In this document: piece by piece, positions 1 through 64,000 of the stretch
How positions within the stretch are numbered: the stretch's first letter is position 1
How the letters are laid out: every line of letters starts with the position of its first letter
Made by a program: the position numbers and the translations under genes
Sequence record: OR836606.1
Length of the DNA: 64,000 bases
From: Staphylococcus phage LY01
Strand: one strand, 5' to 3'
Notes under the pieces: generated by a model
Told to the model about the DNA's origin: nothing
Seen by the model: only the letters and a program-made list of their open reading frames with translations
Database searches by the model: none

Positions 1-249
1 AACAGTTGGATTAACTAGGTATTCTTCTGTAAACTCTTTATTCATATCTCTAAAAGGTTTACCTAATACTAATAGAGTGAAATAATTACTTTTAGAAATA
101 TTGTCTTCAAAATAGTCTTGCATTCTTCCTTGAGGATTACCAATAATATCTTTCTTTAAATCTTCTAAGATATTAAAGTAATTATCTGAATGTAAATAAT
201 CATTGTACTTACCTAATTTTAAGTCTAAAACAATTTCTTCATTTGTCAT
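1..249 (-). CDS. hypothetical protein, N-terminal ~83 aa only (MTNEEIVLDLKLGKYNDYLHSDNYF...); gene continues off the left edge of the window
   Basis: ATG at 249..247 on minus strand with open frame running to position 1; not in ORF track because truncated. Confidence 0.3.
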   Translation of the reverse strand, partial: MTNEEIVLDLKLGKYNDYLHSDNYFNILEDLKKDIIGNPQGRMQDYFEDNISKSNYFTLLVLGKPFRDMNKEFTEEYLVNPTV

Positions 250-349
250 ACCTAATTCATTCTCCTTGTAAATAAATATTTTATACTACATTTATATAAT
301 ATAAATTTGAATAACGAATTGTATTTAATCCGTTATTCAAATGTCAATA

Positions 350-2800
350 TTAGAAATCGTCCTCAAGATTATCTTCAGAATTGTCTGAAGAAGATAAATT
401 ATCTTCATCGCTATTGCTATTTACCATTTCATTTCTTTTTTTATCTTTATTTATTTCATCTTTAATGTTATTAATAATATTTTCGTATCTATCATAATCT
501 AAATTAGACATGAATTCTTGTTGAACTAATTCTTTACGAAATAGACGTTTTAGTTTTTCGTTATCATCTTCTTCTTCATCACCGGAAGCTTCTGAAGTAT
601 ATAAAGGAACTAAAAAGTCTACCATTTGTGTAACAGCTCCAACTTCTTCATTAAGATTTCCTAAATTTAAGAATACTGGTGCTGGGAAGTATGCTTCAAT
701 TTCTTGTAGTTTATTATTTAATTCCTCATTATATTTTTTATCTTTACTATTTACATTTTCTAAATAATAAAGCTTTCTTAGTACATCAGTATAGAATTTA
801 CCAAAAGATTTTTGATAATTAACTACACGTCTGACAAAGTTATTATTTTGCATTGATAATGAGCGAGCATAATCAGTTTCATTTTCAGCATCAATATAGT
901 TTAAAGGAACTCCTGTACCTGATATAACTGATTTTTTAAGCCATTCTAAAAATTCATCATTAATATCAACTTGAATACCAGAAATTGTATCTATTTCTAA
1001 AGGAGAAGTTCCTTCTTTATTTTGAGGGATGTACATATTCTCTAAGTTACCTACTTGATTAAATAATGTTTGAACTGAAGTTCCATCACCAAATAATCCT
1101 GTAGACATTTCGTTCTGTCTCACATTACGGATTATTTCTTCTACAGTTCCTTCATAATCATCATCTAAACCTGCATTAACTCTAAATACACGTCTATCTC
1201 TTGATTGATTTAATTTAACCATCATTGTAGTTATTAAAGTACTTAAATATAATTTAGCAAAGAATAATGATTTACTAAGTTTAGAGACTCCATAAGTTTT
1301 TTGACTATCTAATTTATGATGAAATACTTCATCCGCTTCTAAGAAAGTCATTTTAATACCATTTTCAATAATATAATTCTTACGGATTAATCTATATATA
1401 ATATCTTTAAATGAATCATTTTTATTAATAAAATCCATATTGATTTTTTGAGAAATACCTTTAACTATAACATCAACTAATCCTTGATATGCCATAACAG
1501 TGTTTCCATTTTCATAATATGAACCAGAGGTAGCATTCATTCCTGAATTAGGATTTTTAGAATTGCTAGACATGTTATTTCCTGCAACACCGCCAGTAAC
1601 AGGATCCAGATTAGTAATTCCCATGCCTCCTGAAAAAGATCCTGTTTGACCTTGTTTCTGATATCCGTCTCCCATTAAATTATTCATAGCGGACAATAAA
1701 GGATTACTACCTCCTCTTAAATCAGTTCCAGAATCAGGTTCAATATAAATATATCCAATGCACATACCATCAATTTCTAATTTAATCATATCTTCAGGTT
1801 CCACAGCTCTAAAATATATTGAGCCAGACTTTAATTTATTAGATTTATTTTTATTATTTGCTTTATTTAGAAATGTTTGTAAGTCATTAGATCCTTTGTA
1901 TTTACCTATATCCGAAAGTAATTCAGAAGAATTTTCAAAAAATATTACATTTTCATTAATGCTCTTTAATATTTCATTTTTAAAATTAGCTCTTTGTTCA
2001 TTTAATTGCTCTTCATCTTTAATGGGTTTCTCAAATTGATTATTAAATTCATTAATTATAATATCTAAATCAGATTCTTTAAGATTCTGATCGATAAATG
2101 ATTCATTAATTACTTTTTGATTCTCTTGTGTTTCTCTTCCTAATACATCATCATTTTCATTAAGAATTTCTTCAAAATCAGATTTAGTATCTTTAATAAT
2201 ATAGAATACGTCACCTAATAATAAACCTTCACGAATAGAAGTATAAGTTAAATCATCCAAATTATATTTCTTTACAATCCTATCTAATTCATTTAAAACT
2301 TCTTTATTTTCTGATTCATTTTTATTATTTGTGTCTCCATAACGATACATCAATGATAATTTAGAAGTATCGTCAGGTGCAATAATAGAAGTAGCGAATA
2401 CATCAATACTTGTTGATATTTCAGGTATAAATTTATCTATAATTCTGTAGTCATCATATCTAGAAACTCTAGCAATTTCAGATGAAAAGTCTTGATTTTC
2501 AATATTATTTTCTATGAAATCTTTAATGAAATCTTTTTTATCGTCACCCGTATTAGATTTTCTAAAATTTCTATTCTTACCGTTCACTTTAGATGCTAAA
2601 GATAAGATATCTCCATTACTATTACCATGATTACTTTTACGTCTTATCTTTTTTAATCTATCATCAAAATCAGGTATATTATCAGATAAATTCTTAGGAT
2701 TTTCTTCATCTCCTAATCCTCTGACCATATCCTTATTGATATTATTTATATTTCTCTGAGTTTTATTCTCATCAGCCAAATTTAAAACACTCCTTTTCAA
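350..2800 (-). CDS. large acidic hypothetical protein (816 aa), possibly virion/portal-like; Ser/Asp/Glu-rich C-terminus
   Basis: Long uninterrupted minus-strand ORF. Likely true start is TTG GCT at ~2770 preceded by AAAGGAG; the same TTGGCT start context is used by the two giant virion genes. No catalytic motif recognised. Confidence 0.5.
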   Translation of the reverse strand: MKRSVLNLADENKTQRNINNINKDMVRGLGDEENPKNLSDNIPDFDDRLKKIRRKSNHGNSNGDILSLASKVNGKNRNFRKSNTGDDKKDFIKDFIENNIENQDFSSEIARVSRYDDYRIIDKFIPEISTSIDVFATSIIAPDDTSKLSLMYRYGDTNNKNESENKEVLNELDRIVKKYNLDDLTYTSIREGLLLGDVFYIIKDTKSDFEEILNENDDVLGRETQENQKVINESFIDQNLKESDLDIIINEFNNQFEKPIKDEEQLNEQRANFKNEILKSINENVIFFENSSELLSDIGKYKGSNDLQTFLNKANNKNKSNKLKSGSIYFRAVEPEDMIKLEIDGMCIGYIYIEPDSGTDLRGGSNPLLSAMNNLMGDGYQKQGQTGSFSGGMGITNLDPVTGGVAGNNMSSNSKNPNSGMNATSGSYYENGNTVMAYQGLVDVIVKGISQKINMDFINKNDSFKDIIYRLIRKNYIIENGIKMTFLEADEVFHHKLDSQKTYGVSKLSKSLFFAKLYLSTLITTMMVKLNQSRDRRVFRVNAGLDDDYEGTVEEIIRNVRQNEMSTGLFGDGTSVQTLFNQVGNLENMYIPQNKEGTSPLEIDTISGIQVDINDEFLEWLKKSVISGTGVPLNYIDAENETDYARSLSMQNNNFVRRVVNYQKSFGKFYTDVLRKLYYLENVNSKDKKYNEELNNKLQEIEAYFPAPVFLNLGNLNEEVGAVTQMVDFLVPLYTSEASGDEEEDDNEKLKRLFRKELVQQEFMSNLDYDRYENIINNIKDEINKDKKRNEMVNSNSDEDNLSSSDNSEDNLEDDF

Positions 2801-2843
2801 TAAATTTTAGAATTTTCTCTTAATTTATAAGTATTTTTTCACA

Positions 2844-3626
2844 TTATATATTATAAATTAAAGTCTTCAGTTTTGCAACAAATTTATCCTGATAAATTGA
2901 AAATTTTAACATAATCAATTCACTATATACATCTGTTTCTGGGGCATAGATATCTATTTTAACTAAAGGACAAATTATTTTATCTTTAGACTTTTTATAT
3001 TTTAACCCTAATAAATACTTTTTAGAAGTTCTAAAATCAATAAGGTAGTCTTTTTCATTATAAATATAATAAGGGTCCTTAACAATAACTTTGTCTTTGG
3101 TAAATATAAATTTAAAGAACTCGGAAGGTTTCCTTTCTTTAATATCTAATAAACTATCATTATCTAATTTAAAATTTAGACTTGGTTTAAAAGAACTAAA
3201 ATAATTAATAGCTTCTAATGAATAATTTAATTCTTCATCTAATCTATCTTCATCAAATTCATCATTATTAATAATAGTTTCTAAATCAGATTCTCTAGTT
3301 ATTTTAATACCACTATTATCAATTTCATTAAAAAATTCAACTTTAATAATTTTATCCCCTTTATTCTTTCTTACTTCAATAAAATCTTCTACATTAAAAA
3401 TGCAATTTTCAACAGGTAAAAGATAATCATAAATTGGATTATCTTCTATAATTTCTACTTCGACTGCATTGGGATTGTCATCTGATTTAGAATAATTTTT
3501 TATAATGTTTTTATTTAAACTAATATACTTACTTCCATCAACAATATTATTGAATAACTTAGATATCTCTTCAAAAGTCATTACTAATTTATTTACTATT
3601 TTTGATTCTTCAATAATAATGGACAT
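2844..3626 (-). CDS. hypothetical acidic protein (260 aa), translationally coupled to the upstream polB-N gene
   Basis: ATG overlaps stop of upstream gene (TAATG at 3626); no recognisable motifs; contains no polB motifs B/C. Confidence 0.5.
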   Translation of the reverse strand: MSIIIEESKIVNKLVMTFEEISKLFNNIVDGSKYISLNKNIIKNYSKSDDNPNAVEVEIIEDNPIYDYLLPVENCIFNVEDFIEVRKNKGDKIIKVEFFNEIDNSGIKITRESDLETIINNDEFDEDRLDEELNYSLEAINYFSSFKPSLNFKLDNDSLLDIKERKPSEFFKFIFTKDKVIVKDPYYIYNEKDYLIDFRTSKKYLLGLKYKKSKDKIICPLVKIDIYAPETDVYSELIMLKFSIYQDKFVAKLKTLIYNI

Positions 3627-5642
3627 TAACCAATTTCCCCCTCTAATTCTTTAATGATATCATCAGAAGCTTCAATAAGAGAAGGTAAACCATGAAACTC
3701 TTGAGCAAAAGCAACACTGTCTTGACTATTAAATTTACTTACGAATTCAGTATTAAAATCATAATTATCTTTATCTTGCTCATATTTAGGTACCGTTATT
3801 CTATCTTTATCAAGAATATTCATCTTACCTACATGTCCTTCAGGTGTTATATTAAATGCTCTAATAATAGATGGATATAGAGAACTTAAGTCAAAGTCAC
3901 AAACATTACTAAATAATCTATTAGATCTAATATCTTTACCTTTAACCAATACGTCTCCATTACGTTCGATTAACATCATATCAGCTACAAATCCGCCACG
4001 AATTTTATCAGCATTAGGATCCGATAATAATTTTGAATGATTATTGCTTAATACATATCCTTGATTTTCAAAGAATACTGAACTACGATTTCTTAAACAA
4101 ATAGTTTTCTTAAGTGCTTTACTAGGTCTTGTTCTAGTCATGTCTACAATAGAGAATAATAGATCAAACATATTAGTGTTATGTTCAATCAATGCAGCTA
4201 ATACAGTATCCTTAATATTATAAAGAATAAATGTATAGTAATCTCTAAAATGTAAATCAGAGATAGAACCTTCATATACATCTTTAGTAACTCCTGCTTC
4301 TTTTTCTCCAATATCATTTAACTTAACTGATTCCAAAGCACCATTGGGCTTATTAATATTTGCATATAACGCTAATTGGTCAATCCAATTAGTATAAGAA
4401 TTAGTCTCAAATGTAGAAGATCTATTAGCCATATCAGTAGCATTTTTATCTAATTTATAATATGCTTTTTTATCTTCAAATTCTTTAGAACAGAAATAAT
4501 CTGCAGGATTTTCTCCATTAGCTCTAATACGTTCAAATATTGCAGGAAAGTCATAATCTAGCTTTTATATTTATTAAATATAAAATAGACTATATCATAC
4601 TCATTAATATGAGTGAATATATTTAGTCGTTGAACAACTCTTATTAAGTTGATGCTGATCATTCTAAAAAGAACGTTCCAGCAATTAATATTCTTTTAAT
4701 GGAACCTATTATCAATTCCATGCAGTACATATGTCAGGCTTACTAATTTCATTAATATAATATAAGAAAGATTTAATTACTTGCATTTCTGTATCTAATT
4801 CATATATCTCAAATTCTAAACCTAAATTTTTACCAATTTCACTATTTTCATTATTATAAATTTCATTTAAGTTTTTAATTAATTTATCTTGATCTTCCAT
4901 AGTTTCTTTATAAGTGTCAGTGTCATATTTAAGAGCAAATGTTAATACTTTTTTCTTACTCCAATCCACTACAGTTATAATATTTATCTCTGCCTCAGCT
5001 TTAAGCGGGTCCGGGACAATTTGTATTAAAAGTAATACAAATTAGACTATATCTTCTTAGTAATATATTTAGTCGTTGAACATTAAATTTTTAATGATGC
5101 TGATTATCTTAATAAAGAATTTCCAGCAATTAATATTATTTTATCTGAGCTACCTTTAACCCAGTTACTTGAGATCCATCAACCTCAATATCGAATAGAC
5201 ATATATCTATACCAACTTTACTGTCTAAATTCTTTTTAATATACTCATTGATATTATAATCTTCTATATTTATATCAGAACCATGAGCATTATTTAATAA
5301 ATGGAAATCTTTTAGTTTTCTATATTCTTGCCAATTACCTGACTTCATAATTCTATCGTATTCTGCTTTATCTTGAGAATTACCAGCTTCTTTAACTACT
5401 GATTTGATAATATCTTTATGCTTACAAATAACAGTTCTTACTTTATCTTTTTCAATAGAACCTACAATTTTATTAGGAGGTAACCAATGTTCATCTTTAG
5501 TTACATAATAATGCATCATAGGATCTGTTATTTCCATATGTTTTTTAGTACCATCCTCTTCTTTAACTACCATTACTACTTTTTCTTTACCAGAAGCAGT
5601 TTCTTTTTTATTTAAATATGTTGATTTAATGAATCTTCCCAT
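3626..5642 (-). CDS. family B DNA polymerase, N-terminal half (3'-5' exonuclease plus palm motif A); three exons approx 5159..5642, 4715..5016, 3626..4561 interrupted by two miniature group I introns
   Basis: Exo I LFDIEV; then F-PDPLKAEAEINIITVVD matching T4 gp43 FPDPMKAEYDIDAITHYD; Exo II region AWN|LDYDFPAIFERI collinear with T4 GWNVESFDIPYVYNRI; motif A DFDLSSLYPSII. Frames are interrupted exactly at the two intron elements. Confidence 0.8.
4562..4714 (-). ncRNA. miniature group I intron (~153 nt) in polB-N, between Exo II codons ...AWN and LDYDF...
   Basis: mRNA sense: 5' exon AUGGAAU pairs with IGS GGUUCCAU (terminal U-G), P UAUUAAUUGCUGG, Q AAUCAGCAUC, P6 hairpin, R UGUUCAACGACUAAAUAU, P8 hairpin, S GAUAUAGUCU, then A-rich tail ending AUAUAAAAG| (omega-G). 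Stop codons at both intron ends; flanking exons in same phase. Confidence 0.75.
5017..5158 (-). ncRNA. miniature group I intron (~142 nt) in polB-N, between Exo I (FDIEV...TG) and F-PDP
   Basis: P1: exon CUGGGU pairs IGS GCUCAG with terminal U-G; same P/Q/R/S core as the other copies; phase-1 junction regenerates UUC (Phe) before PDP as in T4 (KF-PDP); proposed 3' end ...CAAAUUG|. Confidence 0.65.
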
Positions 5643-5724
5643 TTATCAATTCCACTCCTTAATTCAAATGTTACTTTGATAATTTAAACGTTATCTAGAA
5701 TTTGTAAAAAATTAAAATATAAAT

Positions 5725-5754
5725 TGCCAAACATTCTAATTTAAGAATGTTTGG
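5725..5754 (-). terminator. rho-independent terminator hairpin (gccaaacattct aattt aagaatgtttggc) followed by U-run on minus strand
   Basis: Perfect 12 bp inverted repeat plus T-rich tract in the minus-strand direction. Confidence 0.5.
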
Positions 5755-5761
5755 CTTATTA

Positions 5762-5917
5762 AATTAAATAAACAATGGTTCTTCCATAAAAGAATCCTCA
5801 GCAGTATCAACTTCATCTTGTTTATAAATTGTCTTATTTAAAAATAATTTAGTGGCTATTGTTGAAGATATAAATAATATAATTGATATAAAAATGATTA
5901 ATAATTTCTTTTTATTC
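5762..5917 (-). CDS. small predicted membrane protein (~51 aa, MNKKKLLIIFISIILFISSTIATKLF...)
   Basis: Short ORF with N-terminal hydrophobic helix, below the ORF-track length cutoff; terminator immediately downstream. Confidence 0.3.
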
Positions 5918-5958
5918 ATAGAATTTCATCTCTCCTCTAGATATAAAATAAAGTCTTT

Positions 5959-6156
5959 TTAGAAAAATGTATTTTTAACATTTAGCATTTCAATTCGTTT
6001 ATTAACGATATTAATATCCTTTTGAATTTCTTCTAATTTATCTTTATCAGGGCCATTAGTATGATGTGCTCCATTATTTAATATAATTTGGTAGTGTAAT
6101 TTATTAAATCTTTGAACTAATTTCATTTCATCTAATTTGTTTGTTTTATTTAACAT
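5959..6156 (-). CDS. hypothetical small protein (65 aa)
   Basis: ORF track; tightly spaced upstream of SbcC-like gene cluster. Confidence 0.35.
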   Translation of the reverse strand: MLNKTNKLDEMKLVQRFNKLHYQIILNNGAHHTNGPDKDKLEEIQKDINIVNKRIEMLNVKNTFF

Positions 6157-6171
6157 ATTATCATCTTATCC

Positions 6172-8907
6172 TTAATTTACTTTAAATAATACATTTTTGC
6201 CTTGCATCATTTCTTTATCATTAATGTCAATTTTACTTTCATAACCTTTAAGTAAAATTAAATCAATATCAGCGCTATAGAATTCATCGTTATGACTAAT
6301 TAAAAATACCTGTTCAAGACCCATTAACTCAATTTGCCTGTCTATCACATCAACAAATCTTCTTCGGTTATGAGAATCTAATGTACTATCCATTTCATCT
6401 AAGTAAAGAATATTATAATCTTGAGAAACTTTATTTAATAATGATAATGATAAGCTAATATTAGTTAAAGCTGTTTCTCCTTGGGAAGCTTCTTTAATAT
6501 CTTTAAGCTCAGTTCCATTACCTTTATATACATTGATAAAGAAATCTTTATCTGTCAAATCAAAATCAATTTTAAATGAATTATTATAAGCTACTGAAAG
6601 TAATTCATTAGTACTTACTGCAATATCTTTAAGATAGTTAGTAATGAATATTAATGGTATAGAGTCTTTCTTAGGATTTAATGAATCTACCACCATATTA
6701 TATTTCCATAATACTGATTCAATTTCATCAATCTTAGTAATAATAGAATTAACTGCAAAATATTTTTCTTTAGTGGATTCTAAATCATTTTTCTTCATAG
6801 TTAAATTATCTTTAATAGATTGAATCTTATTATCTGCTTTCTGATTAAGTTCATACAAATTGCTTAGTTTTGAAAGATCTTTATCAATATCATTAACTAT
6901 ATCATTTTTATCTTTAATTTTTGATTTAATTTCTTCAGATTTCTCTGTTAAATTAATAAATTCATTAATAATATTTAAGTTAGTGATTGCTTTTTCTTTA
7001 CGACCATTAAGGTAATTAAGATTCTCAGAAATTTCATTATTTTTATTTTTAATTTCTTCAATTTGTTTAATTAAATCTTCTTTATCTTCTTTATATTGAT
7101 CTAATATTTTCTTATTAGAATAATCTTCTTTAAGAGCATTTTCTTTTCTTTCTAATTCAATAGTCAATTTATCTCTATTAGTTTCATTAGTACGAATTTC
7201 ATTTGTCTTTTCAATTAATGAATTAAGACTATTTAGTTCACTAGAGAATGTATTGCCATTAGTAAATATTTCTTCAATACTATCAATATTAATTATTTCA
7301 AACCCAATATATTTAATTAAACTATTTCTACTAGTAAGTATATCATTGAATTTACGTGATAAGTCAATATGATTAGATAATAGTTTATTATCTTTTTCTA
7401 ATTCTTGATTATTTTTATAAAGTTGATTACCTTTATTTTCTAATTCAGAAATTGAATCAAATTCATTATCTTTAAAATCAGCTACTAAAGGAACAAATAC
7501 ACATTCATTATAGTGTTCATGATCTTTTTGTTCCAATATTTTTAATAAGTCTGATTTACCTTTAATTTGATTAAGCTTAGTATTAATTTCATTAAATTCA
7601 TTCTGGTTCATAGAAATTTTTTCATTATTACCTTTAATTTCTCTTTCAAAATCTCCATGAATAGAATTATATTTGAATTCATTATCATTAATGAATTCTT
7701 TAAAGTTATTTATTTTAGAAATTAAATCATTTACATATAATCTTAATGAATCTTCTTTAATATTATCTTTAATCTGTAATCCGAATTCACTTACAAAAGA
7801 CCCTCTAGAAATATCTACATCCTCTTTAATACCTTCTAAATCTTCTTTATACCCTTCAAGAATTGAATCAATTTCATCAGAAGCATCATAATCTTCATTA
7901 AACTTAATAGCATTCATACGAGATTCTATTTTAGATTTTCTACTAATTAAATCATCTAATTTATCTTGATTATTTTCTTTATCTTTTTCAACAGAAGTTA
8001 ACTCGTTATTAGTGTTATTTAATATAGTATCTATTTTATCTTTTTTATCATTAGCAGATTCAATAGTATATTTATTTAAATTCTCATTATCTTCTTTTAA
8101 TTTTCTTTCTTTTTCTAATTTTTGATTAAGTTCATTAATTTCATTAATTAATTGATTTTTATATTCAGTTGGATGAATCTCTTTGTATTTATCTTCCATA
8201 ATAGAGTTCATCTTAGTTTCATGAGTTGTTTTATCTTTATTAGCTTCATCAAGTTCATCCTGTAATTGATCAATTAAAGTTTCTAAATTCTCTTTTTCTT
8301 TTTTAATTTCATCAAATTCTTTATATTTATCTAAATCAAATCTAAGTGATTTTAAATCTTTAGTAATAACTCTTAATTTCTCATTAGCTACTTTATAAGC
8401 TTCTAAGTATCTATCAATGTTAGGTACAAATTTATTAATATATGATTTACGATCACCTGTAGTATAATCGATAAAGTTTGATACATTATCGCCTAAACGT
8501 CCTACAGTAAAGTATTCTTTAGATACACCTAATTCTTTATCTACTATTTCATTAAATAATTTAATGCCACCATTTTCATTGAGTTCTTCACCATTCTTCT
8601 TAATGAATGATTTATTTTGAGAACTATTTTTTCCATAGTGATGTTTAATTTCATAAAGATCATTATCTTTAATATAATCAATTTCTTTTAATCCTTTTTC
8701 ATTTTCTATGATAATATCTCTTCTTTGGTCATTAGATTCTCTATAAGGACTTAATTGAGAGAGTATGACAGTTTTTGAGCTTCCATTATCTCCAAGAAGC
8801 ATTATCATATTATTTTTACTTTTACTAAAATCAATTTCAACTTCTTTTAATCCCATACCAGCATAAATGCCGATAAAATTCTTTAACTTTAATCTTTTAA
8901 TCTTCAT
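6172..8907 (-). CDS. SbcC/Rad50-like recombination ATPase (T4 gp46 analogue)
   Basis: N-terminal Walker A LLGDNGSSKT, very long coiled-coil middle, C-terminal signature SQGETALT and Walker B/D-loop LYLDEMDSTLD ... FLISHN. Confidence 0.8.
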   Translation of the reverse strand: MKIKRLKLKNFIGIYAGMGLKEVEIDFSKSKNNMIMLLGDNGSSKTVILSQLSPYRESNDQRRDIIIENEKGLKEIDYIKDNDLYEIKHHYGKNSSQNKSFIKKNGEELNENGGIKLFNEIVDKELGVSKEYFTVGRLGDNVSNFIDYTTGDRKSYINKFVPNIDRYLEAYKVANEKLRVITKDLKSLRFDLDKYKEFDEIKKEKENLETLIDQLQDELDEANKDKTTHETKMNSIMEDKYKEIHPTEYKNQLINEINELNQKLEKERKLKEDNENLNKYTIESANDKKDKIDTILNNTNNELTSVEKDKENNQDKLDDLISRKSKIESRMNAIKFNEDYDASDEIDSILEGYKEDLEGIKEDVDISRGSFVSEFGLQIKDNIKEDSLRLYVNDLISKINNFKEFINDNEFKYNSIHGDFEREIKGNNEKISMNQNEFNEINTKLNQIKGKSDLLKILEQKDHEHYNECVFVPLVADFKDNEFDSISELENKGNQLYKNNQELEKDNKLLSNHIDLSRKFNDILTSRNSLIKYIGFEIINIDSIEEIFTNGNTFSSELNSLNSLIEKTNEIRTNETNRDKLTIELERKENALKEDYSNKKILDQYKEDKEDLIKQIEEIKNKNNEISENLNYLNGRKEKAITNLNIINEFINLTEKSEEIKSKIKDKNDIVNDIDKDLSKLSNLYELNQKADNKIQSIKDNLTMKKNDLESTKEKYFAVNSIITKIDEIESVLWKYNMVVDSLNPKKDSIPLIFITNYLKDIAVSTNELLSVAYNNSFKIDFDLTDKDFFINVYKGNGTELKDIKEASQGETALTNISLSLSLLNKVSQDYNILYLDEMDSTLDSHNRRRFVDVIDRQIELMGLEQVFLISHNDEFYSADIDLILLKGYESKIDINDKEMMQGKNVLFKVN

Positions 8908-8963
8908 TATCCAGTTTCAACTCCTATTGATAAATATATTTCCGTTATTATAAATTTTTAATT

Positions 8964-9764
8964 TTATTTAAAATTATTTTTCACTAAATATTCTCTAACA
9001 AATTTTTCATCGGTAATTTCTTCAAATATATCATCTAAATCATCTTCAAAAATATTTATTTTATAACTATGATGATTATTATTAATAACATCATAATCAT
9101 AAACATTTAGCATATCTAAAAAAGAGGCTTTAGAAAAGAAAAATTCAATATTAAAATGATGTCTTAATGATTTTAATAAAATAAGATAATTATTAAAGAT
9201 ATCTTTAATTAAATTCTTAAAATCATCATGGTGCTTTATATTTTGATCTTGAATTTCATTTAATAATTTTTCAAGATTGTCAACTAATATCATTCGTTTT
9301 ATTTCTATTTCATCTTCTTCGTTTAAAATATCTTTTATAATACTATTAAATAAAATTTTATCAATTTTATTTTTTATAGGTTTGATTGTAAATAGTATTT
9401 TATCATTAACACTATTTTTATCTATACTAAAAATAGATTTAGTAGAATCTCTTTTAAATTTAAAATCTGCAATAGTTATAAGTGTTTCAAATGAATTTTT
9501 ATTATTAACATTGTAAAGAACAGGAGGTAGACATCTTGGTAAAAATTTTAAATTGCCTTTAATTGCATTATCTTCTTTTTTATAATGAACATCTATTGCA
9601 AGAGTTTCATATGAATCTTCTTCAGTCTGATTAATTATTTTTTCAGCTATTATTAAAGGTAAATAGTCATATAAAAATGAACCTCTATTATTCTTATCAA
9701 CTTCAAATAATTCATCATTTATTTTACATAAGAAATATTTTTTATCACTTTTCATTGCACCCAT
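8964..9764 (-). CDS. paralog-family protein A (266 aa) with conserved C-terminal tail FEEITDEKFVREYLVKNNFK
   Basis: N-terminal KKYFLCKINDELFEV and C-terminal HHFNIEFF...NNFK shared with 8 other genes; conserved gene junction TTTAAATAAAGGAG...ATG. Confidence 0.7.
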   Translation of the reverse strand: MGAMKSDKKYFLCKINDELFEVDKNNRGSFLYDYLPLIIAEKIINQTEEDSYETLAIDVHYKKEDNAIKGNLKFLPRCLPPVLYNVNNKNSFETLITIADFKFKRDSTKSIFSIDKNSVNDKILFTIKPIKNKIDKILFNSIIKDILNEEDEIEIKRMILVDNLEKLLNEIQDQNIKHHDDFKNLIKDIFNNYLILLKSLRHHFNIEFFFSKASFLDMLNVYDYDVINNNHHSYKINIFEDDLDDIFEEITDEKFVREYLVKNNFK

Positions 9765-9778
9765 TATATTGATCTCCT

Positions 9779-10558
9779 TTATTTAAAATTATTTTTCACT
9801 AAATATTCTTTAATAACTTTCTCATCTGTAATTTCTTCAAATACTCCAGATATTTTATATTCATCAAACAAATTATAATATTCATCATCTATATCATCAT
9901 TATTTCTTTTATCATTCTCTGGTATGTGCGAGAAACAACTATCTGATACAAAGAATTCTATATCAAAATGTGATCGGATTTGTGATAAAATTTCTAATAT
10001 ATAACTATTTACTTCGGTTAATATTTGGTATAAATCTTTATTATTTTTAAAATTAGTTTCTTTACTATTATTATAATCTGATATTAGATTTTCAGGACTT
10101 TCTATAGGTAAATTAAAAGGTATTTTTAAGATATTATCATTATCTAATATATTACCAATGACATTATTGAAAAATATTGAAGTTACATCTGGATTATATA
10201 TGGGTTCAATTCTAATTTTCAAACAATTTTTATTTTCTATTTTTTCATTGAATATAATATCAAAATCAATATTAAGTATATTTATTCCTTCTTTATTACC
10301 AACCTTATATTCTAAAAATGGAAAAATATTGCCAACTGATATAATTCCTGACCATAAATTATTTCCATTACTATCTTCACCCACAATCTCTTCAGAAAAT
10401 ATATCTATTTCTTCACTTTTTATTTGTAAATTAGGAAGTAAATAAGGTAGATATAAATGATCTTCATTTATACCATATCTAGATAAGTTATTAACTATAA
10501 ATAACTCATCTGTCATTTTACTTAAAAAATATGTTTTATCACTTTTATTTATACTCAT
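9779..10558 (-). CDS. paralog-family protein B (259 aa), tail FEEITDEKVIKEYLVKNNFK
   Basis: Same family; 3'-terminal ~60 nt nearly identical at DNA level to neighbours. Confidence 0.7.
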   Translation of the reverse strand: MSINKSDKTYFLSKMTDELFIVNNLSRYGINEDHLYLPYLLPNLQIKSEEIDIFSEEIVGEDSNGNNLWSGIISVGNIFPFLEYKVGNKEGINILNIDFDIIFNEKIENKNCLKIRIEPIYNPDVTSIFFNNVIGNILDNDNILKIPFNLPIESPENLISDYNNSKETNFKNNKDLYQILTEVNSYILEILSQIRSHFDIEFFVSDSCFSHIPENDKRNNDDIDDEYYNLFDEYKISGVFEEITDEKVIKEYLVKNNFK

Positions 10559-10574
10559 TAAATTGATCCCTCTT

Positions 10575-11279
10575 TTATTTAAAATTATTTTTCACTAAGT
10601 ATTTTTTAATAACTTTTTCATCTTTAATTTCTTCAAATAATCCAGATTCATTAAGTAAAAATTTATAATCAAATATAGAAAATGATGTGTCTTCGTGTTT
10701 TTCCATTTTTGTATATATTCCTGTCATAAAATATGCTAACTCTGATTTCCTAACATTTAATTTTAAATTTCCATAACTCATTAAATCCATAATATAATTT
10801 AAAAGAGTTTTATTAAATTCTTTGACTAGTAATTCTAATCCTTCAAAATTTTCAATAGTGTGCCTTATAGTATCACTTAAGATTAAGTATTTTCCATCTT
10901 CTCTATTTTCTATTTCGTAAATAAAAGATTCTTCTGGAAAATCTTTTTTAAATATTCCTCCATCTAGAATAGAATTAAATTCTAAATTAAAATCTGTTTT
11001 GCAAATTTTTAAATTTCTTACATAATCATTACTTATTATATTAGAATTTTGTTTGATTTTAACTACTTTATCATTAAAAAGAGAATAGGTTAAAGAAAGT
11101 TCAGATCGGTAATTAAGATATCCAGGGTCTTTATTCAAATTCTCATTTTTATTAATATATTTCATACACATTTTAGTAAATATTTCAGTCAATTTATCTA
11201 TACGAAAGTCAGTTCTATCTATATCGAAGTGAAGTATTTCTCCATCTAATTTATATCTATAGTAATTATTATATTCCAT
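10575..11279 (-). CDS. paralog-family protein C (234 aa), tail FEEIKDEKVIKKYLVKNNFK
   Basis: Same family. Confidence 0.7.
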   Translation of the reverse strand: MEYNNYYRYKLDGEILHFDIDRTDFRIDKLTEIFTKMCMKYINKNENLNKDPGYLNYRSELSLTYSLFNDKVVKIKQNSNIISNDYVRNLKICKTDFNLEFNSILDGGIFKKDFPEESFIYEIENREDGKYLILSDTIRHTIENFEGLELLVKEFNKTLLNYIMDLMSYGNLKLNVRKSELAYFMTGIYTKMEKHEDTSFSIFDYKFLLNESGLFEEIKDEKVIKKYLVKNNFK

Positions 11280-11300
11280 TATGAAAATCCTTTCTTTATA

Positions 11301-12110
11301 TTATTTAAATCCTTTTCTAACTTTAAACGCTTTCATTTCTTTTTCTGTTTTAATTTCTTTAAATAAATTATTTTCATCACTTTCTATTAAATCTAATATA
11401 TTAACTAAACCATAATTTTCATTATAAAAATCAATATAAAATTCTATATCATCTTTATACATATATTTAATTTCATAAAGAGACATTAATATACTAAGAT
11501 TATTCTGGTATAATATGATAAAGAATAAATCCTTAAAATCTTCTATAAATTTAATAATAGGATTTTTATCAAATGCTGATATTGGAAAACTTAAATCCAT
11601 AAATGGTTCATTGCCATATTTGATCTCATATAAATTCTTTTCAAACAATTCAATATTATTTACAAGAGCTCTCATTTTTTCATTTATTCCTTCATTAACC
11701 AAATTATTTTCATTTACTAAATCATTAGTAATTACATTGAAATATTCTTTATATAATGAATTATCAAAATGAAAATCTAATTTAAATTCTCCACTTTCAA
11801 TAGTTTCAATTTTATTCATTCTAGCAATATTAAAATTAATATGAAAATTAGTATTAAATTTTTTAAGAGTATCATTTTTATTATGTGTATTTCTAAAATA
11901 AATATCGCTATCAATTTCTTTATAATGAAAAATCATATAATCTTCTTCTTTAGAAATATTATCTATGAAAGATTTAGCATATCCTTTGCTACTTAAAAGA
12001 TTATTAATATCCATAGTAGTTAATACGTATGCAATATATTCATATCGGTTAAGATAATTTCTATCAATTTCAATTAATTCATCTCTCTCTTTATCTATAA
12101 AATATTTCAT
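11301..12110 (-). CDS. paralog-family protein D (~270 aa), tail FKEIKTEKEMKAFKVRKGFK
   Basis: ORF track starts at 12158 inside upstream gene; family-consistent start MKYFIDKERDELIEI at 12110 with AAGAAAGGA RBS and TAAT-ATG coupling. Confidence 0.6.
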   Translation of the reverse strand: MKYFIDKERDELIEIDRNYLNRYEYIAYVLTTMDINNLLSSKGYAKSFIDNISKEEDYMIFHYKEIDSDIYFRNTHNKNDTLKKFNTNFHINFNIARMNKIETIESGEFKLDFHFDNSLYKEYFNVITNDLVNENNLVNEGINEKMRALVNNIELFEKNLYEIKYGNEPFMDLSFPISAFDKNPIIKFIEDFKDLFFIILYQNNLSILMSLYEIKYMYKDDIEFYIDFYNENYGLVNILDLIESDENNLFKEIKTEKEMKAFKVRKGFK

Positions 12111-12111
12111 A

Positions 12112-12888
12112 TTAGGAAAATCCTTTCTTAACTTTAAATTTTTTAATTTCTTTCTCATCAGTTATTTCTCTAAAATATGCATCAACATCAAAATCATTTA
12201 AACTAATATACTTATCATATTCTTTTTCAAAACTAAAATCTTTTTCTTTTTCCCTTTCTTTACCACTAAAATTCCAATCTGTTGCAATAAGAAATTCAAT
12301 ATCTGAATGATCTTGTATCTGATCTAGCAATTCAAAAATTAATTTATTTGTAGTAGTAAACATCTTGTGTAAATCTTCCTTGAGTTCTAAAGGTCTTTTT
12401 CCCTTTTGTATATGACTTTTAAAATATTTTAAAAAGCGAATCATAACTTCTTCATTAAAGTCATGCGGTAAATCTAGTTCACCATTATCATCAAATATAC
12501 CAGATCTTTTACTAAATAATCTCTTCCCTATTTCACTATTATTATATAAAGGAATAGCTTTAAACTTAATATAATTATCGTCTTCTTCATTTAGACTAAA
12601 GCGTATTATAGCGTATATAAGAAGTTCCATTTTATTTTTCTTACCTTTATATTTGTATTTAACTTTGGGGAAAGCATTAAAATTTATTCTAAGACCAACT
12701 AAACCATTGTCATCATGTTCTTCATGAGATATAAGAAAACTCTCATTATAATTTATTTGCATTGTAGTGAATAGCTCACTTAAAACTTTCCACTTAAAGT
12801 CAAAATAGAGTGTTTCATTTTCATTGAAAGTTAATTCTATAAATTCATCTTTCGATTTACTAATGTAGTATTTGTTAATTTTCTCCAT
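12112..12888 (-). CDS. paralog-family protein E (258 aa), tail FREITDEKEIKKFKVKKGFS
   Basis: Same family (DHSDIEFLIATDWNF ... KKGFS). Confidence 0.65.
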   Translation of the reverse strand: MEKINKYYISKSKDEFIELTFNENETLYFDFKWKVLSELFTTMQINYNESFLISHEEHDDNGLVGLRINFNAFPKVKYKYKGKKNKMELLIYAIIRFSLNEEDDNYIKFKAIPLYNNSEIGKRLFSKRSGIFDDNGELDLPHDFNEEVMIRFLKYFKSHIQKGKRPLELKEDLHKMFTTTNKLIFELLDQIQDHSDIEFLIATDWNFSGKEREKEKDFSFEKEYDKYISLNDFDVDAYFREITDEKEIKKFKVKKGFS

Positions 12889-12915
12889 TTACTTAACTCC
12901 TTTTATTATAATAAT

Positions 12916-12941
12916 CCCAATACTAATTTAATAGTATTGGG
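12916..12941 (-). terminator. terminator hairpin cccaatacta...tagtattggg (same arm sequence as hairpin at 25676-25706)
   Basis: 10 bp inverted repeat downstream of 12993..13370 gene. Confidence 0.45.
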
Positions 12942-12992
12942 ATAACATTTTTATAATATATATTTATTCTAATTTTCAGAATTAGGCGATAC

Positions 12993-13370
12993 TTAACTAT
13001 TTTCCATTTCTTCACGTTGTCTTTTTAATCTATCAAGAACTTCTTTTTCTTCTACATTTTGATTTAATTCTGGTTCAATTAATAATTCTTTTTCTTTCAT
13101 ATCTTCTAATATATTTAATCCTTTTCCAAACTCTGGAGATTCATTAGGAGGATTAAATCTATTGTGTTTATTATCATAGAAATTTAATTTAACTAGATCT
13201 GAATTAGGTTCAATAACTACCTCAGCTTCTATGAATAAAATATCATAAGGGTCAGTGACACGTTTTCTATATAGCAAAGCTTTAGTATAAGAATCTTTTT
13301 TAAATCCATAATCTCTTAATTCTTGTTTAATATTTTCTTTACTTAAGTTTAATTTGTATTCTGATAACAT
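12993..13370 (-). CDS. hypothetical protein (125 aa)
   Basis: ORF track only. Confidence 0.4.
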   Translation of the reverse strand: MLSEYKLNLSKENIKQELRDYGFKKDSYTKALLYRKRVTDPYDILFIEAEVVIEPNSDLVKLNFYDNKHNRFNPPNESPEFGKGLNILEDMKEKELLIEPELNQNVEEKEVLDRLKRQREEMENS

Positions 13371-13519
13371 TACTTATTGCACTCCTTTTCATTGTATTCA
13401 TGAACTTCATTAAGATGTCTATGGTCATGATAAATAAACATGCAATCTTCTAATTTAGGTTCATATCTCTTTTTAGTTAATAATTCATATAATCTTTTTA
13501 ACATGATAAACCTCCTTCC

Positions 13520-13861
13520 TTAAAATGATACGTGTAGAAATATATAAAAATCATTCTTAACTCTATCAATTTTATATATTTCTGACATAAGAGCATGATA
13601 ATAAGATAAATCATAATAAAAGTTATCTTCTTTTAAGTCATCAATCATTAGATCTCTTAAAGTTTCATTATCTATAACAATAATATCATCATGCGGAACT
13701 TTTGATTTAAACTTTAATGTTTTATAAAGTTCTTTAGGTGTATTAAAATATAATTCAAATAAATGGTTATCTTCTTTTTTATATCGTTCTTGATCAAGAT
13801 ACCATTGTAAATCTCTTTGTTTACTTTTATTAATTCCGTATATACTTAAACTAAATTCCAT
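13520..13861 (-). CDS. hypothetical protein (113 aa)
   Basis: ORF track only. Confidence 0.4.
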   Translation of the reverse strand: MEFSLSIYGINKSKQRDLQWYLDQERYKKEDNHLFELYFNTPKELYKTLKFKSKVPHDDIIVIDNETLRDLMIDDLKEDNFYYDLSYYHALMSEIYKIDRVKNDFYIFLHVSF

Positions 13862-13915
13862 ATTCTCTCCTCCGATATAATATAGCTCCGTAATACATTA
13901 TAGAGATAAAATTAA

Positions 13916-14695
13916 TTAAAATTCAGCTTTTTGATATAAGTTTCCGAATTCATCTTTAACTATATCATCTCTGCCCTCAACTTCTTCAAATACTAAATCT
14001 CTGGTCATGGTAAATAATTCTGGGTATTCTTCTTGAAGTTCATCTTCTTCAATAATATTCATATCCATATCAGCAACTACTAATTCATATTCTTCAGGAG
14101 AATCCCCTAAAACAAAGAATTGTAGTGAACCTTTATAGACTTTTAATATAGAAGATAAATCTTGTTGATCTAATTCATTAATTTCTTGACTCAATTCTTC
14201 TTTTCGATCCAATTCTTTATTAATAGATTTTTCTTCTTCATCCAATTGTAATAATTTTGCGTCTAATTCTTCTCTAAAATCATTGTCTTCATCATTTACT
14301 TCTTCAGGTTCCATCATACTGTCTAGAATGTCTTTATTAGACATTGTATTAAGTTGATTAAGTACATTCTTAGCAAGCTCTTTATAATTATCTTCTGATT
14401 CATCATCAATAGACATTTTCTGAGCTTTCATAGTTAAGTCTATAATATCTTTCTTAACATTTTTCATTTGCATAATAGTATCTTTAATTTCTTTCTCTAC
14501 ACTAATAATGTTAGCTTCCATATTAGATACAAATGTATGTTTAGGATATTTCAGATTCTTAGTTAGATCCATTATACGATGTTCTAATTGAACTTCTTTC
14601 TTTTCCATTTTATCCTTAAATTTTACTAGCATTTTATATTCTTCCATCATATCATTAATTTGTGATATCAAATCAATTTCAACATTATCGGACAT
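13916..14695 (-). CDS. hypothetical acidic coiled-coil protein (259 aa)
   Basis: ORF track; heptad-like acidic repeats. Confidence 0.45.
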   Translation of the reverse strand: MSDNVEIDLISQINDMMEEYKMLVKFKDKMEKKEVQLEHRIMDLTKNLKYPKHTFVSNMEANIISVEKEIKDTIMQMKNVKKDIIDLTMKAQKMSIDDESEDNYKELAKNVLNQLNTMSNKDILDSMMEPEEVNDEDNDFREELDAKLLQLDEEEKSINKELDRKEELSQEINELDQQDLSSILKVYKGSLQFFVLGDSPEEYELVVADMDMNIIEEDELQEEYPELFTMTRDLVFEEVEGRDDIVKDEFGNLYQKAEF

Positions 14696-14751
14696 TTATT
14701 TTTTCAACTCACTTCCATCATATTAATTAATATAAAAGAAAGTTAATTAAA

Positions 14752-15390
14752 TTATTTAAAATTTTCTTTAACCGCTAACTTTTTTATTTCTTTTTCATCT
14801 TCTACCTTTTCTAAAATCTCATAAAGTTCATTAAAAGTATATTCATTTAAAATTAAATCTTTTCTAAATTCTTGACTGGTTATGAAATCGACATTATCTT
14901 TTTTTGAATTAACTGTGTATACTAATAAACTTATATCTTTTTCGTTATTAAAAAGATTAACTATATTTGAAATTAATTCGTATTCTATATTATTTATATT
15001 TTCAATTTGAATATAAGTTACATATGAAAATACATTACCGCTAATTAAAGTTTTAAAAGGTCCTATATTTTTACATTCTTTATCAATATTACGTAATAAT
15101 GAAAATACAAAATATAATTCAAAACAACCATTACCTTTATCAGTTATATCTATATAAAAACCTCTAGTTCTATAATAGGTATTTTTGTCCTTTATCAAAA
15201 TACCATCATTTCTTAACGAAAATGAGCCATTTTCATCTATCTTATTTTTAATATTGTTAGAATTAAATAACTCTTTAAATAATTCAATATTTAATTCTTC
15301 TTTACTAGTATCTTTTTTAACGGAAACTATGTCACCTCTATCATCAATCTTATAAAAATCATGATTTTTGATATATTGATTTATACTCAT
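14752..15390 (-). CDS. paralog-family protein F (212 aa), tail LEKVEDEKEIKKLAVKENFK
   Basis: Same family. Confidence 0.6.
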   Translation of the reverse strand: MSINQYIKNHDFYKIDDRGDIVSVKKDTSKEELNIELFKELFNSNNIKNKIDENGSFSLRNDGILIKDKNTYYRTRGFYIDITDKGNGCFELYFVFSLLRNIDKECKNIGPFKTLISGNVFSYVTYIQIENINNIEYELISNIVNLFNNEKDISLLVYTVNSKKDNVDFITSQEFRKDLILNEYTFNELYEILEKVEDEKEIKKLAVKENFK

Positions 15391-15406
15391 TAAGTTATTC
15401 TCCTTT

Positions 15407-16015
15407 TTATTTAAAGTTTTCTTTAGTTAGATATTTTTTAATTTCTTTTTCGTCTTCTAACTCTCTAAAATATGCATGAGGTTCAAATATATCAATACCA
15501 TTTATAAAGATTTTAATATTTCCATTATTTTCTTCTTTAAGCATTTCATCTAGCAAATTAGATAATTTATCTAAATCATTTTCATGTTCATCATAACCTA
15601 TAATATTTTCTTTATGAAAATTTTTCATCATGATTATACTGACACCGAGTGAATTCTTATCAACTTCTAAAAGTTCTTTATCCGCATGTCTACTAATAAA
15701 AGCCCTTAATTGCAAAGTTACTTTATTATCTTTAATTTTTGCATATGAGAATTCTAAGAATTCTACTGGAAGATTCTTTCTAACTTCATTATACATATTG
15801 CTGAAATATATATTTTCACTATCAATTAATTCAAAGAGTAAACTTAGATTATAATAAAGGTCATCATTTAAACTATAGTAATCTAAATTTCTTTCTATTA
15901 ATTTTTTATAATAGAGTTTATTTATCTTATCTTTAATATCACTTTCATCTTTACTAATTATAAAAAGCTCATTAATATCTTTATTATAATAGAATTTATT
16001 TTCTTTTAAAATCAT
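15407..16015 (-). CDS. paralog-family protein G (202 aa), tail FRELEDEKEIKKYLTKENFK
   Basis: Same family. Confidence 0.6.
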   Translation of the reverse strand: MILKENKFYYNKDINELFIISKDESDIKDKINKLYYKKLIERNLDYYSLNDDLYYNLSLLFELIDSENIYFSNMYNEVRKNLPVEFLEFSYAKIKDNKVTLQLRAFISRHADKELLEVDKNSLGVSIIMMKNFHKENIIGYDEHENDLDKLSNLLDEMLKEENNGNIKIFINGIDIFEPHAYFRELEDEKEIKKYLTKENFK

Positions 16016-16165
16016 ATCTTTTCCACTCCCTTAATTAGATTAATATAGAGATAATGAATTAATATAATTCATTATCTCATTTTTATAATATATATTTACA
16101 TACATTTTTCATCTAAATAAAAGAGATAACGGACAATTATAGTCCGTTATCTCATCTTTTTAAAT

Positions 16166-18712
16166 TTATTCTTTAGTTAAAGAGTATAAAGCTTGTACCA
16201 TATTATTTATGATAATTAGACTATATCTTCTTAGTAATATATTTAGTCGTTGAACAACTTATATTAAGTTGATGCTGATTAATCTAATAAGATACTTCCA
16301 GCAATTAATATTATTTATTGAGAGCATACAAGCATGTTACTCTCATTACCCAAATTACGTACTGAATTACCAGTGTAGTTTAGGTAGTTAGTTTTCTTAT
16401 TAAGAAGTTTATTAGCTTCTTTATTAGCCTCTACAGTCCAGAGAGATCTGATAGAAATCATATCCATTTACGTTATCTATATTAAGATAATATAGATCAG
16501 ACTATATCTTTACTTTAATAAGCATATTATATTTAGTCGTTGAACACTATTTGTAGTGATGCTGATTAAGATAATAATCTTTCCCAGCAATTAATAATAT
16601 TTAAATACGGCAATATAAATTACCGTCAAACGTTTATGTTATCTATAATAAATGATATCATAGACCAGACTATATCATCATCTCAATTGAGATATATTAT
16701 ATTTAGTCGTTGAACAACTTATATGAAGCTGATGCTGATTGCTCTAATAAGAGTTTTCAGCAATTAATAATATTTTCATTCTTAAATCACTTTAAGAAGC
16801 GACTTTTTCAAATCGGCACCTAACGCTATTTAATTTATAATTAAATTTGGACTATATCATAAACCTAAATATTAGGTTCCCTCACACTTCGGGAATTCAT
16901 TTCCCTACTCTACTCACTTCGTTATAGTATTTCAACTATACTTATTCTCTATATAAGAGTTACATTTATTGTTTTCGATAGTCTCTGAACGTTTATCCAT
17001 CATGTGGATACTTCGCTGCTAGACTTTCCCATTATTAAATACCCTTAGCATTTTCAGCATAGGTCATCAAAGAGATTTTTTCTGTCTTTCGACTGCATGT
17101 CACGCTATCCATTACTGGCATACGTTGTAGCTCTCTAAGCATTAGGGTTTACAAGCAATTCATAAGGTATTTTTTATCCTATATTACTATAAGACTGGAG
17201 CGTAAGTTACTCCGGCATAACTGTTGTGTATAATAGCGGTATCTATAAATACATCTTCATCAACAGGATATTCATGAACAACTTTAGGATAATCTTTAAG
17301 TACAATATCGTCTAAAGTAATTTCAGGAATTGTATCAACTGTAGTCAATATTTTAATTTTGGCAGGTGCAACATTCAAGAAATTTTCGCAAACTATATTA
17401 AATTAATACAGATCAGACTATATCATTACCTACTTTTAGGTATATTATATTTAGTCGTTGAACAAGTTTAATTGACTTGATGCTAATTAACCTATTAAAG
17501 TCTTTTAGCAATTAATAATATTTTCATTCTTAAATCACTTTAAGAAGCGACCAGTGTATTAATCGGATATCTTGAATAAACCACATGCTTATCTTCACAT
17601 ATTTCTGTAGCAGCTATATAAAGTAAATCAATTACAGTAAAAGTTCTACCTAAAGTATTTTCAAATAATTTAACTTTATGACGTTTACCTTGTCTATCAT
17701 TTACATATATAGGACTAAATCTTTCATTAGGATCCTTAATAAAGAATTCTAACATATTCTTAATAGCTTTATCATCAAACTGTTCATATACTTCTTCTAA
17801 TGATAATTCATTTTCATCAGTTCCAGTAGCGGTTTGGAAGGCATCTTTGTGGATTTCAATAAAATCGATAATGTATTTGCTAAAGAAAGGTAAGAATAAA
17901 GTAACTAATTGAGTTAATGGTACCCCTAACTGACCAAATTCAATTTGCATTTCATCCCATTTATTTGAATTAATCTTAGGTGAAGAAATAACTGAGCGAG
18001 TACTGTTATCTACCGTCTTACCTAAAATATTTCTTTGCATCATACCAGTTTTACCTGATAGTTCTCCTGAAGTTAATTTAACGTATATTTCAAATAATTT
18101 ATTTTGAATATTATATTTAGTCGTATTAGCTACAAAGTCAAATGAATTAAAACTAATTGAATCTACAGATCTTAAGATGCTTGCATACATATCATTTATT
18201 TCTTCAGTATCTTGAATTTCCCCTGAAGTTTCATTAGGATTAAAGTCACGATAGAAAGCAGGTATTACGAGCCATTTATCTGTGAATATTCTATCTTTAG
18301 GAGTATTTTTAAGCATATCAATTTTTTCATTTCGGATACGAGAATCATTTTTTCTAAATTTAAGATTTTCATAATTATCGTATAAGAAATTTAATCCAGT
18401 TTCACCATTTTCATCTGGAACTAATTGTCCTTTCTCAATTTTAAAGTAATCAGAACCTTGAATACATAGATCTATATTCTTATCTAATTCTCTCATAGCT
18501 TTATAAGCTACAGGATTCAAGTATTTGCCACCTAAATTAATCCAACCTATATTATTCTTTCTTTCATCAGTACCTATTAAACCAAATATTTCATATGAAA
18601 ATAAACCATCTTCTTTAGGTAAAGTTCCTGAATCAAAGAAAATAGGATTAGTAACTTCTTTAGCTCCATAAGCTGTAATAACTTGATCAACATTAACCAT
18701 ATCTATTTTCAT
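16166..18712 (-). CDS. multisubunit RNA polymerase beta-prime-like subunit, N-terminal fragment; six exons approx 17561..18712, 17192..17388, 16812..16825, 16622..16630, 16349..16464, 16166..16198 separated by five group I introns
   Basis: RNILGKTVDNSTRSVISSPK matches RpoC NLLGKRVDYSGRSVIVVGP; SRYPI ~ NRAPTLH; spliced model reads ...SLGAD|FDG|DMISIRSLWTVEANKEANKLLNKKTNYL, collinear with E. coli [34 protein letters not shown]; gene ends ...NLGNESVQALYSLTKE* near the YYMTRD-equivalent point. Confidence 0.7.
16199..16348 (-). ncRNA. miniature group I intron (~150 nt) in RNAP beta-prime-like gene
   Basis: P1: exon GAGAGU pairs IGS GCUCUC with terminal U-G; P/Q/R/S core; 3' end ...AUAAUAUG| leaves in-frame terminal exon VQALYSLTKE*. 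Confidence 0.65.
16465..16621 (-). ncRNA. miniature group I intron (~157 nt) between FDG micro-exon and DMISIRS exon
   Basis: P1: exon GACGGU pairs IGS GCCGU with terminal U-G; core P/Q/R/S; 3' end ...CGUAAAUG| is the only junction that restores the third Asp of DFDGD in frame. Confidence 0.7.
16631..16811 (-). ncRNA. miniature group I intron (~181 nt) between ...LGAD and FDG
   Basis: Exon CCGAU| pairs IGS GUCG (U-G). 33 nt 5' segment GUCGCUUCUUAAAGUGAUUUAAGAAUGAAAAUAU is identical to the intron at ~17390-17560. 3' end ...AUAAACG| is the only phase-0 G downstream of an in-frame UAA. Confidence 0.65.
16826..17191 (-). ncRNA. group I intron, ORF-less (~366 nt), larger relative of the miniature family and of the IStron intron core
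   Basis: P AUGAAUUGCUUGUAAAC, Q AUCUAGCAGCG, R UUCAGAGACUAUCGAAAAC, S AUGAUAUAGUCC; compared with 24270-24600 the 5' P1-P2-P3 segment, R/P7 and the S/3' segment are largely conserved, P5 and the central domain diverge; putative P1 GUCU|-GGAU; proposed 3' end UUAAAUAG|. Confidence 0.65.
17389..17560 (-). ncRNA. miniature group I intron (~170 nt, boundaries +/- 10 nt) between SRYPI... and ...ENFLNVAPAK
   Basis: Same core; shares the 33-nt 5' segment and the CCGAU| - GUCG P1 arrangement with the intron at 16631-16811. Two phase-consistent junction pairs are possible, so the ends are approximate. Confidence 0.55.
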
Positions 18713-18798
18713 TTAATACTTCACTTCCAATCTAATTTTATAAAAAAATAAATATATAAAAGCCATGTTAAGCTATAAACTTAACATGGCAATAATTA

Positions 18799-19551
18799 TT
18801 AATTAACTAAGCTGTTACTCATATAACTAAAATAATTTAAATCTATTTCTTTTTCTTTAGCTTTCATAATAGTTGCTTCATCTAATTTTTGATTATATCC
18901 TAATGAAGGAATATCAATACCGGTCTGCATAACATTATCACAGTTCATTATAATATCTTTAATATTACTAACCTCGTCTTCATATATTCTAGTAACATAC
19001 CCTAATGTGTTAATTACATCTGATTTCTTTTCATCTGATTCAAGATAATAAATATCAACCTTTTCCATACTTCCCCTAAATAAAGTTTTTAAAAATCTTT
19101 CTTTAGATTTTAAGTTATTGTCAGAAGTCTTAGTTACAATTGACAATTTATTCATTAAAGGAGTATTAATTGTATATGACAAACTTTTAGCTAGATTTGT
19201 TGGCTGTAATGTATCGTATAAATCTTTTTTAAATACAATTTCTTCGTGAAGTTTATTTCTAGCTTCATTAACTTCATCTTCAGAAAATCTTTCATAAACA
19301 TCTTTTCTCACTAACCATTGGTCAATATAATATTCAGGACGATTGAGAACTGTATTGTAATGAGTGCTATAATTATAATCTGGAGATAGTCTGAAAAATT
19401 GATTGTAATAATCAAAATCTTCATGCATTAATTGAACAATTTTAGGTGAAATATTCACTAAAACTTCATCGCAATCAACAACTATATGACCTGTATTCAT
19501 TTCGTTCTCTTTATACATATAATTAAAATTCTCCTTTGTCATAATCTTCAA
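18799..19551 (-). CDS. HAD-superfamily 5'(3')-deoxyribonucleotidase-like protein; true start probably internal (MNTGHIVVDCDEV, ATG ~19500)
   Basis: HAD motif I VVDCDEV (DxDxV) about 10 residues from the likely N-terminus, as in NT5C-type nucleotidases. The ORF-track start at 19551 overlaps the upstream gene by 29 nt. Confidence 0.45.
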   Translation of the reverse strand: MKIMTKENFNYMYKENEMNTGHIVVDCDEVLVNISPKIVQLMHEDFDYYNQFFRLSPDYNYSTHYNTVLNRPEYYIDQWLVRKDVYERFSEDEVNEARNKLHEEIVFKKDLYDTLQPTNLAKSLSYTINTPLMNKLSIVTKTSDNNLKSKERFLKTLFRGSMEKVDIYYLESDEKKSDVINTLGYVTRIYEDEVSNIKDIIMNCDNVMQTGIDIPSLGYNQKLDEATIMKAKEKEIDLNYFSYMSNSLVN

Positions 19552-20863
19552 TGAATCTATTTTTTAATTCTTTTATTTTATCTTCATGAAATTTAGTTTG
19601 TCTAATTTTAAAAGGTTTAGTGCTGTCAAGAAAATCTGTTGAATGAATATTTTCTTCATCAACTAAAGTCATATATTTAGGATTAGTTGTATTTAGTGCA
19701 TCATATAAATCAAATTTATTCTTTTTCATAAGATTGTATTTATCTTGAGTCATTAAAACTGAATAATAAATATCCTTTAATTTAACTGATCTTCTGTAAT
19801 TAGAAGGATCTTGTAAACCAGGTGTTTCTTTAGTATTAGTTATAATTCCTTTACCATGATACTCCTTACCAATATAATAAACTAAATAAATGAACCCCAT
19901 ATTATCTTTAACGCTAAATAATCTATATCCATCTTTATTTTCATCAAATACCTCATAAATATTCCAATCATTAATTACTCTACGCTTAGCATAATAGGGT
20001 CTATTTTCTGGTTTTAAATGATATGGTTGTCCTCCAATACTAAGTCGTTTCTCATATTCTTCTTTTTCAAGTTGTTTAATATAAGTTTTACTAAATTTAT
20101 CCAAAACAATTGAATGTTCTTCATCAAAACTTTCATAATTATAATTAAAAGGTAATACAATCCTAAAAGTTTTACTTGTACATCTATATAAAACTTTACT
20201 TAGATTTTTTTCATTTAATTTAATTTGGATTTCATTAGTTTCTTCATTATAATTAATATCTTCATCATTTATAGAATATAGACTTTTAGTAATTACATTA
20301 AATGTAATTGGATTAACGTCTTCAATCATATTAATAATGATTAAATTTCTTTCATAATCTATATATGCTAACATGTTATACATATCTAAGTTAAGTGAAT
20401 CAGGGTCATACTTATCCTTTGTTTTATGAGGATCTCTAGCCCATACCTCTAATTCTCCCGCATTTTTAATTTTTAATTTAGAATTATCTTTTAATGTGAT
20501 ATCTTTAAGAAAATCTTTACCAATATGATTTCTACCAATCTCATTTAATAATATTGCTAGTTGATGTTCAAATAACTTAGGTATATCTTTCTCTAAAGTA
20601 AAGAAATAACAATCATTATTAAAATTATTTTTATTGCTTTTACGATATTCCTTTAATAAATCAACTAACTCTTTATCTTCATTAAATCGAATAATATTAT
20701 CAATAATAAATCTATTTTGATCAAATCTATAGAACCATGTCCCATTATCATCCATTTTTCTTAACTTAGCCGGTATTTTTCTACCATTTTTTCTGTATAA
20801 ATTCAAATTTTTACTAAATACATCTGACTGTTTTGCCATAGCATTAATACACTCCATTTTCAT
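19523..20863 (-). CDS. hypothetical protein (446 aa)
   Basis: ORF track; no motif recognised. Confidence 0.45.
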   Translation of the reverse strand: MKMECINAMAKQSDVFSKNLNLYRKNGRKIPAKLRKMDDNGTWFYRFDQNRFIIDNIIRFNEDKELVDLLKEYRKSNKNNFNNDCYFFTLEKDIPKLFEHQLAILLNEIGRNHIGKDFLKDITLKDNSKLKIKNAGELEVWARDPHKTKDKYDPDSLNLDMYNMLAYIDYERNLIIINMIEDVNPITFNVITKSLYSINDEDINYNEETNEIQIKLNEKNLSKVLYRCTSKTFRIVLPFNYNYESFDEEHSIVLDKFSKTYIKQLEKEEYEKRLSIGGQPYHLKPENRPYYAKRRVINDWNIYEVFDENKDGYRLFSVKDNMGFIYLVYYIGKEYHGKGIITNTKETPGLQDPSNYRRSVKLKDIYYSVLMTQDKYNLMKKNKFDLYDALNTTNPKYMTLVDEENIHSTDFLDSTKPFKIRQTKFHEDKIKELKNRFIEDYDKGEF

Positions 20864-21050
20864 TTATTTAAAAATGTATCTTAAAAAAGATACATTTCTA
20901 TTACAATTTTATAATATATATTTTAACATAAATTAAAAATTTATGCAAGAAATTTTATATGAAAGTTGATAAATTTTTCTAATTATATAAAATCAATTAT
21001 TTTATCTGAATACATACCAATATTTTCCAATATGTATCCAGATAAATTAT

Positions 21051-24000
21051 TTAGAATTTAATCATATTAGATACAAATGAACTATTTGAAGATTCCAATA
21101 CTCTAACACCAATAGATTCAATAATATCTTTACCTGGTTTAATATGATCTTCAATCATACTATCATAGTCAATAAAAGGTCTAAACTCTTCAGGAATTGT
21201 ATTACCTTCAACTGCAATTACATTTAAACCGTTTTTAACTAAACTTTCATTCTTAAATACTTCTCTAAATCTATCTAAAGTATCTTCATCAGTTATCTTA
21301 TTTTTAATATCTCCAAATGTACTAATATTCAATTTAACTGCTAATATCTTAGCAGGTAATGCTATTTCTTTTTCTGGGAACATTATATTCCATGCTAAAG
21401 CAGCTCTATATGCCATTTGAGAATAAGGGTCTTTATATACCTCAGCATTATTAGCTTTAAACGGTTTTAAGAATTCGATTTCTCCATTATCTAATGATTT
21501 CTTAATCATTTCTTCTATATCTTTAAATTTACGTATTATCTTAATACGATCTACACCGGTTTTATTTTCTAAAATATCTTTTTGTAATATTTCAGTAAAT
21601 AGTTCTCTAATACGTTTATTAGTATTAACTTTTCTAATAGCCATACCTTTAACATCTAAATCTGGAGGTTGAATTAAATTACCCTCTTGTTGAATTACTG
21701 ATGATGCATAAGTTTTCTTTTTATCAGTTGTTAATTGTTTATCAAGTAAAACATTTTTATTAGCTTTATTAAATTAATAAAGATTAGACTATATCTTATA
21801 CTTATATTAAGTACATTTATATTTAGTCGTTGAACTTAATTTCTTAAGCTGCTGATTTAATTAATGAACTATTCCAGCAATTAATAAATTTATCTTTCTG
21901 TATATCGCTATACAACGGAGCATTAACTTGATAATACTCATTTTTCATTGATATTAAACCTAAATGTTCTTCCTCTAATCCTACATCTTTACAGAATCTA
22001 TAGTAAGACAATTCTAATAATTTAGTTATTTGATAGTTAATAATAGATATATTACTTACACGTTGTTCTAATTTATCCTCTAAACCATTCTCTGCAATTG
22101 GAAAATCTTCAGGTTTTAAAGATTTAAATTTTTCGTATAACGGATCTAAGTGAACAAAGTTCATTTATGTTAGCTGTATCAAATATAATACAGATCAGAC
22201 TATATCTTCTTTAGAAATATATTTAGTCGTTGAACTTAATTTCTTAAGCTGCTGATTTGATTAATAAATCATTCCAGCAATTAATATTTTTTATTGACAG
22301 CAATTTTTTATCACAACTGTCAGTATCTATAGTTAATACGCTTCTACGTTTCTTGTAATTCATTCTATACATTCTATTATAATCTTGATAATTATATATA
22401 ACCCAATCTTTTAATATTTCAAATAATTCATCTAATAATGGAATCATATCTTCAGGAGGATCATTTGGATCTAAGAAATCTTCTCTGCCAGTCATTTTAC
22501 TAATTTTATTATCAAATATATCGGTATGATCAATTAACCCAAATAAATTATTTTTGAAATATACTTTATTTTTATCTTCTTGACTTAATTTACTAAATAC
22601 TTCTTCTAACTTAAGAAAATCTTCTTCACTATAATCTTCTTCAACATTAGAAACTAAACCTTCTAAAATTTCTTTATCAGTTGGAATTGATTTTATCTTA
22701 ATATCATGATCTTCATATTTTTCACTAATTATTCTTAATATATAATGATATATTTCATCAATCTTCATGAAAAAGATTTTACCGCCAATAAATCTTTCTA
22801 AAGCTATCGCTGAAGTAGTTACAATATCAACTGCTATATAAATTCGTGAATTTAATTTAATTAATTCGAATTTATTCGACTTCGTCATTACTTTTACTTA
22901 CTTTGCACTTTAAGTTTTTCGTTATAAACTACTTCAACATAAAGTGTCAACCAAAGCAGAGGTTAAAGCTCTTAAGTCATCACATTTGGACATTCAAGAG
23001 AATTTAAATCTAGTTAGCCTGCCCAACAAAACGCTTACCGTACATTTTGAGGTTGACAGCAGCGTTATAATCTCTATCCATTTTATTTCCACAATCACAC
23101 TTATACCATCTATCTGATAACTTCATCTTATTTTCTTTAGTTAAGACTTGACCACAATTAGAACATAATTGAGTTGATGGGAACCATCTATCTGCTACAA
23201 TAATAGTATTACCATTGCTTTCAGCTTTTTGTTTTAATAAAGTTCTGAATTGTCTCCAATTCATTGCAGAAATAGATTTAGACAAATTTCTATTTTTAAT
23301 CATATTTGAAACTTTAAGATCTTCAATTGTAATATACTGATAATTTTTAATTAAGTTAGTAGTTATTTTATGAAGATAATCTTTTTTAATGTTATTAATT
23401 CTCATCCATATTTTTTGTATTTTGGTTTTCAATACATTGTATTTGTTAGAACCATAAACTTTACGAGATAATCTTTTTTGATAGTACTTAATCTTATTGT
23501 ATAGTGGAATCAATTTATCATTTAATGAATGATATTTCTTAAATTTACCGAAATCATCATTAATGATAGCTAAATCTTTTACACCTAAATCAATACCAAC
23601 ATGGCTATTGTTATGAATTAAGCTCTTATTATTATCAACTTTCATTACTATTGAAGCGAAATATTTTCCAGCATATTTAGATATAGTAACTTCTTGAATG
23701 GAATTATAATTAAACGGGATAGATTCTTTCATTTTAATTAATGAATTAATTCCTTGAAGTTTTAATTTATTATTTTTATCGCCTTTAATTTGTAATGAAT
23801 AATTATTCTTCTTATAGAACCTTGTACTTAATTTAGAATGTTTTTTAGATTTAAATCTCGGATACTTACCGTAACCTTTCCACATCATATTAAAAGCTTT
23901 ACCTAAATCTTCAGTTGCTGTGTCCATAACTTGAGATATTTGATCTTTTTCCCAATCTTCTTTACATTTTTTAAGTTCATCACGAACTTTCCTATGTGTT

Positions 24001-25234
24001 GGTTTTGGAAGAGATGTATCAAGTTGATGAGCATTCCACATTTGTTTCCATTTATTAAGCCCTTTATTATAAATATATCTAGAATATCCAAATGCTTGAT
24101 TAAATACTTCTTTTTGTTCTTTATTTGGTTTCAATTCGATTTTAATAGATTTGTACATGTGATTTCACCTCCTTCAAATATATAATATATACTTAAAGTT
24201 AGTGATGAATTTTAATTAAATTAAACTCACGAATTCCTGATTTAGTGTTTCCACATCAGTTAAATAGCAAGACTATATCATATTCTATCAGAATGATAGA
24301 ACCCTCGCACTTCAGGAATATTATTTCCCTACTCTACTCACTTCACATAGTATTTCAACTATGCTTATTCAGGCGTTAATCCTGTGCTTTCGATAGTCGT
24401 TGAACGTTCATCCATCATGTGGATGCTTCGCTGCTAGATTTTCCATTAGTCCACCCTTAGCACTTAATTTACATTAAGCTTTTATTTCAGCCTAGGTAAT
24501 CTTAGAGTATTTTTTCTGATTTTCATCTGCTTTCACGCTATCCATTACTGGTATACGTTGTAGCTCTCTAAGCTTTAGGAGTTTACAAGCAATTCACGAG
24601 GTTTGCTCACTTCTTTCATGAATTAAACTAACTTTAATTCACTATGAAGTAAGGGAGTTTTGATTAACTATTTTAAAATAATTTAAGTGAGCAATTCGTG
24701 TTAAATCACTTAAATTATATTAAACTAAAATAGTTTCTTTTCTCCACTATAAGTAGTTGCTGGACCTGAATTAGCATCATAGAATGTACTATTTTTCTGT
24801 ATCATAGCACCGTAATAACTGTTAGCTAAGATCTTAATTGTTTTTTGTTCATTCATATATTTATCATGTAAAACATCATCTTTACCTTTATAAATAAACA
24901 TATTGTGCTTAGCTACTTTACGAGAATCTATAAAGTCTTTTAACATTTCCGCATTTAAATTTTTTCTTTGTGATTGAGGCTGATAAATAGAACCAGAACC
25001 AGTTACAATTAAATTATTATTAATAATTTGTCTTAAGGTTGTATCTACATTCATTTTTTGTCCTGATATTTCTATTAAAGCTGGATCTAAATGTTTTTTA
25101 ATATATTCTCTACAGGCATTAATTAGTTTCTCATCATCAATATCAGGTTTTCTTATTTTAATTAATTTAATTAAATTTTCTAAATAACCCGTTATAGCCC
25201 TTTTACGTTCATATTTATTATCTTGATTAGACAT
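21051..25234 (-). CDS. family B DNA polymerase, C-terminal half (motif B, motif C, KKxY, thumb); exons approx 24745..25234, 22316..22885, 21915..22161, 21051..21763, interrupted by an IStron-like intron and two miniature group I introns
   Basis: Motif B KTIKILANSYYGAMIQKNSTFYDANSGPATT (T4: [29 protein letters not shown]); TTSAIALERFIGGK (T4: TTFGQMALQWIERK); motif C VLTIDTDS at the exon/intron junction; KKKTYA (KKRYA); C-terminus FIDYDSMIEDHIKPGKDII...MIKF (T4: WMDYTVLLEKTFIKPLEGF...FDF). Confidence 0.75.
21764..21914 (-). ncRNA. miniature group I intron (~151 nt) in polB-C, upstream of the KKxY motif
   Basis: Core P/Q/R/S present with the variant Q ...AAUCAGCAGCUU; 3' end ...UUUAAUAAAG|CU regenerates UCU (Ser) with a phase-1 5' junction after ...NAP; the upstream ORF 21844..22164 reads through the intron P element as INCWN...LIKSAA*. 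Confidence 0.55.
22162..22315 (-). ncRNA. miniature group I intron (~154 nt) inserted immediately after polB motif C (IDTDS|)
   Basis: P1: exon GACAGU pairs IGS GCUGUC with terminal U-G, placing the 5' splice site directly after the AGU codon of DTDS; core P/Q/R/S; 3' end ...ACAUAAAUG| (G of the apparent ATG of ORF 21844..22164); downstream exon NFVHLD parallels T4 IYVSAD. Confidence 0.7.
22889..23120 (-). ncRNA. putative TnpB guide RNA scaffold (omega RNA / right-end RNA) overlapping tnpB 3' end and extending to the 3' splice site
   Basis: Locally GC-richer structured segment (GGCAGGCUAACUAGAUUUAAAUUCUC...GGUUGACACUUUAUGUUGAAG) between tnpB stop and polB exon; inferred by analogy with IS605 elements. 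Confidence 0.35.
23010..24158 (-). CDS. tnpB: TnpB (IS605 OrfB-family RNA-guided RuvC nuclease), 382 aa, embedded in the IStron-like intron
   Basis: RuvC-I HVGIDLGVKDLA, RuvC-II YITIEDLKVSNM, zinc finger CSNCG...CDCG, RuvC-III RDYNAAVNL; no tnpA nearby. Confidence 0.85.
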   Translation of the reverse strand: MYKSIKIELKPNKEQKEVFNQAFGYSRYIYNKGLNKWKQMWNAHQLDTSLPKPTHRKVRDELKKCKEDWEKDQISQVMDTATEDLGKAFNMMWKGYGKYPRFKSKKHSKLSTRFYKKNNYSLQIKGDKNNKLKLQGINSLIKMKESIPFNYNSIQEVTISKYAGKYFASIVMKVDNNKSLIHNNSHVGIDLGVKDLAIINDDFGKFKKYHSLNDKLIPLYNKIKYYQKRLSRKVYGSNKYNVLKTKIQKIWMRINNIKKDYLHKITTNLIKNYQYITIEDLKVSNMIKNRNLSKSISAMNWRQFRTLLKQKAESNGNTIIVADRWFPSTQLCSNCGQVLTKENKMKLSDRWYKCDCGNKMDRDYNAAVNLKMYGKRFVGQAN

Positions 25235-25361
25235 AAATACATTCTCATCTCCTTATAAAATCATACTTATATAAGATAAGTTACTATAGTTTAATAATTT
25301 TTTCATATTTCTTAAATAAAACATATTTCTTATAATCATTATAATGAATAATAAAAAATAA

Positions 25362-25664
25362 TTGAAAGGAAGATCTTCCGTTATGAAAAATAATATTACT
25401 CCACTAGAAGAGCAAATTATGCAAGCAACTGATGAAGCTCTTTTACGTGAACAAAATATCATGCGTTTAGATGAACGTACTAAACGTAAGCGTAGATTAA
25501 ATCAATTAGCCTTAGTTGCTGCTAAAGAAGCTCAAGATCCAATCTACTTTAAATATCAAAAAGCTGCTCGTGCTCGTAAAAAATGGCGTGATATAATTCG
25601 TCAAAAATATGCCACTAAAGCCAAATTAAAATTAGCAGAATTAGATAATGTGAATAAAAAATAA
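25362..25664 (+). CDS. small basic (Lys/Arg-rich) protein, 100 aa; only plus-strand gene in this region
   Basis: ORF track; followed by bidirectional terminator hairpin. Confidence 0.5.
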   Translation: MKGRSSVMKNNITPLEEQIMQATDEALLREQNIMRLDERTKRKRRLNQLALVAAKEAQDPIYFKYQKAARARKKWRDIIRQKYATKAKLKLAELDNVNKK

Positions 25665-25675
25665 TTAAAATTTAT

Positions 25676-25706
25676 CCCAATACCTATTAATGCAATAGGT
25701 ATTGGG
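25676..25706. terminator. bidirectional terminator hairpin cccaatacctatt aatgcaat aggtattggg between convergent genes
   Basis: 13 bp perfect inverted repeat; same arm sequence as the hairpin at 12916-12941. Confidence 0.55.
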
Positions 25707-25712
25707 ATTATA

Positions 25713-26372
25713 TTATTTAAAATTTTCATTTATTTTATATTTTTTAACTTCACTTTCAGAAAGTTCTTCAATTATACTATTCCTTCTGGTATTAAATACA
25801 ATTTCAATATCTTCTAAATAAAATATATTACTATCTTCTATCTTCCCATTTTTAAATAAAGATAGATTAAATGAATATATTTTCCATCCTAAAATAAATT
25901 TAATTTTGTTTAGAATAGAGCAAACTACATTTTCAAAATTATCTTTATCTGTATGGATTATAACATCGTTATCCGAATATTCTATATGAAATTCTTCATT
26001 TAAGTCTATTAAAGATATTTTAGTTGCATGTAAATCATAATATACACCTAAATCTAATTTCAATTCAATATCAGAACGATACTTAGTGAATAATATAGAA
26101 ATAAAATTATTATTATCAATATCACTTGAAAATACTAATGACACATCATTTTTATTTAAATTATTCGAAATAAAATCTTGGATTAAAATTTTAAAATATA
26201 AGAAAAAGCTGATTTTATCATTTAATTTAAACACATTATTTTTTCTTAAGTTTACATCTTTAGAAAAATTGAAGTTCAAATAATTAATTTTTAATCTATA
26301 ATAAAAAGAATCATCGTTGAATCTCAATAAATTTGTATAGTGATTTATTAATTCATCTCTAAATTTTTCCAT
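25713..26372 (-). CDS. paralog-family protein H (219 aa), tail ...IEELSESEVKKYKINENFK
   Basis: Same C-terminal motif family as the 8964-16015 array, located 10 kb away. Confidence 0.5.
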   Translation of the reverse strand: MEKFRDELINHYTNLLRFNDDSFYYRLKINYLNFNFSKDVNLRKNNVFKLNDKISFFLYFKILIQDFISNNLNKNDVSLVFSSDIDNNNFISILFTKYRSDIELKLDLGVYYDLHATKISLIDLNEEFHIEYSDNDVIIHTDKDNFENVVCSILNKIKFILGWKIYSFNLSLFKNGKIEDSNIFYLEDIEIVFNTRRNSIIEELSESEVKKYKINENFK

Positions 26373-26394
26373 TCAAAATTTCCTTTCTCACTGT

Positions 26395-27108
26395 TTATTC
26401 TAATTCTAATCTTTCGTATCCTAAATAACCTTTAGCTTCTTGTATATTATTGTACTTATTAATTACATTAACTAAACTATGTCTTAATCTATGATAAATA
26501 GGTCCTTTAAGACCATCTATTTCATAATCAATGAACATGATCCATTTATTTAATAATTGATCATCAATTTCAATTATTAAATTACTATTCATCAAATATT
26601 CAAATAATGATGTTAAATGAGGATTAGACATTAAACCTTTTAATCTATCCAATGGAACATCTTCTCTAAAATTAGTATATAAAAAATAAGCTAAGTCTTT
26701 GCTATCAGTTTCTTTTATATTAGATTTAATATTTTTTAATCTAGTAATAAATAAATTTTCATTACTGATAGTTTTATCAATTGGATCAATCATTTTAAAT
26801 AATCTAGAGATAGAAGCTTTTCTTATTAAATTAGTTAGAAATTCATCTGGTTTTTTATTTATAAATAAACCATTTGATTCGAAATTATCTATAACAAAAT
26901 CTATAAATCTATTATATTTATCTAATTCTTTTTTAGTAAATAGAGTAGTATCTAAGTTGTTATTAATATAACAACTTAAAATATTACTTTCTATTAATAA
27001 TTGAAATGAAACCATATTAAGCGCAGAAGGATCATCTAAATTAATACTCATGATATGGTCTATTCTAATATCATTTCTATTTTTTAATTTTTCTTCTTTA
27101 ACTAGCAT
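26395..27108 (-). CDS. hypothetical protein (237 aa)
   Basis: ORF track. Confidence 0.45.
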   Translation of the reverse strand: MLVKEEKLKNRNDIRIDHIMSINLDDPSALNMVSFQLLIESNILSCYINNNLDTTLFTKKELDKYNRFIDFVIDNFESNGLFINKKPDEFLTNLIRKASISRLFKMIDPIDKTISNENLFITRLKNIKSNIKETDSKDLAYFLYTNFREDVPLDRLKGLMSNPHLTSLFEYLMNSNLIIEIDDQLLNKWIMFIDYEIDGLKGPIYHRLRHSLVNVINKYNNIQEAKGYLGYERLELE

Positions 27109-27122
27109 AAGCGGATTCTCCT

Positions 27123-28313
27123 TTAAATAAATGTCTTTTTAATTGTTTCATTCATAATTAATCTCTTTAATTTTCCTTTAGACATTTTAACAAGTGTAGA
27201 TGTTTTACTGTATTTCTCATTTGAAATATTAAATGTATTGTCTTTCATATTCATGTATTCTTTAACAAATTGTCTTTTCTGATTTTCCGTAAAATTATTT
27301 TCAATTAATTTTAATATCTCTTTAACTGCAATATCAGTATATTTATTAGCTGATTTAAAAGATAATAAGAATGATACCTCTTTATAAATATTATCTATTA
27401 ATGTAAAGAAACCAATTTTTGAAAAATATTTAACTTTATCTTCATTCTCAGCTTCCTGTATTTTATCGGTAAAATAATTATAATTTATTCCATTATTATA
27501 TCCTAAGAATTCATGTCCATATAAATTATCTATACCTAATACAAATCTTTCATATAAATAATATTTATTAAATTCATCATATTTAAGACTATTTATTTTA
27601 GACTCCATTAATAAATCTGCGTACTCTAGATCTTCTTTACTATTAATATGATTATTAAATAATTTATAAAAATTGTTTATAATTTTTAATTTAAGCACAT
27701 TATCTTTATGTGAAATATCCAAATCTATTAAACTAGATAATAGTTTCATAAATTTCTTTTTATCACCATTAAACGATAATTTAGTATCTAATAATTCTTT
27801 ATTTAAATTAAAAAATTTATTATTACTTATTTCATCCATATCATTAATGAATTCATCTATATATTCTTCTTTTAATAATCCAAATGAAAAATTTTCATAA
27901 GAAGATTTAAAACTATAAAGGAATTTAATGTTTTTAATATCATTATCTTTACAAAATTTATTTATATAAAATATTAAAGGTAATTGAGATATATTTAAAA
28001 TTATATTTCTATCTTCTTTATAACCATGCATAATAATATCTTTAATAACATTCTTTAAAAATGCTTTTAGTGATTCATTATCTGTATAGTAATAATTAAA
28101 TACAAAACTTATTAAAGAATTACCGTTAAAATTATTTAATATAATATTATCACTTATTGAAATATCAATCTTCTTTTCGAATACAATATCAATATCTGGT
28201 ATTTTTAATAATTTTTCTTTATCAATTTCATTAAGTTCATGATCTTCACTAACATCAATATAACCAATATCATAGTTAATAAAGAAATCTTTCATTGATT
28301 CACTCATATCCAT
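27123..28313 (-). CDS. hypothetical protein (396 aa)
   Basis: ORF track. Confidence 0.45.
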   Translation of the reverse strand: MDMSESMKDFFINYDIGYIDVSEDHELNEIDKEKLLKIPDIDIVFEKKIDISISDNIILNNFNGNSLISFVFNYYYTDNESLKAFLKNVIKDIIMHGYKEDRNIILNISQLPLIFYINKFCKDNDIKNIKFLYSFKSSYENFSFGLLKEEYIDEFINDMDEISNNKFFNLNKELLDTKLSFNGDKKKFMKLLSSLIDLDISHKDNVLKLKIINNFYKLFNNHINSKEDLEYADLLMESKINSLKYDEFNKYYLYERFVLGIDNLYGHEFLGYNNGINYNYFTDKIQEAENEDKVKYFSKIGFFTLIDNIYKEVSFLLSFKSANKYTDIAVKEILKLIENNFTENQKRQFVKEYMNMKDNTFNISNEKYSKTSTLVKMSKGKLKRLIMNETIKKTFI

Positions 28314-28339
28314 TTCACTCTCCTATTAATTAAAAATTA

Positions 28340-28374
28340 AATTGAGTTGATAATTTAACTTACCAACTCAATTA
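28340..28374 (-). terminator. terminator hairpin aattgagttg...caactcaatt
   Basis: 10 bp inverted repeat between convergent/tandem gene ends. Confidence 0.4.
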
Positions 28375-28386
28375 TATAATATATAT

Positions 28387-30453
28387 TTAAATAAATATTC
28401 TAGAAACTAAATACTTAGATCTTACCTTTTTAAATTTCTTTTTAAAATCAGGTGTTATATTTTTATTATTATTGATTATATTAATATAACTATCAACTTC
28501 TAATTCATTTTCTTCATTAATATATTCAAATTTATTGTAATATAAAATACTATAGATATATTTATCTTCTTCAAAAGAATTATCTGATAAAGCCAACAAA
28601 TTATAAATCAAAGACATATATTTAGATAAACTTTCCCCATCCAAATCAGTAAAGATATTATCCATATTATTTATAAATTTATTTATATCTTTTCTAAAGA
28701 AATAACTTCCATCATTGATATCCAATTTTTTGTCTGGGTATAGACTGATTTCTCTATGCGAATATAAAAAGATAGTAGCAATATCCTCATCAGTTAATTT
28801 TTTCTTAAAAGTAACTCCTTGCATCATTATTTCTATTTTTTTAATATGCGTCCTATTTCCTATTACAGTAAAATTAATATTAAAGTTATCAAATTCAATA
28901 ATAGCGTTGGAATTTACTTTAGATGCATCATTAAAATTTTCTAATAATTTTTGCTCCATATACTGCATATTATTTTTTAATATATCACGATTTAATTCTT
29001 TTTTCACACTTAACTTATAGAAATATTCCATATTGATTTCGCTAGGTTTCATAAGAAGATTATTTACTTCTCCATTTGTTATGAAATCATCTAATAATGC
29101 AAAAGAGCTATCCTTCAATTTACTTACATCAACATTGGATAAATCTAAATATAATTTTTTAGTGTTATTTTTAAAATAATCAATTATTCTATTCATAACT
29201 TTTTCTTTTGATTCTCTAACATCTCTAATTACAGGCTTATATACACTATCATCTAAAACTTTGTATATACTTCTAATCATTAAAATTTCGAGATCGTCCA
29301 ATTCTATAAAGAAATCAAATAAACTTTCACCTATTAAAATCTTAGATGAGTCTTTTAATAGATTGGTATCATCTTTAATATATTTTCTAAAATTAGATAA
29401 TGTATTGTCAATATAATCTCTCAATATTTTTTCAAGGTCTTCATCTAATTCATTTTCTTTAATTATTAAATTAATATTATCTTCTATATTATCCGAATCA
29501 CTCTGTTCTATAAATTTATTAATAGAATCTGTTTTCATTTTAATACTTCTAATTAAATTAAACATGATTTCAATATCATCATTATTAGATAAAGATAATT
29601 CAGCATTTTCTAAGTGTTTTGGATTTTTATTTAAATAATCCTTATCTATTAAATCTAATATTAATTTGTAATTGATATTAGATGTTAAAGATAATATTGA
29701 TTTCAAAACTTCCGAAATACTTCTATCTACATTGATAATACTTCTATCCATGTTTGATAATTTGAAATCTGACCCTTCATATATGCTATTCGCTAATATA
29801 AATACTACTTCTGGAACTTCTTTAAATATAATATTCATGTCAGGTAATTCTTCATTTTCAATTGAATTTAGCCATTTTTTTCTTAATGAATTAGATACCA
29901 TTGTATCGATAGCTAGTAAAGATTCTAAACTAACTTGTTTATTTTTGTTTAAAAAATCTTTTTTCACATTTTTATCTAAAAATTCTATAGGTAGGCCATT
30001 ATCTGTTTTAAAAATATTAATATTTGTATTTCCATTTCTTAATAAGAAAGAGTCTTCCAATTTGGAGTTATTTTCTATAGATTGATGTATTTGATGTTTA
30101 CTTCTTTTAATTATGTCTACATCGTATATAAAAGATCTGAAAAATTTATCTGTACGACCAATACTATTCTCATCTAATAAATCTCCTTTATCAAGTCTAT
30201 TTATTAGGAAATTAATATATTTATCTTTATATTCATTAGAGCGAGTTAAAAACATATGTGTCATTCCCGCTTTAGAATAATTAATGAAATTTATTAAATT
30301 CTCATATACTCTAGAATTTTGATTATCATTTAATTTATCCCTAGTATTAGTATTTTTTCTATTATACATAGGTTTTAAATTAGAAAATTCTTTATTATAA
30401 ATAGTGACATTAAATAATTTTTCTAATTCATTTTTTACATTCTTATTTAACAT
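28387..30453 (-). CDS. hypothetical protein (688 aa)
   Basis: ORF track. Confidence 0.45.
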   Translation of the reverse strand: MLNKNVKNELEKLFNVTIYNKEFSNLKPMYNRKNTNTRDKLNDNQNSRVYENLINFINYSKAGMTHMFLTRSNEYKDKYINFLINRLDKGDLLDENSIGRTDKFFRSFIYDVDIIKRSKHQIHQSIENNSKLEDSFLLRNGNTNINIFKTDNGLPIEFLDKNVKKDFLNKNKQVSLESLLAIDTMVSNSLRKKWLNSIENEELPDMNIIFKEVPEVVFILANSIYEGSDFKLSNMDRSIINVDRSISEVLKSILSLTSNINYKLILDLIDKDYLNKNPKHLENAELSLSNNDDIEIMFNLIRSIKMKTDSINKFIEQSDSDNIEDNINLIIKENELDEDLEKILRDYIDNTLSNFRKYIKDDTNLLKDSSKILIGESLFDFFIELDDLEILMIRSIYKVLDDSVYKPVIRDVRESKEKVMNRIIDYFKNNTKKLYLDLSNVDVSKLKDSSFALLDDFITNGEVNNLLMKPSEINMEYFYKLSVKKELNRDILKNNMQYMEQKLLENFNDASKVNSNAIIEFDNFNINFTVIGNRTHIKKIEIMMQGVTFKKKLTDEDIATIFLYSHREISLYPDKKLDINDGSYFFRKDINKFINNMDNIFTDLDGESLSKYMSLIYNLLALSDNSFEEDKYIYSILYYNKFEYINEENELEVDSYINIINNNKNITPDFKKKFKKVRSKYLVSRIFI

Positions 30454-30490
30454 CGTTTATTCTCCTTTAAGTAAAAAATTTTAAATATGA

Positions 30491-30524
30491 ACGTCAATGG
30501 ATATTAATATTTATCCATTGACGT
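30491..30524 (-). terminator. terminator hairpin acgtcaatggata...tatccattgacgt downstream of the VWA gene
   Basis: 13 bp inverted repeat. Confidence 0.45.
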
Positions 30525-30535
30525 AAAATTTAAAA

Positions 30536-32461
30536 TTATCTATTATTGTCTATTTTTAATTCCAATACTTTACCTTTTGGCTCTCTAACTGAAAGATTAT
30601 TTTCATTTTCAGTGATAACCCAAATAACATCAGTTAATAGACCATATTCCACTTCAGGTTCACCAAATCCGTCTGAGAAGAATAGTAATGTGTCATCTTT
30701 TGATACTGAATATTTACGTTTATTATCTTTATTATTCAAGAAATTAAATACAGAACTGAAATAAGTTCCACCACGACCCATTACATAATCATTAAATTGA
30801 TTTGGTCTTTTCACTTCAACTACTTCTTCAACATCAGTTGAGAAGAATAATAAAACTAAATCAATTTTCATATCATTACTAATGTAATATAATTCAGCAA
30901 TAATTTCTTCAATTTCATTTCTACTCATTGAACCTGAAGTATCAATAGCTGCAAATAATTTACCTAATTTTCTACCAGGTAAAGTTCCACGTACATCATT
31001 ACGATAAGGTTGTCTTCTATTTCTTCTTAAGATAGTTTTTGTACTAGAAGAACGTTTTTTACCTACCTTAGCTTTAAGATAATCTTGCCATTTAATCTTA
31101 GGTTTACGTTTTAGAATTTCAATTTGTTCTTTAATATGAGCAGGTGTATCACCACGACTGTTATTACTAGCAGTTTCTAATAAATCATATAACTGATCTT
31201 TCATTCTCTCTTCTGTAGCATCTCCTTCAAGAGGATTAGAATCAAATTTATCTGCATATTTAGAATTTCCATCTAAAGAAGATGACATAGCCATATTACT
31301 TCCCATATCAGAAACATTTTGCCCGTCTTGCATACCGCCATCTTCACATTGCATACCTTGAGAACCTTGTTGCATATTATTTTGAATCATTTGATTTAAT
31401 ATATCTGATTTCATTTCTTGTATTTTATCAGATAAATCACTATTGTCTTTACTATCAAATTTATTATCTGAAGTATTATTTCTCATTGAATCTAGTAAAT
31501 CATTCATTTTCTCTTCTATATTTTTCTGATTTTGAGTATCATTACTGTTGTTTTCATCATTTTGATTCATTTCATCTAATTTATTCATATACTCTTGAGC
31601 TTTATTTTCAAAATCATCAACTTTGTTTTCTTCTAATTTGTTATCTTCTAATTTACTAGATAAATCATTTTTATCTTCAATATCTTTTAAATCTTCTAAC
31701 ATGTCTTTCAACATTTCGTTTTCTTCTTTCAATGAATCTTCATCACGTCCATTTTGTTTTTCTGAAGACTCTTGAATCATATTTTGCATAGATTCACCCA
31801 TAGAATCAAATATATCTTCTTCATTATTCTCTTTGTAGACATCTACTAATTTCTTAATATAATAGTGAGAAGCGTCATTATGATTTAATTTAAAATCTGT
31901 TTTATTAAATTTATCTTGAATATATCTTTCAATCTTGTCTACGTTAGGTGCAATTTCAGGTAAAACTTTTTTACTTGTATTAGCTTCACGTTTACCTAAT
32001 TGAAAGTCTTCTTCAATTTCAAATATAGATAAATCCATTCCTAAGTGACTTAACATTTTCAATTGAGAATCTTCTTTATTTCTTAGCATTCTAAATTCAA
32101 TTAAATGTCCATGAGCTACATGGATAACTTCATGTAGGAATATAGAAACTATTTCTTCATCTTTATCAACCATAGTAGCTAATAATACTGGATTAATGCC
32201 AATCTTATAACCTTTTTCTTCATCAAATACTGAAAAAGTTGGTTCTGGAACCTCAATATCAATAATCTTTTCTACAGTCATTAACATTACTCCATAAATA
32301 TCAACATCGGAAGTATATAACACAAAAATACTATTTTCAATTAATTCTTTTCCAAGTTTAGTTAATTTCTTTTTATCTAATTGTCTATCATTTACAATTG
32401 ATTCTTGTACTTCGTCTAATATTTCTTTTCTAATTACTTTAATTGTTCTATTATCGTTCAT
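30536..32461 (-). CDS. VWA-domain protein with N-terminal metallopeptidase-like (HExxH, DUF2201-type) domain and long acidic low-complexity linker; partner of MoxR ATPase
   Basis: HEVIHVAHGH; C-terminal VWA with MIDAS AAIDTSGSMS; start moved to MNDNRTIKVI because the ORF-track N-terminus (32524) is encoded by an intergenic hairpin. Confidence 0.65.
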   Translation of the reverse strand: MNDNRTIKVIRKEILDEVQESIVNDRQLDKKKLTKLGKELIENSIFVLYTSDVDIYGVMLMTVEKIIDIEVPEPTFSVFDEEKGYKIGINPVLLATMVDKDEEIVSIFLHEVIHVAHGHLIEFRMLRNKEDSQLKMLSHLGMDLSIFEIEEDFQLGKREANTSKKVLPEIAPNVDKIERYIQDKFNKTDFKLNHNDASHYYIKKLVDVYKENNEEDIFDSMGESMQNMIQESSEKQNGRDEDSLKEENEMLKDMLEDLKDIEDKNDLSSKLEDNKLEENKVDDFENKAQEYMNKLDEMNQNDENNSNDTQNQKNIEEKMNDLLDSMRNNTSDNKFDSKDNSDLSDKIQEMKSDILNQMIQNNMQQGSQGMQCEDGGMQDGQNVSDMGSNMAMSSSLDGNSKYADKFDSNPLEGDATEERMKDQLYDLLETASNNSRGDTPAHIKEQIEILKRKPKIKWQDYLKAKVGKKRSSSTKTILRRNRRQPYRNDVRGTLPGRKLGKLFAAIDTSGSMSRNEIEEIIAELYYISNDMKIDLVLLFFSTDVEEVVEVKRPNQFNDYVMGRGGTYFSSVFNFLNNKDNKRKYSVSKDDTLLFFSDGFGEPEVEYGLLTDVIWVITENENNLSVREPKGKVLELKIDNNR

Positions 32462-32503
32462 TATCAAATTCACTCTCCTAATTATAAAAAATAAATGAAG
32501 ATA

Positions 32504-32524
32504 ATGGAGACTAATAATCTCCAT
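32504..32524 (-). terminator. intergenic hairpin atggagactaataatctccat followed by U-rich tract; attenuator/terminator between ATPase and VWA genes
   Basis: 8 bp stem immediately after ATPase stop; U-run on minus strand. Confidence 0.35.
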
Positions 32525-32536
32525 TATCTATAATTA

Positions 32537-34087
32537 TTAACCTAAGCTTCCCACCATTTGTTCATATAGTGCAAATGCTTTATCACTGTATAATTCATTA
32601 TCAGTGAATTTTTCATATAATTCTTGGTCTGACTCTTCAGTAGATTCTGAAAGTCTAGAAATTAATCTAATTGGCGTAGCATTAGTTTCAACTTTACCTA
32701 ATAATAAAGCTTCTACAGCAATTTGAATAACTTGTTCTTCAGTTAAATCAGGATTATTTTTAAGATAGTTAATCATTGAAGTTTTTAATGTTAATTGTCT
32801 GATAGTTGATTGACTTTCAATAACTTCAATATGTTGTTTAGCTAATTCTTTACGAGGAACCATTTTACCTTTATCATATTCAAATAAAATATCACTTGGA
32901 CGAGGTAATTTAGCTTGTTTTTCAATATAGAATTTAACAAATAAGTTTGCTAAATCACTATTAATTTTACCTTCAGTGAAGAATTGTAACGTATCTTTCT
33001 TTTTACGTTTTTCTTCTTCTCTATTAGAGAATTTAAATAAATCGTCTTCTTCTAATACATATAACATATTAGAAATCATTTCCCAAGAACGTGGGTTAGT
33101 ATCATTGAAATCTTTACCAGCTTCTTTTTGAGGTCTGAATAAATATTCAGTACTCTCTTTTTCTGTAATAAATTCAACAATTGAAGGATGAATATTTTGT
33201 TTTTCTGAATCGTCTTTATATTTAGTTGCAAAATCTACCCAACTTTCAATATCAGGAACCATGTGTACAAATGTAATACGTGAACTTACAGCGTTATCCA
33301 TAGAAGTTGCTGCGTATTCTGAATCTTCAAACCCTGGCATATCTGAAGACGGGTTTTGTGCTAGTGCAATTTTAACATTAGGTGGTAAATGATAACCGTT
33401 TACTTGACGTTCTAATAAGAAGTTCATTAATTCTGATTGAACTTGTTGATCTGTACGTCCAATTTCATCGATGAATAATAAAGTATAAGGTCTTGGAACT
33501 GCTTCTAAAATTTCTTTAATATAGAAACCTTTACCAATTTTATCTCTTAATTCCTTACCAGTTAAATCTACAAAAATTTCATTCAATTCATCAAACGATT
33601 TTTTCATTAAATCATTTTTATTATATTTAACATTTTTAACTCTAGCTTTGTTAAATACTTTATTAACATAGTTTTCATGAGTATCCTCATAATAATCAAC
33701 AATATCTTTACCAGTCAATTTCACATAAATCTCTTTTAATTCATCAATAGATTTTAAAGAAAGATCTTTACGTGAATATTGTTTTCCACCTTCTTTTTGA
33801 TATTCTTTGTATTTTTCAAAAAGGTCATTAGCTAATTTAATTTTATCCATTGGAGCATAGATAACTTCATTATCCTTCTGTGATAACATTGGTAAAGACA
33901 ACTCCCCTTCTTTAAGGTTATTTGCTGCAATTGTAATGAAGTTCATATTGTCCTCTTCAGCAATATCTCTCATCATTTGTGTTTTACCAATTCCTCCGTC
34001 ACCAACTACGTTAATAATTTCATCTGCTCTAAATGCAGCTCTTACCAATAATTTTGTTTGTGAGTATTTTACTTTTGCCATATCCAA
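32537..34087 (-). CDS. MoxR-like AAA+ ATPase (516 aa) with ~130 aa insertion containing an internal tandem repeat between Walker A and Walker B
   Basis: Walker A VVGDGGIGKT, Walker B LLFIDEIGR, MoxR-type sensor KIALAQNP; repeat KSIDELKEIYVKLTGKDIVDYY / KSFDELNEIFVDLTGKELRDKI. Confidence 0.75.
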   Translation of the reverse strand: MDMAKVKYSQTKLLVRAAFRADEIINVVGDGGIGKTQMMRDIAEEDNMNFITIAANNLKEGELSLPMLSQKDNEVIYAPMDKIKLANDLFEKYKEYQKEGGKQYSRKDLSLKSIDELKEIYVKLTGKDIVDYYEDTHENYVNKVFNKARVKNVKYNKNDLMKKSFDELNEIFVDLTGKELRDKIGKGFYIKEILEAVPRPYTLLFIDEIGRTDQQVQSELMNFLLERQVNGYHLPPNVKIALAQNPSSDMPGFEDSEYAATSMDNAVSSRITFVHMVPDIESWVDFATKYKDDSEKQNIHPSIVEFITEKESTEYLFRPQKEAGKDFNDTNPRSWEMISNMLYVLEEDDLFKFSNREEEKRKKKDTLQFFTEGKINSDLANLFVKFYIEKQAKLPRPSDILFEYDKGKMVPRKELAKQHIEVIESQSTIRQLTLKTSMINYLKNNPDLTEEQVIQIAVEALLLGKVETNATPIRLISRLSESTEESDQELYEKFTDNELYSDKAFALYEQMVGSLG

Positions 34088-34264
34088 ATCTCTCCTTATA
34101 ATTAAAAAATTTTATTTTTGAGTATTAAGATTGATTTCATCTCAATCTCATTAAAATAATATATATTTAAAATATTAGTTGAAATTTTTAGTTTTTTATA
34201 ATATGTCTATTCGAACTTTAACATGCATTTATTATAACAAAATAAGAATGGAAGTGAAATAATT

Positions 34265-36493
34265 TTGCTTATTCGTGATGTAGGAAATAACAATATGGGT
34301 AGAAATGATGTACCTGAAATGTCTGATGAAATAGAATATTCCAAGACGAATAAAATATTACTTAATAATATATCAGAATGGTATTTGTTTGAAAAACAAG
34401 CGATCTTTAGTTTACCATTACTAAAAAAATATGAAAATGTGCTTAAAAGAGATTTAATAGATTATGATTTACCAAAATCATATCACTATAGACCTGAATA
34501 TCTATCTAATGAATTATATGGAACTACAGATCTTTGGTATCTTTTACTTTTCGTCAATGATATGCAAACAGTTGATCAATTTAATACAGATACCGTAAAA
34601 ATTTTTCCAGAGGTTGTCATTAATAGTTTAAATAAGATTATTAATGAAGAAAATGAAATACTGGGCACTGAAAATAACCCTAAACCTATTTTTAAACATA
34701 TGATGAAAAGTACTGAAGAAAAATCAGACAGAGTTACTCCGGGATATAACGATCCTAGAATTATACCATTTGTACCTGAAACTGACTTTGAAGATAAATT
34801 AGAAAATATTACTTCAGATAGATACTTAAGAGAAAGACATGAAGTTCACGAGCATAAATTCTATAGACCTGATACGGATAATAAAGATTTGGTAGAGCCA
34901 TTTACACTTAATAATGATGGTTTAAGAACTCTACCACATCTATTTTACAAAAAAGGTTTTTCACGTAAATTTCAAGGTAAAATGTATTTTAAACCGGGGG
35001 AAAGGTATTTATTTGCGCCTTTACAAAATGGTATGTCTAAATTAAAAATAACAGACCGAAAAGGTTTTAATATAATTAATGCTACAGAGAACTATCAATT
35101 TAAAGCACCTACAGCTATATTTGATTTAAGAAAAGCTAATGATGAAGATGTAAGTCATTCTAATCTTGAATCAACAAGATTATCTTCAGTAAGTTTTAAT
35201 CAAGAAACCGGTTTATATGAAGTTAAAGGAGATATTTTAAGTAAATCTGATAAAGAAGATGAAAATTCTGCATCATTTGTTAAAATAACTTTAGATGATG
35301 AAAATGAAAATCCTAGAATGAATATTAAACGTTTATTAAATTATGATTTCTTTGCATTTAATATGGGGTATTCTACGAACTTTAAAGATAATAATCACCC
35401 TACGGCTAAATTAGTTTATGATATCACATTAACATCAAATACTGGTAAAGTTAAAAAAGTAAAGAATATATTCCCTTCAAATAATAAAAATTATAACACA
35501 CAAGGTCAAAAATCATATCTTAAACATATGATGTACAATATAAAGAATATTAAGAAAATGGAAATAGAAGTTAAATTAACAGATTTCATTGATAATGTTG
35601 ATCCAAATGAAATAATTCAAGTTAGTTTAGATGAATTTGAAATTGCAGGAGTTAGTCATAAAGAATTCGATAATACATTTATTGTAACTAAGGAAGATTG
35701 GTATAATATCGAGCTAGAATATAATTATTCACTTAAAAATCCAGATGGGTCGGATTATTTCTATGATGAAAGTAGATCAGGAATATATTTTAATCCTATG
35801 ATAGTTGCATTGAGATCATATGGTACATTTCCTGTAAAAACTCAAACTTATACTGGATTTTATAATAAAACTTTATCTAAACAATCGTTAGGTAATTATG
35901 GGTATATTAGTTTCATGGAAGGAACAACTAAATTTGATGATGACGCATTGAACTATGTGTATAGTCAAAACTTTAAATTCCCTAAAAATTACATTATGAC
36001 ATTTAAATTAATTAATAAGAATAAAACTGGCGGAGCAGGAATTGTATTCGATTATAATACTCAACTTAATTCAGGTTATATGTTTTGGATATCTTCTCAA
36101 CAAGAAAATTGGGATGTTCCTTACTTTGATTTGAATGATGAAGATGTTATGACAGATCCTGACCGTATCATGAAAACTGGTTTCTATGAAATTGATAAAG
36201 TATTTGGAAAACCTAAAGAATTATTCCAAGATGAATCAGAAAAACAATTATTTGTTACTAATCACGTTCCATTGGATATTAATAATAAATATATTAAAAT
36301 AATTAAAAATGAAAATAGAATTAGAGTATTCATAGATAAGAATAAAAATTTTAATTACCGTAAACCAGATATCGATATTAAAGATATTGAAAATATCAAT
36401 ATGGAAGGTAAAATGGGTTTCATTTCTGCATTTTCAGGTTTAGAAGTCCAATTCGATAGTTATTATGAATATAAAGATAAATATGATGACTAA
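34265..36493 (+). CDS. hypothetical protein (742 aa), likely start MGRNDVPEM at ~34295
   Basis: ORF track; no motif recognised. Confidence 0.5.
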   Translation: MLIRDVGNNNMGRNDVPEMSDEIEYSKTNKILLNNISEWYLFEKQAIFSLPLLKKYENVLKRDLIDYDLPKSYHYRPEYLSNELYGTTDLWYLLLFVNDMQTVDQFNTDTVKIFPEVVINSLNKIINEENEILGTENNPKPIFKHMMKSTEEKSDRVTPGYNDPRIIPFVPETDFEDKLENITSDRYLRERHEVHEHKFYRPDTDNKDLVEPFTLNNDGLRTLPHLFYKKGFSRKFQGKMYFKPGERYLFAPLQNGMSKLKITDRKGFNIINATENYQFKAPTAIFDLRKANDEDVSHSNLESTRLSSVSFNQETGLYEVKGDILSKSDKEDENSASFVKITLDDENENPRMNIKRLLNYDFFAFNMGYSTNFKDNNHPTAKLVYDITLTSNTGKVKKVKNIFPSNNKNYNTQGQKSYLKHMMYNIKNIKKMEIEVKLTDFIDNVDPNEIIQVSLDEFEIAGVSHKEFDNTFIVTKEDWYNIELEYNYSLKNPDGSDYFYDESRSGIYFNPMIVALRSYGTFPVKTQTYTGFYNKTLSKQSLGNYGYISFMEGTTKFDDDALNYVYSQNFKFPKNYIMTFKLINKNKTGGAGIVFDYNTQLNSGYMFWISSQQENWDVPYFDLNDEDVMTDPDRIMKTGFYEIDKVFGKPKELFQDESEKQLFVTNHVPLDINNKYIKIIKNENRIRVFIDKNKNFNYRKPDIDIKDIENINMEGKMGFISAFSGLEVQFDSYYEYKDKYDD

Positions 36494-36506
36494 AAGCAGT
36501 ATAATT

Positions 36507-36546
36507 GAGGTAATGACATATAATTTGTCATTACCTCTTATTTTTT
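36507..36546. terminator. bidirectional terminator: hairpin gaggtaatgacatataatttgtcattacctc plus T-run
   Basis: 14 bp stem, 9 T after it on plus strand; lies between convergent genes. Confidence 0.65.
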
Positions 36547-36559
36547 GCTAAATCAACTT

Positions 36560-36784
36560 TTATTTCATATTTTTTCTAACTAAATAATCTTTTATTTCTT
36601 TAATGTCATATTTTTTAGATACTTCAAACATAAGTTCTCTAAGTTCTTTTAATTCTTTTTCTAGAGAATATTCTTCTTTATCTTTTAATATATCTTTTTC
36701 TACTTGCTTAGCGAATCTAAGTTGCATTCTTGAATAAAGTTCATCCATAGAAGAACCATTATCATTAAAAATATCTGGATTCAT
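36560..36784 (-). CDS. small coiled-coil protein (74 aa), C-terminus ...KEIKDYLVRKNMK
   Basis: ORF track; C-terminal motif related to the paralog-array tail. Confidence 0.45.
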   Translation of the reverse strand: MNPDIFNDNGSSMDELYSRMQLRFAKQVEKDILKDKEEYSLEKELKELRELMFEVSKKYDIKEIKDYLVRKNMK

Positions 36785-36789
36785 AACTG

Positions 36790-37071
36790 TTATTTCCCTC
36801 CATTTTTATATAATAATCTATTATATCGGGATTTTATGCTTCTGTTATTAATTTTTTCTTTAGATAAAGCTTCTTTTAGCTCTTTAATTTTTCTTTCTTT
36901 TTCTTTATTATCTTCAACAACTTTACTAGCCAAAGATAAAGCTTTATCAACTCTATTATTTAAATTATAAAATTTCTCTTCTGCTTTCTTAGTTCTAGCT
37001 ATAGTTTTCTTTACCGTATTGATAAATTCTTCTGAACTAATTATTCTTTTAATAGCATTCATATACTTCAT
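36790..37071 (-). CDS. small coiled-coil protein (93 aa)
   Basis: ORF track. Confidence 0.4.
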   Translation of the reverse strand: MKYMNAIKRIISSEEFINTVKKTIARTKKAEEKFYNLNNRVDKALSLASKVVEDNKEKERKIKELKEALSKEKINNRSIKSRYNRLLYKNGGK

Positions 37072-37075
37072 TCCT

Positions 37076-37351
37076 TTATTTAAGATTATCTCTGATAAAA
37101 TTCTTTAAATACTTTTTAGTTACTTCAGAATGTGAATTTAATTCGTTAGAAAGACGAACTAATTCTAGTTTCACTTCATTCAATTTCTTTTCATTAGTTT
37201 GATTAGAACTTTCTATTCTATTAATTAATGTACATATGATATCATTTAAATAATGATAATTATCTTTCATAGTATTTAATTTAATTTCATTCATTCTAGT
37301 ACGTTCTTCTAATTCGTCCATACGCTTAATTAAACTTTTTTCATTATTCAA
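37076..37351 (-). CDS. small coiled-coil protein (91 aa)
   Basis: ORF track. Confidence 0.4.
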   Translation of the reverse strand: MNNEKSLIKRMDELEERTRMNEIKLNTMKDNYHYLNDIICTLINRIESSNQTNEKKLNEVKLELVRLSNELNSHSEVTKKYLKNFIRDNLK

Positions 37352-37371
37352 AATAAAATCACATCTCTTTA

Positions 37372-37620
37372 TTATTTAAAGTTTTCTTTAACAATTTCGT
37401 TAGACAATTTATTTATATAATCATTCTTAAATTCTGTATGCTTAGAAATTGACACTATTGCTTCTTTAAGAAGTTTATTTTCTTTTTTAAGATTTTCATT
37501 ATATGCATAAAGATTATTTACAGCTTTATTTAATTTTTCAATTTCAAAATTAAGACGATCTAAATTAGCTATGCTCCTAAATTCAATAGTTTTCAATTTT
37601 TCTTTAATTTCTTTATCCAT
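37372..37620 (-). CDS. small coiled-coil protein (82 aa), C-terminus ...NEIVKENFK
   Basis: ORF track. Confidence 0.45.
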   Translation of the reverse strand: MDKEIKEKLKTIEFRSIANLDRLNFEIEKLNKAVNNLYAYNENLKKENKLLKEAIVSISKHTEFKNDYINKLSNEIVKENFK

Positions 37621-37632
37621 TTTTAATCACCC

Positions 37633-38088
37633 TTATTTAATTAATTTAAATAAATTACGTCCAAATTCCTTATACTTTTTATTTTCTAATATACTGAAAT
37701 CAACTAAGCTGCTATCAACTCTAAGTAAATATATTGAATCATCTTTTTTATTTTTATTATTTAATATAAAACTTCCAAAATAGATATTACCTTCATTAGG
37801 TTTTTCTTTTTTAACGTTTACTGCATTTTCATTAAATTCAAATTTATAAATGAAACCTAGTAATTGTATTGGACCGTTTTTAAATATATGATAATCGAAA
37901 TTATTTTCAAATTTATGGTCTTCATTATTAATTTTCTCAATTAATTCATCTTTAATAACTTCATTATAAAAAGATTCATCCACTTGACTTAATGGCCTTA
38001 AATATGATTCTTCATCTACCTTTGGTTCTAACATTTTAATTTTTTGATCTAAAGTTAATTCTTTGGCAATAACTTTTTCATTTGACAT
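37633..38088 (-). CDS. hypothetical protein (151 aa)
   Basis: ORF track. Confidence 0.4.
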   Translation of the reverse strand: MSNEKVIAKELTLDQKIKMLEPKVDEESYLRPLSQVDESFYNEVIKDELIEKINNEDHKFENNFDYHIFKNGPIQLLGFIYKFEFNENAVNVKKEKPNEGNIYFGSFILNNKNKKDDSIYLLRVDSSLVDFSILENKKYKEFGRNLFKLIK

Positions 38089-38276
38089 TATTTTAAATTC
38101 TCCTTAACAATTTCATTTACTATTTTATTTAATTCCTTTTCATCATAACCACTATTCTTTTTAATATTAATTATAAATTTTTTTAATTCTTTATTTTCTT
38201 CTTTTATCTTATTTGTATAGAAATTATCTATGCTCATGGAAATACCTTTTGAATTTACGTTTATAATTGAAGACAT
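38088..38276 (-). CDS. small protein (62 aa), C-terminus ...NEIVKENLK
   Basis: ORF track. Confidence 0.4.
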   Translation of the reverse strand: MSSIINVNSKGISMSIDNFYTNKIKEENKELKKFIINIKKNSGYDEKELNKIVNEIVKENLK

Positions 38277-38288
38277 CTTAAATTCCCC

Positions 38289-38552
38289 TTACATGAATTT
38301 TTTATTTAAATCTTTATAAATTAATTTTTTTAATTCTTTTCTATCATATTTATTTTCTTGATATAGTTTAAAAAGGAAACGATTGAGTTCCCTATTCTCT
38401 TCTTTAAGTTTATTAATCTCATCAATTTTATCTCGCCCTGATAAATTTCTACCTATACTATTTATATTTTTAGAAATATTATTCATTGCTGCTTGTAAAT
38501 GATTTTTATTAATTTTACTACTCGCATTATTATTATTATTATTATTATCCAC
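38289..38552 (-). CDS. small protein (87 aa) with N-terminal poly-Asn
   Basis: ORF track. Confidence 0.35.
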   Translation of the reverse strand: MDNNNNNNNASSKINKNHLQAAMNNISKNINSIGRNLSGRDKIDEINKLKEENRELNRFLFKLYQENKYDRKELKKLIYKDLNKKFM

Positions 38553-38572
38553 TTATATCATCCTTATACATA

Positions 38573-39781
38573 TTATTGAACTACAATCAAATTCTTTTTA
38601 GCACGAGTGATAGCTGTGTATAATGACTTAAATCTATCTTTACTCATATTTTCACTAAATACTATTACATTATCAAATTCAGAACCTTGAGATTTATGAA
38701 TAGTGATTCCGTATGCAAAATTAAATGGATTTACTTTCATACCAAAATCAGACATCTCAGTTACATATCGTTTCTTAAATATTTTATTAATTTCATTATC
38801 TCTGTGTCTTAGATCAAATAATTCTTGTTGATCTCCAATAGTGCCTTCAAAAATTAAATCATCATAATATATTCTACTAAATCTTTCCTTTTCAAAACCT
38901 TTAGGTTTAAAATCCATTTGAGTTGATTTAGTCATAGGTTTTTTCTTACCAGATCTAGTTATATTTCCAATTAGACCGTTAGTTAAATATTGAGTTATAT
39001 CACCTTCATTAACTACTTTAGACCAATTATTTTTTAAACACATAATTTTTTCATCCTCTTTAGGGAATGGATTATTTTCAACATCGATATTTAATATTTG
39101 ACTTCTATAGAATCTATTAAATTGATCTACCGTTCTATTATAGCTCATTAAAACTTGATCTGCATTCTTATACATGTCTAAAGTTAATTCATCTGAAGTA
39201 ATTACATGTACATTATCTCCATAAGAACCGTATTCTAAATCTTTACCATTACGAACTAAATTAGCTGCAACAAGTATAGGATTATCTAATGACTGTCTTA
39301 CTGGTTCATCTAAGAATATGTCAGGTTTATCTAATAATTCATTTCTTCCTGATAAGCTTTTAAGCTGTGCGGGGTCTCCTAAACAAAGTATAGGTATACC
39401 AAAACTTTGAATTTCTTCTATCATCTTCATAGGAACCATTGAAACTTCGTCTATGATTATTAACTTAATATCACTTGGTAACTCATCTTTTAATGTAAAA
39501 TTTACTTTACCAGTTTTCTCATCCATAAAATGATTATAAATAGTTCTATGGATTGTAGTTGCATTTAATCCTCTTTTGACTAACACACCTGCAGCCATTC
39601 CTGTATATGCTATAAAAGAAACATTAGCTTCATGTAAACCTAAAGAATCGATTATTTTAGTCATTGTATAGGACTTCCCACTTCCAGCGATGCCTGATAA
39701 TACAAAAGGTCTATGACTATCATTATTATACCATTCTTTAGCTAATCTTAACCCTTCTTCTTGTTTTTTATTTAACCCCAT
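38573..39781 (-). CDS. Dda-like SF1B DNA helicase (RecD/UvrD family)
   Basis: Walker A GIAGSGKS, Walker B IIIDEVSM, GDPAQL, helicase motifs V/VI YGITIHKSQGSEFDNV and LYTAITRAKKNL; start set to the ATG (MGLNKK) 18 nt inside the TTG-initiated ORF-track call. Confidence 0.8.
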   Translation of the reverse strand: MGLNKKQEEGLRLAKEWYNNDSHRPFVLSGIAGSGKSYTMTKIIDSLGLHEANVSFIAYTGMAAGVLVKRGLNATTIHRTIYNHFMDEKTGKVNFTLKDELPSDIKLIIIDEVSMVPMKMIEEIQSFGIPILCLGDPAQLKSLSGRNELLDKPDIFLDEPVRQSLDNPILVAANLVRNGKDLEYGSYGDNVHVITSDELTLDMYKNADQVLMSYNRTVDQFNRFYRSQILNIDVENNPFPKEDEKIMCLKNNWSKVVNEGDITQYLTNGLIGNITRSGKKKPMTKSTQMDFKPKGFEKERFSRIYYDDLIFEGTIGDQQELFDLRHRDNEINKIFKKRYVTEMSDFGMKVNPFNFAYGITIHKSQGSEFDNVIVFSENMSKDRFKSLYTAITRAKKNLIVVQ

Positions 39782-39799
39782 TATCTTAATACACCTCAA

Positions 39800-40125
39800 T
39801 CAAATTTATTATATTTTTAAACGTCATTGATCTTTAATTAATATAAATTGGTTATTCAGATTTTATAAAATTTTTACTTATAAATTTTTAAAATTCTGTA
39901 CTAATATATTACTTATATTAGTAAGTAATTATAAATTTAATAATTAGTATTAATATAAATATTATTAATAAATATATTTTTAATTAATAAAATATATTAA
40001 TACTTTGGATCATAGAAAACTCTAATAATAAAAATTTATAAACTTCAATTAATAATATAAATATATATTATTTTAATGGAGTTAGTAAGAATATTAACTT
40101 CAAATAATTTTATATAAGGAGAGAT
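39800..40125. promoter_or_regulatory. ~330 bp extremely AT-rich divergent intergenic region with inverted and direct repeats (tactaatatattacttatattagtaagta; ttaataa iterons); likely divergent promoters, possibly an origin-like region
   Basis: Longest non-coding stretch in the window, between divergently transcribed helicase and plus-strand genes; palindrome and repeated ATTAATAA units visible. Confidence 0.4.
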
Positions 40126-40131
40126 TTGGAT

Positions 40132-41016
40132 ATGGCAATTACAAGAAAGAAAATTACAAAAGAAAAAGAGGATTTAACTGTATTAGAATCGGCTAAGATC
40201 AAATTATCAGAGGAACAAGGATATGAGGGAGATACAATTACATTTGATATCGAAACTATTCCAGAGAAATATGACAGAAAGAATTTAGTTTTAATCCCTG
40301 AAGATGATAATGTTATTAAGATTAATTATGATAAAAAAGAAATTTTCATCAATTCAGATGAACTTAAAGATGTTGAAATTAATCTTAAAGATATTCCAAC
40401 AGAAAGTTCTTATGATAAAGTAACTGTAACAGCTTCAGGTATAAATCCAGAAAAAGCAAAAGAAATTAAGCAAAAAGAAACTAAGCAAGAAGAAGTTAAA
40501 GAAGAAGTTAAGAATCCAGTATTAAAAGAGAAAAAACAAAGTACAAAAGCTAAATCAAATCAGAAGGTTGGTAAAAAGAAAATGACTAATAAAAAGAAGA
40601 ATGTTAAAAAATTCAGTGAGAAATCTTATACTAAAGAAGAACTTATTAACGACTTATTATTAAATCTAGAAGAGAATGAATATTCTAAAAAAGAATTAAG
40701 TGATATTATTAATAAAATTGATGAACTTAGAGAAAATGCATTAGTTAAAGGTAAAACAGTAACTATGAAAAATGTACATTTCTCTCGTAAATTAGTTAAA
40801 GGTCGTATTCATAACGCTAAAATGGAAACAATTAAACAAGCATCATTTGTACCACCTCATATTGCTATGGTAGCTAAAGTGGAAAATGAAGATAAAAAAG
40901 TAATTAAAGGTGAAGAAATTAATAAAGATAACTTTAAAACAGATGATGGTAAAGATATTAAAGTTTCAGATGTCAATGCCAAATATGAAGAAGAATACAA
41001 AAAACGTTTTAGATAA
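40132..41016 (+). CDS. hypothetical Lys/Glu-rich protein (~294 aa)
   Basis: ATG at 40132 with AAGGAGAG RBS (ORF track starts at an upstream TTG). Confidence 0.5.
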   Translation: MAITRKKITKEKEDLTVLESAKIKLSEEQGYEGDTITFDIETIPEKYDRKNLVLIPEDDNVIKINYDKKEIFINSDELKDVEINLKDIPTESSYDKVTVTASGINPEKAKEIKQKETKQEEVKEEVKNPVLKEKKQSTKAKSNQKVGKKKMTNKKKNVKKFSEKSYTKEELINDLLLNLEENEYSKKELSDIINKIDELRENALVKGKTVTMKNVHFSRKLVKGRIHNAKMETIKQASFVPPHIAMVAKVENEDKKVIKGEEINKDNFKTDDGKDIKVSDVNAKYEEEYKKRFR

Positions 41017-41045
41017 GACCAATTAAAAATATGGGGGAATTGTCA

Positions 41046-41699
41046 ATGAAACATTTTTATAAGAAAAGAGAATCTATTGAATTAGATTTAAAAGCTATGT
41101 ATACAAATCATGTAGATGTAATTTCTCGTTACGATTTTGGTGATGAGGAGTTACATCAAATGGTAGATAGATTCATACCTCAAATAGTTGAAGAAATTCA
41201 TGAATTCAATTATGAAATAAATCAAATTACTAATAATCCTGAATGCAATCAATCTCGAAAGTTTGAATATATTAATAATGCATCAAAAGAATTATTAGAT
41301 ATTGTCCTTTACTTAATATCTATCAATTCAACATTATTAAGTAAGTATATGGACAATAAATTTCTTCAAAAAGATATTATCAATTATAATGAGACTCTCC
41401 TTTTAGCTAACGATAAAAGTATTAATGATTATAATAGACTTAATGGTATTAAAATGAAATTGAATGAATATTTAGTTGAATATATGGGATTGATTAGACG
41501 TTCATTACCTAATAGAAAATATCATCAAGATAAAGAAGAAATTAGTCAAGAAGAACAAAATAAAATAGTGAATAATTCATTTTATATCACTCACAAAATG
41601 ATCGTATCTTTATTAGATACATTATTTACTAATTTAGTTTATACTAAAAATCTAGATGATGTATTGAATAAAATACAAGATGTAGTTAAAAATAAATAA
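41046..41699 (+). CDS. hypothetical protein (~217 aa)
   Basis: ORF track; start probably MKHFYKK. Confidence 0.45.
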   Translation: MKHFYKKRESIELDLKAMYTNHVDVISRYDFGDEELHQMVDRFIPQIVEEIHEFNYEINQITNNPECNQSRKFEYINNASKELLDIVLYLISINSTLLSKYMDNKFLQKDIINYNETLLLANDKSINDYNRLNGIKMKLNEYLVEYMGLIRRSLPNRKYHQDKEEISQEEQNKIVNNSFYITHKMIVSLLDTLFTNLVYTKNLDDVLNKIQDVVKNK

Positions 41700-41706
41700 T
41701 ATTAAT

Positions 41707-41772
41707 TCATCCTAACACATTTAGTCCTTAACTGGATTATTTGTGTTAGGATGAATATTTTATTTTTTTTTT
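41707..41772 (+). terminator. rho-independent terminator: hairpin catcctaacaca...tgtgttaggatg plus 13-nt T-run
   Basis: 12 bp stem and long T tract. Confidence 0.7.
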
Positions 41773-41851
41773 ATCTTTTAATTTAATCTATATGATTCTG
41801 ATAGAAACATATATGTATTAAGAAAATCATGTTAGGGGGGAATTATGAAAC

Positions 41852-44800
41852 TTGGCTAAAAATAATAAAAATAAAAAGAATATTAGACAATTAGAAAATA
41901 ACAATAAATCAACTGTTATTAAAAATTCTTCTAAAAATACCGGCCGTATTCTTTTTAATGCGTTTATAAAATCTAACCCGTCATTAGATGCTATAGTGGG
42001 AGATTCAGGTTTAAAATTATTTAACAATGATGAAAGAAGATTAAAAAATTTTTCTGAAGTTAAAGGTTCTACTAATGATCTAATAAAAACTTTAAAAAAT
42101 AAATCTAATGAAAACGATCTTTTTTCAAGTAGTAATGAAAAATTATCTAATGAAAAACCTGAATATGAATCAGTAACAGAATATATTGATAATCCTGATG
42201 GAACTAAATCTGAAATTGTTAGTCTGTCAGATAAAAAGAAATCTAAAATAACAAATTCACCTCTAATAGCGATGAATAATTTGGCTGAGATAAATCAAAG
42301 AGGATTTGTTGGAACGAATATTGCAATGAACAATTATTCTCTATCAATACAAGCAACTAATAGCCTTATATATTCAGCCTTATCAAATTTAAGTACAATA
42401 CAAAATGGTATATATCAAAATACTCTAATGGAAGAAAATACTAAAAGAGATAAACAATCTAAATTACAATCCATAATAAATGGAAATATTAGTTTATTAA
42501 AATATTTAGATGAGAAAACTAATCCTGAAAATTTATTAATGGGTATGATGACCGGAGAACAACTTAAATCAATGTTAATGGGAGTAGCTAAAAACCCTAT
42601 TGAATTTGCTGCAACTCAAGGAGCTAAAATTGCATTTAATAAACTTCTATATGGTGATATTGGCGGGTATGATCCTGAAGGTAGTAATAAAAACATATTT
42701 AACAGATTGAATAAAAGATTTGATCCTCAAAATATAGGATCTATGCTTATTAATAGAAATCTTGTTGAAGATAATAAACTTACTAAAGGTTTAGAAAGAT
42801 TAACCGGTAATGATAATAAGTATATATCTAATTTAGGAAATGCTCTTTCAGATAGACTAAATCAATTAAAAGAAGAAGTATTGGGTGACGGTAAGGGCAG
42901 TATTTCTCTAAAAAATAAACGTAAAAAAGATACTCCGGTTCAATTTGATATGGAATCTCATACGTCTATTAATAAAGTTATACCGGACTTCTTATCTAGA
43001 ATTCAAGGTAATTTGATAGCTAAAAAAGAAGGTCGTTCAGGCGGATTAGCAGATAATGCTGAATTAGGTAGTATTTATAATTATCGAAAAGGTATTTGGG
43101 AAAATCGAAGATCTGCTAAGAAAAATGCATTAGATGAAATTAAATCAGAATCTTTATTCAATTTTAAAGATACTTATTTAGGTAAAGAATTATTATCTAA
43201 ATTAGATAATGATGAAGAAAGAACTAAAGAAGTTTTAACTGAATTAACTAAAATAGACAAACCTATTAAAGAAATTTCTAAACTTAAAGAGATAATTAAT
43301 CAAAAAAATATAAATGTTAGCACTGAATCATTATCGGAAGTGTTTGAAAAGAATTCAGCTAAATTCAATACTGATTTATTCAATATTAAGAAATCTATTT
43401 CAAATACTCTTGATAAAAAAGATAATTCAAGAATAATGTCATTTACTGAAATAGAAGGTTTAAATAAATCTAATTCAACATATTCTAGATCTAACAATGA
43501 TGATGATATTAATCAGATTAAAGATTTTGGCAATATTAACTGGGAAAATAGTGATTTAGAAGAAATTAAAAATATTTTCTTAGAAATAGAAAGAAAATTA
43601 AATAATGACTTCAGTAGCGGTAATATTAATAATAATAAAGAATTTATTAATAATAAAGTCGATACAATCAATAATATTATAGACAAAGGCAAAATTTTCT
43701 CTGTTTTAAGTGGGAATAATGAATCTCATGCTTCTGTAATGGATAAGTTAAATAGTCTTTCTAATGCAGTTAATAAAGCTAAAGAATATAAAGAAAATCC
43801 TACAAGTGCTATTAAAGATATAGCCTCTTCCTTAACTAACAGTGTCAGTCTTCCTCAAGAAAACAACCAATTAATGCGAAATAATGAATATCAATATCAA
43901 AATGTAAATCATCAATCTAGCATTATAGATAATAATCCAGTAATGGATTTAATGAATAATATTCCCGTCTTAAATAGTTTAACGATTAATAACAATGAAG
44001 CTAATAAAGATGCTTACATTAAAGAACCAAGTAAAACTATAGATGATTTAACCAAAGAAGAAAAAGAAAAGAAAGCTAAAAGCACGATAATTGATTTAGT
44101 TAACACTGCTTTTGGTAATGACCCAACTATTAAAAAAGATATGGAAGATTCCCAAGATACTGGAGCTTTAGAAAGAATGAAACAAGGTCTTTCAACTGCT
44201 GATGCTGGAAAACTTGGAGAAAATGTTATGTCTACAATGACTGGGTCTAGTAAGAAAGAAATTGCTGAATCTATTAGAGGTAATATAAACTTTGGAAAAG
44301 GCGGAGAAGCTGAGAAATCTATTGGCACTAAAAAGATGATGAACGGAATGCTTGATTTTAGTAAAATGGGACCAGTTTTATTTGCTGGAACTTCTGCAGC
44401 TGTATTAGGTTCATTAATGAAAGGTAGAAATAGTAAGAAAGATTTAGAAGTCAGTGAAAAAGGATTTTTATCATCTGCTGGAGGATTTTTAGGTAACGCC
44501 GCTATGCTAGGTGCTGGAGGATTCTTGGCTGCTAAATTTGGTCCTAAACTATTATCTAAATTATTACCGGGTGGAGTAGGTAAATTCTTCACTAGTATGC
44601 CTGGTATGTTAGGTAAAATAGGCGGCGGAATTAAAAATATAGCTGGGAAATTTGGATTAGGAAAATTATTTAGAGGTATTAAAGGTGCTCCTAAAAAAAT
44701 AGGTAACGTATTTAAAGGTATTGGAAAATTTGCTAAAGATAAACTACCTACTGTTAAGTCTTTAGGTAAAATGGTTATAGGTAAAGGTGCAGGATTGGTT

Positions 44801-47797
44801 AAAAAGGGATTAAGTACCGGTAAAACTATAGGTAAAGTAGCTAAAAGTGGTATATCTAAGATATTTAATAAAAAGAATGCTTCAGCTGCTACTAAAGGAT
44901 TAAGCAAATTTGCTTCTAAAGGTTTTAACAGAGCTAAATCTATCGGTAAAGGTTTATTTGGTGGTTCTAAGAAACTTGGAGGGAAAGCTTTTGGTGCTAT
45001 AGGTAAAGCTAAAAATAAATTATTTGGTAAAGGTGCAGCGAAAGCTGGAGGAAAATTTGCATTAAAGGCAGGATTGAAAACAGCATTACCATTCATACCA
45101 TTTGTTGGACCAGTGATTGGTGCAGCGATGTGGGCTCCTGATATCATTAAGACTATTAAACACCCTATAGAATCATTAAAACATCCAATTAAAACATTGG
45201 GCAGCTTTTTCGGAATTGGAGAACATCCAGGTGATAAAATAGAAGATGAAGCTAAAAGTAAAGAAGAAAAACATACTGAAGATGAAACAGGTTTAGGACG
45301 ACTAATATTAAGCACGACTAAGCTAATGTTTAGAGCTTCCCCTATGTTCCCACTAGCTAAAGTTGGAGGGAATATGTTTAAAACAGTTACTGATAATAAA
45401 ATGCAATCCGGTCCAAAAGCTGAAGAAAATATTCAAAAAGATATATTCATGAGCACTCCTTTAGGTAGTTTATATCAAATTGCTAAAGGCGGAATCGATT
45501 TCTCTAAATATGGTAAAGGTGAAATTGGAGATTGGTTCAGTCGTTTCTTAGTTAAAATGGAAGAAATGGTTGTTGCAATGTCTAAAATGAGAAATTCTAG
45601 TGGTTCTGGAAGTTCAAGTGGTAGTAGCTCAGGTGGAGATCAGCTTAAAGGAGATGAAATAGAAATAGATAAAAATGCTCCTTCTATTACTTCACAAGGT
45701 ATTTTAAATAAAATACCTGATGACGCTGCCGGCGCTTGGTTGAAGAAACATGAGTTCTGGCAACCATTTGGTAATTATCAAGGATTAGCATTTAATGGAA
45801 GCTCAAAACACTGGGGTATAGATATTGGTATGCCTACAGGAACTGATGTATTGGCAATTGTACCGGGTACTGTTTCTAATGTCTTCGTTGATCATGGCGG
45901 AGGTAATATAATAGAGATTAAAAATGGCGGAATATACACTTGGTATATGCATAATAGTAAAATAATTGCCAAAAAAGGTGACAAAGTCCAAGTAGGTCAA
46001 AAAATCTCAGTTTCAGGTAATACAGGAGCTCAAACAACCGCACCTCACCTTCACTTCCAAGTCATGAAAGGTAGACCTTCAAATGAAACTGCTATAGATC
46101 CAGCACCATATGTTTTCGCAAAAGTTAAAGGAAAAGGCGGAGACAAAGATGATGATAAAAAATCTGATAGTAGTGCTAAAAAAAGTAAGAAGAAAAAAGG
46201 TGATGATGGCGGTGGACACTCTGTTATCGGTGATTTAAATTCACATTCCATTCAGAGGGATATTAAAAGAAAAAGAGCTCAAGATATTAAAAATAGAAAA
46301 ATCCAAGATCGCGTTATTAGACGAGAAGAACAAAGCTTAGCTAAGGCTGAAAGAGAAGACGCATTAAATGTTAAAAAAGTAGCCAAAAAAGTTAATAATA
46401 TATTCAAGAAATTAAAAGATTTAAAAGGAACTAAAGGTACACTTAAATCTTCAAATCAATTTAATAAAGTATTAATTGTTGGTGATGATACAATTAATGA
46501 TGCATCCGTAGATCTTAAAAAGAAAATTAAAGGTGCTAAAGTCGAATCTTCTAATGGTAAAGCATATAGTTTTGGACCATCATCAGGTAGAAAAATACTT
46601 CAAGAAAATGTTTCTGAATATAATAAGAAAGGTATAGCTATTGTTATACAGCTAGGTATGAATGGTGGATTATCGACAGGAGAAGTTACAGAAATACAAC
46701 ATATGTATGATAAAGCACATGTATACTTTGTGACTAATGCAATTAGTAAAAAATTAGAGAATGATACAGAACTATCTAATGCAATAGATGATCTGAATGA
46801 TTCATTAAAGATGTCTGCTGAAAATATAATCGAATGGGATAAAAAAGCATCTGAATCATTGTTTAATGAAGACGGAATCACTCTTAATAATAGAGGTAGA
46901 ATGATCTTTGTTGATCTTATTAAATTGTATATAAACCCATATATTGGCGGAGGCGGTAGCTCTGATGAAGAAAAAATAGATAAGGATATAGATAAAGAAG
47001 AATCTAAAGCTGAGAAGAAAAAATCTAAAGAAAAAGATGAAGAGGAAAATAATGAAGAAACTTCAGATGATGAAGATAAAGGCTCTTCTGCCGAAGGATC
47101 TTCTGAGTATAGTTTTAAAAATGGTACTTGGTACGGATCTATAACTGGAAGAGATGATAGAAGAATGGATGAAGAAGAACAAGAGGAATTAAATGATCGT
47201 TTAATGAAACGATACGCTAAAATTTATGGCATTGATTACGAAGAAGCTAAAAGAATTGATCAAGAACAACAAGAAAAGAAAAAATCTGAAGCAGGAAACA
47301 AAAAGTCTGAATCAAGTGCATCAAGTTCTAATAGCGATAGTTCTTCTGAAAATTCATCAAATAATTCTAGTTCCTCAGCATCAACTTCTAAACCAAATAG
47401 CAATGTAAATATCGGAAACCCTCCTATATTCCAATTACCTACATTAGCTAACAGCGGATTTTCCAATATTAATAGAGGTAATAATACTTTTAATAATCAA
47501 GGTAGTAAAAATACTCAAACAATTAATAATAATTATCAAACCGGACAAAGTGGTATTATTAATAATGAAAAAGTAAATAAAGAATTTATAAAAGGTAAGA
47601 ATAGAGTAACTAACCATTATAATAAAATTGTAAATAATCATAAAAATTCTAAAATTGAAAATGGCAATTCTGGTTATACTTATGATTATGAAAAATTATG
47701 GTATTCAGATGATTTAGTAAGAATGTTAGCTAATATTGATAGAAACACATTAGAGTCTACTAAAGAATTAGATCGTTTATTAGAAGAATTGAAATAG
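41852..47797 (+). CDS. giant virion-associated protein 1 (1981 aa), tape-measure-like, with Gly/Lys-rich repeat region and C-terminal-proximal M23 (LytM-type) peptidase domain
   Basis: TTG GCT start after GGGGGG RBS; M23 motifs HWGIDIGMPTGTDV (HxxxD) and HLHFQV (HxH); GK(x)nGK repeats; Ser/Gly linkers; shared modules with the next gene. Confidence 0.7.
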   Translation: MAKNNKNKKNIRQLENNNKSTVIKNSSKNTGRILFNAFIKSNPSLDAIVGDSGLKLFNNDERRLKNFSEVKGSTNDLIKTLKNKSNENDLFSSSNEKLSNEKPEYESVTEYIDNPDGTKSEIVSLSDKKKSKITNSPLIAMNNLAEINQRGFVGTNIAMNNYSLSIQATNSLIYSALSNLSTIQNGIYQNTLMEENTKRDKQSKLQSIINGNISLLKYLDEKTNPENLLMGMMTGEQLKSMLMGVAKNPIEFAATQGAKIAFNKLLYGDIGGYDPEGSNKNIFNRLNKRFDPQNIGSMLINRNLVEDNKLTKGLERLTGNDNKYISNLGNALSDRLNQLKEEVLGDGKGSISLKNKRKKDTPVQFDMESHTSINKVIPDFLSRIQGNLIAKKEGRSGGLADNAELGSIYNYRKGIWENRRSAKKNALDEIKSESLFNFKDTYLGKELLSKLDNDEERTKEVLTELTKIDKPIKEISKLKEIINQKNINVSTESLSEVFEKNSAKFNTDLFNIKKSISNTLDKKDNSRIMSFTEIEGLNKSNSTYSRSNNDDDINQIKDFGNINWENSDLEEIKNIFLEIERKLNNDFSSGNINNNKEFINNKVDTINNIIDKGKIFSVLSGNNESHASVMDKLNSLSNAVNKAKEYKENPTSAIKDIASSLTNSVSLPQENNQLMRNNEYQYQNVNHQSSIIDNNPVMDLMNNIPVLNSLTINNNEANKDAYIKEPSKTIDDLTKEEKEKKAKSTIIDLVNTAFGNDPTIKKDMEDSQDTGALERMKQGLSTADAGKLGENVMSTMTGSSKKEIAESIRGNINFGKGGEAEKSIGTKKMMNGMLDFSKMGPVLFAGTSAAVLGSLMKGRNSKKDLEVSEKGFLSSAGGFLGNAAMLGAGGFLAAKFGPKLLSKLLPGGVGKFFTSMPGMLGKIGGGIKNIAGKFGLGKLFRGIKGAPKKIGNVFKGIGKFAKDKLPTVKSLGKMVIGKGAGLVKKGLSTGKTIGKVAKSGISKIFNKKNASAATKGLSKFASKGFNRAKSIGKGLFGGSKKLGGKAFGAIGKAKNKLFGKGAAKAGGKFALKAGLKTALPFIPFVGPVIGAAMWAPDIIKTIKHPIESLKHPIKTLGSFFGIGEHPGDKIEDEAKSKEEKHTEDETGLGRLILSTTKLMFRASPMFPLAKVGGNMFKTVTDNKMQSGPKAEENIQKDIFMSTPLGSLYQIAKGGIDFSKYGKGEIGDWFSRFLVKMEEMVVAMSKMRNSSGSGSSSGSSSGGDQLKGDEIEIDKNAPSITSQGILNKIPDDAAGAWLKKHEFWQPFGNYQGLAFNGSSKHWGIDIGMPTGTDVLAIVPGTVSNVFVDHGGGNIIEIKNGGIYTWYMHNSKIIAKKGDKVQVGQKISVSGNTGAQTTAPHLHFQVMKGRPSNETAIDPAPYVFAKVKGKGGDKDDDKKSDSSAKKSKKKKGDDGGGHSVIGDLNSHSIQRDIKRKRAQDIKNRKIQDRVIRREEQSLAKAEREDALNVKKVAKKVNNIFKKLKDLKGTKGTLKSSNQFNKVLIVGDDTINDASVDLKKKIKGAKVESSNGKAYSFGPSSGRKILQENVSEYNKKGIAIVIQLGMNGGLSTGEVTEIQHMYDKAHVYFVTNAISKKLENDTELSNAIDDLNDSLKMSAENIIEWDKKASESLFNEDGITLNNRGRMIFVDLIKLYINPYIGGGGSSDEEKIDKDIDKEESKAEKKKSKEKDEEENNEETSDDEDKGSSAEGSSEYSFKNGTWYGSITGRDDRRMDEEEQEELNDRLMKRYAKIYGIDYEEAKRIDQEQQEKKKSEAGNKKSESSASSSNSDSSSENSSNNSSSSASTSKPNSNVNIGNPPIFQLPTLANSGFSNINRGNNTFNNQGSKNTQTINNNYQTGQSGIINNEKVNKEFIKGKNRVTNHYNKIVNNHKNSKIENGNSGYTYDYEKLWYSDDLVRMLANIDRNTLESTKELDRLLEELK
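45140..45240 (+). repeat. conserved module PDIIKTIKHPIESLKHPIKTLGSFFGIG, repeated in the paralog at 50290-50390
   Basis: Near-identical peptide and nucleotide segment in both giant genes. Confidence 0.6.
47102..47315 (+). repeat. ~215 nt repeat (SEYSFKNGTWYGSITGRDDRRMDEEEQEELNDRLMKRYAKIYGIDYEEAKRIDQEQQEKKKSE) duplicated at 52528-52745
   Basis: Most codons shared over ~70 aa; both copies precede Ser/Gly/Asn-rich C-terminal tails. Confidence 0.65.
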
Positions 47798-47820
47798 ATA
47801 ACAGGAGGTGGAACTAATAA

Positions 47821-50800
47821 TTGGCTAGAAATAAAAAATTTAACACTAGTAAGATAGAGAAGGAGTTTAGAAATAACTCCTCCTCTAAATCTTCTAGAAA
47901 ATATATAGATACTGAATTTAATAAAAATTTAAATAATATAAATTCTAACGATATGAAACGTATGATGGATCAAAACAATCCATTAAAAGCAGTTAAAGAA
48001 TTAAAGAATAAAAAGAAAAAGCAACTACAAAAGATAAGTGAATCAACTAGAGATTTATCTAAAGAAGCTTTAGAATCTACTAAAAATACCTTTAAAACTG
48101 GAGAAACAATTCAAGATAAAGGATCATTAAAAAACTTCAATAGTATGGGTATGGATTTCAGTGGAGATTTTGAAGATTTTAGTTTTGATGATAGTTTTTC
48201 AGATATAGATTCCGACATAGATAATTCTTTAGATGATGGAGATTTCAAATTTGATGACTTTGATAAGGAAGATGATAATAAATCTAAAATAGTGTCTTCC
48301 ACAACAATTATCAATAATGACGGTTCTTCTGCTAAATCTACAGCACTATTAACTTCTTCTGTTTCTAATCTTTCTCAAATAAACACTACTGGATTTACTT
48401 CTATGATTAATAACCTTAATTTAATGAGGGAAGCTAATGATAATATTAGAGAAAGTATGTTCCAGAACTTAAACGGATTAATTCAAACTAGTAATGCTAT
48501 TAGACAAAATACTAAAATTAAAAATATATCCGAAATAAAGAATAGTAATTCATTAGAAGACTTATTTTTATCAAATATAACTTTATCAAATATATTAGAA
48601 GGATCTCAAGAAGAAGGATTTAAAGATAAAGCTAAAGACTTCATCAAAAAACAAGGAACAGAATTACTTAAAGAAGTTATTGGTTCTAAAAAACAAGGAA
48701 TTAAAAGTTCAGGTTTAGTTGATTTAGCTAAAGGTAAAGCTTTTGATTTCCTTAATAATGAAGATACTTTTATAGAGAAAGCGGTTGGCAAATTTGCTAA
48801 TAAAAAACTTAGTCCTTTTAGAGATAATGATAATGGTACTAAACAAAGGAAAAGAGATAAAAGAAGAGATGATTTACTTGAAGACGTTAAATTAGGTAAA
48901 AGCAAGTTAATTGATAAAATATTTGATAATGTAACTGGCGGTATATCAACTGCTAATAAAAAAGATAGAAATCAAAAAGTTGCTTTTGATGTGGAAACTC
49001 ATAATACAATTAATACAGTTATCCCTGGCTATTTATCTAAAATAGTTGGTTTAACTTCAGAAGATGGTCAAGAAATCCACTATGATTATGATTCAGGTTC
49101 TTTTAAAACTTCCAAATCTATTAAAAATGATATAGAAAAAAGAGTTAATAAAACTATCAAAGAATCTAGTTTTACTAAAGAATTTGAAAATATGGCTTCT
49201 GAAATGGGTATTGATCTGTTTAATAATGAAAGTAATAAAAATAAAGCCACATCTAAAATTAAAGAAATTATTTCTAGAAATATTAACAAAAGTGATGAAC
49301 TTGATCAAATTAAATCTAATGACCCAAATGACCCATTTAATATTCTTCTAGATAAAATATTTAATGATAAAGAAGCTAAAACTAGTTTAACTAAAACTAG
49401 AATGCAATTAAATAAAGAATCTAAAGATATTAAGAGAAAATTATCGGGTAGTTCTATAAATGCTCTTAATGACAAGAGTAAAAGAAAAGGTACTTCTAAA
49501 AATATTACATCCAAATTAAGTAATGGAAATAAAAGTGGTATTCTTAGTACTAACAAAGATACTTTATACGATAATATTAACTTTAATATCGTTAATAGAG
49601 ATATAAGTGAGATCAAAAAGATTGTTTCTAGAATAAATAATAAAATACCTGAGAAAAGATATAATAATTCTAACGATAGTAAGTCAAGTGACTTTATTAA
49701 TAATACAAATCAATCTAATGATAATATTTCCAGAGAAATAGATCCTAGAGAGCAAACTTTAAACCAAAATACTTCTTCTAGATCAAATCAGAATAGAGAA
49801 TATGATAATACTAAAAATGGAGATAATGGATCTACTATTATTCCTAATGAACAAATTTTAGAAGATGGACAAACAAAATCGTCTGAAAGTTCAGATAATA
49901 AAGATTTTATAGATAGAATAGAAGAAGCTCAAGATCTTATCGATAGCAATAAATATGTTAAAGAGAAATTTGACAAATATAAAAATAAAGGTAAAAACTT
50001 TGCTAAAGAAAAAATAGGTAAATTGTCCAATACTAAATTAGGTAGTAAAATAACTAGTATGGGCGGTGCTTTAACTGGTAAATTTGCTGCTGGCGGTGCT
50101 TTAATGGCAGGTGCAGGTAGTAGACTTAAAGGAAAACTTAAGGCTAGAGCTACTAGAATGGCTGCTGGAAAAGGTACTAAAAAAGCTATAGGTAAAGGAT
50201 TACTTAAAGCAGGTTCTAAAGTAGGTGCTCGTGTTGGGTTAAATGCTATTCCCGTAGTTGGACAAATTGCATCATTAGCATTAGCCGGTCCAGATATTAT
50301 TAGAACAATAGCCAATCCAATAGAATCGTTAAAACATCCAATTAAAACATTAGGTAGTATTATTGGTTTCAATGACCACCCTTCTAAAACTAAAAAAGAA
50401 CAAGAAAAGTTAGATTCAACTCAACCTGGCGGAGAAAATTTTGCAATTGATCCTTTAGTTGATACTAAAATGAATGGATCTATAGATAAATCTTCAATTA
50501 TTGGAGATTTTATTAAAGATAATCCATTATTAGCTTCCACTCCTTTATTAGGATTAGCAGGAATGGGTTTATATAAATCAATTGTAAAACCGGCATTCGG
50601 TTTAGGTATGAATATGGTTCAAAAAACTACCGGTATGGCTAAGAGTTTTGGAGATCAAACTGATATGGCTATGGAAGAGAAAACAAGTGGCTTTGGCGGT
50701 TTGATTAAAAAAGTTGTCGGCGGTGCTTCTATGTTAATGATGGCACCTTTGGCATTGGCTGGTAAAGGTTTAAGTAATTTAACTGGTATGACTTCAACGC

Positions 50801-53523
50801 TTCTTCAAGGAGGAACTGGTCTAATTAAATCTGGTTGGAATTGGTTAAACGAAAAATTCTCTAGTTATGAAGAAGAAATGGGAAATATGAGTAAAGAAAT
50901 GACTGAAGCTAGTAAAGAAGAATTAAGTTCATATCAAGAAGGAATTGAAAGTGAAGCATCTGATAGAGCTAAAAAAGAGATAGCGGAAATGCAAGGTATG
51001 TCAGATAAAGCTAATAAAGATGCTGAAAAACAAGTAAAAGAATCCGCAGAAAAAACCAGAGACGATATTAAAAAAGATGTAGATGAAACTATGAAGAATT
51101 CACCATTATCAATAATGGGTAGAATTGGTCATCAAATGAATAAATTGATGCCTAAAAATCTTATGAGTAAACTTAAGAAAACTCCTAAAAAATTAGCTGA
51201 AACTATGATGCGTATGTCTCCTTTTTATACTTTATTAAGTAAGAAGAAAAAGAAAAAATCTAAATTAGATATAAATGAGCCAGGCGGAGAAGTAGTTAAT
51301 ACTATTGGAGACTGGTTTGATAAGCTCGGCGGTATGATGAATGATATCATGGCTGGTTTTATGGCCGGCTCTGGATCAAGTTCAGCGGAAGCCTCTGAAA
51401 TCTCAGATGGCGATGCAGCTTCAGTAGGCGGAGAAGGCGCTGAGAAAATATGGAATTTCCTAACTGGTAAGGGACTATCAGAAGAACAAGTTGCAGGTAT
51501 ATTAGGTAACTTTGAACATGAATCTGGAAATAGACCAGATAGAGTTCAAGGAGATGTAGCATTTGACGAAGCAAAAGCAAATAGTTCTATATCAGGTTAT
51601 GGTATAGGTATTGCTCAATGGGATAATGTCCGTAGACAAGGTTTAATGAAGTATGCTAAAAAACAAGGTAAAAAATGGAGTGACTTGGATTTACAATTAG
51701 ATTATTTATGGTATGAATTACAAGGTCCCGAAAGTGCTGCGTTTTCACATCTTAAATCTACTAAAACAGTAGAACAAGCTGCTGCTTCATGGGTGAGTAA
51801 ATATGAAAGAGCGGGTGTACCTGCATTAGGAAACCGTGTATCCTCAGGAAATGCTTTTCTTAAAAAATTTAGTGGTTCTTCTAAAAAATCAACTAAGAAA
51901 AAAGGCGGCGGTGGAGGAGGCTCTAATACAATAGATACTGCTTACTTAAAACAATTTTCTAATATGAGTTCTTCCACTAAAAATATTAATGTAAGAAAAG
52001 TTGCTTATAAAAATAAAGGACTAATTAAAGGAAATCCTCCTATTCAAAAAGGCGGCGGTGGAGGAGGCAGTAGTGGCAACGTTCAAGCTAAAATTAAGAA
52101 AGCTGTAGAATGGGCCAAGAAACAAGTTGGAGCTTCTTACTCACAACCTAACCGTGATGGTGCTAATTCATTTGACTGTTCAAGTTTAGTCTATCGTTCT
52201 TATAGAAAAGCAGGATTAACTGATGTTCCACAAGGTGCTACTACACATACTTTTTGGGATGGAGGTACTCCTTTCGAAAAAATAAACCCTAAAAAAGATG
52301 GATTAAAAGTTGGAGATATTATTTTATGCGCTAATGTGGAACACGTAACAATCTATATCGGTAATGGAAAACAAGTAGAGTCAAATGGAGTTGAAGGCGT
52401 TGTTATCAACAGTGCGAATAAATATAAAAATCAATTTGGTATAGATGGATACATGCGTTATAAAGGCGGCGGACCAAGTGATGGAGGATCTGATAGTGAA
52501 GAGTCTGGAGGAGATTCTCCAGGCGCTTCAGAATACAGCTTTAAAAATGGCACTTGGTACGGATCAATTACTGGTCGTGATGATAACCGTATGGATGAAG
52601 AAGAACAAGAAGCTTTAAATGACCGTTTAATGAAACGTTATGCTCAGATATATGGAATTGATTATGAAGAAGCTAAGAAAATTGACCAAGAACAACAAGA
52701 AAAACTTAAATCTGAAGCTGGCAAGAAAAAATCTGAGTCAGGATCTTCATCTGGTTCGGAAGGATCAACGGGTTCATCTAGTTCAAGTGGATCTGATGGA
52801 AGAGATGGGTCAAATGGACAAGATGGATCATCTTCATCAACTTCAGGTCAATCTCAACAACAAGGTTCAGGAAATTCTTCTGGAGGAAGTACTGTAATTA
52901 ACAATGGAGGAAATACTAATTCTACTATAGTTAATAATAATTATACTTCACCAGGTGCCGCTACTAGTAATTCAACTACCCAACAAATAATTCAAGGGAA
53001 TAATAATACTGTAAGAAATATTTATAATATCACTAATAATTATAATAATTCCACGGTATCTTACAAAAATGGTCCTATGAAAGTTGATAATCAAAAACGC
53101 ATGGATTTAGATGAAATTACTAAGCATACAAGCAATATTGATAAGAATACGGCTAAAATGTTAGAACAGCTTAAGAAAATGTCATTTAAAGGTAATAACT
53201 CTATTATTAATAATAAAGGTAATAATATCTTTAATAACACTACTATCAATGATAAAGGTGACTTAGTTGACCCTAAAGGTAATGTAATTATCAAAGAAAT
53301 TAATAAAGAAATTGATAAAATCATTAAGGACAATTTACAAAATAACCCAGATATTATTAATAATGGTAATATTAATCCTAATGATTCATATAATCCTGGT
53401 ACTGGTGGAAATAACGGTCCTTCACAAGGAGATCCAGATCTTCAAGAAGCTATTAATAGATCTTATGGAGATCAATTTAATATTGACGTGAGATCTGCTA
53501 TACCAGTATTTTCAGGTAAATAA
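47821..53523 (+). CDS. giant virion-associated protein 2 (1900 aa), paralog of protein 1, carrying a lysozyme-like glycosidase module and an NlpC/P60 (CHAP-like) cysteine peptidase module
   Basis: TTG GCT start after AGGAGGTGG; GILGNFEHESGNRPDRVQG...GYGIGIAQWD (phage tail lysozyme-like); NlpC/P60 Cys FDCSSLVYRSY and His HVTIYIGNG; N-terminal region homologous to protein 1 (FDVETHNTINTVIPGYLSKI vs FDMESHTSINKVIPDFLSRI). Confidence 0.7.
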   Translation: MARNKKFNTSKIEKEFRNNSSSKSSRKYIDTEFNKNLNNINSNDMKRMMDQNNPLKAVKELKNKKKKQLQKISESTRDLSKEALESTKNTFKTGETIQDKGSLKNFNSMGMDFSGDFEDFSFDDSFSDIDSDIDNSLDDGDFKFDDFDKEDDNKSKIVSSTTIINNDGSSAKSTALLTSSVSNLSQINTTGFTSMINNLNLMREANDNIRESMFQNLNGLIQTSNAIRQNTKIKNISEIKNSNSLEDLFLSNITLSNILEGSQEEGFKDKAKDFIKKQGTELLKEVIGSKKQGIKSSGLVDLAKGKAFDFLNNEDTFIEKAVGKFANKKLSPFRDNDNGTKQRKRDKRRDDLLEDVKLGKSKLIDKIFDNVTGGISTANKKDRNQKVAFDVETHNTINTVIPGYLSKIVGLTSEDGQEIHYDYDSGSFKTSKSIKNDIEKRVNKTIKESSFTKEFENMASEMGIDLFNNESNKNKATSKIKEIISRNINKSDELDQIKSNDPNDPFNILLDKIFNDKEAKTSLTKTRMQLNKESKDIKRKLSGSSINALNDKSKRKGTSKNITSKLSNGNKSGILSTNKDTLYDNINFNIVNRDISEIKKIVSRINNKIPEKRYNNSNDSKSSDFINNTNQSNDNISREIDPREQTLNQNTSSRSNQNREYDNTKNGDNGSTIIPNEQILEDGQTKSSESSDNKDFIDRIEEAQDLIDSNKYVKEKFDKYKNKGKNFAKEKIGKLSNTKLGSKITSMGGALTGKFAAGGALMAGAGSRLKGKLKARATRMAAGKGTKKAIGKGLLKAGSKVGARVGLNAIPVVGQIASLALAGPDIIRTIANPIESLKHPIKTLGSIIGFNDHPSKTKKEQEKLDSTQPGGENFAIDPLVDTKMNGSIDKSSIIGDFIKDNPLLASTPLLGLAGMGLYKSIVKPAFGLGMNMVQKTTGMAKSFGDQTDMAMEEKTSGFGGLIKKVVGGASMLMMAPLALAGKGLSNLTGMTSTLLQGGTGLIKSGWNWLNEKFSSYEEEMGNMSKEMTEASKEELSSYQEGIESEASDRAKKEIAEMQGMSDKANKDAEKQVKESAEKTRDDIKKDVDETMKNSPLSIMGRIGHQMNKLMPKNLMSKLKKTPKKLAETMMRMSPFYTLLSKKKKKKSKLDINEPGGEVVNTIGDWFDKLGGMMNDIMAGFMAGSGSSSAEASEISDGDAASVGGEGAEKIWNFLTGKGLSEEQVAGILGNFEHESGNRPDRVQGDVAFDEAKANSSISGYGIGIAQWDNVRRQGLMKYAKKQGKKWSDLDLQLDYLWYELQGPESAAFSHLKSTKTVEQAAASWVSKYERAGVPALGNRVSSGNAFLKKFSGSSKKSTKKKGGGGGGSNTIDTAYLKQFSNMSSSTKNINVRKVAYKNKGLIKGNPPIQKGGGGGGSSGNVQAKIKKAVEWAKKQVGASYSQPNRDGANSFDCSSLVYRSYRKAGLTDVPQGATTHTFWDGGTPFEKINPKKDGLKVGDIILCANVEHVTIYIGNGKQVESNGVEGVVINSANKYKNQFGIDGYMRYKGGGPSDGGSDSEESGGDSPGASEYSFKNGTWYGSITGRDDNRMDEEEQEALNDRLMKRYAQIYGIDYEEAKKIDQEQQEKLKSEAGKKKSESGSSSGSEGSTGSSSSSGSDGRDGSNGQDGSSSSTSGQSQQQGSGNSSGGSTVINNGGNTNSTIVNNNYTSPGAATSNSTTQQIIQGNNNTVRNIYNITNNYNNSTVSYKNGPMKVDNQKRMDLDEITKHTSNIDKNTAKMLEQLKKMSFKGNNSIINNKGNNIFNNTTINDKGDLVDPKGNVIIKEINKEIDKIIKDNLQNNPDIINNGNINPNDSYNPGTGGNNGPSQGDPDLQEAINRSYGDQFNIDVRSAIPVFSGK

Positions 53524-53574
53524 AGTTAATGATTTAAATAAATAGAAGAACAACTTTTTTATATAGTAAAAATT

Positions 53575-53612
53575 ATGCGGATATGACAATTTATTATATG
53601 TCATATCCGCAT
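53575..53612 (+). terminator. terminator-like hairpin atgcggatatgacaatttattatatgtcatatccgcat after giant gene 2; overlaps the ORF-track start of the next gene
   Basis: 15 bp stem. The called ATG at 53583 lies inside the hairpin, so the real start of the next gene is probably downstream, e.g. MEKLNIRDEDI at ~53715. Confidence 0.45.
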
Positions 53613-55142
53613 ATATTATTTCAGAAATTAAAAAAGGATGTGAAATCTAAATTGCCTAATGAAAAAGATATAAAAGAACAAATTGAAAAAGCTGAGAAAA
53701 AAGCCAAAGAAAAAGAAATGGAAAAGCTTAATATTAGAGATGAAGATATAGCATTAATACCTCAGCCTGATGAAGGTAAAGGAGATTACGATTTCCATGA
53801 ATATGATCCTAGTCAAAATGATTTAGGTGTATTTAAAGACGCTACAGGTAATACTCGTGACATTTCTGAGTATGGAGCTTCTGATAAAACTAAATTGAGA
53901 AATGTTAAAGGGGAGTTAGATGTATTTGGAATGCCTATGTACTATTCTAGCTTAGATGATCCTAATAGAAGAATATATAAAAGAACATTTGAGTTAGATT
54001 TGCCTTTAGTATTTATAATGCCAGGTATGCCTAAATTAAATGGTAAACTATTTGGTAAACCGGGTGAAGGAAAATTATGGAGTTTTGGAGAAGGTTTAGA
54101 CAGATTAGCAAATACTACTGCTGGTTTAGTCGGTATAGGTAATACTAAAGATGGGCGTATGGTTAGTTTTGAACCTAAAATGAGTGAGTACTATAAATAC
54201 GTGCAAACTATGGGAAGTCAATTACATGCTTCTATGGGTTTAAAAGGTTCATTTGATTTGGGTGGCTCTCTAGATGATAAAAACTATGGATTAGCTTATT
54301 ATGCTGATAAAGCTACTAGTGTATCTGAATCTGGAATGCATGAATATAATCAATCTGATATAGCTTCTCAAATTAATAATAAAAACCAAGAAATTCGTGA
54401 AGAAAAAGAAATGGCTCGTATTGGAGGAGCTTCTATTTTAGGTAAAATTACAAGATCTATTAAAGATAGTATCAATGATATGGTTGCAAGTATGCCAGTA
54501 TTGGGTGGTATAGTTGGTAACTTTATGGAAAACCTAGATGGTGCGTCTATGTATTATCCTGATATTTGGATGAATTCAACTTTTGACCGTACTTATAATT
54601 TAGAATTTAAATTCTATAGTGCGTATGGAGATCCTCAATCTATTTTTGAAAATGTATACTTGCCATTTATGTCATTATTAGTATTAGCTTTACCTTTACA
54701 AGATTCTATTTTCTCATATAAACAACCATTCATTGTTAGAGCAAATTGTCCTGGTAGATTTGAATGCCATACAGGTATTATAACATCAATGAATATAGTT
54801 CGTGGAGAAGAAGGTACATGGACAGCAGATGGTTTCCCTAGAGAAATAACAGTTTCACTAAATGTAAGAGATATGTACCCTAACTTAATGGCATCAAAAT
54901 CATTCCAACGTATGAAATTTAATACAGGTTTAATTTCTTATATTGATTGTTTAGCAGGTATTAGAAGAGATCAACTATCAATTATAGATAAAGCTCAAAT
55001 TAATATGCAAAATCAATATTCAAGAAGTATGCAAGTGTTAAAAGGAAGAGTATTTAAACAGCAAATAGATGATACAATTTATGGTTATAAATCTCAAACA
55101 AACCCTCATCCTAACAGTGCTATTGGAAGTACATTATCATAA
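53583..55142 (+). CDS. hypothetical structural (tail/baseplate?) protein (~475-519 aa); start uncertain
   Basis: ORF track; position between giant virion proteins and tail genes. Confidence 0.45.
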   Translation: MTIYYMSYPHILFQKLKKDVKSKLPNEKDIKEQIEKAEKKAKEKEMEKLNIRDEDIALIPQPDEGKGDYDFHEYDPSQNDLGVFKDATGNTRDISEYGASDKTKLRNVKGELDVFGMPMYYSSLDDPNRRIYKRTFELDLPLVFIMPGMPKLNGKLFGKPGEGKLWSFGEGLDRLANTTAGLVGIGNTKDGRMVSFEPKMSEYYKYVQTMGSQLHASMGLKGSFDLGGSLDDKNYGLAYYADKATSVSESGMHEYNQSDIASQINNKNQEIREEKEMARIGGASILGKITRSIKDSINDMVASMPVLGGIVGNFMENLDGASMYYPDIWMNSTFDRTYNLEFKFYSAYGDPQSIFENVYLPFMSLLVLALPLQDSIFSYKQPFIVRANCPGRFECHTGIITSMNIVRGEEGTWTADGFPREITVSLNVRDMYPNLMASKSFQRMKFNTGLISYIDCLAGIRRDQLSIIDKAQINMQNQYSRSMQVLKGRVFKQQIDDTIYGYKSQTNPHPNSAIGSTLS

Positions 55143-55172
55143 AATATTATAGAAAAGAGTTGAGTTATTATA

Positions 55173-57338
55173 ATGAAGCTTTATAGAATAGAAGAATTAA
55201 TTGACAGAAATAATAATGGTGAAATTGTTATTACTAAAATTAAAGATAATGAAAATAGACCATTGATTACAACCAAAACTAAAAAGAAAGAAAAATTATT
55301 ATTAAAAATAGAATTTGATTCTGAAGAATATAAAAAATTATCTTTTAATGAATATGAAGAGGTTAATCTATTTGAATCAACTTCATATATTAAAAAAGAA
55401 TATGGTATTGAAAATCCCATATTAAAACAAAACGAATTAACTAAAGATGTTTTAGTATATGAAGAAAGACCTTATGAATTAATTGGTGAATTAAAATATG
55501 ATTTATTCACTATTTATTATAATTACTTAGGTAAAATGGAAAGAATATACGATACCAACTATATAGGTAATATCGAGTATGAAGATTTAAATTTTAATAA
55601 TTTGGTAGAAAGAGAGGTGAAAATTGAGCCGTATCCGCCAATTTATAGAGATAATAATAAATACCCTAAAGATTATGCGTTTAATCAAAAAATATTAAAA
55701 GAATCTGAATTAGTAGATGGAATTATATATAATGGTTTAATAGAAGATGGAAGAATATTCTATGATGCATATTTAGGAGATACTTATAGAACTAGAGAAA
55801 GTGATTTCGATGGAGCATATAAGCGTAATTCAGGATATGACAGGTTCTTAGGAAAAGGATATGTGACTATAGAAGATGGAATATTAGAAATGAAAATTAA
55901 TATCCCTAAATCTTCTTATTATGAAGTAAGATTTGGTGCTGGAAACCATTATAATAATGGTACAGTAAATAAAGTGTTTATAGATAATGTAGGAAGTTAT
56001 TTTAGAACTCCTACGAATAGAAGTTTAGTTTGGTTTAGATCTATATTAGAAAAATATAATGACACAACAGATGAATATTTTGAAGAGGAACCAATATATT
56101 TAGAAAAAGGAACTCATACATTTAAATTTGAATATGATAAAAACTTCTCTACTAAAGAAAATGATATAGATGTTATATTACTAAAAGAAGTTGAATTTCC
56201 TGAAGCTAAAAATCCTTTCTATTCTAAAAAAGAAAATTATTTCAAAGTAGGAACTAGAACTATAATACCTATCAAAGATTTCTATATAGATAACGATTCT
56301 TATAATCAAGGAACTGGTAAAACTTTAGAGACTTTTAAAATAGATAATAATGCCACGAATATAGAAGAAGTTAGTAGTTTATCTGATAAATTTTCTTTAA
56401 CTACAGGAACTGTCAAGAATATTGTAACTTTAACTGAATCTGGAATGTATGATTTTAAAATATTGTTTAGAAGAAAATTTAATAATGATGAAATAAAGAA
56501 TTCTAAACAAGAGGAAGCTGTAGTAAATATTAATGGTAAAAACTATATTGCTAAGGTTCATGAAGATCATAACAATTTGTGTACTTTAGGTCTTTATAAA
56601 AGATTTCCCGAAATGAATATAGATGAATATATCAATGAAATTTATCTTAGAAAAGAAAATAATATACAAATAACTACAGCTGATGAAAATAATTTCTTAT
56701 TTGATTCTCTTATTATAAATTCAAATACTGTTAAGAAACATTCAGATGTTAATAAAAAGGCATTAGTATATCCTAATATTAAAAATTATTATTTTATATA
56801 TGAAGATTATGTAATGACCAATGGAAATAATGAATTAAATAATATTGATTCAGATACTGACCCTAGATCATTTGATAGTATTCAATCATACAGTAATGAA
56901 GGAATTGAGTATTATATTAAAGAAGAACCAATACATTATGCGCTTAATAATTTTGACTGGAAAGATAAAAAATTAAAATATGAAGTTCATTATAAGAATA
57001 ATATTCAAGGATTAGAAATTAAAGTTCCTATTGAATCTTATTACTTGCCTAAATTATTAATGATTCATGATGATATGGATTTTGATAGATATATGATATT
57101 TAAGCCTTATATATTTGAATCTATCAAATATACATCTAATGATTTAAGTTATGAAAATTATATACAAAAATTTAGTAAATATGATTCTAAATTAGTTCCT
57201 TTACAAAATTATACAGATGAATTATTATCAGAAATGATATATGACCTTGGAGAAGATTGGAAAGATAGACTATTGAACGAGGTAGTAAATCTGGATGACA
57301 TAACATTTTGTCATATTTACAGCAGAATTAATAAATAA
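55173..57338 (+). CDS. hypothetical structural protein (721 aa)
   Basis: ORF track. Confidence 0.45.
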   Translation: MKLYRIEELIDRNNNGEIVITKIKDNENRPLITTKTKKKEKLLLKIEFDSEEYKKLSFNEYEEVNLFESTSYIKKEYGIENPILKQNELTKDVLVYEERPYELIGELKYDLFTIYYNYLGKMERIYDTNYIGNIEYEDLNFNNLVEREVKIEPYPPIYRDNNKYPKDYAFNQKILKESELVDGIIYNGLIEDGRIFYDAYLGDTYRTRESDFDGAYKRNSGYDRFLGKGYVTIEDGILEMKINIPKSSYYEVRFGAGNHYNNGTVNKVFIDNVGSYFRTPTNRSLVWFRSILEKYNDTTDEYFEEEPIYLEKGTHTFKFEYDKNFSTKENDIDVILLKEVEFPEAKNPFYSKKENYFKVGTRTIIPIKDFYIDNDSYNQGTGKTLETFKIDNNATNIEEVSSLSDKFSLTTGTVKNIVTLTESGMYDFKILFRRKFNNDEIKNSKQEEAVVNINGKNYIAKVHEDHNNLCTLGLYKRFPEMNIDEYINEIYLRKENNIQITTADENNFLFDSLIINSNTVKKHSDVNKKALVYPNIKNYYFIYEDYVMTNGNNELNNIDSDTDPRSFDSIQSYSNEGIEYYIKEEPIHYALNNFDWKDKKLKYEVHYKNNIQGLEIKVPIESYYLPKLLMIHDDMDFDRYMIFKPYIFESIKYTSNDLSYENYIQKFSKYDSKLVPLQNYTDELLSEMIYDLGEDWKDRLLNEVVNLDDITFCHIYSRINK

Positions 57339-57400
57339 TTCAAAAATATTCCCCTAATACTAAATTAATAGTATTAGGGGATTTTATTTGAGAAAATCTA

Positions 57401-58207
57401 TTATTTAAGATCTCCGTTACCAGAGCCGGTGATTCCGCCTTTATTATAGTCGAAATCAGATAAGTTGTCACCAGCAGTTTTAGGTGCAGCTGGATCGAAC
57501 ATACCTTGTTCAGTGAAGCTGTAAATTTCATTAAGTTTAGATTTAGCAAAATCATTTACACGTGAAGAGATTTCCATATTACCTGCAAAGTCTTGCTCAA
57601 TTTGTGCTTCTTCATGAGTTTCCATAGTGTAGTTATGGTGATCAAGAGAAATACGAGTAGGCATTACTGCAGTGTAATAAGCAGCGAATTCAATATTATT
57701 TTTAGATGTATTATTAGCATCCGGACGAGTTTGGATATATAATAATTCACCTGTATGGTTTTTAGCAGCATATTCTAAATTATGAATTTTAGGATAAGTT
57801 GCAATACCAGTACGAGGATCACGGATACCAGATACCCAATATTGATACATATTTTTAATTGGACTACCAGAAAATTCTTGGTGAGTCATTTGGAAACCAG
57901 TGTTTCCTTTTGTAATACTAGCGGCTGTACGATAGTTATTACCATTAAACGTATGCATATATTCATTTGTAGTCATTTCAATATTTTCTAAACCTTGGAA
58001 TGATTTAAAGTTCTTTTGTGTCATAGCTTTAAATCCAGGGAATTGTTTTTCAACCCAAGAAGGAATTTTAGTCCATACTATGAACGAATAACCAGTTACG
58101 AATGGATCAAACTCAAGAGTTTGAAGGTTCATATGTCCATTATAGAACCATTTGTTCTTAGCGATGTTATTGTCAAACACACGCTGATTTTTACTTGGTA
58201 AAATCAT
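57401..58207 (-). CDS. putative tail tube protein (268 aa)
   Basis: Immediately downstream of the tail sheath gene in the same orientation; the canonical sheath-tube order; no motif-level proof. Confidence 0.35.
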   Translation of the reverse strand: MILPSKNQRVFDNNIAKNKWFYNGHMNLQTLEFDPFVTGYSFIVWTKIPSWVEKQFPGFKAMTQKNFKSFQGLENIEMTTNEYMHTFNGNNYRTAASITKGNTGFQMTHQEFSGSPIKNMYQYWVSGIRDPRTGIATYPKIHNLEYAAKNHTGELLYIQTRPDANNTSKNNIEFAAYYTAVMPTRISLDHHNYTMETHEEAQIEQDFAGNMEISSRVNDFAKSKLNEIYSFTEQGMFDPAAPKTAGDNLSDFDYNKGGITGSGNGDLK

Positions 58208-58360
58208 ATATTATTTTCTCCTTTTCATTAATCTTATTTACATAAATGTATATTATAGAAGTTTATATATCATCTTCATACTTATAATTTAATATAAGAT
58301 CTTTATTTATATAATAAAATAGGATACGACTGTATATTAAGTCGTATCCTATAAATTTAA

Positions 58361-61300
58361 TTATTTTTCAACATTAATGTCAATGAAGATACGTTCAATA
58401 ACATTATTGAATTTAACAGAAATTTTAATACGTACAATACGTTGAGATTTATCATATTCATCTGCGCTAACTTCAGCTTGAATAGTTTCACAGCTACGGT
58501 TAGATACATAACGAGTAAGATAAGCATTCAACTCTGTACTCATAATTGAACGAGTTTCATCATCATTTAATTCAAATTGGTAATCAGAAACAAGAGTTTC
58601 TGCATCACGTTTAATTTGGTTTAATGTAAAGATATTATTCAAGTTAGATAATGGACCATCAGATTTAATAGAAGTCATCTGTGCACCAAATTTAGTTTTA
58701 TCAATATCTTTTTCAATGTAGTTGATTTTAGAAGTATAAAGTTTTTCTTTATAAGGTTCATTAGGAGCCCAAGATAAAGCTTTATGGCCTTCAACTAAAC
58801 CACGTCTAGGACCCGCAATTGGGAAATGTAAACCAGAGTTAACAGCTTGATAAGGAATCATTGAAGCTAAACGATAAGTTGGAGTGAAACGAATGTCTCT
58901 ACCAGTGTACTCATCATAATAAGTTAAATCTTGAGAGTAAATAGCTGTATACTCAGAAGAAACAGCAAATTCTTCTTTTCTCCATCTAATTGCATCTTCA
59001 GGACTAACTGGATAACGATCAGTAACTGTGTCGGCTAAGAATACAAAGTCTTTACGAACATTTTTAGCTAATTCAGAGATAGCGAACTTAACTTCATTAG
59101 AATAACGAGCATCAAGTACAACATCAAATGGATAAGCTTTAGTGTTTGTAATTTCTTCGTCTACTAAACCTTTATAAGCTTTAATTAATTCACGATTAAC
59201 TGCATTTTTACGATCCTTATATGAAATATCTTCAGCATATGAGAAGTCGCCATCAGAACCGAATAAGAATTTAACTGGACTAGAAATATCAATAAGGTTT
59301 GTATTGAAGTATTTAGAGTTAGCCTTATTCAAGTTAGCAACTGCTAATTCAATATTTTGATGAGCGTTTAATGTAATATCTCTTTCTGTATAGTTAGAAC
59401 GAGTTTGAATCATTTCGTCAATATTTTTACGGAAGATAGAAATATCATAATAGATTGTATTAACCGCAATACGGACTGCACGAGCAACTTTGTATACAGA
59501 AGCCACTGATACAGCTCTATTAATTAAATCTACTAATTGATTAGCAATTTCATTACAAGTTACGAATACTTCTTCACGGTTAACAGCGTTATCTTCCATT
59601 AATCCTAATGTAATATCGTCAACTAACATTTGTTTGTCAGCCAATGAATTTAACATGGATTCTGGAGAAACTAAGTCACGTTCTGAATCTTCATCGTCAC
59701 CATCAGGAGTAGTGTTAATAAAATTAATTGCTTCTTCAGGGAGTCCTTCACGTACTGCTGGCATTAAGTTATCTATTACATAACGTAATTCTGTTTCAGT
59801 ATCATTTAATACTTTAGCCATTCCTTCTAAGTTAGTTACAGATTTCATACCAATACGTAATTCAGCGATATCATTTGTAATATCTAAGATATTAGATTTA
59901 TGTTGAATACCGAAGATACGGATTTGGTCTTTCTGAGCTAATACATCACGTAATTCTTTAACATCAGCTTGATATTTAGGATTTGAAGAAATACCTGAAT
60001 TAGATTTATAAACTAATTCGTAAGCAGCATTAAGTTTATTACCATTATCTAAGAATTCATTTAATAATAAAGAACCAATTTCTTCTGTTCCAGAAAGAAC
60101 TGCAGAAAGGTTTTCTTCATTTGAATCTTCAAAATAAGTGTTATAATCTTGAACTAAACGTTCAGCTGCTCCAGCAGGTTTACCACCGAAATTAATTTCA
60201 GAAGGTTTGAATTTTCCAGCTAATTCTTCTTCAACTGCTTCTGCATCATTAATATCTGCAGATACATCTTCTTGATTTAATTTTTCAGAAACTAAATTAT
60301 CTTTAATAATTTTAGGTAAGTTACCTGTATCATCATCAAATAAACCATTAGATGGCACAATAATTTTATTCAATAATGATTTAAATTCTGTAAAATTATC
60401 AGAACGTAAAGTTTTGTATTGATCTCTCATATAAGAAAGACGGTCTGAATCTGTAACGAAAGTTTTTTCACGCATACCATTATCTAATGAAATTAATGCG
60501 TTTTCAACTGGATCATTAAAATCAGGTTTATTCAATACGTGTTTACCACTAATAGTTACTGGTAGACCTTTGTTATTATAACGGTGTAAAGCAATATGAA
60601 CATCTTCCGTTTGTTTAGTTTCTTCTGAATAGAAAGTTTCAGGAGTTCCATCAATACTAATTTTAGATTTACCAGAAATAACATCAATACTTGCAGGATG
60701 TACATTAGGGTTAATTTCTTTAGCTAGATTTTGGAAGTTTTCTAGATTAAATTTGATGTTAATGTATTTAGAATAACGATTAACAACTTCTTCAATAAAC
60801 ATTGATTCACCGGTATCTGAAATCGAATCTGGATCAAATGTAACTAAGAATGGACCATCAATTACGTTAACGTTACCAAAATCATCAAATTCAAGAACTT
60901 CTAAGTTGTAAACACGTTCAGTACGACCACTAGTGTCATAAGAAGTATTTAGAGTTAAACGAATACCTAAATCATTATAAGATTCACCACGACCATTAGG
61001 ATAAGCTAAAAGTAAGAAGTTATTGTTATAACCATCTACTGTTTGCTCATTACCACGGTCTAAAGTAATTTCATTAACTAATTCTTCAATATTTCTATTA
61101 TTTTTCTTAACAAATGCAATTGTTGGACGAATTTTGACATCGTCAATTTTAACCAATTCATTTGATTCTGTTAAAACTTTTTTACCATCTTTTTGTACTC
61201 TACTTTGTACGTTTAATATAGCATGTGAATAAGTTGCATTTTGCGGTAGAATACGTAATACATAAGCTTGACCACCAGAACGTAACCAGTTCACGATGTT

Positions 61301-61513
61301 ATAAGCAGATTGACCGTATTTCGTATAGTTTGGTTCACCATATTTAAAAATAAATTCTTCTTCAGTACCTACAAAATCAATAACTCCATCTTTACCTTTT
61401 TCAAAAGTGTCTGCAGCAAATAATGTTACTGGACCTTCAGCTGTTTGATAACTATTTTGATAAGAGTTGATTTGTGTTTGTACAGAAGGATGGAGATACA
61501 TAAAGTCTGCCAT
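58361..61513 (-). CDS. tail sheath protein (1050 aa, with large insertions)
   Basis: N-terminal GQSAYNIVNWLRSGGQAYVLRI resembles the conserved sheath N-terminal block (T4 gp18 DYFMSAMNFLQYGNDLRVVRAV); size and position typical. Confidence 0.55.
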   Translation of the reverse strand: MADFMYLHPSVQTQINSYQNSYQTAEGPVTLFAADTFEKGKDGVIDFVGTEEEFIFKYGEPNYTKYGQSAYNIVNWLRSGGQAYVLRILPQNATYSHAILNVQSRVQKDGKKVLTESNELVKIDDVKIRPTIAFVKKNNRNIEELVNEITLDRGNEQTVDGYNNNFLLLAYPNGRGESYNDLGIRLTLNTSYDTSGRTERVYNLEVLEFDDFGNVNVIDGPFLVTFDPDSISDTGESMFIEEVVNRYSKYINIKFNLENFQNLAKEINPNVHPASIDVISGKSKISIDGTPETFYSEETKQTEDVHIALHRYNNKGLPVTISGKHVLNKPDFNDPVENALISLDNGMREKTFVTDSDRLSYMRDQYKTLRSDNFTEFKSLLNKIIVPSNGLFDDDTGNLPKIIKDNLVSEKLNQEDVSADINDAEAVEEELAGKFKPSEINFGGKPAGAAERLVQDYNTYFEDSNEENLSAVLSGTEEIGSLLLNEFLDNGNKLNAAYELVYKSNSGISSNPKYQADVKELRDVLAQKDQIRIFGIQHKSNILDITNDIAELRIGMKSVTNLEGMAKVLNDTETELRYVIDNLMPAVREGLPEEAINFINTTPDGDDEDSERDLVSPESMLNSLADKQMLVDDITLGLMEDNAVNREEVFVTCNEIANQLVDLINRAVSVASVYKVARAVRIAVNTIYYDISIFRKNIDEMIQTRSNYTERDITLNAHQNIELAVANLNKANSKYFNTNLIDISSPVKFLFGSDGDFSYAEDISYKDRKNAVNRELIKAYKGLVDEEITNTKAYPFDVVLDARYSNEVKFAISELAKNVRKDFVFLADTVTDRYPVSPEDAIRWRKEEFAVSSEYTAIYSQDLTYYDEYTGRDIRFTPTYRLASMIPYQAVNSGLHFPIAGPRRGLVEGHKALSWAPNEPYKEKLYTSKINYIEKDIDKTKFGAQMTSIKSDGPLSNLNNIFTLNQIKRDAETLVSDYQFELNDDETRSIMSTELNAYLTRYVSNRSCETIQAEVSADEYDKSQRIVRIKISVKFNNVIERIFIDINVEK

Positions 61514-61640
61514 ATGTTTTGTAACCTTCCTTTCGAATATTTACATCTATGTGATTAATTTCAATAGATTTTATATTATAATCAAATTTTATAATAGTAT
61601 GTTTAATTTAGAAAACTATATACAGCGATGTGTTTTATGT

Positions 61641-61859
61641 TTATTTTAAACTTTCTTCCATTATTCTTAAAACTTCATCCTTAAATTCATCAGGTATTTG
61701 GTTCCAATTAATTATCTCATGAAATAATAAGAATGACAAATAAGGAGGATATTTCTTTTTATTAAAGTTAAACTCAATAAATGTTAATACACTTCTAGAT
61801 AATTTAAGTAATACTTTTGATACTTTCCAGAATATTTCCATAATATATTTCACTTCCAT
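61641..61859 (-). CDS. hypothetical small protein (72 aa)
   Basis: ORF track. Confidence 0.3.
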   Translation of the reverse strand: MEVKYIMEIFWKVSKVLLKLSRSVLTFIEFNFNKKKYPPYLSFLLFHEIINWNQIPDEFKDEVLRIMEESLK

Positions 61860-61862
61860 TAA

Positions 61863-62609
61863 TTAGTATTTCATAACATCTTCTAAAGGAGATCGTTTCT
61901 CTTTACCACCCTTAGCAGTTCTACCTATAGATGTTACAATTGTATCATCCATGCCTTCAAATGTAAATGAAGCAAATGTGGAGTTAAGGTTAGGTAATTT
62001 CTTAAGGTTATAGTTAATATAATCTAAAGGTCCAACATTCTGATTTTTATTTAAAGCTATTCTGTAAGGTGTTTCTACATTTTCTTTATATCTACATAAT
62101 TCAGCAATAATCAATTCATAAGTTAATGAATTAGATTTAAGGTTTACTTTATTACTATCTAATACATCATAATGGAGTTTAATAATATCATTATAATCTA
62201 TGAAGGTAGGTAGTTTCCCTGCATGGAATAAGAATAAGAAATTTTTAACCGTTTCAGCAGATTGTTCAATGTTAACATTAGCTACAAATTGACAACCTGT
62301 TCTTAATCTAAAAACTTCATACTGTATTGAATCCATATTGTCTGATAATTTTCCATCAAACTTAAAATTCTCTACATAATTAAAATCAATAGGATTAGGA
62401 TATTTCATCTTTCTTAGTACACCTTGTTTACCTTCTTCAGCCTGTTTTTCAGTTTTAATTTCAAATTGGAACATTCCATAAGTATTAATATATTCACCAC
62501 GGTGTTCAGATAAACCTTTTTTAAATTGCTCCCTTGGAATATAAATGTCTAATATTTCACCAGTGAATATAATAGAATTTCCATCTCTTTTAAGTTCTTT
62601 AAGTTTCAA
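61863..62609 (-). CDS. hypothetical protein (248 aa)
   Basis: ORF track. Confidence 0.45.
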   Translation of the reverse strand: MKLKELKRDGNSIIFTGEILDIYIPREQFKKGLSEHRGEYINTYGMFQFEIKTEKQAEEGKQGVLRKMKYPNPIDFNYVENFKFDGKLSDNMDSIQYEVFRLRTGCQFVANVNIEQSAETVKNFLFLFHAGKLPTFIDYNDIIKLHYDVLDSNKVNLKSNSLTYELIIAELCRYKENVETPYRIALNKNQNVGPLDYINYNLKKLPNLNSTFASFTFEGMDDTIVTSIGRTAKGGKEKRSPLEDVMKY

Positions 62610-62723
62610 TCCATTTTATCTCCTTTCTCATTAATTGAATTAATATATCTTTGTTACAGATCAAAATTTAGCGTAAAAAATCCCCTAACAATCAATTAAG
62701 AATGTTAGGGGAATACATGTAAA

Positions 62724-63794
62724 TTAATCTATATAATAACTATGACTAAATCTATCATCCGCTTTATTTTTATATGAATCGATTATATTCTTATTAAGTT
62801 CATTAATATCAATTGAATCATAATCTTCTTCTTTAGTATTTTCAGCTTTACCTAATAAATAACCATTTCCTTCTTGAGAGAAGAAATCGTGATTTCCAGT
62901 TGATGTCTTTAATCCTGCCATTACAATAGGATTTACATCTTCGTCAGTAGTTTCGAAAATAGGATCTAATTTAAGGTTTAATAATGCTTTATTGGCATTG
63001 TATTGAGCAAACAATTTAACATCTTCAGCCCAACCAATTTCAGTATAAACTTCTTCAATGAATTCACATTCAACTTGATAAAGTTCAAATAGTAAGTTAG
63101 TTACCCACATTTTAGTTTCATTTTTTTCTTCTTCACTTAATTTTTCAAATCTCTTACTGAATTTATATCCAATATATGAACCATGAACAGACTCATCTCT
63201 TAAAATTAATTTTATAATTTCAAGAACTGATTTAAGACTATCTTTCAATCTTAAAGGAGTATAGAAACCTGAATAGAATAAGAATGATTCTAAAAATACT
63301 GAAGCTGCTTGAACTTTAAGAATGTCTCCAGATTGATAAGCTTCATTTATTAATTTAATTTTCTTTTGTACATATTTATTATTTTCTGCCCATTCAAAGT
63401 TTTCATCTACTTCTTTTGAAGTACATAATGTAGTAAAAATAGTACTATAACTACGAGCATGAATTGATTCCATAAAACCAATATTTCTTAATACGTCTTC
63501 TTCTAATGTAGTTAATGCGCTATGCATTAAAGCATCAGAACCTTCACGAGACTGAAGTGTATCTAAAATAGTTAATTCAGCAAATACTTTATTAACTACC
63601 CCTTTAGTAACATCATCAGTGTTAGACCAAGCTTTAATATCATTTGAGACTGGAATACGTGTTGATGTCCAAAATTGAGACACTAAAGTATCATATGTCA
63701 TAATATCTACATAATCATCTACTCTATTCCAGTTTACAGGTGTATAATAACCTTTATCTTTTGTATAACTTGTTAAGAAATCTCCTCTATCCAT
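62724..63794 (-). CDS. nrdF: ribonucleotide reductase class I small (beta) subunit
   Basis: Di-iron ligand motifs FMESIHARSY and LRDESVHGSYIGYKF; conserved C-terminal GNHDFFSQEGNGY tail. Confidence 0.85.
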   Translation of the reverse strand: MDRGDFLTSYTKDKGYYTPVNWNRVDDYVDIMTYDTLVSQFWTSTRIPVSNDIKAWSNTDDVTKGVVNKVFAELTILDTLQSREGSDALMHSALTTLEEDVLRNIGFMESIHARSYSTIFTTLCTSKEVDENFEWAENNKYVQKKIKLINEAYQSGDILKVQAASVFLESFLFYSGFYTPLRLKDSLKSVLEIIKLILRDESVHGSYIGYKFSKRFEKLSEEEKNETKMWVTNLLFELYQVECEFIEEVYTEIGWAEDVKLFAQYNANKALLNLKLDPIFETTDEDVNPIVMAGLKTSTGNHDFFSQEGNGYLLGKAENTKEEDYDSIDINELNKNIIDSYKNKADDRFSHSYYID

Positions 63795-63872
63795 ATTATC
63801 TTAAACTCCTTCTTTTAATTTTAAATATTATGAATTAGGATAGAATAAACATCTATCCTAATATTTCATTAA

Positions 63873-64000
63873 TTATATACTACAGCTTTCACATTCAACA
63901 ATACCTTGAGAACTTTCATCATGATCAGGTGAATAAATACGAGTATAATACATAGATTTAATACCTTTACTATAAGCATAGTTACGTAATCTACTAATAT
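63873..64000 (-). CDS. nrdE: ribonucleotide reductase class I large (alpha) subunit, C-terminal end only (gene continues off the right edge)
   Basis: Minus-strand frame ...LRNYAYSKGIKSMYYTRIYSPDHDESSQGIVECESCSI* has the characteristic C-terminal YYxR and CxxC redox tail; stop at 63873-63875. Confidence 0.6.
   Translation of the reverse strand, partial: ISRLRNYAYSKGIKSMYYTRIYSPDHDESSQGIVECESCSI

Follow-up and report, generated by a model that had tools for sequence, protein, structure and literature searches.

The window, that is, the whole stretch of 64,000 nt analysed here, derives from LY01, a jumbo phage of Staphylococcus with MarsHill and PALS_2 among its relatives, and the minus strand is the coding strand for all genes of the region. 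Its gene for the beta' subunit of the virion RNA polymerase is interrupted by five insertions, all on the minus strand: b'-1 (17389..17561, 173 nt), b'-2 (16826..17209, 384 nt), b'-3 (16631..16811, 181 nt), b'-4 (16465..16621, 157 nt) and b'-5 (16199..16338, 140 nt). The PALS_2 allele is intron-less and collinear with the spliced LY01 product, and removal of the five insertions leaves 504 aa that align with the PALS_2 protein in one ungapped block, identical at 493/504 positions. The junctions of b'-1 and b'-3 were taken from this intron-less allele; the spliced codon at b'-1, AU/C (a slash marks the splice junction throughout), specifies Ile, the same residue as in PALS_2 (AUU), and the intron ends at 17561 and not at about 17560 as in the initial annotation, which had given b'-3 exactly (16631-16811). 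b'-3 splits the catalytic motif (N)ADFDGD between D and F. The junctions of b'-2, placed by reading frame and protein conservation, make it 384 nt long (17209 to 16826), in place of the 366 nt (16826-17191) first proposed. Between b'-2 and b'-3 there is a micro-exon of 14 nt, CGUUAGGUGCCGAU (16812..16825, minus strand), and between b'-3 and b'-4 one of 9 nt, UUUGACGGU (16622..16630, minus strand), in which ACGGU pairs with the guide GCCGU of b'-4. In b'-5 the guide is GCUCUC and the exon GAGAGU, and both P2 and P8 are lacking.

Two further genes of the window are split in the same manner, again on the minus strand. The DNA polymerase gene carries pol-2 (22162..22315, 154 nt; guide GCUGUC, exon GACAGU), which lies directly 3' of the DTDS motif, and pol-3 (21752..21935, 184 nt; guide GCUC, exon GAGU), which has orthologous copies in MarsHill and Madawaska. 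These two had been called near-identical; they do have the Q variant AAUCAGCAGC in common, but their identity is only 76-78%. The same gene contains an IStron-like element (22833..24743, boundaries +/- 2 nt) in which a large group I ribozyme is followed by tnpB (23010-24158; Pfam matches OrfB_IS605, Cas12f1-like TNB and HTH_OrfB_IS605), and its removal restores the polymerase to 645 aa; the initial annotation had set an IStron core at 24270-24600, and the element in fact runs from about 24743 to 22833. The gene for the exonuclease subunit of DNA polymerase holds exo-a (5017..5158, 142 nt; guide GCUCAG, exon CUGGGU) and exo-b (4562..4714, 153 nt; guide GUUCCAU, exon AUGGAAU), and its spliced product has 574 aa against 574 in PALS_2, with 556/574 identical. 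b'-2 is related to the ribozyme of the IStron, and the two represent a different, larger type, the closest example of which is in Listeria phage LPJP1; LPJP1 also has the TnpB nearest to that of the window, and it gave the closest database match to b'-2 (70%), the sole match found when a co-conversion donor was sought.

The initial annotation's view that these elements are group I introns is borne out by several measures. Each of the eight mini-introns of the window contains the P, Q, R and S boxes and terminates in G, and the last base of its 5' exon is a U paired with a guide G; this U.G wobble and terminal G recur in 27/28 Machias introns, the lone exception to U.G being C.A, an isosteric wobble. 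(The Machias counts given here and below for targets refer to the 28 introns that were assigned.) In b'-2 and the window IStron the last exon base is G, not U. With relaxed filters each of the five beta' insertions is matched by Rfam family RF00028, with scores from 54.6 down to 27.2 bits (b'-3 54.6, above the gathering score of 50; b'-1 39.9; b'-2 27.2). A custom model, R1, scores b'-1 at 130 bits and b'-3 at 139 bits in a range of 102-139 bits, and matches 8 copies in the window and 31 in the whole Machias genome; it has no match to b'-2 or to the window IStron ribozyme. Rfam scans of the whole window missed every intron, both at the gathering threshold and with E values as high as 10; the filters, not the sequence, were the cause, the introns being recovered only in a 1.6-kb sub-search with laxer filters. 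Across 25 distinct sequences 95.7% of cells were paired, as against 73.5% in shuffles, and double changes occurred in 27/36 pairs; slid controls gave 28-50%. This covariation is uninformative for P7, which is invariant. The minis are thus described, on sequence and predicted structure, as a ribozyme family of 140-184 nt with P1, P3-P7 and P9, in which P2 and P8 are optional (members of 140-142 nt lack both). On the same evidence b'-1, which extends from P1 to P9 with a P2 hairpin, and b'-3 are group I introns of the virion RNA polymerase beta' gene, and neither contains an ORF of at least 40 aa.

b'-1 and b'-3 begin with the same 5' module. An identical segment of 33 nt had been reported; the string quoted for it, GUCGCUUCUUAAAGUGAUUUAAGAAUGAAAAUAU, is indeed in both introns and is itself 34 nt long, and the perfect identity extends over 45 nt, GUCGC...AAUUGCU (45/45; 17551-17507 and 16803-16759), a repeat that cannot be due to chance. 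In b'-1 the module (17507..17551, minus strand) contains the IGS GUCG (17551-17548), the P2 hairpin UUCUUAAA-GUGA-UUUAAGAA (17546-17527), J2/3, the 5' strand of P3 and the start of P4; in b'-3 (16759..16803, minus strand) the IGS is at 16803-16800 and P2 at 16798-16779. The minimum-energy folds of both modules contain P1 and P2. Both introns follow an exon ending in CCGAU (17566-17562 and 16816-16812), as had been noted, but GUCG pairs with CGAU only, with a U.G wobble at the splice site and the fifth base, C, opposite C; on its intron side P1 is longer by 2 bp. For b'-1 the exon strand of P1 is therefore CGAU at 17562..17565 (minus strand), its U being the final exon base, and that for b'-3 is the final CGAU of the 14-nt micro-exon. 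This micro-exon differs from the PALS_2 allele at 6/14 positions; four of the six differences set LY01 apart from all 7 relatives, and all are synonymous.

Outside the module the resemblance falls off sharply, to 87/128 identical positions against 45/45 within it (Fisher p = 8e-7). The bodies of b'-1 and b'-3 are 68-73% identical where the background is 55-68%; beyond the module they are each other's closest relatives only marginally, and the identical tract stops in the invariant P3/P4 block. A second pair, M10 and M27 of Machias, has an identical module of 42 nt after GGU/, and the Machias b'-1 copy and the Machias polA intron are 80% identical overall. All copies are mosaics. The initial annotation had taken the identical segment as a mark of the spread of the element; since 45/45 positions agree in the module and 87/128 in the rest, it is not the footprint of a whole-element copy and is better read as a recent gene-conversion tract between two resident copies.

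That guide and target go together was also claimed at first, and the correlation holds more widely than was seen then: the module GUCG plus P2 is found at six sites in five genes, always 3' of CGAU. The module stands after UAUCCGAU/ at beta' site 1 and after GGUGCCGAU/ both at beta' site 3 and in the spliced Machias gene for the non-virion RNA polymerase beta'; in gyrB it follows GAUGCCGAU/, in the prohead protease gene UGUUACGAU/ and in the DNA polymerase gene ACAAUCGAU/. CGAU alone is common to the six; past -4 no base is conserved, and the 3' exons bear no relation to one another. Other minis follow other targets (GAGU, GGGU, GGU, CUGU and more), always in step with the RNA guide. An independent case is a gut jumbo-phage contig with two sister introns, one behind CAGAU with the guide GUCUG and one behind CGGAU with the guide GUCCG. 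The module had no match in IMG/VR and JGI metagenome contigs. Within the window, similarity of cores and similarity of guides are not significantly correlated (r = 0.27, permutation p about 0.10).

The initial annotation held that the recurrence of an IGS with its target suggests reverse splicing or IGS-guided insertion, and the six-site pattern is compatible with reverse splicing, but the argument from a shared pentamer is circular, because any intron with the IGS GUCG must follow CGAU to splice; the exon 4-mer is shared because the guide is shared and is not an independent coincidence. As pairing of CGAU with GUCG is needed for splicing, introns with this module are confined to such sites whatever route brought them there. 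The recurrence of a guide 4-mer is weak evidence in itself, because the target space is small: 26/28 Machias introns have NGRU targets, a class that makes up 2.9% of all 4-mers, so some recurrence is to be expected, and for this reason it was dropped as evidence of common descent. Nor is a match of guide and target diagnostic of mechanism, because selection for splicing in essential genes gives the same match.

Mobility itself is supported by comparison of related genomes. Across nine related phages the family ranges from 0 to about 30 copies: blastn placed 29 in Machias, 27-29 in AH12, 17-19 in PB50, 11-12 in Madawaska and 9 in MarsHill, and found none in PALS_2, S6, DC4 or SA1. Every beta' site is polymorphic between phages, as is every other site examined, and b'-3, pol-2, b'-2 and the IStron are unique to LY01 among the phages compared; b'-3 is missing from the 7 other phages aligned. 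Madawaska has the prohead-protease intron and MarsHill does not, although the 156 nt of flanking exon are 98.7% identical, the sole 2 differences falling at positions -4 and -1; the spliced Madawaska junction gives a single 156-nt piece that matches five intron-less phages. In empty alleles CGAU is mostly missing. Exon differences from PALS_2 are concentrated within 15 nt of the junctions (19/92, odds ratio 3.7, p = 2e-5). The initial annotation's claim that the mini-introns are mobile, and its expectation of intron-minus alleles in related phages, are thus both supported; presence or absence does vary, and guide and target do correlate.

It is conceivable that there is no current mobility at all, that the introns are old and vertically inherited, that differences between phages are precise losses and that similarity between copies reflects structural constraint. 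Orthologous copies at the b'-1, b'-4 and b'-5 sites do occur in both clades (b'-1 has them in Machias, PB50 and AH12), and precise loss is possible in principle. This account would nevertheless require introns to have been lost precisely, and independently, 9 to 30 times in PALS_2, S6, DC4 and SA1, and would have to accommodate the four insertions confined to LY01, the different intron content of Madawaska and MarsHill between nearly identical flanks, and a 45-nt perfect identity adjoining 32% divergence in the rest of b'-1 and b'-3. Moreover, copies group by phage clade and not by site, and cores at one site belong to different subfamilies in different clades: b'-4 is also in MarsHill, and Machias, PB50 and AH12 hold a different core there. 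Vertical inheritance is disfavoured, and we consider it the least probable of the accounts weighed here.

Our overall explanation, to which we assign a probability of roughly 0.5, is that a family of mini-introns has reached new CGAU sites, probably by reverse splicing, and has since been reshaped by recombination and conversion of modules. First, introns of the GUCG sub-lineage would take new sites where an RNA offers CGAU, six being known; the likeliest route would be that excised intron RNA reverse-splices into a transcript, which is copied into DNA and recombines with the genome. Homologous recombination between co-infecting phages would then move intron-plus and intron-minus alleles. Lastly, gene conversion between copies within one genome would go on exchanging segments, the crossovers falling in the invariant P3/P4 block AAUAUUAAUUGCU. 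The 45-nt identity would be a trace of this last step and not of the first, that is, of a recent conversion between an older b'-1 and a newer b'-3; we infer the RNA route, and the direction and timing of the conversion, from the distribution of sites and copies. Reverse splicing is unproven, but it would fit the site pattern: related sites that share only guide-complementary bases are a feature of that mechanism, and the six CGAU sites have it, which is necessary and not sufficient. An orphan reverse transcriptase, a homologue of MarsHill gp206, is encoded outside the window. All nine phages of the clade have it, the four intron-free ones among them, so the idea that its presence tracks intron load was rejected (9/9); the enzyme is permissive and has no correlation with load. 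The bolder proposition that group I transposition by reverse splicing into mRNA is ongoing, with the 4-nt guide alone picking new sites in protein-coding genes, the orphan reverse transcriptase and phage recombination fixing the insertions, and exchange of modules retargeting the family, is one we put forward tentatively.

A strong rival dispenses with the RNA step. Introns would be bound to their sites and moved only by homologous recombination between co-infecting phages, perhaps with the help of homing endonucleases acting in trans or residing in larger relatives at the same site, while GUCG modules were shuffled at P3/P4 and exons were selected or co-converted. Copies are mosaic and exchange of modules is demonstrated; the b'-4 site of Madawaska holds a large intron with a homing-endonuclease gene whose guide is also GCCGU; and phages of the clade encode many homing endonucleases (see also bioRxiv 10.1101/2020.12.14.422802). 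The synonymous exon changes concentrate at junctions and could be co-conversion from DNA donors, and the guide-pairing exon bases co-vary with the presence of the intron. In addition, NAD/FDGD, the position of b'-3, is also occupied in a distant gut phage, and the paralogous position is occupied in the non-virion RNA polymerase beta' gene of Machias, which is what classical DNA-level homing into a conserved sequence predicts. Yet the minis (140-184 nt) have no ORF and hence no homing-endonuclease gene, and Pfam found none in the 446-aa ORF adjoining the beta' gene or in three neighbouring ORFs. What the six CGAU sites have in common is 4 nt 5' of the junction and nothing 3' of it, far below what a homing endonuclease or homologous recombination would need, and a transplanted guide module breaks P1 unless the exon already fits, so that by shuffling alone no new site in an essential gene can be established. 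We therefore hold the DNA-level account to be possible but less probable than reverse splicing followed by recombination and conversion.

For b'-3 alone a more particular origin can be suggested, which could be combined with either the reverse-splicing or the DNA-level route: it may be a copy of the intron in the non-virion RNA polymerase beta' gene (AD/YDGD), moved into the virion gene by way of the sequence common to the two catalytic motifs, GGUGCCGAU/UWUGAYGGUGAU, with its 5' module later homogenised with that of b'-1. The Machias intron M07 lies between GGU GCC GAU/ and UAU GAU GGU GAU and has the guide GUCG, the P9 and tail of b'-3 are closest to it (31/38, against 21/36 for b'-1), and GCC GAU occurs at the virion beta' site in LY01 alone, 7 relatives having GCA or GCU. 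The middle part of b'-3, on the other hand, is no nearer to M07 than to b'-1 or b'-4 (62-65 of 85), and in the close relative MarsHill the non-virion beta' gene is reported to be intact (bioRxiv 10.1101/2020.12.14.422802); the LY01 gene lies outside the window. This origin seems doubtful to us, though it is not far-fetched.

The initial annotation had regarded the larger intron and the IStron core as less-reduced progenitors, in a MITE-like relationship to the tnpB-bearing element. As progenitors of the minis the window IStron and the 384-nt intron were rejected, their ribozyme being of a different type without an R1 match. A MITE-like link to TnpB elements does exist in the family, though not by way of the window IStron: in Machias a mini-type ribozyme (R1 115-128 bits) lies ahead of each of three TnpB genes, which speaks for the initial annotation. 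One could then suppose that minis are non-autonomous IStron derivatives moved as single-stranded DNA by an IS200/IS605 TnpA acting in trans. The insertion point of TnpA lies 3' of a short target paired with a guide beside the left-end hairpin, a geometry that resembles CGAU, linker, GUCG and P2 hairpin; the guide/target pairs of Machias IStrons, GUCC/GGAU and GUCU/AGAU, are close to GUCG/CGAU; the nearest relatives of the exo-b core are the ribozymes of Machias IStrons; and a TnpB-bearing IStron does lie within the window. But no TnpA was seen, the window IStron having tnpB only and the four 'transposases' of Machias all being TnpB-sized; many minis have no P2 and hence no left-end hairpin; and the varied targets always track the RNA guide. 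b'-1 and b'-3 themselves have neither TnpB or TnpA nor transposon ends; their relationship to TnpB-bearing elements is one at family level, through the mini-type ribozymes of the Machias IStrons. We judge this derivation very unlikely, scarcely more credible than vertical inheritance.

How group I introns without endonucleases arrive at new sites has been debated since the 1980s, on evidence mostly from rDNA phylogenies and artificial systems. The present clade is an unusually clean natural setting, with a young and abundant family of minimal ribozymes, six sites with one 4-nt target, pairs of very close relatives of which one has a given intron and the other lacks it, four relatives wholly free of introns on Staphylococcus hosts (three on S. 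aureus), and a clade-wide reverse transcriptase of unassigned function. If reverse splicing into mRNA is true, this would be a natural and ongoing case of group I intron transposition. For annotation, a standard Rfam scan of the whole window misses all ten introns, with the result that the RNA polymerase, DNA polymerase and exonuclease subunit genes look fragmented. Members of 140 nt, and exons of 6-14 nt between adjacent ribozymes, are of interest for the minimal requirements of group I catalysis.

Introns in phage genes are familiar from other systems. Landthaler and Shub reportedly described in 1999 three introns in orf142 of Staphylococcus phage Twort, and group I introns are also present in phages T4, SPO1 and SP82. 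Like these, the introns of the LY01 family are of the self-splicing group I type, lie in essential conserved phage genes, several to a gene and in catalytic motifs, and are optional between relatives. They are much smaller (140-184 nt), and some have no P2 and P8; one gene can hold as many as five, with intervening exons of 14 and 9 nt, and the family reaches about 30 copies per genome with interchangeable 5' modules. CdISt1 of Clostridioides difficile is an example of an IStron. In IStrons a group I intron is joined to a TnpB-bearing IS200/IS605 element (PMC10690162); there is one in the LY01 DNA polymerase gene and there are three in Machias with a mini-intron-type ribozyme, all following NGAU, which recalls TTGAT-type IS605 targets. 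b'-1 and b'-3, unlike them, have no TnpB, guide RNA or transposon ends, and no TnpA was seen.

In AR9-like and MarsHill-like jumbo phages Korn et al. (bioRxiv 10.1101/2020.12.14.422802) described exon numbers and boundaries that vary between phages, in the same clade and in the same genes (RNA polymerase subunits, DNA polymerase, gyrB, prohead protease and terminase). Their junctions came from protein alignments only; nothing there corresponds to the ribozyme family and its size, the pairs of guide and target, the modular structure or the intron-free relatives. In jumbo gut (Jug) phages essential genes are split by short group I introns without ORFs, which number in the hundreds and average about 206 nt in length and 18.5 per genome; metatranscriptome reads confirmed their splicing (PMC12880540, Sci Adv 2026). 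They have other hosts and belong to another lineage, and that study has no analysis of guide-target recurrence or mosaicism (PMC12880540). The custom model found 261 places in 80 contig stretches of IMG/VR, mostly on contigs of 200-400 kb that may belong to Jug phages, among them a beta' gene split at NAD/FDGD.

Reverse splicing of group I introns is said to have been described by Woodson and Cech in 1989 and by Roman and Woodson in 1998. Spread of group I introns by this route has been inferred by Bhattacharya et al. 2005 (PMC1299323). As in those cases, related introns occupy sites that share only 4-6 nt complementary to the guide, with no endonuclease gene (PMC1299323). Those cases concern eukaryotic rRNA genes, or experiments in E. 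coli rRNA; in the LY01 clade the introns lie in protein-coding genes of phages, all the evidence comes from comparison, and mosaics take the place of clean duplicates.

The ten kb around the finding match nine Staphylococcus jumbo phages, MarsHill, Madawaska, Machias, PB50, AH12, PALS_2, S6, DC4 and SA1 (genomes of 260-275 kb), at 80-92% identity; no record among the database matches covers this 10-kb stretch in full. The genes of this region are encoded on the minus strand, and the one that contains the finding is the N-terminal gene for the beta' subunit of the virion RNA polymerase (RNAP). Measured against the uninterrupted beta' gene of PALS_2 (504 aa), the gene contains five minus-strand insertions, b'-1 (17561 to 17389, 173 nt), b'-2 (17209 to 16826, 384 nt), b'-3 (16811 to 16631, 181 nt), b'-4 (16621 to 16465, 157 nt) and b'-5 (16338 to 16199, 140 nt). 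With the insertions removed, beta' is a protein of 504 aa, 493 of them identical to PALS_2 in a single ungapped block, the exonuclease subunit has 574 aa and is collinear with its S6 counterpart, and the DNA polymerase has 645 aa. The insertion points are in catalytic motifs: b'-2, b'-3 and b'-4 (16465-17209, minus) all interrupt the sequence that encodes the RNAP catalytic motif GALGADFDGD, inside a span of 23 coding nt, and pol-2, in the DNA polymerase gene, is inserted directly 3' of DTDS. The micro-exons between b'-2, b'-3 and b'-4, of 14 nt (16812-16825, minus) and 9 nt (16622-16630, minus), each provide the P1 strand of the intron that follows. Also on the minus strand, at 8963-16015, is a tandem array of seven paralogous ORFs of about 200-260 aa each, whose 3' ends are conserved (as repeat families D1 and D2, spaced about 650-815 nt); a Pfam search with three of these ORFs gave no match.

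The eight small insertions of the window are group I introns. All eight of these mini-introns have a P box (AAUUGCUGG), a Q box (AAUCAGCA), an R box (GUUCAACGACUAAAU) and an S box (GAUAUAGUC), and all eight end in G and follow an exon whose last base, U, is paired with the internal guide's G. An Rfam search of the whole window returned no intron match; a sub-search of 1.6 kb with laxer filters matched RF00028 to all five beta' insertions, at 54.6, 43.4, 39.9, 30.9 and 27.2 bits (gathering score 50). R1, a covariance model built from the eight mini-introns, matches precisely those eight in the window and no others, and finds 19 further matches in the beta' and polymerase loci of MarsHill, Madawaska, Machias, PB50 and AH12, with zero in those of PALS_2, S6 and SA1. 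Among 25 distinct sequences, 95.7% of cells are paired, compared with 73.5% after shuffling and 28-50% with slid partners, and compensatory double changes occur in 27 of 36 pairs; the underlying alignment was fitted to the model, so that the pairing figures are somewhat inflated.

The initial annotation proposed that these introns are mobile, and intron-minus alleles were looked for in the related phages and found. All five beta' sites are polymorphic in an alignment of eight phages: b'-1 is present in the window, Machias, PB50 and AH12, b'-3 is limited to the window, and b'-4 and b'-5 are each held by five phages. At the b'-4 site Madawaska has a large intron with a homing-endonuclease gene inside and the same guide as b'-4, and the beta' gene of AH12 has an additional intron at a site of its own. 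Searching the nine phages by blastn with b'-1 or b'-3 as query located family members at 29 places in Machias, 27-29 in AH12, 17-19 in PB50, 11-12 in Madawaska and 9 in MarsHill, and at none in PALS_2, S6, DC4 and SA1. Madawaska and MarsHill differ in an intron of the prohead-protease gene while the flanking exon is identical at 154 of 156 bases. Positions are thus not fixed among relatives, and mobility of the family is supported by this independent comparative evidence.

The 5' part of b'-1 and b'-3, a GUCG guide followed by a P2 hairpin, is found elsewhere at 89-91% identity. This module occupies six sites, all directly after CGAU and with 3' exons unrelated to one another: beta' site 1 (exon ending UAUCCGAU; window, Machias, PB50 and AH12), beta' site 3 (GGUGCCGAU; window), the non-virion RNAP beta' gene ((GGU)GCCGAU; Machias), gyrB (GAUGCCGAU; Machias and AH12), the prohead protease (UGUUACGAU; Madawaska and PB50) and the DNA polymerase (ACAAUCGAU; Machias, PB50 and AH12). 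The correlation between guide and target therefore extends beyond the two sites at which it was originally noticed. Such a match is expected under any mechanism after selection, because a GUCG guide splices after CGAU alone. The coding strand of the window has 83 CGAU sites. Intron-minus alleles mostly do not have CGAU; empty sites read GCAGAC, GCAGAU or GCUGAC (beta' site 3), UAUGAC or UAUGAU (prohead protease) and AUAGAU or AUUGAC (DNA polymerase). At the prohead site the exons of Madawaska and MarsHill differ at two bases only, positions -4 and -1 of P1. More broadly, the synonymous differences that separate the beta' gene of the window from that of PALS_2 cluster near junctions, 19 of 92 differences lying no more than 15 nt away (odds ratio 3.7, p = 2e-5). 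In a whole-genome, junction-resolved census of Machias (31 R1 matches, with 28 manually assigned P1 helices that were checked by script), 26 of 28 targets fit NGRU, which covers 2.9% of all 4-mers; this narrow target space probably results from a P1 of 4-6 bp that needs G-C pairs in a genome of 26% G+C. Within the window, guide similarity and core similarity are not significantly correlated (p about 0.10). At the b'-4 site of Machias, PB50 and AH12 the last exon base is C (GAUGGC) and the first guide base is A (ACCAUC; L005 7739-7988 and its PB50 and AH12 counterparts), so that a C.A pair stands in for the U.G wobble at the cleavage site; an AH12-specific intron (L008 7767-7912) likewise has GGC with ACC.

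b'-1 and b'-3 share a perfectly identical stretch of 45 nt, GUCGCUUCUUAAAGUGAUUUAAGAAUGAAAAUAUUAUUAAUUGCU. The identical 5' segment reported initially is real, but the string quoted as 33 nt is the first 34 nt of these 45, and the exon pentamer CCGAU does precede both introns, but the guide pairs with just four of its five bases. P1 consists of CGAU plus two intron bases, paired with a strand ending in GUCG and closed in b'-3 by a GAAA loop, and P2 is an 8-bp hairpin, UUCUUAAA-GUGA-UUUAAGAA; both helices are present in the minimum-energy folds of the two 5' regions. Beyond the module, identity between b'-1 and b'-3 is 68% in a MAFFT alignment (87/128) or 73% in a structure-guided one, and background identity across the family is 55-68%; mismatches number 0 of 45 inside the module and 41 of 128 outside (p = 8e-7). 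The identity stops exactly inside the block AAUAUUAUUAAUUGCU, whose core UUAAUUGCU is invariant in all eight mini-introns and whose remaining positions vary at few places, which makes it a natural crossover point. Two Machias introns in different RNAP genes, M10 and M27, repeat the pattern, with an identical 42-nt 5' module after GGU and divergent bodies. Cores at the same site can differ in subfamily between clades, the b'-5 core of the window is closest to the b'-4 core of Machias (0.94), and copies of the GUCG type group by phage clade and not by site. Evolution of the family is therefore mosaic, by gene conversion. Rather than the footprint of transposition, the 45-nt identity (45/45, against 87/128 for the rest) is best read as recent gene conversion between two resident copies whose targets coincide; conversion between copies with a common target is splicing-neutral.

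As for the origin of b'-3, the exon GCC GAU before it is unique to the window among eight phages. Its context (GGU GCC GAU/UUU GAC GGU GAU, the slash marking the insertion point) resembles the paralogous position in the non-virion RNAP beta' gene of Machias (GGU GCC GAU/UAU GAU GGU GAU), where the intron guide is GUCG, and the P9 and tail of b'-3 are most like those of that Machias intron (31/38). The Machias gene has two neighbouring mini-introns (L111 2734-3220) separated by a 6-nt exon, GCCGAU, and the second is at the position paralogous to b'-3. A distant gut jumbo-phage contig has a mini-intron at NAD/FDGD whose guide GUCUG fits its own exon CAGAU, and a sister intron after CGGAU with the guide GUCCG. 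NAD/FDGD is occupied in the window and the gut phage, and the paralogous position in Machias, which makes this position a recurrent landing site. The source of b'-3 may be the paralogous non-virion gene, via an RNA or a DNA route.

The sites have four common bases upstream, none downstream and no endonuclease gene, the pattern that reverse splicing predicts (PMC1299323). By this route intron RNA would enter new sites by reverse splicing, with the guide choosing the target; the mechanism is plausible but unproven, and we give the RNA route a probability of roughly 0.35-0.4. A purely DNA route, in which homing and recombination between co-infecting phages are combined with module shuffling and compensatory exon change, accounts equally well for exon changes near junctions and for the repeated use of conserved positions, but does not readily explain how a new site arises in an essential gene, and we regard it as slightly less probable than the RNA route. 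An orphan retron-type reverse transcriptase of 501 aa (MarsHill L107 30090-31595) has homologues in all nine phages at 55-96% identity and a weaker one in Listeria phage LPJP1; it gives no correlative support to the RNA route because intron-free phages also encode it.

An IStron, a group I ribozyme combined with tnpB, interrupts the DNA polymerase gene of the window (about 24743 to 22833, minus). It consists of a large ribozyme followed by a TnpB of 382 aa (23010-24158) confirmed by Pfam, and is absent from this site in the other eight Staphylococcus jumbo phages. Listeria jumbo phage LPJP1 has the nearest match both to this TnpB (42.5% identity) and to the ribozyme. b'-2 shares this larger ribozyme type, with its nearest relative in the same Listeria phage, and both follow an exon ending in GGAG, with a final G in place of the near-universal U; these junctions hold because frame and protein conservation permit no other. 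R1 matches neither element. We therefore reject the suggestion that the two are progenitors of the mini-introns, and the link to the window's IStron is unsupported. Some members of the mini-intron family do carry TnpB: Machias has three TnpB genes (L112 28006-29417, L115 27935-29355 and L115 5562-6987), each with a mini-type ribozyme directly 5'; these ribozymes are the top-scoring R1 matches (115-128 bits), and the three elements are thus IStrons that use the miniature ribozyme. They have GGAU or AGAU as targets, and one of the three interrupts a virion protein gene. In exo-b, a window intron in the exonuclease subunit gene, the core is most similar to those of the three Machias ribozymes. 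TnpA was not seen anywhere, including the window IStron and the Machias TnpB loci.

Between a deoxyribonucleotidase-like gene and the DNA polymerase gene lies an ORF of 446 aa (19523-20863, minus) with counterparts in MarsHill, Madawaska and Machias and none at this place in PALS_2; a search against Pfam found no significant domain. Elsewhere in the window, direct repeats of 229 nt (47095-47323 and 52521-52749, 81% identity) and 78 nt (45136-45213 and 50289-50366, 76% identity) are each about 5.2-5.4 kb apart, which suggests a duplicated gene block.

Elements of this kind are already known. Introns and their variable positions in these phages were recognised from protein alignments (bioRxiv 10.1101/2020.12.14.422802), and short group I introns are abundant in gut jumbo phages (PMC12880540). 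In IMG/VR, 95 stretches contain the R box, mostly on contigs of 200-400 kb, and R1 matches 261 places in the 80 stretches listed; in one contig a 1.6-kb part of an RNAP beta' gene has seven mini-introns (L067 10780-12420), one of them at NAD/FDGD. Apparently new are the ribozyme family as described here, its modular architecture of guide plus body, the six-site CGAU pattern and the intron-free sister phages.

Follow-up and report, generated by a model that had tools for sequence, protein, structure and literature searches.

A 1,911-nt insert interrupts the DNA polymerase catalytic-subunit gene (polB) of an S6/MarsHill-like Staphylococcus jumbo phage in the window, i.e., the whole 64-kb stretch of DNA analysed, and it is probably a TnpA-less IS607-type IStron of the CsISt1-like "group B", a DNA transposon that yields a group I intron when transcribed (probability about 0.8). 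Intron and mobile element are coextensive at 22831..24741. The assignment follows from the ends shared with homologous elements, NNGGAG before the element and RCAG closing it, together with the IS607 serine transposase carried by the copy in Listeria phage LPJP1.

Insert boundaries and restoration of the polymerase frame

The uninterrupted polB alleles of PALS_2 (L002, CDS 3067-5001; reference) and MarsHill (second reference) place the insert at 24741..22831 on the minus strand.

22831..24741 (-): whole IStron, 1,911 nt, AAAAGAAACTA ... TTTATATAGCAG, delimited by allele comparison with PALS_2, MarsHill and 7 further relatives

The dinucleotide AG is repeated at both junctions and leaves a 2-nt ambiguity; the reading with a terminal G in the element gives 24741..22831, so that 24742 is the last base of exon 1, ...TATAGTGGAG, and exon 2 opens with TTGATATT at 22830. 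The sequence-only reading had set the 5' limit at 24745, only 3–4 nt away, whereas its 3' limit was off by 39–55 nt. It had started the insert at 22870 and the downstream exon at about 22885, which the PALS_2 and MarsHill alleles correct to 22830; the 19 residues MTKSNKF...IYIA are intronic read-through without a Shine-Dalgarno sequence. All three components it had described within polB, a group I core, tnpB and a 3' segment, were found close to where it had placed them.

Excision in silico after ...GGAG and after ...CAG regains TTYSG/VDIV, with the predicted spliced junction ...TATAGTGGAG/TTGATATTG... (slashes mark the joined ends). When two mini-introns of polB are removed as well, a gap-free 644-aa open reading frame results that is collinear with the uninterrupted PALS_2 protein (627/644 residues identical, 97%, no gaps). 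The site is IStron-free in 9/9 sequenced relatives, each of which encodes one continuous polymerase protein across the insertion point, and the break falls within the conserved T-x-x-G segment directly after motif B. The earlier argument that the insert must leave at the RNA level for a working polymerase is supported. The exons around the IStron diverge in a way that gives a weak co-conversion signal.

Ribozyme core, predicted splice sites and inverted-repeat stem

The RNA elements at the 5' side, the inverted-repeat (IR) stem and both predicted splice sites are as follows.

24742..24745 (-): last 4 nt of exon 1, GGAG, the P1 exon strand and putative target site/TAM (family conservation)
24669..24727 (-): P1 extension hairpin, downstream of the 5' splice site and ahead of the internal guide sequence, self-complementary in a BLAST self-match (element positions 15-73)
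24654..24657 (-): internal guide sequence CUCC, which pairs with exon GGAG so that a G-C pair marks the splice site; motif AACTCCC invariant in the family
24237..24653 (-): group I ribozyme core, IA2-type (Rfam RF00028 match, RNAalifold, pair counts)
within the core (-): P2; P3, 24601-24596/24308-24303
within the core (-): P4, 24591-88/24435-32; P5-P5abc, 24580-24442
within the core (-): P6/P6a, 24431-24404; P7, 24398-93/24276-71, pseudoknotted with P3
within the core (-): P7.1/7.2 hairpins; P8, 24302-24296/24288-82; P9, 24259-56/24240-37
24212..24235 (-): 5' arm of the long AU-rich IR stem, 24 nt, 95.8% complementary to 22841-22864
22841..22864 (-): 3' arm of the IR stem (BLAST self-comparison, duplex energy)
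22831..22834 (-): 3' terminal GCAG, supplying the terminal G (omega-G, 22831); RCAG closes the element in 9/9 family members
22811..22830 (-): first 20 nt of exon 2, TTGATATTGTAACTACTTCA, candidate guide/target sequence, identical in MarsHill, PALS_2 and S6

A full group I core 5' of tnpB, as originally proposed, is borne out by a full-length Rfam match and by covariation. RF00028 matched 24248-24657(-) over the entire model (1-253) with 21.2 bits (E=0.004) in a 581-nt search, below the gathering threshold of 50 bits, and scans of 64 kb and 5.5 kb returned no such match. Across 10 homologous sequences, 96.9% of cells in the 84 pairs are paired, compared to 33–44% in slid controls, and 52/84 pairs show compensatory changes (4–15 in slid controls). 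The core has the P3/P7 pseudoknot topology of group I and is 78% identical to the ORF-less intron at 16879-17168, in line with the homology suggested earlier. The further suggestion that it is the ancestor of the miniature introns finds no support: BLAST similarity is nil beyond the generic P/Q/R/S motifs, and the mini-introns have canonical U...G splice sites.

NNGGAG directly precedes the element in 11/11 family members, each at a different site, and exon GGAG can pair with guide CUCC in all 11. In the IStron of phage c-st, exon GAGG faces guide CCUC; P1 therefore covaries between IStron families. The 5' exon ends in a G paired to a guide C without the canonical U.G pair; this counts against the intron reading, albeit with precedent among group B IStrons, as does the absence of an evident P10 pairing. 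The P1 extension hairpin holds the stop codon that terminates read-through from exon 1, and its length varies among homologues, down to just 14 nt in the ORF-less relative L012.

The IR stem of 23–24 bp (82% A/U) holds tnpB within its loop. Its duplex energy is −25 to −29 kcal/mol, compared to −9.5 ± 2.8 for shuffles, and such a stem also occurs, with different sequences, in LPJP1, L006, L008 and L011. The 3' arm also shares nucleotides with a competing local hairpin (AAAUUCG 22873-22867 with CGAAUUU 22846-22840), which is weaker (−6.5 kcal/mol) than the long-range stem (−25); this corresponds to the mutually exclusive intron and guide folds described for CboIStron.

TnpB, the 3' segment and the element family

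The remaining features are the nuclease gene and the segment that overlaps its end.

23010..24158 (-): tnpB, 382 aa, intact (Pfam, NCBIfam and PDB matches, motifs)
24168..24172 (-): tnpB Shine-Dalgarno GGAGG, 9 nt upstream of the ATG (sequence inspection)
22831..23034 (-): omega-RNA-like scaffold with a provisional 5' limit, ending at the 3' splice site (alignment of 7 homologues)

TnpB carries the Pfam domains HTH_OrfB_IS605, OrfB_IS605 and Cas12f1-like_TNB, scores 254.6 bits against NCBIfam guided_TnpB (NF040570; cutoff 100) and matches the PDB entries TnpB 8iaz (4e-48) and ISDra2 8exa (2e-41). The intact RuvC I/II/III and zinc-finger motifs read from the sequence at the outset are all present, namely GIDLG (D190), IEDL (E279), DRD (D361/D363), CSNCG and CDCG, with D190/E279/D363 as the RuvC residues. 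No tnpA was found in the element or elsewhere in the 64-kb window, so this copy cannot transpose autonomously.

The scaffold overlaps the final 25 nt of tnpB, stop codon included. Aligned among 7 homologues with TnpBs 42–74% identical, it shows conserved blocks (GCGTTTTGTTGGGCAGG, ATGACTTAAGAG, GACGAAGTCGA and TTTATATAGCAG), a long-range stem (22978-22974 with 22882-22878) and compensatory changes in 12/19 predicted pairs; non-coding conservation runs exactly to the 3' splice site and not past it. The description of this segment as structured and GC-richer thus holds in part: it is conserved and covarying, but its GC content is marginal (27.9% vs 25.9% for the window) and its single-sequence folding energy is ordinary (z = −0.8). 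The 3' region matched no curated RNA family. The segment may act as a TnpB guide-RNA scaffold, with the first 20 nt of exon 2 as the putative guide by analogy with CboIStron.

Homologous elements with the same ends occupy at least 11 unrelated sites. The LPJP1 copy lies upstream of groL and holds, inside those ends, an IS607 serine transposase (NF033518, 178 bits vs cutoff 110; Pfam Resolvase). Composite elements also occur within hypothetical genes (L006 and L008), upstream of an amidase gene (L011) and in the nrdD region (L005), and the L012 element sits inside an RNAP beta'-like gene. Splicing in silico after GGAG and CAG reopens the frames in L006, L008 and L012. L012 and L022 are ORF-less relatives with the same intron ends, in which a short hairpin replaces the IR and ORF, and L013-L018 represent truncated copies; the 5'-truncated intergenic copy (L013-18) retains the 3' end ...AAGGCAG. 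That intron and tnpB form one IStron, as first read, is upheld by these composites in other phages and metagenomic contigs. The opposite case named beforehand, two independent adjacent insertions, is contradicted by the same ends at unrelated sites, tnpB in the IR-stem loop and the stop of 3' conservation at the splice site.

Class, alternatives and possible function

Three anatomical features of an IStron are present, namely a 5' ribozyme, tnpB within an IR stem, and intron ends that equal element ends so that removal in silico restores the host gene; self-splicing, the fourth, is predicted. Those published for group B are an exon-terminal G that faces C, an ORF enclosed by a long AU-rich IR stem, a direct repeat at the 3' side that can pair with the 3' IR, and frequent loss of tnpA with tnpB kept (PMC4227781); here we find the exon-terminal G with guide C, an IR within the 15–34 bp range with >80% A/U, and the direct repeat in the form of the local AAAUUCG/CGAAUUU hairpin. 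The typical group B site ending in GG (AGGG/TGGG/GAGG) and the CGG end were not found in this family, whose ends are NNGGAG and RCAG; the AG...CAG variant has so far been reported only for CsISt1 (Tourasse et al. 2014, PMC4227781). The IStron class proposed at the start stands with a change of type. An IS605-type, group A (CdISt1) element is ruled out by the GGAG target, the long AU-rich IR and the serine recombinase that serves as TnpA in a homologue, and the IS607 family is assigned via LPJP1 because TnpA is absent from this copy.

CsISt1 of Clostridium sporogenes, an atypical group B element, likewise inserts after AG, ends in CAG, carries only ORF B (tnpB) within an IR stem and has an IA2 ribozyme at its 5' side (PMC4227781); the likeness is one of description, not sequence, and CsISt1 is chromosomal in a bacterium, whereas the present element lies in a replication gene of a lytic jumbo phage. 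The IS607-family CboIStron and CbISt3-CbISt4 of Clostridium botulinum and its phage c-st (10.1101/2023.11.20.567912) share the order ribozyme, (tnpA), tnpB, omega-RNA, the exon-terminal G with guide C, the AU-rich IR stem, a 3' splice site at the scaffold/guide boundary, and carriage by a phage genome. They differ in target and ends (TGGG/GAGG ... CGG vs GGAG ... CAG here), their TnpB is about 36% identical to this one, and the ribozymes have no BLAST-detectable similarity; c-st is a plasmid-prophage whose insertions are not in a replicative polymerase. BcISt1 of the Bacillus cereus group, the group B prototype, splices experimentally after G, not U, and has ORF-less derivatives in which a short hairpin replaces the IR-ORF module, like L012 and L022, but it ends GG ... 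CGG and is borne on bacterial chromosomes or plasmids. TnpB/omega-RNA of ISDra2 (PDB 8EXA, 8H1J) is homologous (E = 2e-41), shares the RuvC triad positions and has its guide RNA encoded at the 3' end of tnpB, whereas ISDra2, of the IS605 family, is intron-free, uses a tyrosine (HUH) TnpA and has TTGAT as its TAM. Phage polymerase introns of the SPO1/SP82 type are group I introns in a conserved gene segment with a mobility ORF in a peripheral loop, and their presence varies among close relatives; they encode protein-only endonucleases (HNH, GIY-YIG, LAGLIDADG) and use the canonical U.G 5' splice site. The ORF here encodes an RNA-guided TnpB, and its target would be set by the element's own transcript.

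The alternative that survives best, although we regard it as unlikely, is that the intron splices while TnpB and its RNA are a relict decaying after TnpA loss or are kept only as a splicing modulator. It draws on the missing tnpA, the internal stop in the LPJP1 tnpB, the truncated copies L013-L018, the lack of a clear co-conversion tract and the site of the IStron-free relatives, which reads GGTG instead of GGAG in all 7 whose site sequence was read, so that they are possibly poor TnpB targets; moreover, TnpB and omega-RNA are reported to repress splicing in the characterised CboIStron. Yet tnpB is full length, retains every catalytic and zinc-binding residue and is preceded by a strong Shine-Dalgarno sequence; Staphylococcus phage LY01 has intact copies that are 86% identical, and contigs of ~240 kb carry hundreds of intact relatives at about 60%, several on each. 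The non-coding 3' scaffold is also conserved with compensatory changes, which argues for selection on an RNA-protein complex.

Far less probable is a nested origin, in which a tnpB-only insertion sequence of separate descent entered the P9.1 loop of an ordinary ORF-less group I intron at a later time; the ends of the transposon would then be internal to the intron, and the intron itself, not polB, would be the target of the guide. The ORF-less L012 and L022 with their shared intron ends, the placement of tnpB in a terminal loop, where classical introns carry their ORFs, and a related tnpB without an intron in phage Machias would fit this origin. Conservation of the tnpB-linked 3' RNA, however, spans the 3' IR arm and ceases exactly at the final intron nucleotide; the 5'-truncated copy keeps this same 3' end, the LPJP1 transposase lies between the same GGAG and CAG ends, the GGAG target and CAG end agree with IS607-type dinucleotide-core logic and with published group B IStrons, and none of the copies found has tnpB-module ends within the IR loop. 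It is hardly credible that the insert is a plain insertion sequence between two unspliced genes (exon 1 of 169 aa and a 214-aa product from ATG 22888), even with both flanking ORFs open, a downstream ATG and separate N- and C-terminal polymerase subunit genes in this phage group, given an ATG 22888 without the Shine-Dalgarno sequence seen at the tnpB and polB starts, a break inside the T-x-x-G segment just past motif B, a single continuous protein in 9/9 relatives and a complete, covariation-supported ribozyme exactly between the two frames.

Under the preferred IStron reading, the polB pre-mRNA would fold as a ribozyme in which exon GGAG pairs with guide CUCC (P1) and the P3-P9 core forms, while the 23-bp AU-rich IR stem would loop out tnpB and bring ...UAUAGCAG to the core. 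Guanosine-initiated splicing after G24742 and the terminal G22831 would then give ...AGU GGA G/UU GAU... and a normal polymerase. In an alternative fate, TnpB translated from its own ribosome-binding site may bind the 3' scaffold of unspliced transcripts, with the 3' IR arm paired locally and the first ~16–20 nt of exon 2 as the guide. The complex would cut DNA where GGAG abuts TTGATATTGTAACTAC..., i.e., the IStron-free polB allele of a co-infecting phage, and repair from the IStron-bearing genome would copy the element in (homing). The element's right end, GCAG, differs from the target GGAG at −3 (C vs G), parallel to TCGG and TGGG in CboIStron, and this C may protect the occupied site. A TnpB homing nuclease has already been proposed in the literature for TnpB-only IStrons; phages of this kind are reported to have uracil replacing thymine in their DNA, a caveat for the predicted TnpB cutting.

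The IStron in polB adds a further member to a known class, in a setting suited to testing the proposed "RNA-guided intron homing". More tentatively, and with the odds against it, it may belong to a phage-adapted IStron lineage in which TnpB and its guide RNA replace the protein homing endonuclease and possibly exclude competitors between co-infecting uracil-DNA jumbo phages, having multiplied in ~240-kb genomes to several distinct tnpB per contig. If so, the synonymous GGT (not GGA) of the IStron-free relatives would confer resistance, as an allele in which neither the TAM nor the P1 pairing is intact.

The large insert in polB and its boundaries

The window groups with the S6/PALS_2/MarsHill clade of Staphylococcus jumbo phages, with ~95% identity across exons (megablast). 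Phages of this type reportedly have uracil-substituted DNA and many intron-split genes (MarsHill paper). The gene for the catalytic subunit, polB, is one unbroken 1,935-nt CDS in PALS_2 and is annotated with one intron in MarsHill, while BLAST against MarsHill and inspection of PALS_2 place three inserts in the window copy.

Features of polB in the window
25234 to 21051, minus strand: polB catalytic-subunit gene
24741 to 22831, minus strand: IStron (group I intron with tnpB), 1,911 nt
22315-22162, minus strand: mini-intron, 154 nt
21935-21752, minus strand: mini-intron, 184 nt

The large insert is flanked by ...ACTACTTATAGTGGAG on one side and TTGATATTGTAACT... on the other, and empty polB alleles read ...TATAG(T/C)GGTGTTGATATT.... 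Because "AG" is present at both junctions, three cut positions give an identical product, and only one of these yields a terminal G, which sets the intron at 24741..22831, the end of exon 1 at 24742 and the start of exon 2 at 22830. In silico removal of the IStron and both mini-introns restores a 644-aa ORF that is identical to PALS_2 at 627/644 residues, gap-free, and reads TTYSG|VDIVTTSAIALERF across the IStron junction. The junction predicted for the spliced mRNA is TATAGTGGAG|TTGATATTG, and an amplicon across it would be shorter by 1,911 nt than that from genomic DNA. Splicing at the upstream G (TATATAG|), which adds one in-frame Ala, was rejected: the relatives have SGV at this point, and members of the family end in CAG. 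What the sequence-only reading saw in polB is confirmed and its IStron interpretation supported, with corrected coordinates: the supposed exon starting TKSNKF (about 22885) is intronic read-through, with the Shine-Dalgarno absent.

The mini-introns of polB belong to a wider set of eight group-I-like introns, each only about 130-185 nt long, all on the minus strand and sharing the plan AATATTAATTGCTGG-hairpin-AATCAGCAKC-hairpin-GTTCAACGACTAAATATA-hairpin-GATATAGTCT-hairpin. Six lie outside polB, and the two in polB (21752-21935 and 22162-22315) complete the set.

Mini-introns outside polB
4530-4750, minus strand: mini-intron
4976-5196, minus strand: mini-intron
16150-16370, minus strand: mini-intron
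16440-16660, minus strand: mini-intron
16610-16830, minus strand: mini-intron
17358-17578, minus strand: mini-intron

For the two in polB, comparison with the intron-free PALS_2 allele fixes canonical boundaries, a U closing the exon and a G closing the intron; in the 154-nt intron, base pairing of the exon's GACAGU with GCUGUC puts a U.G pair at the splice site. In the two 60-nt bins of exon sequence around the junction of this 154-nt intron (~22255-22375), 15 and 8 nucleotides differ from PALS_2, against a baseline of ~3 and 5-6 at the IStron; the jump resembles a co-conversion tract or an adaptation of the exons to P1/P10. The mini-introns are, to our knowledge, smaller than any known natural group I intron and possibly merit more attention than the IStron.

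The ribozyme and its predicted 5' splice site

Rfam returned no match in the whole window at the gathering threshold, nor in 5.5 kb at E<=10. A full-model match to RF00028 at 24248-24657(-) scored 21.2 bits against a threshold of 50, with E=0.004 in a scan of 581 nt only, and its alignment covers P3, P4, P6, GUUCAACGACUA (P7), P8, GAUAUAGUC (P7') and P9. Homologues were gathered via the TnpB protein and a conserved 21-mer, and RNAalifold on the 10 aligned sequences recovered P2, P3, P4, P5/P5abc, P6, P8 and P9, with compensatory changes in 52/78 pairs. With P7 added as a pseudoknot, 96.9% of cells are paired compared to 33-44% in slid controls, and the covariation score is 0.51 versus 0.04-0.09; deriving the structure from the alignment on which it is scored favours it, though the margin over the controls is still very large. 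The ribozyme likeness to an ORF-less intron, as the sequence-only reading had it, is real (78% identity at 16879-17168); the ends of that intron differ. It is a ~360-nt group I intron at 16830-17190 (-) in a phage RNA-polymerase subunit gene, has four mini-introns within 1.5 kb, and is without the GGAG|AAAAG 5' end, the CUCC guide, the inverted repeat (IR) stem and the CAG end.

NNGGAG directly precedes the element in all 11 members with a readable 5' junction, and AACUCCC downstream is invariant across them, so the exon GGAG would pair with CUCC, G facing C at the splice site. In the IStron of phage c-st the exon is GAGG and the guide CCUC, and P1 therefore covaries between the two families; a BLAST comparison of the c-st ribozyme with the present family gave nothing meaningful. 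Under the canonical rule, in which U closes the 5' exon and G the intron, every frame-restoring pair of sites would delete conserved residues. The 2-nt AG ambiguity, taken with the rule published for group B, settles this conflict: BcISt1, a group B IStron, splices after a G that is paired with C (PMC4227781), a pattern that the predicted P1 here matches.

A composite, probably IS607-type element with an intact tnpB

Two independent adjacent insertions, an intron core beside a tnpB, would have separate ends, and this alternative is rejected by shared ends at unrelated sites. A copy in Listeria phage LPJP1, upstream of groL, has a ribozyme 79% identical to that of the window, ends in GTGGAG|AAAAGAAG... 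and ...TATATAGCAG|, and carries an IS607-family serine transposase between ribozyme and tnpB. In three contig loci (L006, L008 and L012), the interrupted ORFs become continuous once cut at GGAG|...CAG|. From these shared ends, the LPJP1 transposase and the restored ORFs, we identify the window element, at the level of sequence, as an IStron that lacks TnpA and is of the AG...CAG kind, reported so far only for CsISt1 (PMC4227781); through the LPJP1 homologue it is probably of IS607 type. The right end is always RCAG and the target always GGAG, a mismatch at position -3; the right end TCGG and target TGGG of CboIStron likewise differ at -3, the most discriminated position of its TAM (10.1101/2023.11.20.567912).

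Among other loci, the ORF-less member L012 (4310-4710, minus strand of an IMG/VR contig; GGTGGAG|AAAAC...AAACAG|) lies in an RNA-polymerase beta'-like gene immediately before the catalytic DYDGD motif. An intergenic 5'-truncated copy occupies the same locus in six metagenomic assemblies (L013-L018, 880-2320), where a P9 remnant (GTGGAAACACAAAATCAAG), tnpB and a 3' scaffold ending AAGGCAG persist with the family 3' end unchanged. A pattern scan gave one locus in viral contigs and eight in metagenomes, of which L019 was a chance match within an unrelated gene. The Machias tnpB (38% identical) is a plain insertion sequence with no intron, and a second GGAGAAAAGAAG string in the window (58975-58990, minus strand) is followed by neither an ACTCCC guide nor a ribozyme and is probably a coincidence within coding sequence.

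The tnpB, intact as first read, belongs to the RNA-guided TnpB family and has a Shine-Dalgarno GGAGG 9 nt 5' of its ATG. Complementarity of 95.8% between element positions 507-530 (24235-24212) and 1878-1901 (22864-22841) gives an IR stem (82% A/U) whose loop holds tnpB and its flanks, with a duplex energy of -25 to -29 kcal/mol versus -9.5 +/- 2.8 for shuffles. Stems of different sequence occur at the same place in homologues, and the ORF-less members L012 and L022 have a short hairpin instead. The 3' IR arm has an alternative local pairing, AAAUUCG/CGAAUUU, and two mutually exclusive folds would therefore exist, as described for CboIStron (10.1101/2023.11.20.567912).

The 3' region was aligned for seven elements with TnpBs 42-74% identical, which share GCGTTTTGTTGGGCAGG (ORF end), a covarying hairpin, ATGACTTAAGAG, variable hairpins, GACGAAGTYGA and then (T)TTATATAGCAG, and their similarity stops exactly at the splice site. 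RNAalifold predicts a long-range stem GACUU/AAGUC (ACUC/GAGU in L006 and L008), with compensatory changes in 12/19 predicted pairs; the first hairpins were seen by eye, MAFFT offsetting two sequences by one column. The single-sequence folding energy is unremarkable, and curated RNA models (Rfam) gave only chance-level matches to the region. Together, the evidence that the region encodes an omega-RNA is good but indirect.

Two further motifs were observed. CGTGAATT or its complement AATTCACG occurs at 24693, 24598, 24232 and 22848 (-), in the P1-extension loop, P3/P4 junction, 5' IR arm and 3' IR arm, so that the P3-P4 strand of the core is another possible pairing partner for the 3' IR arm; the repeats might bind TnpA or act as an RNA switch. 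In five homologues, TAACATAAA lies ~35-45 nt 5' of the tnpB start inside the IR loop, where the window IStron has TAACTTTAAG; it resembles AACA-N6-TW, presumably the late-promoter motif of AR9-type phage RNA polymerase.

TAACATAAA upstream of tnpB
L005, ~375
L006, ~2460
L008, ~2460
L011, ~560
L013, ~960

Distribution, the empty site and proposed intron homing

The site is empty in 9/9 related phages of the collection, and the seven IStron-free relatives read there all have GGTG instead of GGAG. The differing base, the A at 24743, is synonymous (GGA versus GGT, Gly) and is common to the presumed TAM and the P1 helix. In the closest relatives (MarsHill, S6 and PALS_2) no base differs over the following 22 nt. 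Around the IStron, exon divergence rises only slightly. The presumed TnpB target would be NNGGAG + TTGATATTGTAACTACTTCA; here we infer splicing and guide formation as well as the TAM and cleavage.

Among the 120 matches listed for the TnpB, the nearest are two proteins of Staphylococcus phage LY01 at 86% identity; neither had an encoding contig in the phage collection, which does not include LY01. Next come >100 distinct proteins at ~60% identity, mostly on ~240-kb contigs with several per contig. Searches of 185,579 reference genomes of bacteria and archaea returned neither the exact ribozyme 21-mer nor any close relative of the TnpB, and a TnpB-based search of viral and genome contigs for related loci yielded no confirmed relatives. 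We found no literature tying IStrons to jumbo phages, and the main text of the MarsHill paper does not mention transposases.

IStrons are already known, among them IS607-type ones with TnpB alone and others carried by Clostridium botulinum phage c-st, and the spread of TnpB-only IStrons by RNA-guided intron homing is a published idea described as awaiting validation. The window element is a further IStron of a known class, accounting for a "split" polymerase and a "transposase" gene in such phage genomes, and the rare CsISt1-like AG...CAG variant now extends to a sizeable family in phage and metagenome contigs. Its value is as an experimental setting for RNA-guided intron homing: it interrupts a gene essential for replication in a group of lytic phages that can be cultured. 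Since the site is empty in close relatives, which match the presumed guide exactly over 22 nt and differ by one base in the presumed TAM, homing would be directly testable by mixed-infection crosses.

Follow-up and report, generated by a model that had tools for sequence, protein, structure and literature searches.

A review (PMC5380687) counts phiKZ gp181 among virion peptidoglycan hydrolases, as a component of the cell-puncturing device, and T5 Pb2 among muralytic tail-tube proteins. Pb2 is a siphophage tape measure that, like the two giant proteins analysed here, contains a muralytic module, on a scaffold with no homology to either of them. AR9, BpSp, phiR1-37 and PhiPA3 (for the phiKZ gp181 slot) have a single giant gene each. 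GenBank names the orthologues of our two proteins 'tape measure protein' and 'tail lysin'. Korn et al. (bioRxiv 10.1101/2020.12.14.422802) describe 'two potential tape measure proteins', one with PF18013 and PF00877, and report both to be highly helical and predict transmembrane domains in each; the DC4 paper mentions an M23-bearing tape measure and a tail lysozyme. Text searches turned up neither the word 'paralog' in the preprint nor an SGNH or OatA term in either source, and cassette exchange is not discussed in the passages retrieved. No clear earlier case of tape measures that are paralogues of each other came up in a literature search for phages with two of them (a phiCbK match concerns chaperones). 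The paired-gene observation as first stated is essentially known, because GenBank annotates the orthologues and two papers note the candidate tape measures and their domains. The sequence-only reading had called the duplicated gene unusual, which is an overstatement: nine relatives in GenBank have the pair annotated, two papers discuss it, and tandem arrays of two or three such genes recur in related metagenomic phages. Added here are a dead OatA-like module, cassette mosaicism, the single or tandem distribution of the giant genes and the occurrence of cargo on opposite scaffolds.

The 64,000-nucleotide stretch of DNA analysed (the window) is that of a MarsHill/S6-like Staphylococcus jumbo myophage, and the region was matched in nine relatives (MarsHill, S6, PALS_2, DC4, Madawaska, SA1, Machias, AH12, PB50). 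It shares with MarsHill gp087/gp086 and their orthologues the genes, their order and lengths, the TTG-start operon layout and the Pfam domains (the last also confirmed in Machias and SA1), and A and B were both full-length in five examined Staphylococcus jumbo phages. Both reading frames were recovered at exactly the stated coordinates, and they open, as had been read from the letters, with TTG GCT A.A AAT AA (A, TTG GCT AAA AAT AAT; B, TTG GCT AGA AAT AAA). A is preceded by a Shine-Dalgarno sequence, AGGGGGG, at 41834-41840 and B has its own, AGGAGGTGG, at 47803-47811 inside the A-B spacer. BLASTP of A against B returned three collinear homologous blocks: an N-terminal block (A 140-609, B 180-636; 25% identity, E 6e-10), a middle block (A 1049-1149, B 781-870; 47% identity, E 2e-20) and a C-terminal block (A 1741-1981, B 1560-1785; 45% identity, E 3e-38). 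Three of the likenesses claimed from sequence alone were recovered: the shared N-terminal domain, the common motif module (exact in A, with 20 of 23 residues matching in the B form) and the near-identical segment of about 70 aa, which measures 66 aa within the C-terminal block and is 91% identical between A and B in amino acids and 83% in nucleotides. By these alignments, A and B are true paralogues of a tape-measure-like gene with differing peptidoglycan hydrolases. The features of the locus are collected in Table 1.

Table 1. Coordinates of the features of the locus within the window.
Feature	Coordinates	Strand	Basis or remark
222-aa gene, candidate tail-assembly chaperone	41031..41699	+	BLASTP to relatives
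Intrinsic terminator closing the preceding transcription unit	41705..41772	+	21-bp stem, -31.8 kcal/mol, z = -11.3, T-run
AR9-type late-promoter-like motif AACA-N6-TA (putative function)	41806..41817	+	35 nt upstream of A
ORF A	41852..47797	+	1981 aa; MarsHill orthologue is gp087, named 'tape measure protein'
A conserved N-terminal core (aa 309-478; VQFDMESHTSINKVIPDFL)	42776..43285	+	Family profile HMM
A Gly/Lys/Ala-rich basic low-complexity region (aa 861-1075)	44432..45076	+	Composition
A shared middle block, then motif PDIIKTIKHPIESLKHPIKTLGS	45077..45301	+	BLASTP vs B
A exchangeable enzyme cassette (aa 1251-1750)	45602..47101	+	50-aa window identities
A Peptidase_M23, lysostaphin/LytM type (aa 1319-1417)	45806..46102	+	Pfam E 7e-23
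A OatA-C-terminal-like SGNH domain (aa 1538-1698)	46463..46945	+	Matches 6WN9/6VJP; dead in window
A near-identical C-block (EYSFKNGTWYGSITGRDD...KSEAG)	47102..47299	+	Identity to B copy
ORF B	47821..53523	+	1900 aa; MarsHill orthologue is gp086, named 'tail lysin'; 23 nt downstream of A
B conserved N-terminal core (aa 342-498; VAFDVETHNTINTVIPGYL)	48844..49314	+	Nearer family consensus than A's
B shared middle block (hydrophobic segment aa 805-823 followed by PDIIRTIANPIESLKHPIKTLGS)	50236..50430	+	BLASTP vs A
B Phage_lysozyme2, phi29 gp13 N-terminal type (aa 1207-1350)	51439..51870	+	Pfam PF18013 E 1e-36
B NlpC/P60 cysteine peptidase	52081..52470	+	Pfam NLPC_P60 aa 1449-1534, E 2e-9
B near-identical C-block	52531..52728	+	Identity to A copy
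519-aa virion protein (AR9 gp204, phiR1-37 g085, phiKZ gp182 family)	53583..55142	+	tblastn + annotation
Bidirectional terminator, probable end of unit beginning at A	57350..57381	.	Terminator scan

The pair lies among tail genes, with a wedge gene (34265-36493), a tube gene (57401-58207; PF23806) and a sheath gene (58361-61513) within 16 kb. The 519-aa gene always follows the giant gene or genes; it is 41-55% identical to the downstream genes of the metagenomic phages L012-L015, and its homologue follows AR9 gp203, BpSp gp263, PhiPA3 gene 213 and phiR1-37 g083 (with a small gene between in phiR1-37). Upstream, the 222-aa product matched proteins of LPJP1 (E 2e-14), L013 (367 aa, 2e-11), AR9 (gp201, 3e-6) and BpSp (gp261, 3e-3) by BLASTP, and this homologue adjoins the giant gene in LPJP1 and L013 and is one small gene apart from it in AR9 and BpSp. 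The 222-aa and 296-aa genes upstream and a 721-aa gene downstream matched no Pfam or PHROG family, and no frameshifted chaperone pair was identified near A and B. A terminator is annotated before A at the equivalent place in MarsHill, and no convincing one was found directly 3' of B in the window. Phages of this kind have their own RNA polymerases. A sigma-70 promoter scan was set aside at 103 sites against 112 expected, at or below chance. The AR9 late consensus is AACA-(6N)-TA/G (PMC5312081), and AACAN6TAT is depleted in the window (9 sites against 29.9 expected), with sites preceding the genes that start at 34265, 41852, 61513 and 62609. A plasmid origin was rejected, with no match found.

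The N-terminal domains of A and B matched no Pfam or PHROGs family. A profile HMM of the conserved core, however, matched every giant gene at about aa 150-520 with E-values of 1e-18 to 1e-58 (A, 1e-45; B, 6e-57), AR9, BpSp, phiR1-37 and L012-L015 included, and A and B both carry this core, whose family motif is V.FD..T[HR]..I..VIP..L[SA]KI at around aa 200-520. With the first 700 aa as BLASTP query, B reached AR9, BpSp and phiR1-37 and A did not. The region described from sequence alone as a Gly/Lys-rich repeat has the stated bias in both proteins (A 861-1075, 22% G and 21% K with D and E below 1% each; B 736-805, 21% G and 17% K with D and E absent), but the repeat fell away, since TRF found no array there. 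The middle block, also found in proteins of L012, L013 and L015, includes the sole strongly hydrophobic segment of A (aa 1077-1095, before the motif); B has a second such segment at aa 961-979. All twelve A and B proteins from the Staphylococcus clade keep the C-block, 81-91% identical to its version in the window; outside the clade only a weak match was found.

Pfam bore out the differing cargo, an M23 peptidase in A and a lysozyme plus NlpC/P60 in B. The M23 domain of A scored 81 bits (cut-off 28.7), and alignment to LytM, lysostaphin and 5KQB placed HWGID, YMH and HLH at the HxxxD, H and HxH positions. Its closest phage relatives are M23 domains within tape measures of Staphylococcus siphophages; those of phi12, 3A, 47 and 42E embed M23 domains 39-54% identical to that of the window, in single tape measures with scaffolds lacking homology to A or B. 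From these closest relatives, A's M23 would be specific for Gly-Gly bonds. The lysozyme of B (126.6 bits, cut-off 28.2) is of the type at the N-terminus of phi29 gp13, a tail-knob enzyme. In gp13 the Glu of GN..ES is presumably the catalytic residue, and the C-terminal half is an M23; gp13 is small, however (a 334-residue chain), and has no tape-measure scaffold, whereas the window splits both activities across two giant paralogues. The Glu of GNFEHES in B aligns with that of GNMQSES in gp13 (PDB 3CSR/3CSQ). The NlpC/P60 domain had the diffocin hub-hydrolase CD1368 (8V3W) as its best PDB match, and alignment to CD1368 and CwlO located its Cys (FDCSS) and His (EHVTIY); QVES seems to supply a Glu as the third polar residue, at a position taken by His in CD1368. 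All alignable catalytic residues of the M23, lysozyme and NlpC/P60 modules are intact, so these three are not visibly dead, which had been named as a way in which the original proposal could fail. All three hydrolases of that proposal stand; its count does not, because A also holds an OatA-like SGNH domain, making four modules, one of them catalytically dead.

The SGNH module matched 6WN9/6VJP with an E-value of 8e-9 as a single sequence and 7e-15 as a profile, over residues 6-153 of 159 (6VJP identified as in PMC9487903). In the window, block I reads GDD for GDS, losing the Ser, and block V reads DGIT for DGIH, losing the His. Because the Ser nucleophile and block V His are replaced, the module is SGNH-like and no active enzyme of the family. 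At these places GDE and G(Y)M stand in Machias and SA1, MarsHill, S6 and Madawaska alone keep GDS and GVH, and the block III Asn is retained in all. The window allele has at most 58% identity to any phage record. A homologous-protein search with the SGNH region gave no match in a database that seems to lack the clade, relatives of which exist in GenBank. An AlphaFold2 model built from two sequences only reached pLDDT 48, too poor to confirm the fold; its first part follows a beta-alpha-beta pattern, which at that pLDDT carries no evidential weight. O-acetyl groups render S. aureus peptidoglycan lysozyme-resistant. The pair of live and dead OatA alleles, host-derived in appearance, bears on how phages handle such O-acetylated, lysozyme-resistant peptidoglycan.

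Along A, identity to MarsHill/S6 is about 84-100% in nearly all 50-aa windows of the scaffold (one low-complexity window at 60%) and just 28-57% in the cassette. At the DNA level, MarsHill is 88% identical over 87% of the region, and the uncovered 13% agrees with the cassette. Compared with Machias, the M23 part of the cassette is 78-88% identical and the rest 42-66%. By these identities, A of the window joins a scaffold of MarsHill type to an enzyme cassette resembling that of Machias. In the metagenomic L012, the lysozyme and the M23 sit on the scaffolds opposite to those of the window, and P0005 of L013 has lysozyme and M23 on one chain. The word 'swapped', applied to the modules from sequence alone, therefore proved apter than could then be known, given the cassette exchange and the L012 crossing. 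Judged from the alignments, cargo cassettes move between scaffolds, placed between the conserved upstream scaffold and the downstream C-block. The cassettes swapped on the gp181/gp203-type scaffold include M23, gp13-type lysozyme, NlpC/P60, Amidase_5, glucosaminidase, VgrG3-like and OatA-like SGNH modules, and they offer enzybiotic work a natural catalogue of staphylolytic modules that are presumably carried in virions.

The single giant proteins of AR9, BpSp and phiR1-37 (1797-2553 aa) resemble the window proteins in their slot upstream of the gp204-type virion protein and in the presence and position of the N-terminal core motif. AR9 gp203 (1925 aa) further has a Gly-rich region with a hydrophobic segment, and its wall hydrolase lies some three quarters of the way along the chain. 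AR9-like phages differ in having one giant copy against two in the window, and in AR9 the cargo is a VgrG3-like C-terminal lysozyme-type domain. No C-block is present in AR9 gp203, and AR9, BpSp and phiR1-37 were all unmatched by the C-block in BLASTP. PhiPA3 gene 213, the positional orthologue standing in for phiKZ gp181, is about 2300 aa long and lies between the gp180 and gp182 homologues. It has the same core (FNQLTQRSITEVIPGLL; HMM E 1e-13) and a wall-degrading domain, but differs in its single copy, its glycosidase/transglycosylase cargo and its Gram-negative host, with almost no sequence similarity to the window beyond the core. The metagenomic L012, L013 and L015 have tandem arrays of two or three giant genes with other cargo combinations; in several Gram-positive-type lineages the scaffold is an old two- or three-gene array. 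The duplication is likely older than the Staphylococcus clade, because relatives have single or tandem copies and one of them carries the lysozyme and M23 on the opposite scaffolds. Its dating rests on reciprocal scaffold similarity to one metagenomic contig, because the deep branches of the core tree (Poisson-distance NJ) are unresolved.

The reading we favour, with a probability of about 60%, is that A and B are old paralogues of the giant 'tape-measure / structural lysin' of phiKZ/AR9 type and carry complementary, ejected wall enzymes. Their slot is the one that AR9 gp203 and phiKZ gp181 take, with the gp204/gp182-type protein next downstream. A and B would be transcribed late as a single unit, which the strong terminator before A, the late-promoter-like motif and the short A-B spacer with its Shine-Dalgarno sequence favour, and both proteins would be placed in the tail lumen or baseplate hub via the core, the basic Gly/Lys stretch with its helix and the C-block. 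A difficulty is that a tail tube offers little room for folded enzyme domains, which would require some of each protein to be unfolded or to lie in the hub. Upon sheath contraction both would be expelled, each bringing a different and complementary set of wall enzymes, with the hydrophobic segments aiding membrane crossing. A would supply a lysostaphin-type M23 endopeptidase, predicted to cut staphylococcal pentaglycine bridges (its SGNH module being inactive here), and B a muramidase-type lysozyme and an NlpC/P60 peptidase predicted to act on stem peptides. The enzyme block would recombine as a cassette between phages and between the A and B scaffolds. We infer the virion location of both from synteny with the tube, sheath, wedge and gp182-like genes and from homology to the phiKZ gp181 slot; in shallow proteomes, neither orthologue is listed among 15 proteins by LC-MS of virions of the sister phage DC4, and the giant-gene homologue is absent from the 23 listed for BpSp.

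A rather unlikely alternative, which follows the GenBank names, is that A alone fills the tube as the tape measure setting tail length, with B a tail-tip or hub lysin that keeps only the ancestral docking parts. A always takes the leading place in the operon. The leading gene of L013 and L015 has an A-type scaffold and no detectable enzyme domain, and the copy or copies after it hold all the enzymes. The likeness of B's NlpC/P60 to the diffocin hub-hydrolase points the same way, as do about 115 additional C-terminal residues in B (BLASTP against A). However, A has an intact M23 as well, and single-copy relatives carry an enzyme yet are annotated as tape measures. B, far from keeping only docking parts, retains the Gly/Lys region, the hydrophobic helix and full length, and it preserves the N-terminal core better than A does and is the copy that BLASTP still links to the single giant proteins of AR9, BpSp and phiR1-37. 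Tail length does not tell the two proteins apart: by the tape-measure rule of about 0.15 nm per helical residue, the 233-nm tail of MarsHill corresponds to about 1550 helical residues, and about 1690 residues remain in A and about 1610 in B once the globular modules are subtracted; either alone would suffice. The locus is a clean case for asking whether one tail can hold two different tape-measure-like proteins.

We regard as improbable a stricter form of partnership, in which A and B are obligate partners in a heteromeric tail-lumen complex whose cargos act sequentially. Assembly would proceed via the core, the hydrophobic block and the 66-aa C-block, which has about 90% A-B identity in every Staphylococcus jumbo phage. 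In phages of MarsHill/S6 type, where the SGNH module retains both its Ser and its His, it would remove O-acetyl groups and so license the lysozyme of B, and the dead module of the window, Machias and SA1 would act only as a binder of O-acetylated glycan. The C-block would serve as the recombination joint for cassettes hopping between A, B and other phages.

That A and B are instead head-packaged ejection proteins leaving via the tail, like the internal proteins of phiKZ-like or T7-like phages, is very unlikely. Many proteins are ejected by phiKZ-related phages, and the DC4 and BpSp proteomes place neither protein in the virion, but the genes sit in a tail block with tube, sheath and wedge, the homologous phiKZ slot has been assigned to the tail puncturing device, and SPN3US gp239 (likened to them by its tape-measure annotation only) is missing from tailless particles. 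It is scarcely credible that one of the two is a functionless duplicate in decay, redundant with the other. In favour of this nothing was found beyond the dead SGNH module in A, against reading frames of about 1900-2000 codons intact in all six genomes (window included), strong Shine-Dalgarno sequences on both genes, intact aligned catalytic residues, orthologues that share 54-90% of their first 700 aa throughout the Staphylococcus clade and equivalent two-gene arrays in other lineages.

For the likeness of the two C-blocks, recent gene conversion as the sole origin was rejected, because 17% of nucleotides are unlike between them and, of the 60 codons for a residue common to both, 21 are not the same. 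In Machias and SA1, A-B identity in the C-block is slightly above orthologue identity, and occasional conversion may still take place.

Two adjacent open reading frames with TTG starts were present as the sequence-only reading had described, coding for two giant proteins, here called A and B; each start lies behind a strong Shine-Dalgarno sequence. A BLASTP comparison of the two also bore out their homology, with three collinear blocks: an N-terminal block (~470 aa, 25% identity, E 6e-10), a middle block (101 aa, 47% identity) and a C-terminal block (241 aa, 45% identity). Inside the last lies a 66-aa near-identical stretch (C-block), in which A and B share 91% of amino acids and only 83% of nucleotides. 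The supposed Gly/Lys-rich repeat turned out to be a basic low-complexity stretch, almost without acidic residues, rather than a tandem repeat; it is followed directly by the one strongly hydrophobic segment in each protein, where the middle block starts. A 433-aa GTG-start ORF runs antisense to this part of A, probably as a side effect of its biased codon content.

Pfam assigned the two proteins different enzymes, as claimed: M23 in A, Phage_lysozyme2 and NlpC/P60 in B. The possibility that these domains are catalytically dead was countered by alignment to solved structures, in which the metal and catalytic histidines and aspartate of the M23 domain (nearest structures 5KQB, LytM and lysostaphin), the conserved Glu of the gp13-type lysozyme and the Cys and His of the NlpC/P60 domain (nearest structure the diffocin hub-hydrolase CD1368) were all present.

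At 24-35% G+C, the region is very rich in AT. Over the two genes its DNA was 88% identical to that of the Staphylococcus jumbo myophage MarsHill across 87% of the query, with weaker or partial matches to S6, PALS_2, DC4, Madawaska, SA1, Machias, PB50 and AH12; no plasmid match was found for it. The MarsHill orthologues are annotated as 'tape measure protein' (A, gp087) and 'tail lysin' (B, gp086), flanked by a RecD-like helicase, baseplate wedge, 'virion associated protein' and tail sheath, and both SA1 orthologues are annotated as tape measures. Korn et al. (bioRxiv 10.1101/2020.12.14.422802) wrote of 'two potential tape measure proteins', one of which bears PF18013 and PF00877, and gave a high helical content with predicted transmembrane domains for the two. 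The DC4 paper names a tail lysozyme as well as a tape measure bearing M23, and its virion LC-MS detected 15 proteins with neither counterpart among them (PMC10638138). Given this annotation and these sister-phage papers, the core of the finding is already public: the observation made from sequence stands and was for the most part interpreted correctly, although annotation and publications on sister phages already cover the feature. The word 'paralog' is absent from the text of the Korn et al. preprint, neither it nor the DC4 paper mentions SGNH, OatA or esterase, and cassette exchange does not come up in the passages available from the two. What is new is modest and lies in the comparison: a likely ancient array of paralogues, shuffling of cassettes, a recombinant cassette in this phage and an OatA-like module without prior report.

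Features of the giant-gene region and of corresponding regions in relatives (window positions unless a contig is named)
Feature	Position	Residues of A	Content
222-aa gene	41031-41699		
A	41852-47797 (+)		1981 aa
Antisense ORF	44014-45315 (-)		433 aa
Enzyme cassette	45602-47101	1251-1750	M23, linker, SGNH-like module
OatA-C-terminal-like SGNH domain	46463-46945	1538-1698	
B	47821-53523 (+)		1900 aa
gp182-like gene	53583-55142		519 aa
Terminator	57350-57381		next downstream of B
Tail tube	57401-58207		PF23806 match; counterpart of MarsHill 'virion associated protein'
Tail sheath	58361-61513		
AACAN6TAT sites	2925, 11644, 16326, 34220, 41806, 45807, 56066, 61591, 62643		
L012 array			1393 aa (lysozyme), then 1721 aa (M23) (Pfam)
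L013 array			1467 aa (no enzyme domain), then 1753 aa (lysozyme, M23) (Pfam)
L015 array	5283-20659 (ENA ERZ28637233 scaffold_289)		1565 aa (none), then 1817 aa (lysozyme, Amidase_5), then 1704 aa (glucosaminidase, Amidase_5) (Pfam)
LPJP1 giant gene	L007 10798-15384		annotated as three ORFs (565, 269, 594 aa)
Machias gp182-like gene	L004 14766-16692		annotated as two exons

Sliding comparison of A with its orthologues in 50-aa windows revealed a mosaic. In almost every window the scaffold (aa 1-1250 and 1751-1981) shared ~84-100% identity with MarsHill/S6, the exceptions being low-complexity (651-700 at 60-62%, 1801-1850 at 56-70%), whereas the intervening block was only 28-57% identical to MarsHill/S6; compared to Machias, its M23 part reached 78-88% and the rest 42-66%. 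This identity break indicates that the enzymes of A sit in an exchangeable cassette, and the combination of a MarsHill/S6-like scaffold with a Machias-like cassette makes the window a recombinant absent from the phage collection. No comparable break was seen in B. The right-hand breakpoint falls at the C-block, the obvious putative homology arm for cassette exchange. High identity of the C-block was confined to the Staphylococcus clade, and in Machias and SA1 its A-B identity slightly exceeded orthologue identity, a pattern that fits strong shared constraint with occasional conversion.

The SGNH module of the cassette matched the OatA C-terminal domain (PDB 6WN9/6VJP, with 6VJP identified from PMC9487903) over the whole domain, with E 8e-9 for the single sequence and 7e-15 for a four-orthologue profile. 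Its block I nucleophile is Asp (GDD, not GDS) and its block V His is replaced by Thr (DGIT, not DGIH); in Machias and SA1 the two residues are Glu and Met. The divergent allele of MarsHill, S6 and Madawaska (~35% identical) keeps GDS, the block III Asn and GVH. Judged by these residues, the module is catalytically dead in the window and apparently live in MarsHill/S6. Among 50,697 phage records the domain occurred, besides two weak matches, only in the A genes of nine relatives, and the window allele shares no more than 58% identity with any of these. An AlphaFold model built from two sequences (pLDDT 48) was too poor for use.

Only ten relatives were returned when 1.84 billion representative proteins were searched with a profile, and their contigs held three further tandem arrays (in the metagenomic L012, L013 and L015), each followed by a gp182-like gene. 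The L015 array, with 44% G+C, is the largest seen. Outside the enzymes, A was closest to the first L012 protein (197 vs 129 bits, extreme C-terminus included) and B to the second (251 vs 129 bits), with the cargo crossed: the lysozyme of B is 52% identical to that on the A-like L012 protein, and the L012 M23 is carried by the B-like one. In the core tree, the Staphylococcus A and B clades had 100% and 99% support and deeper nodes lacked resolution. A two-gene A-type/B-type array is thus likely older than the Staphylococcus clade, with cargo cassettes having moved between scaffolds.

The gp182-like gene is conserved in AR9 (gp204), PBS1, BpSp, LPJP1, phiR1-37 (g085) and the phiKZ-like phages, and in contrast to the tandem pair these outgroups carry one giant gene upstream of it. 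It is single in AR9 (gp203, annotated as 'tail tape measure protein', 1925 aa, of which 1468-1658 form a VgrG3-like lysozyme-type domain), BpSp (1797 aa) and phiR1-37 (2553 aa); PhiPA3 gene 213 (2319 aa), between the gp180 and gp182 homologues, occupies the slot of phiKZ gp181, which a review counts among the virion peptidoglycan hydrolases, as part of the cell-puncturing device (PMC5380687). The single gene of Listeria phage LPJP1 is apparently fragmented: its first ORF matches the N-terminal core and its third the NlpC/P60 region of A and B, and the split may reflect frameshifts or sequencing errors in the record. A profile of the N-terminal core (V.FD..T[HR]..I..VIP..L[SA]KI) matched the giant genes of AR9, BpSp, phiR1-37, LPJP1 and PhiPA3 and those of L012-L015, at aa 290 to 550 save in the 1393-aa L012 protein (aa 152-310); sequences left out of its construction were matched too. 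In Machias, a 'transposase' gene lies between the exons of the gp182-like gene, and the HHpred match to CasX noted by its annotators suggests a TnpB-like element.

The best-supported reading is that A and B are tail-borne paralogues that would be ejected, bringing complementary wall hydrolases, and also membrane-active segments, to the infection site. A plausible division, with A as the sole ruler and B as a lysin of the hub, draws on the A-type copies that lack an enzyme domain in L013 and L015 and on the similarity of B to a hub hydrolase, but A has an intact M23 too, the ancestral core is better kept in B than in A, and the single-copy 'tape measures' of relatives bear enzymes as well; the MarsHill tail length of 233 nm is compatible with either protein. 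Decay of one copy as a duplicate and packaging of both in the head are disfavoured.

Upstream of A, a strong intrinsic terminator (-31.8 kcal/mol, z = -11.3) was found, along with an AACA-N6-TA motif 35 nt before the start, which is the AR9 late-promoter consensus (PMC5312081). AACAN6TAT was threefold depleted in the window (9 sites vs 29.9 expected, with at least 9 in all shuffles), and four of the nine (34220, 41806, 61591, 62643) lie upstream of the wedge gene (start 34265), A (41852), the sheath gene (61513) and a further gene (62609). This pattern suggests that the Staphylococcus phage studied here has late promoters of the AR9 type. The A-B spacer is 23 nt and no convincing terminator directly follows B in the window. 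Together, the terminator positions, promoter-like motif and spacer point to late co-transcription of A and B, probably with the next two genes. The 222-aa gene before A, a candidate tail-assembly chaperone, received no family assignment; its homologues precede the giant gene in LPJP1, L013, AR9 (gp201) and BpSp (gp261).
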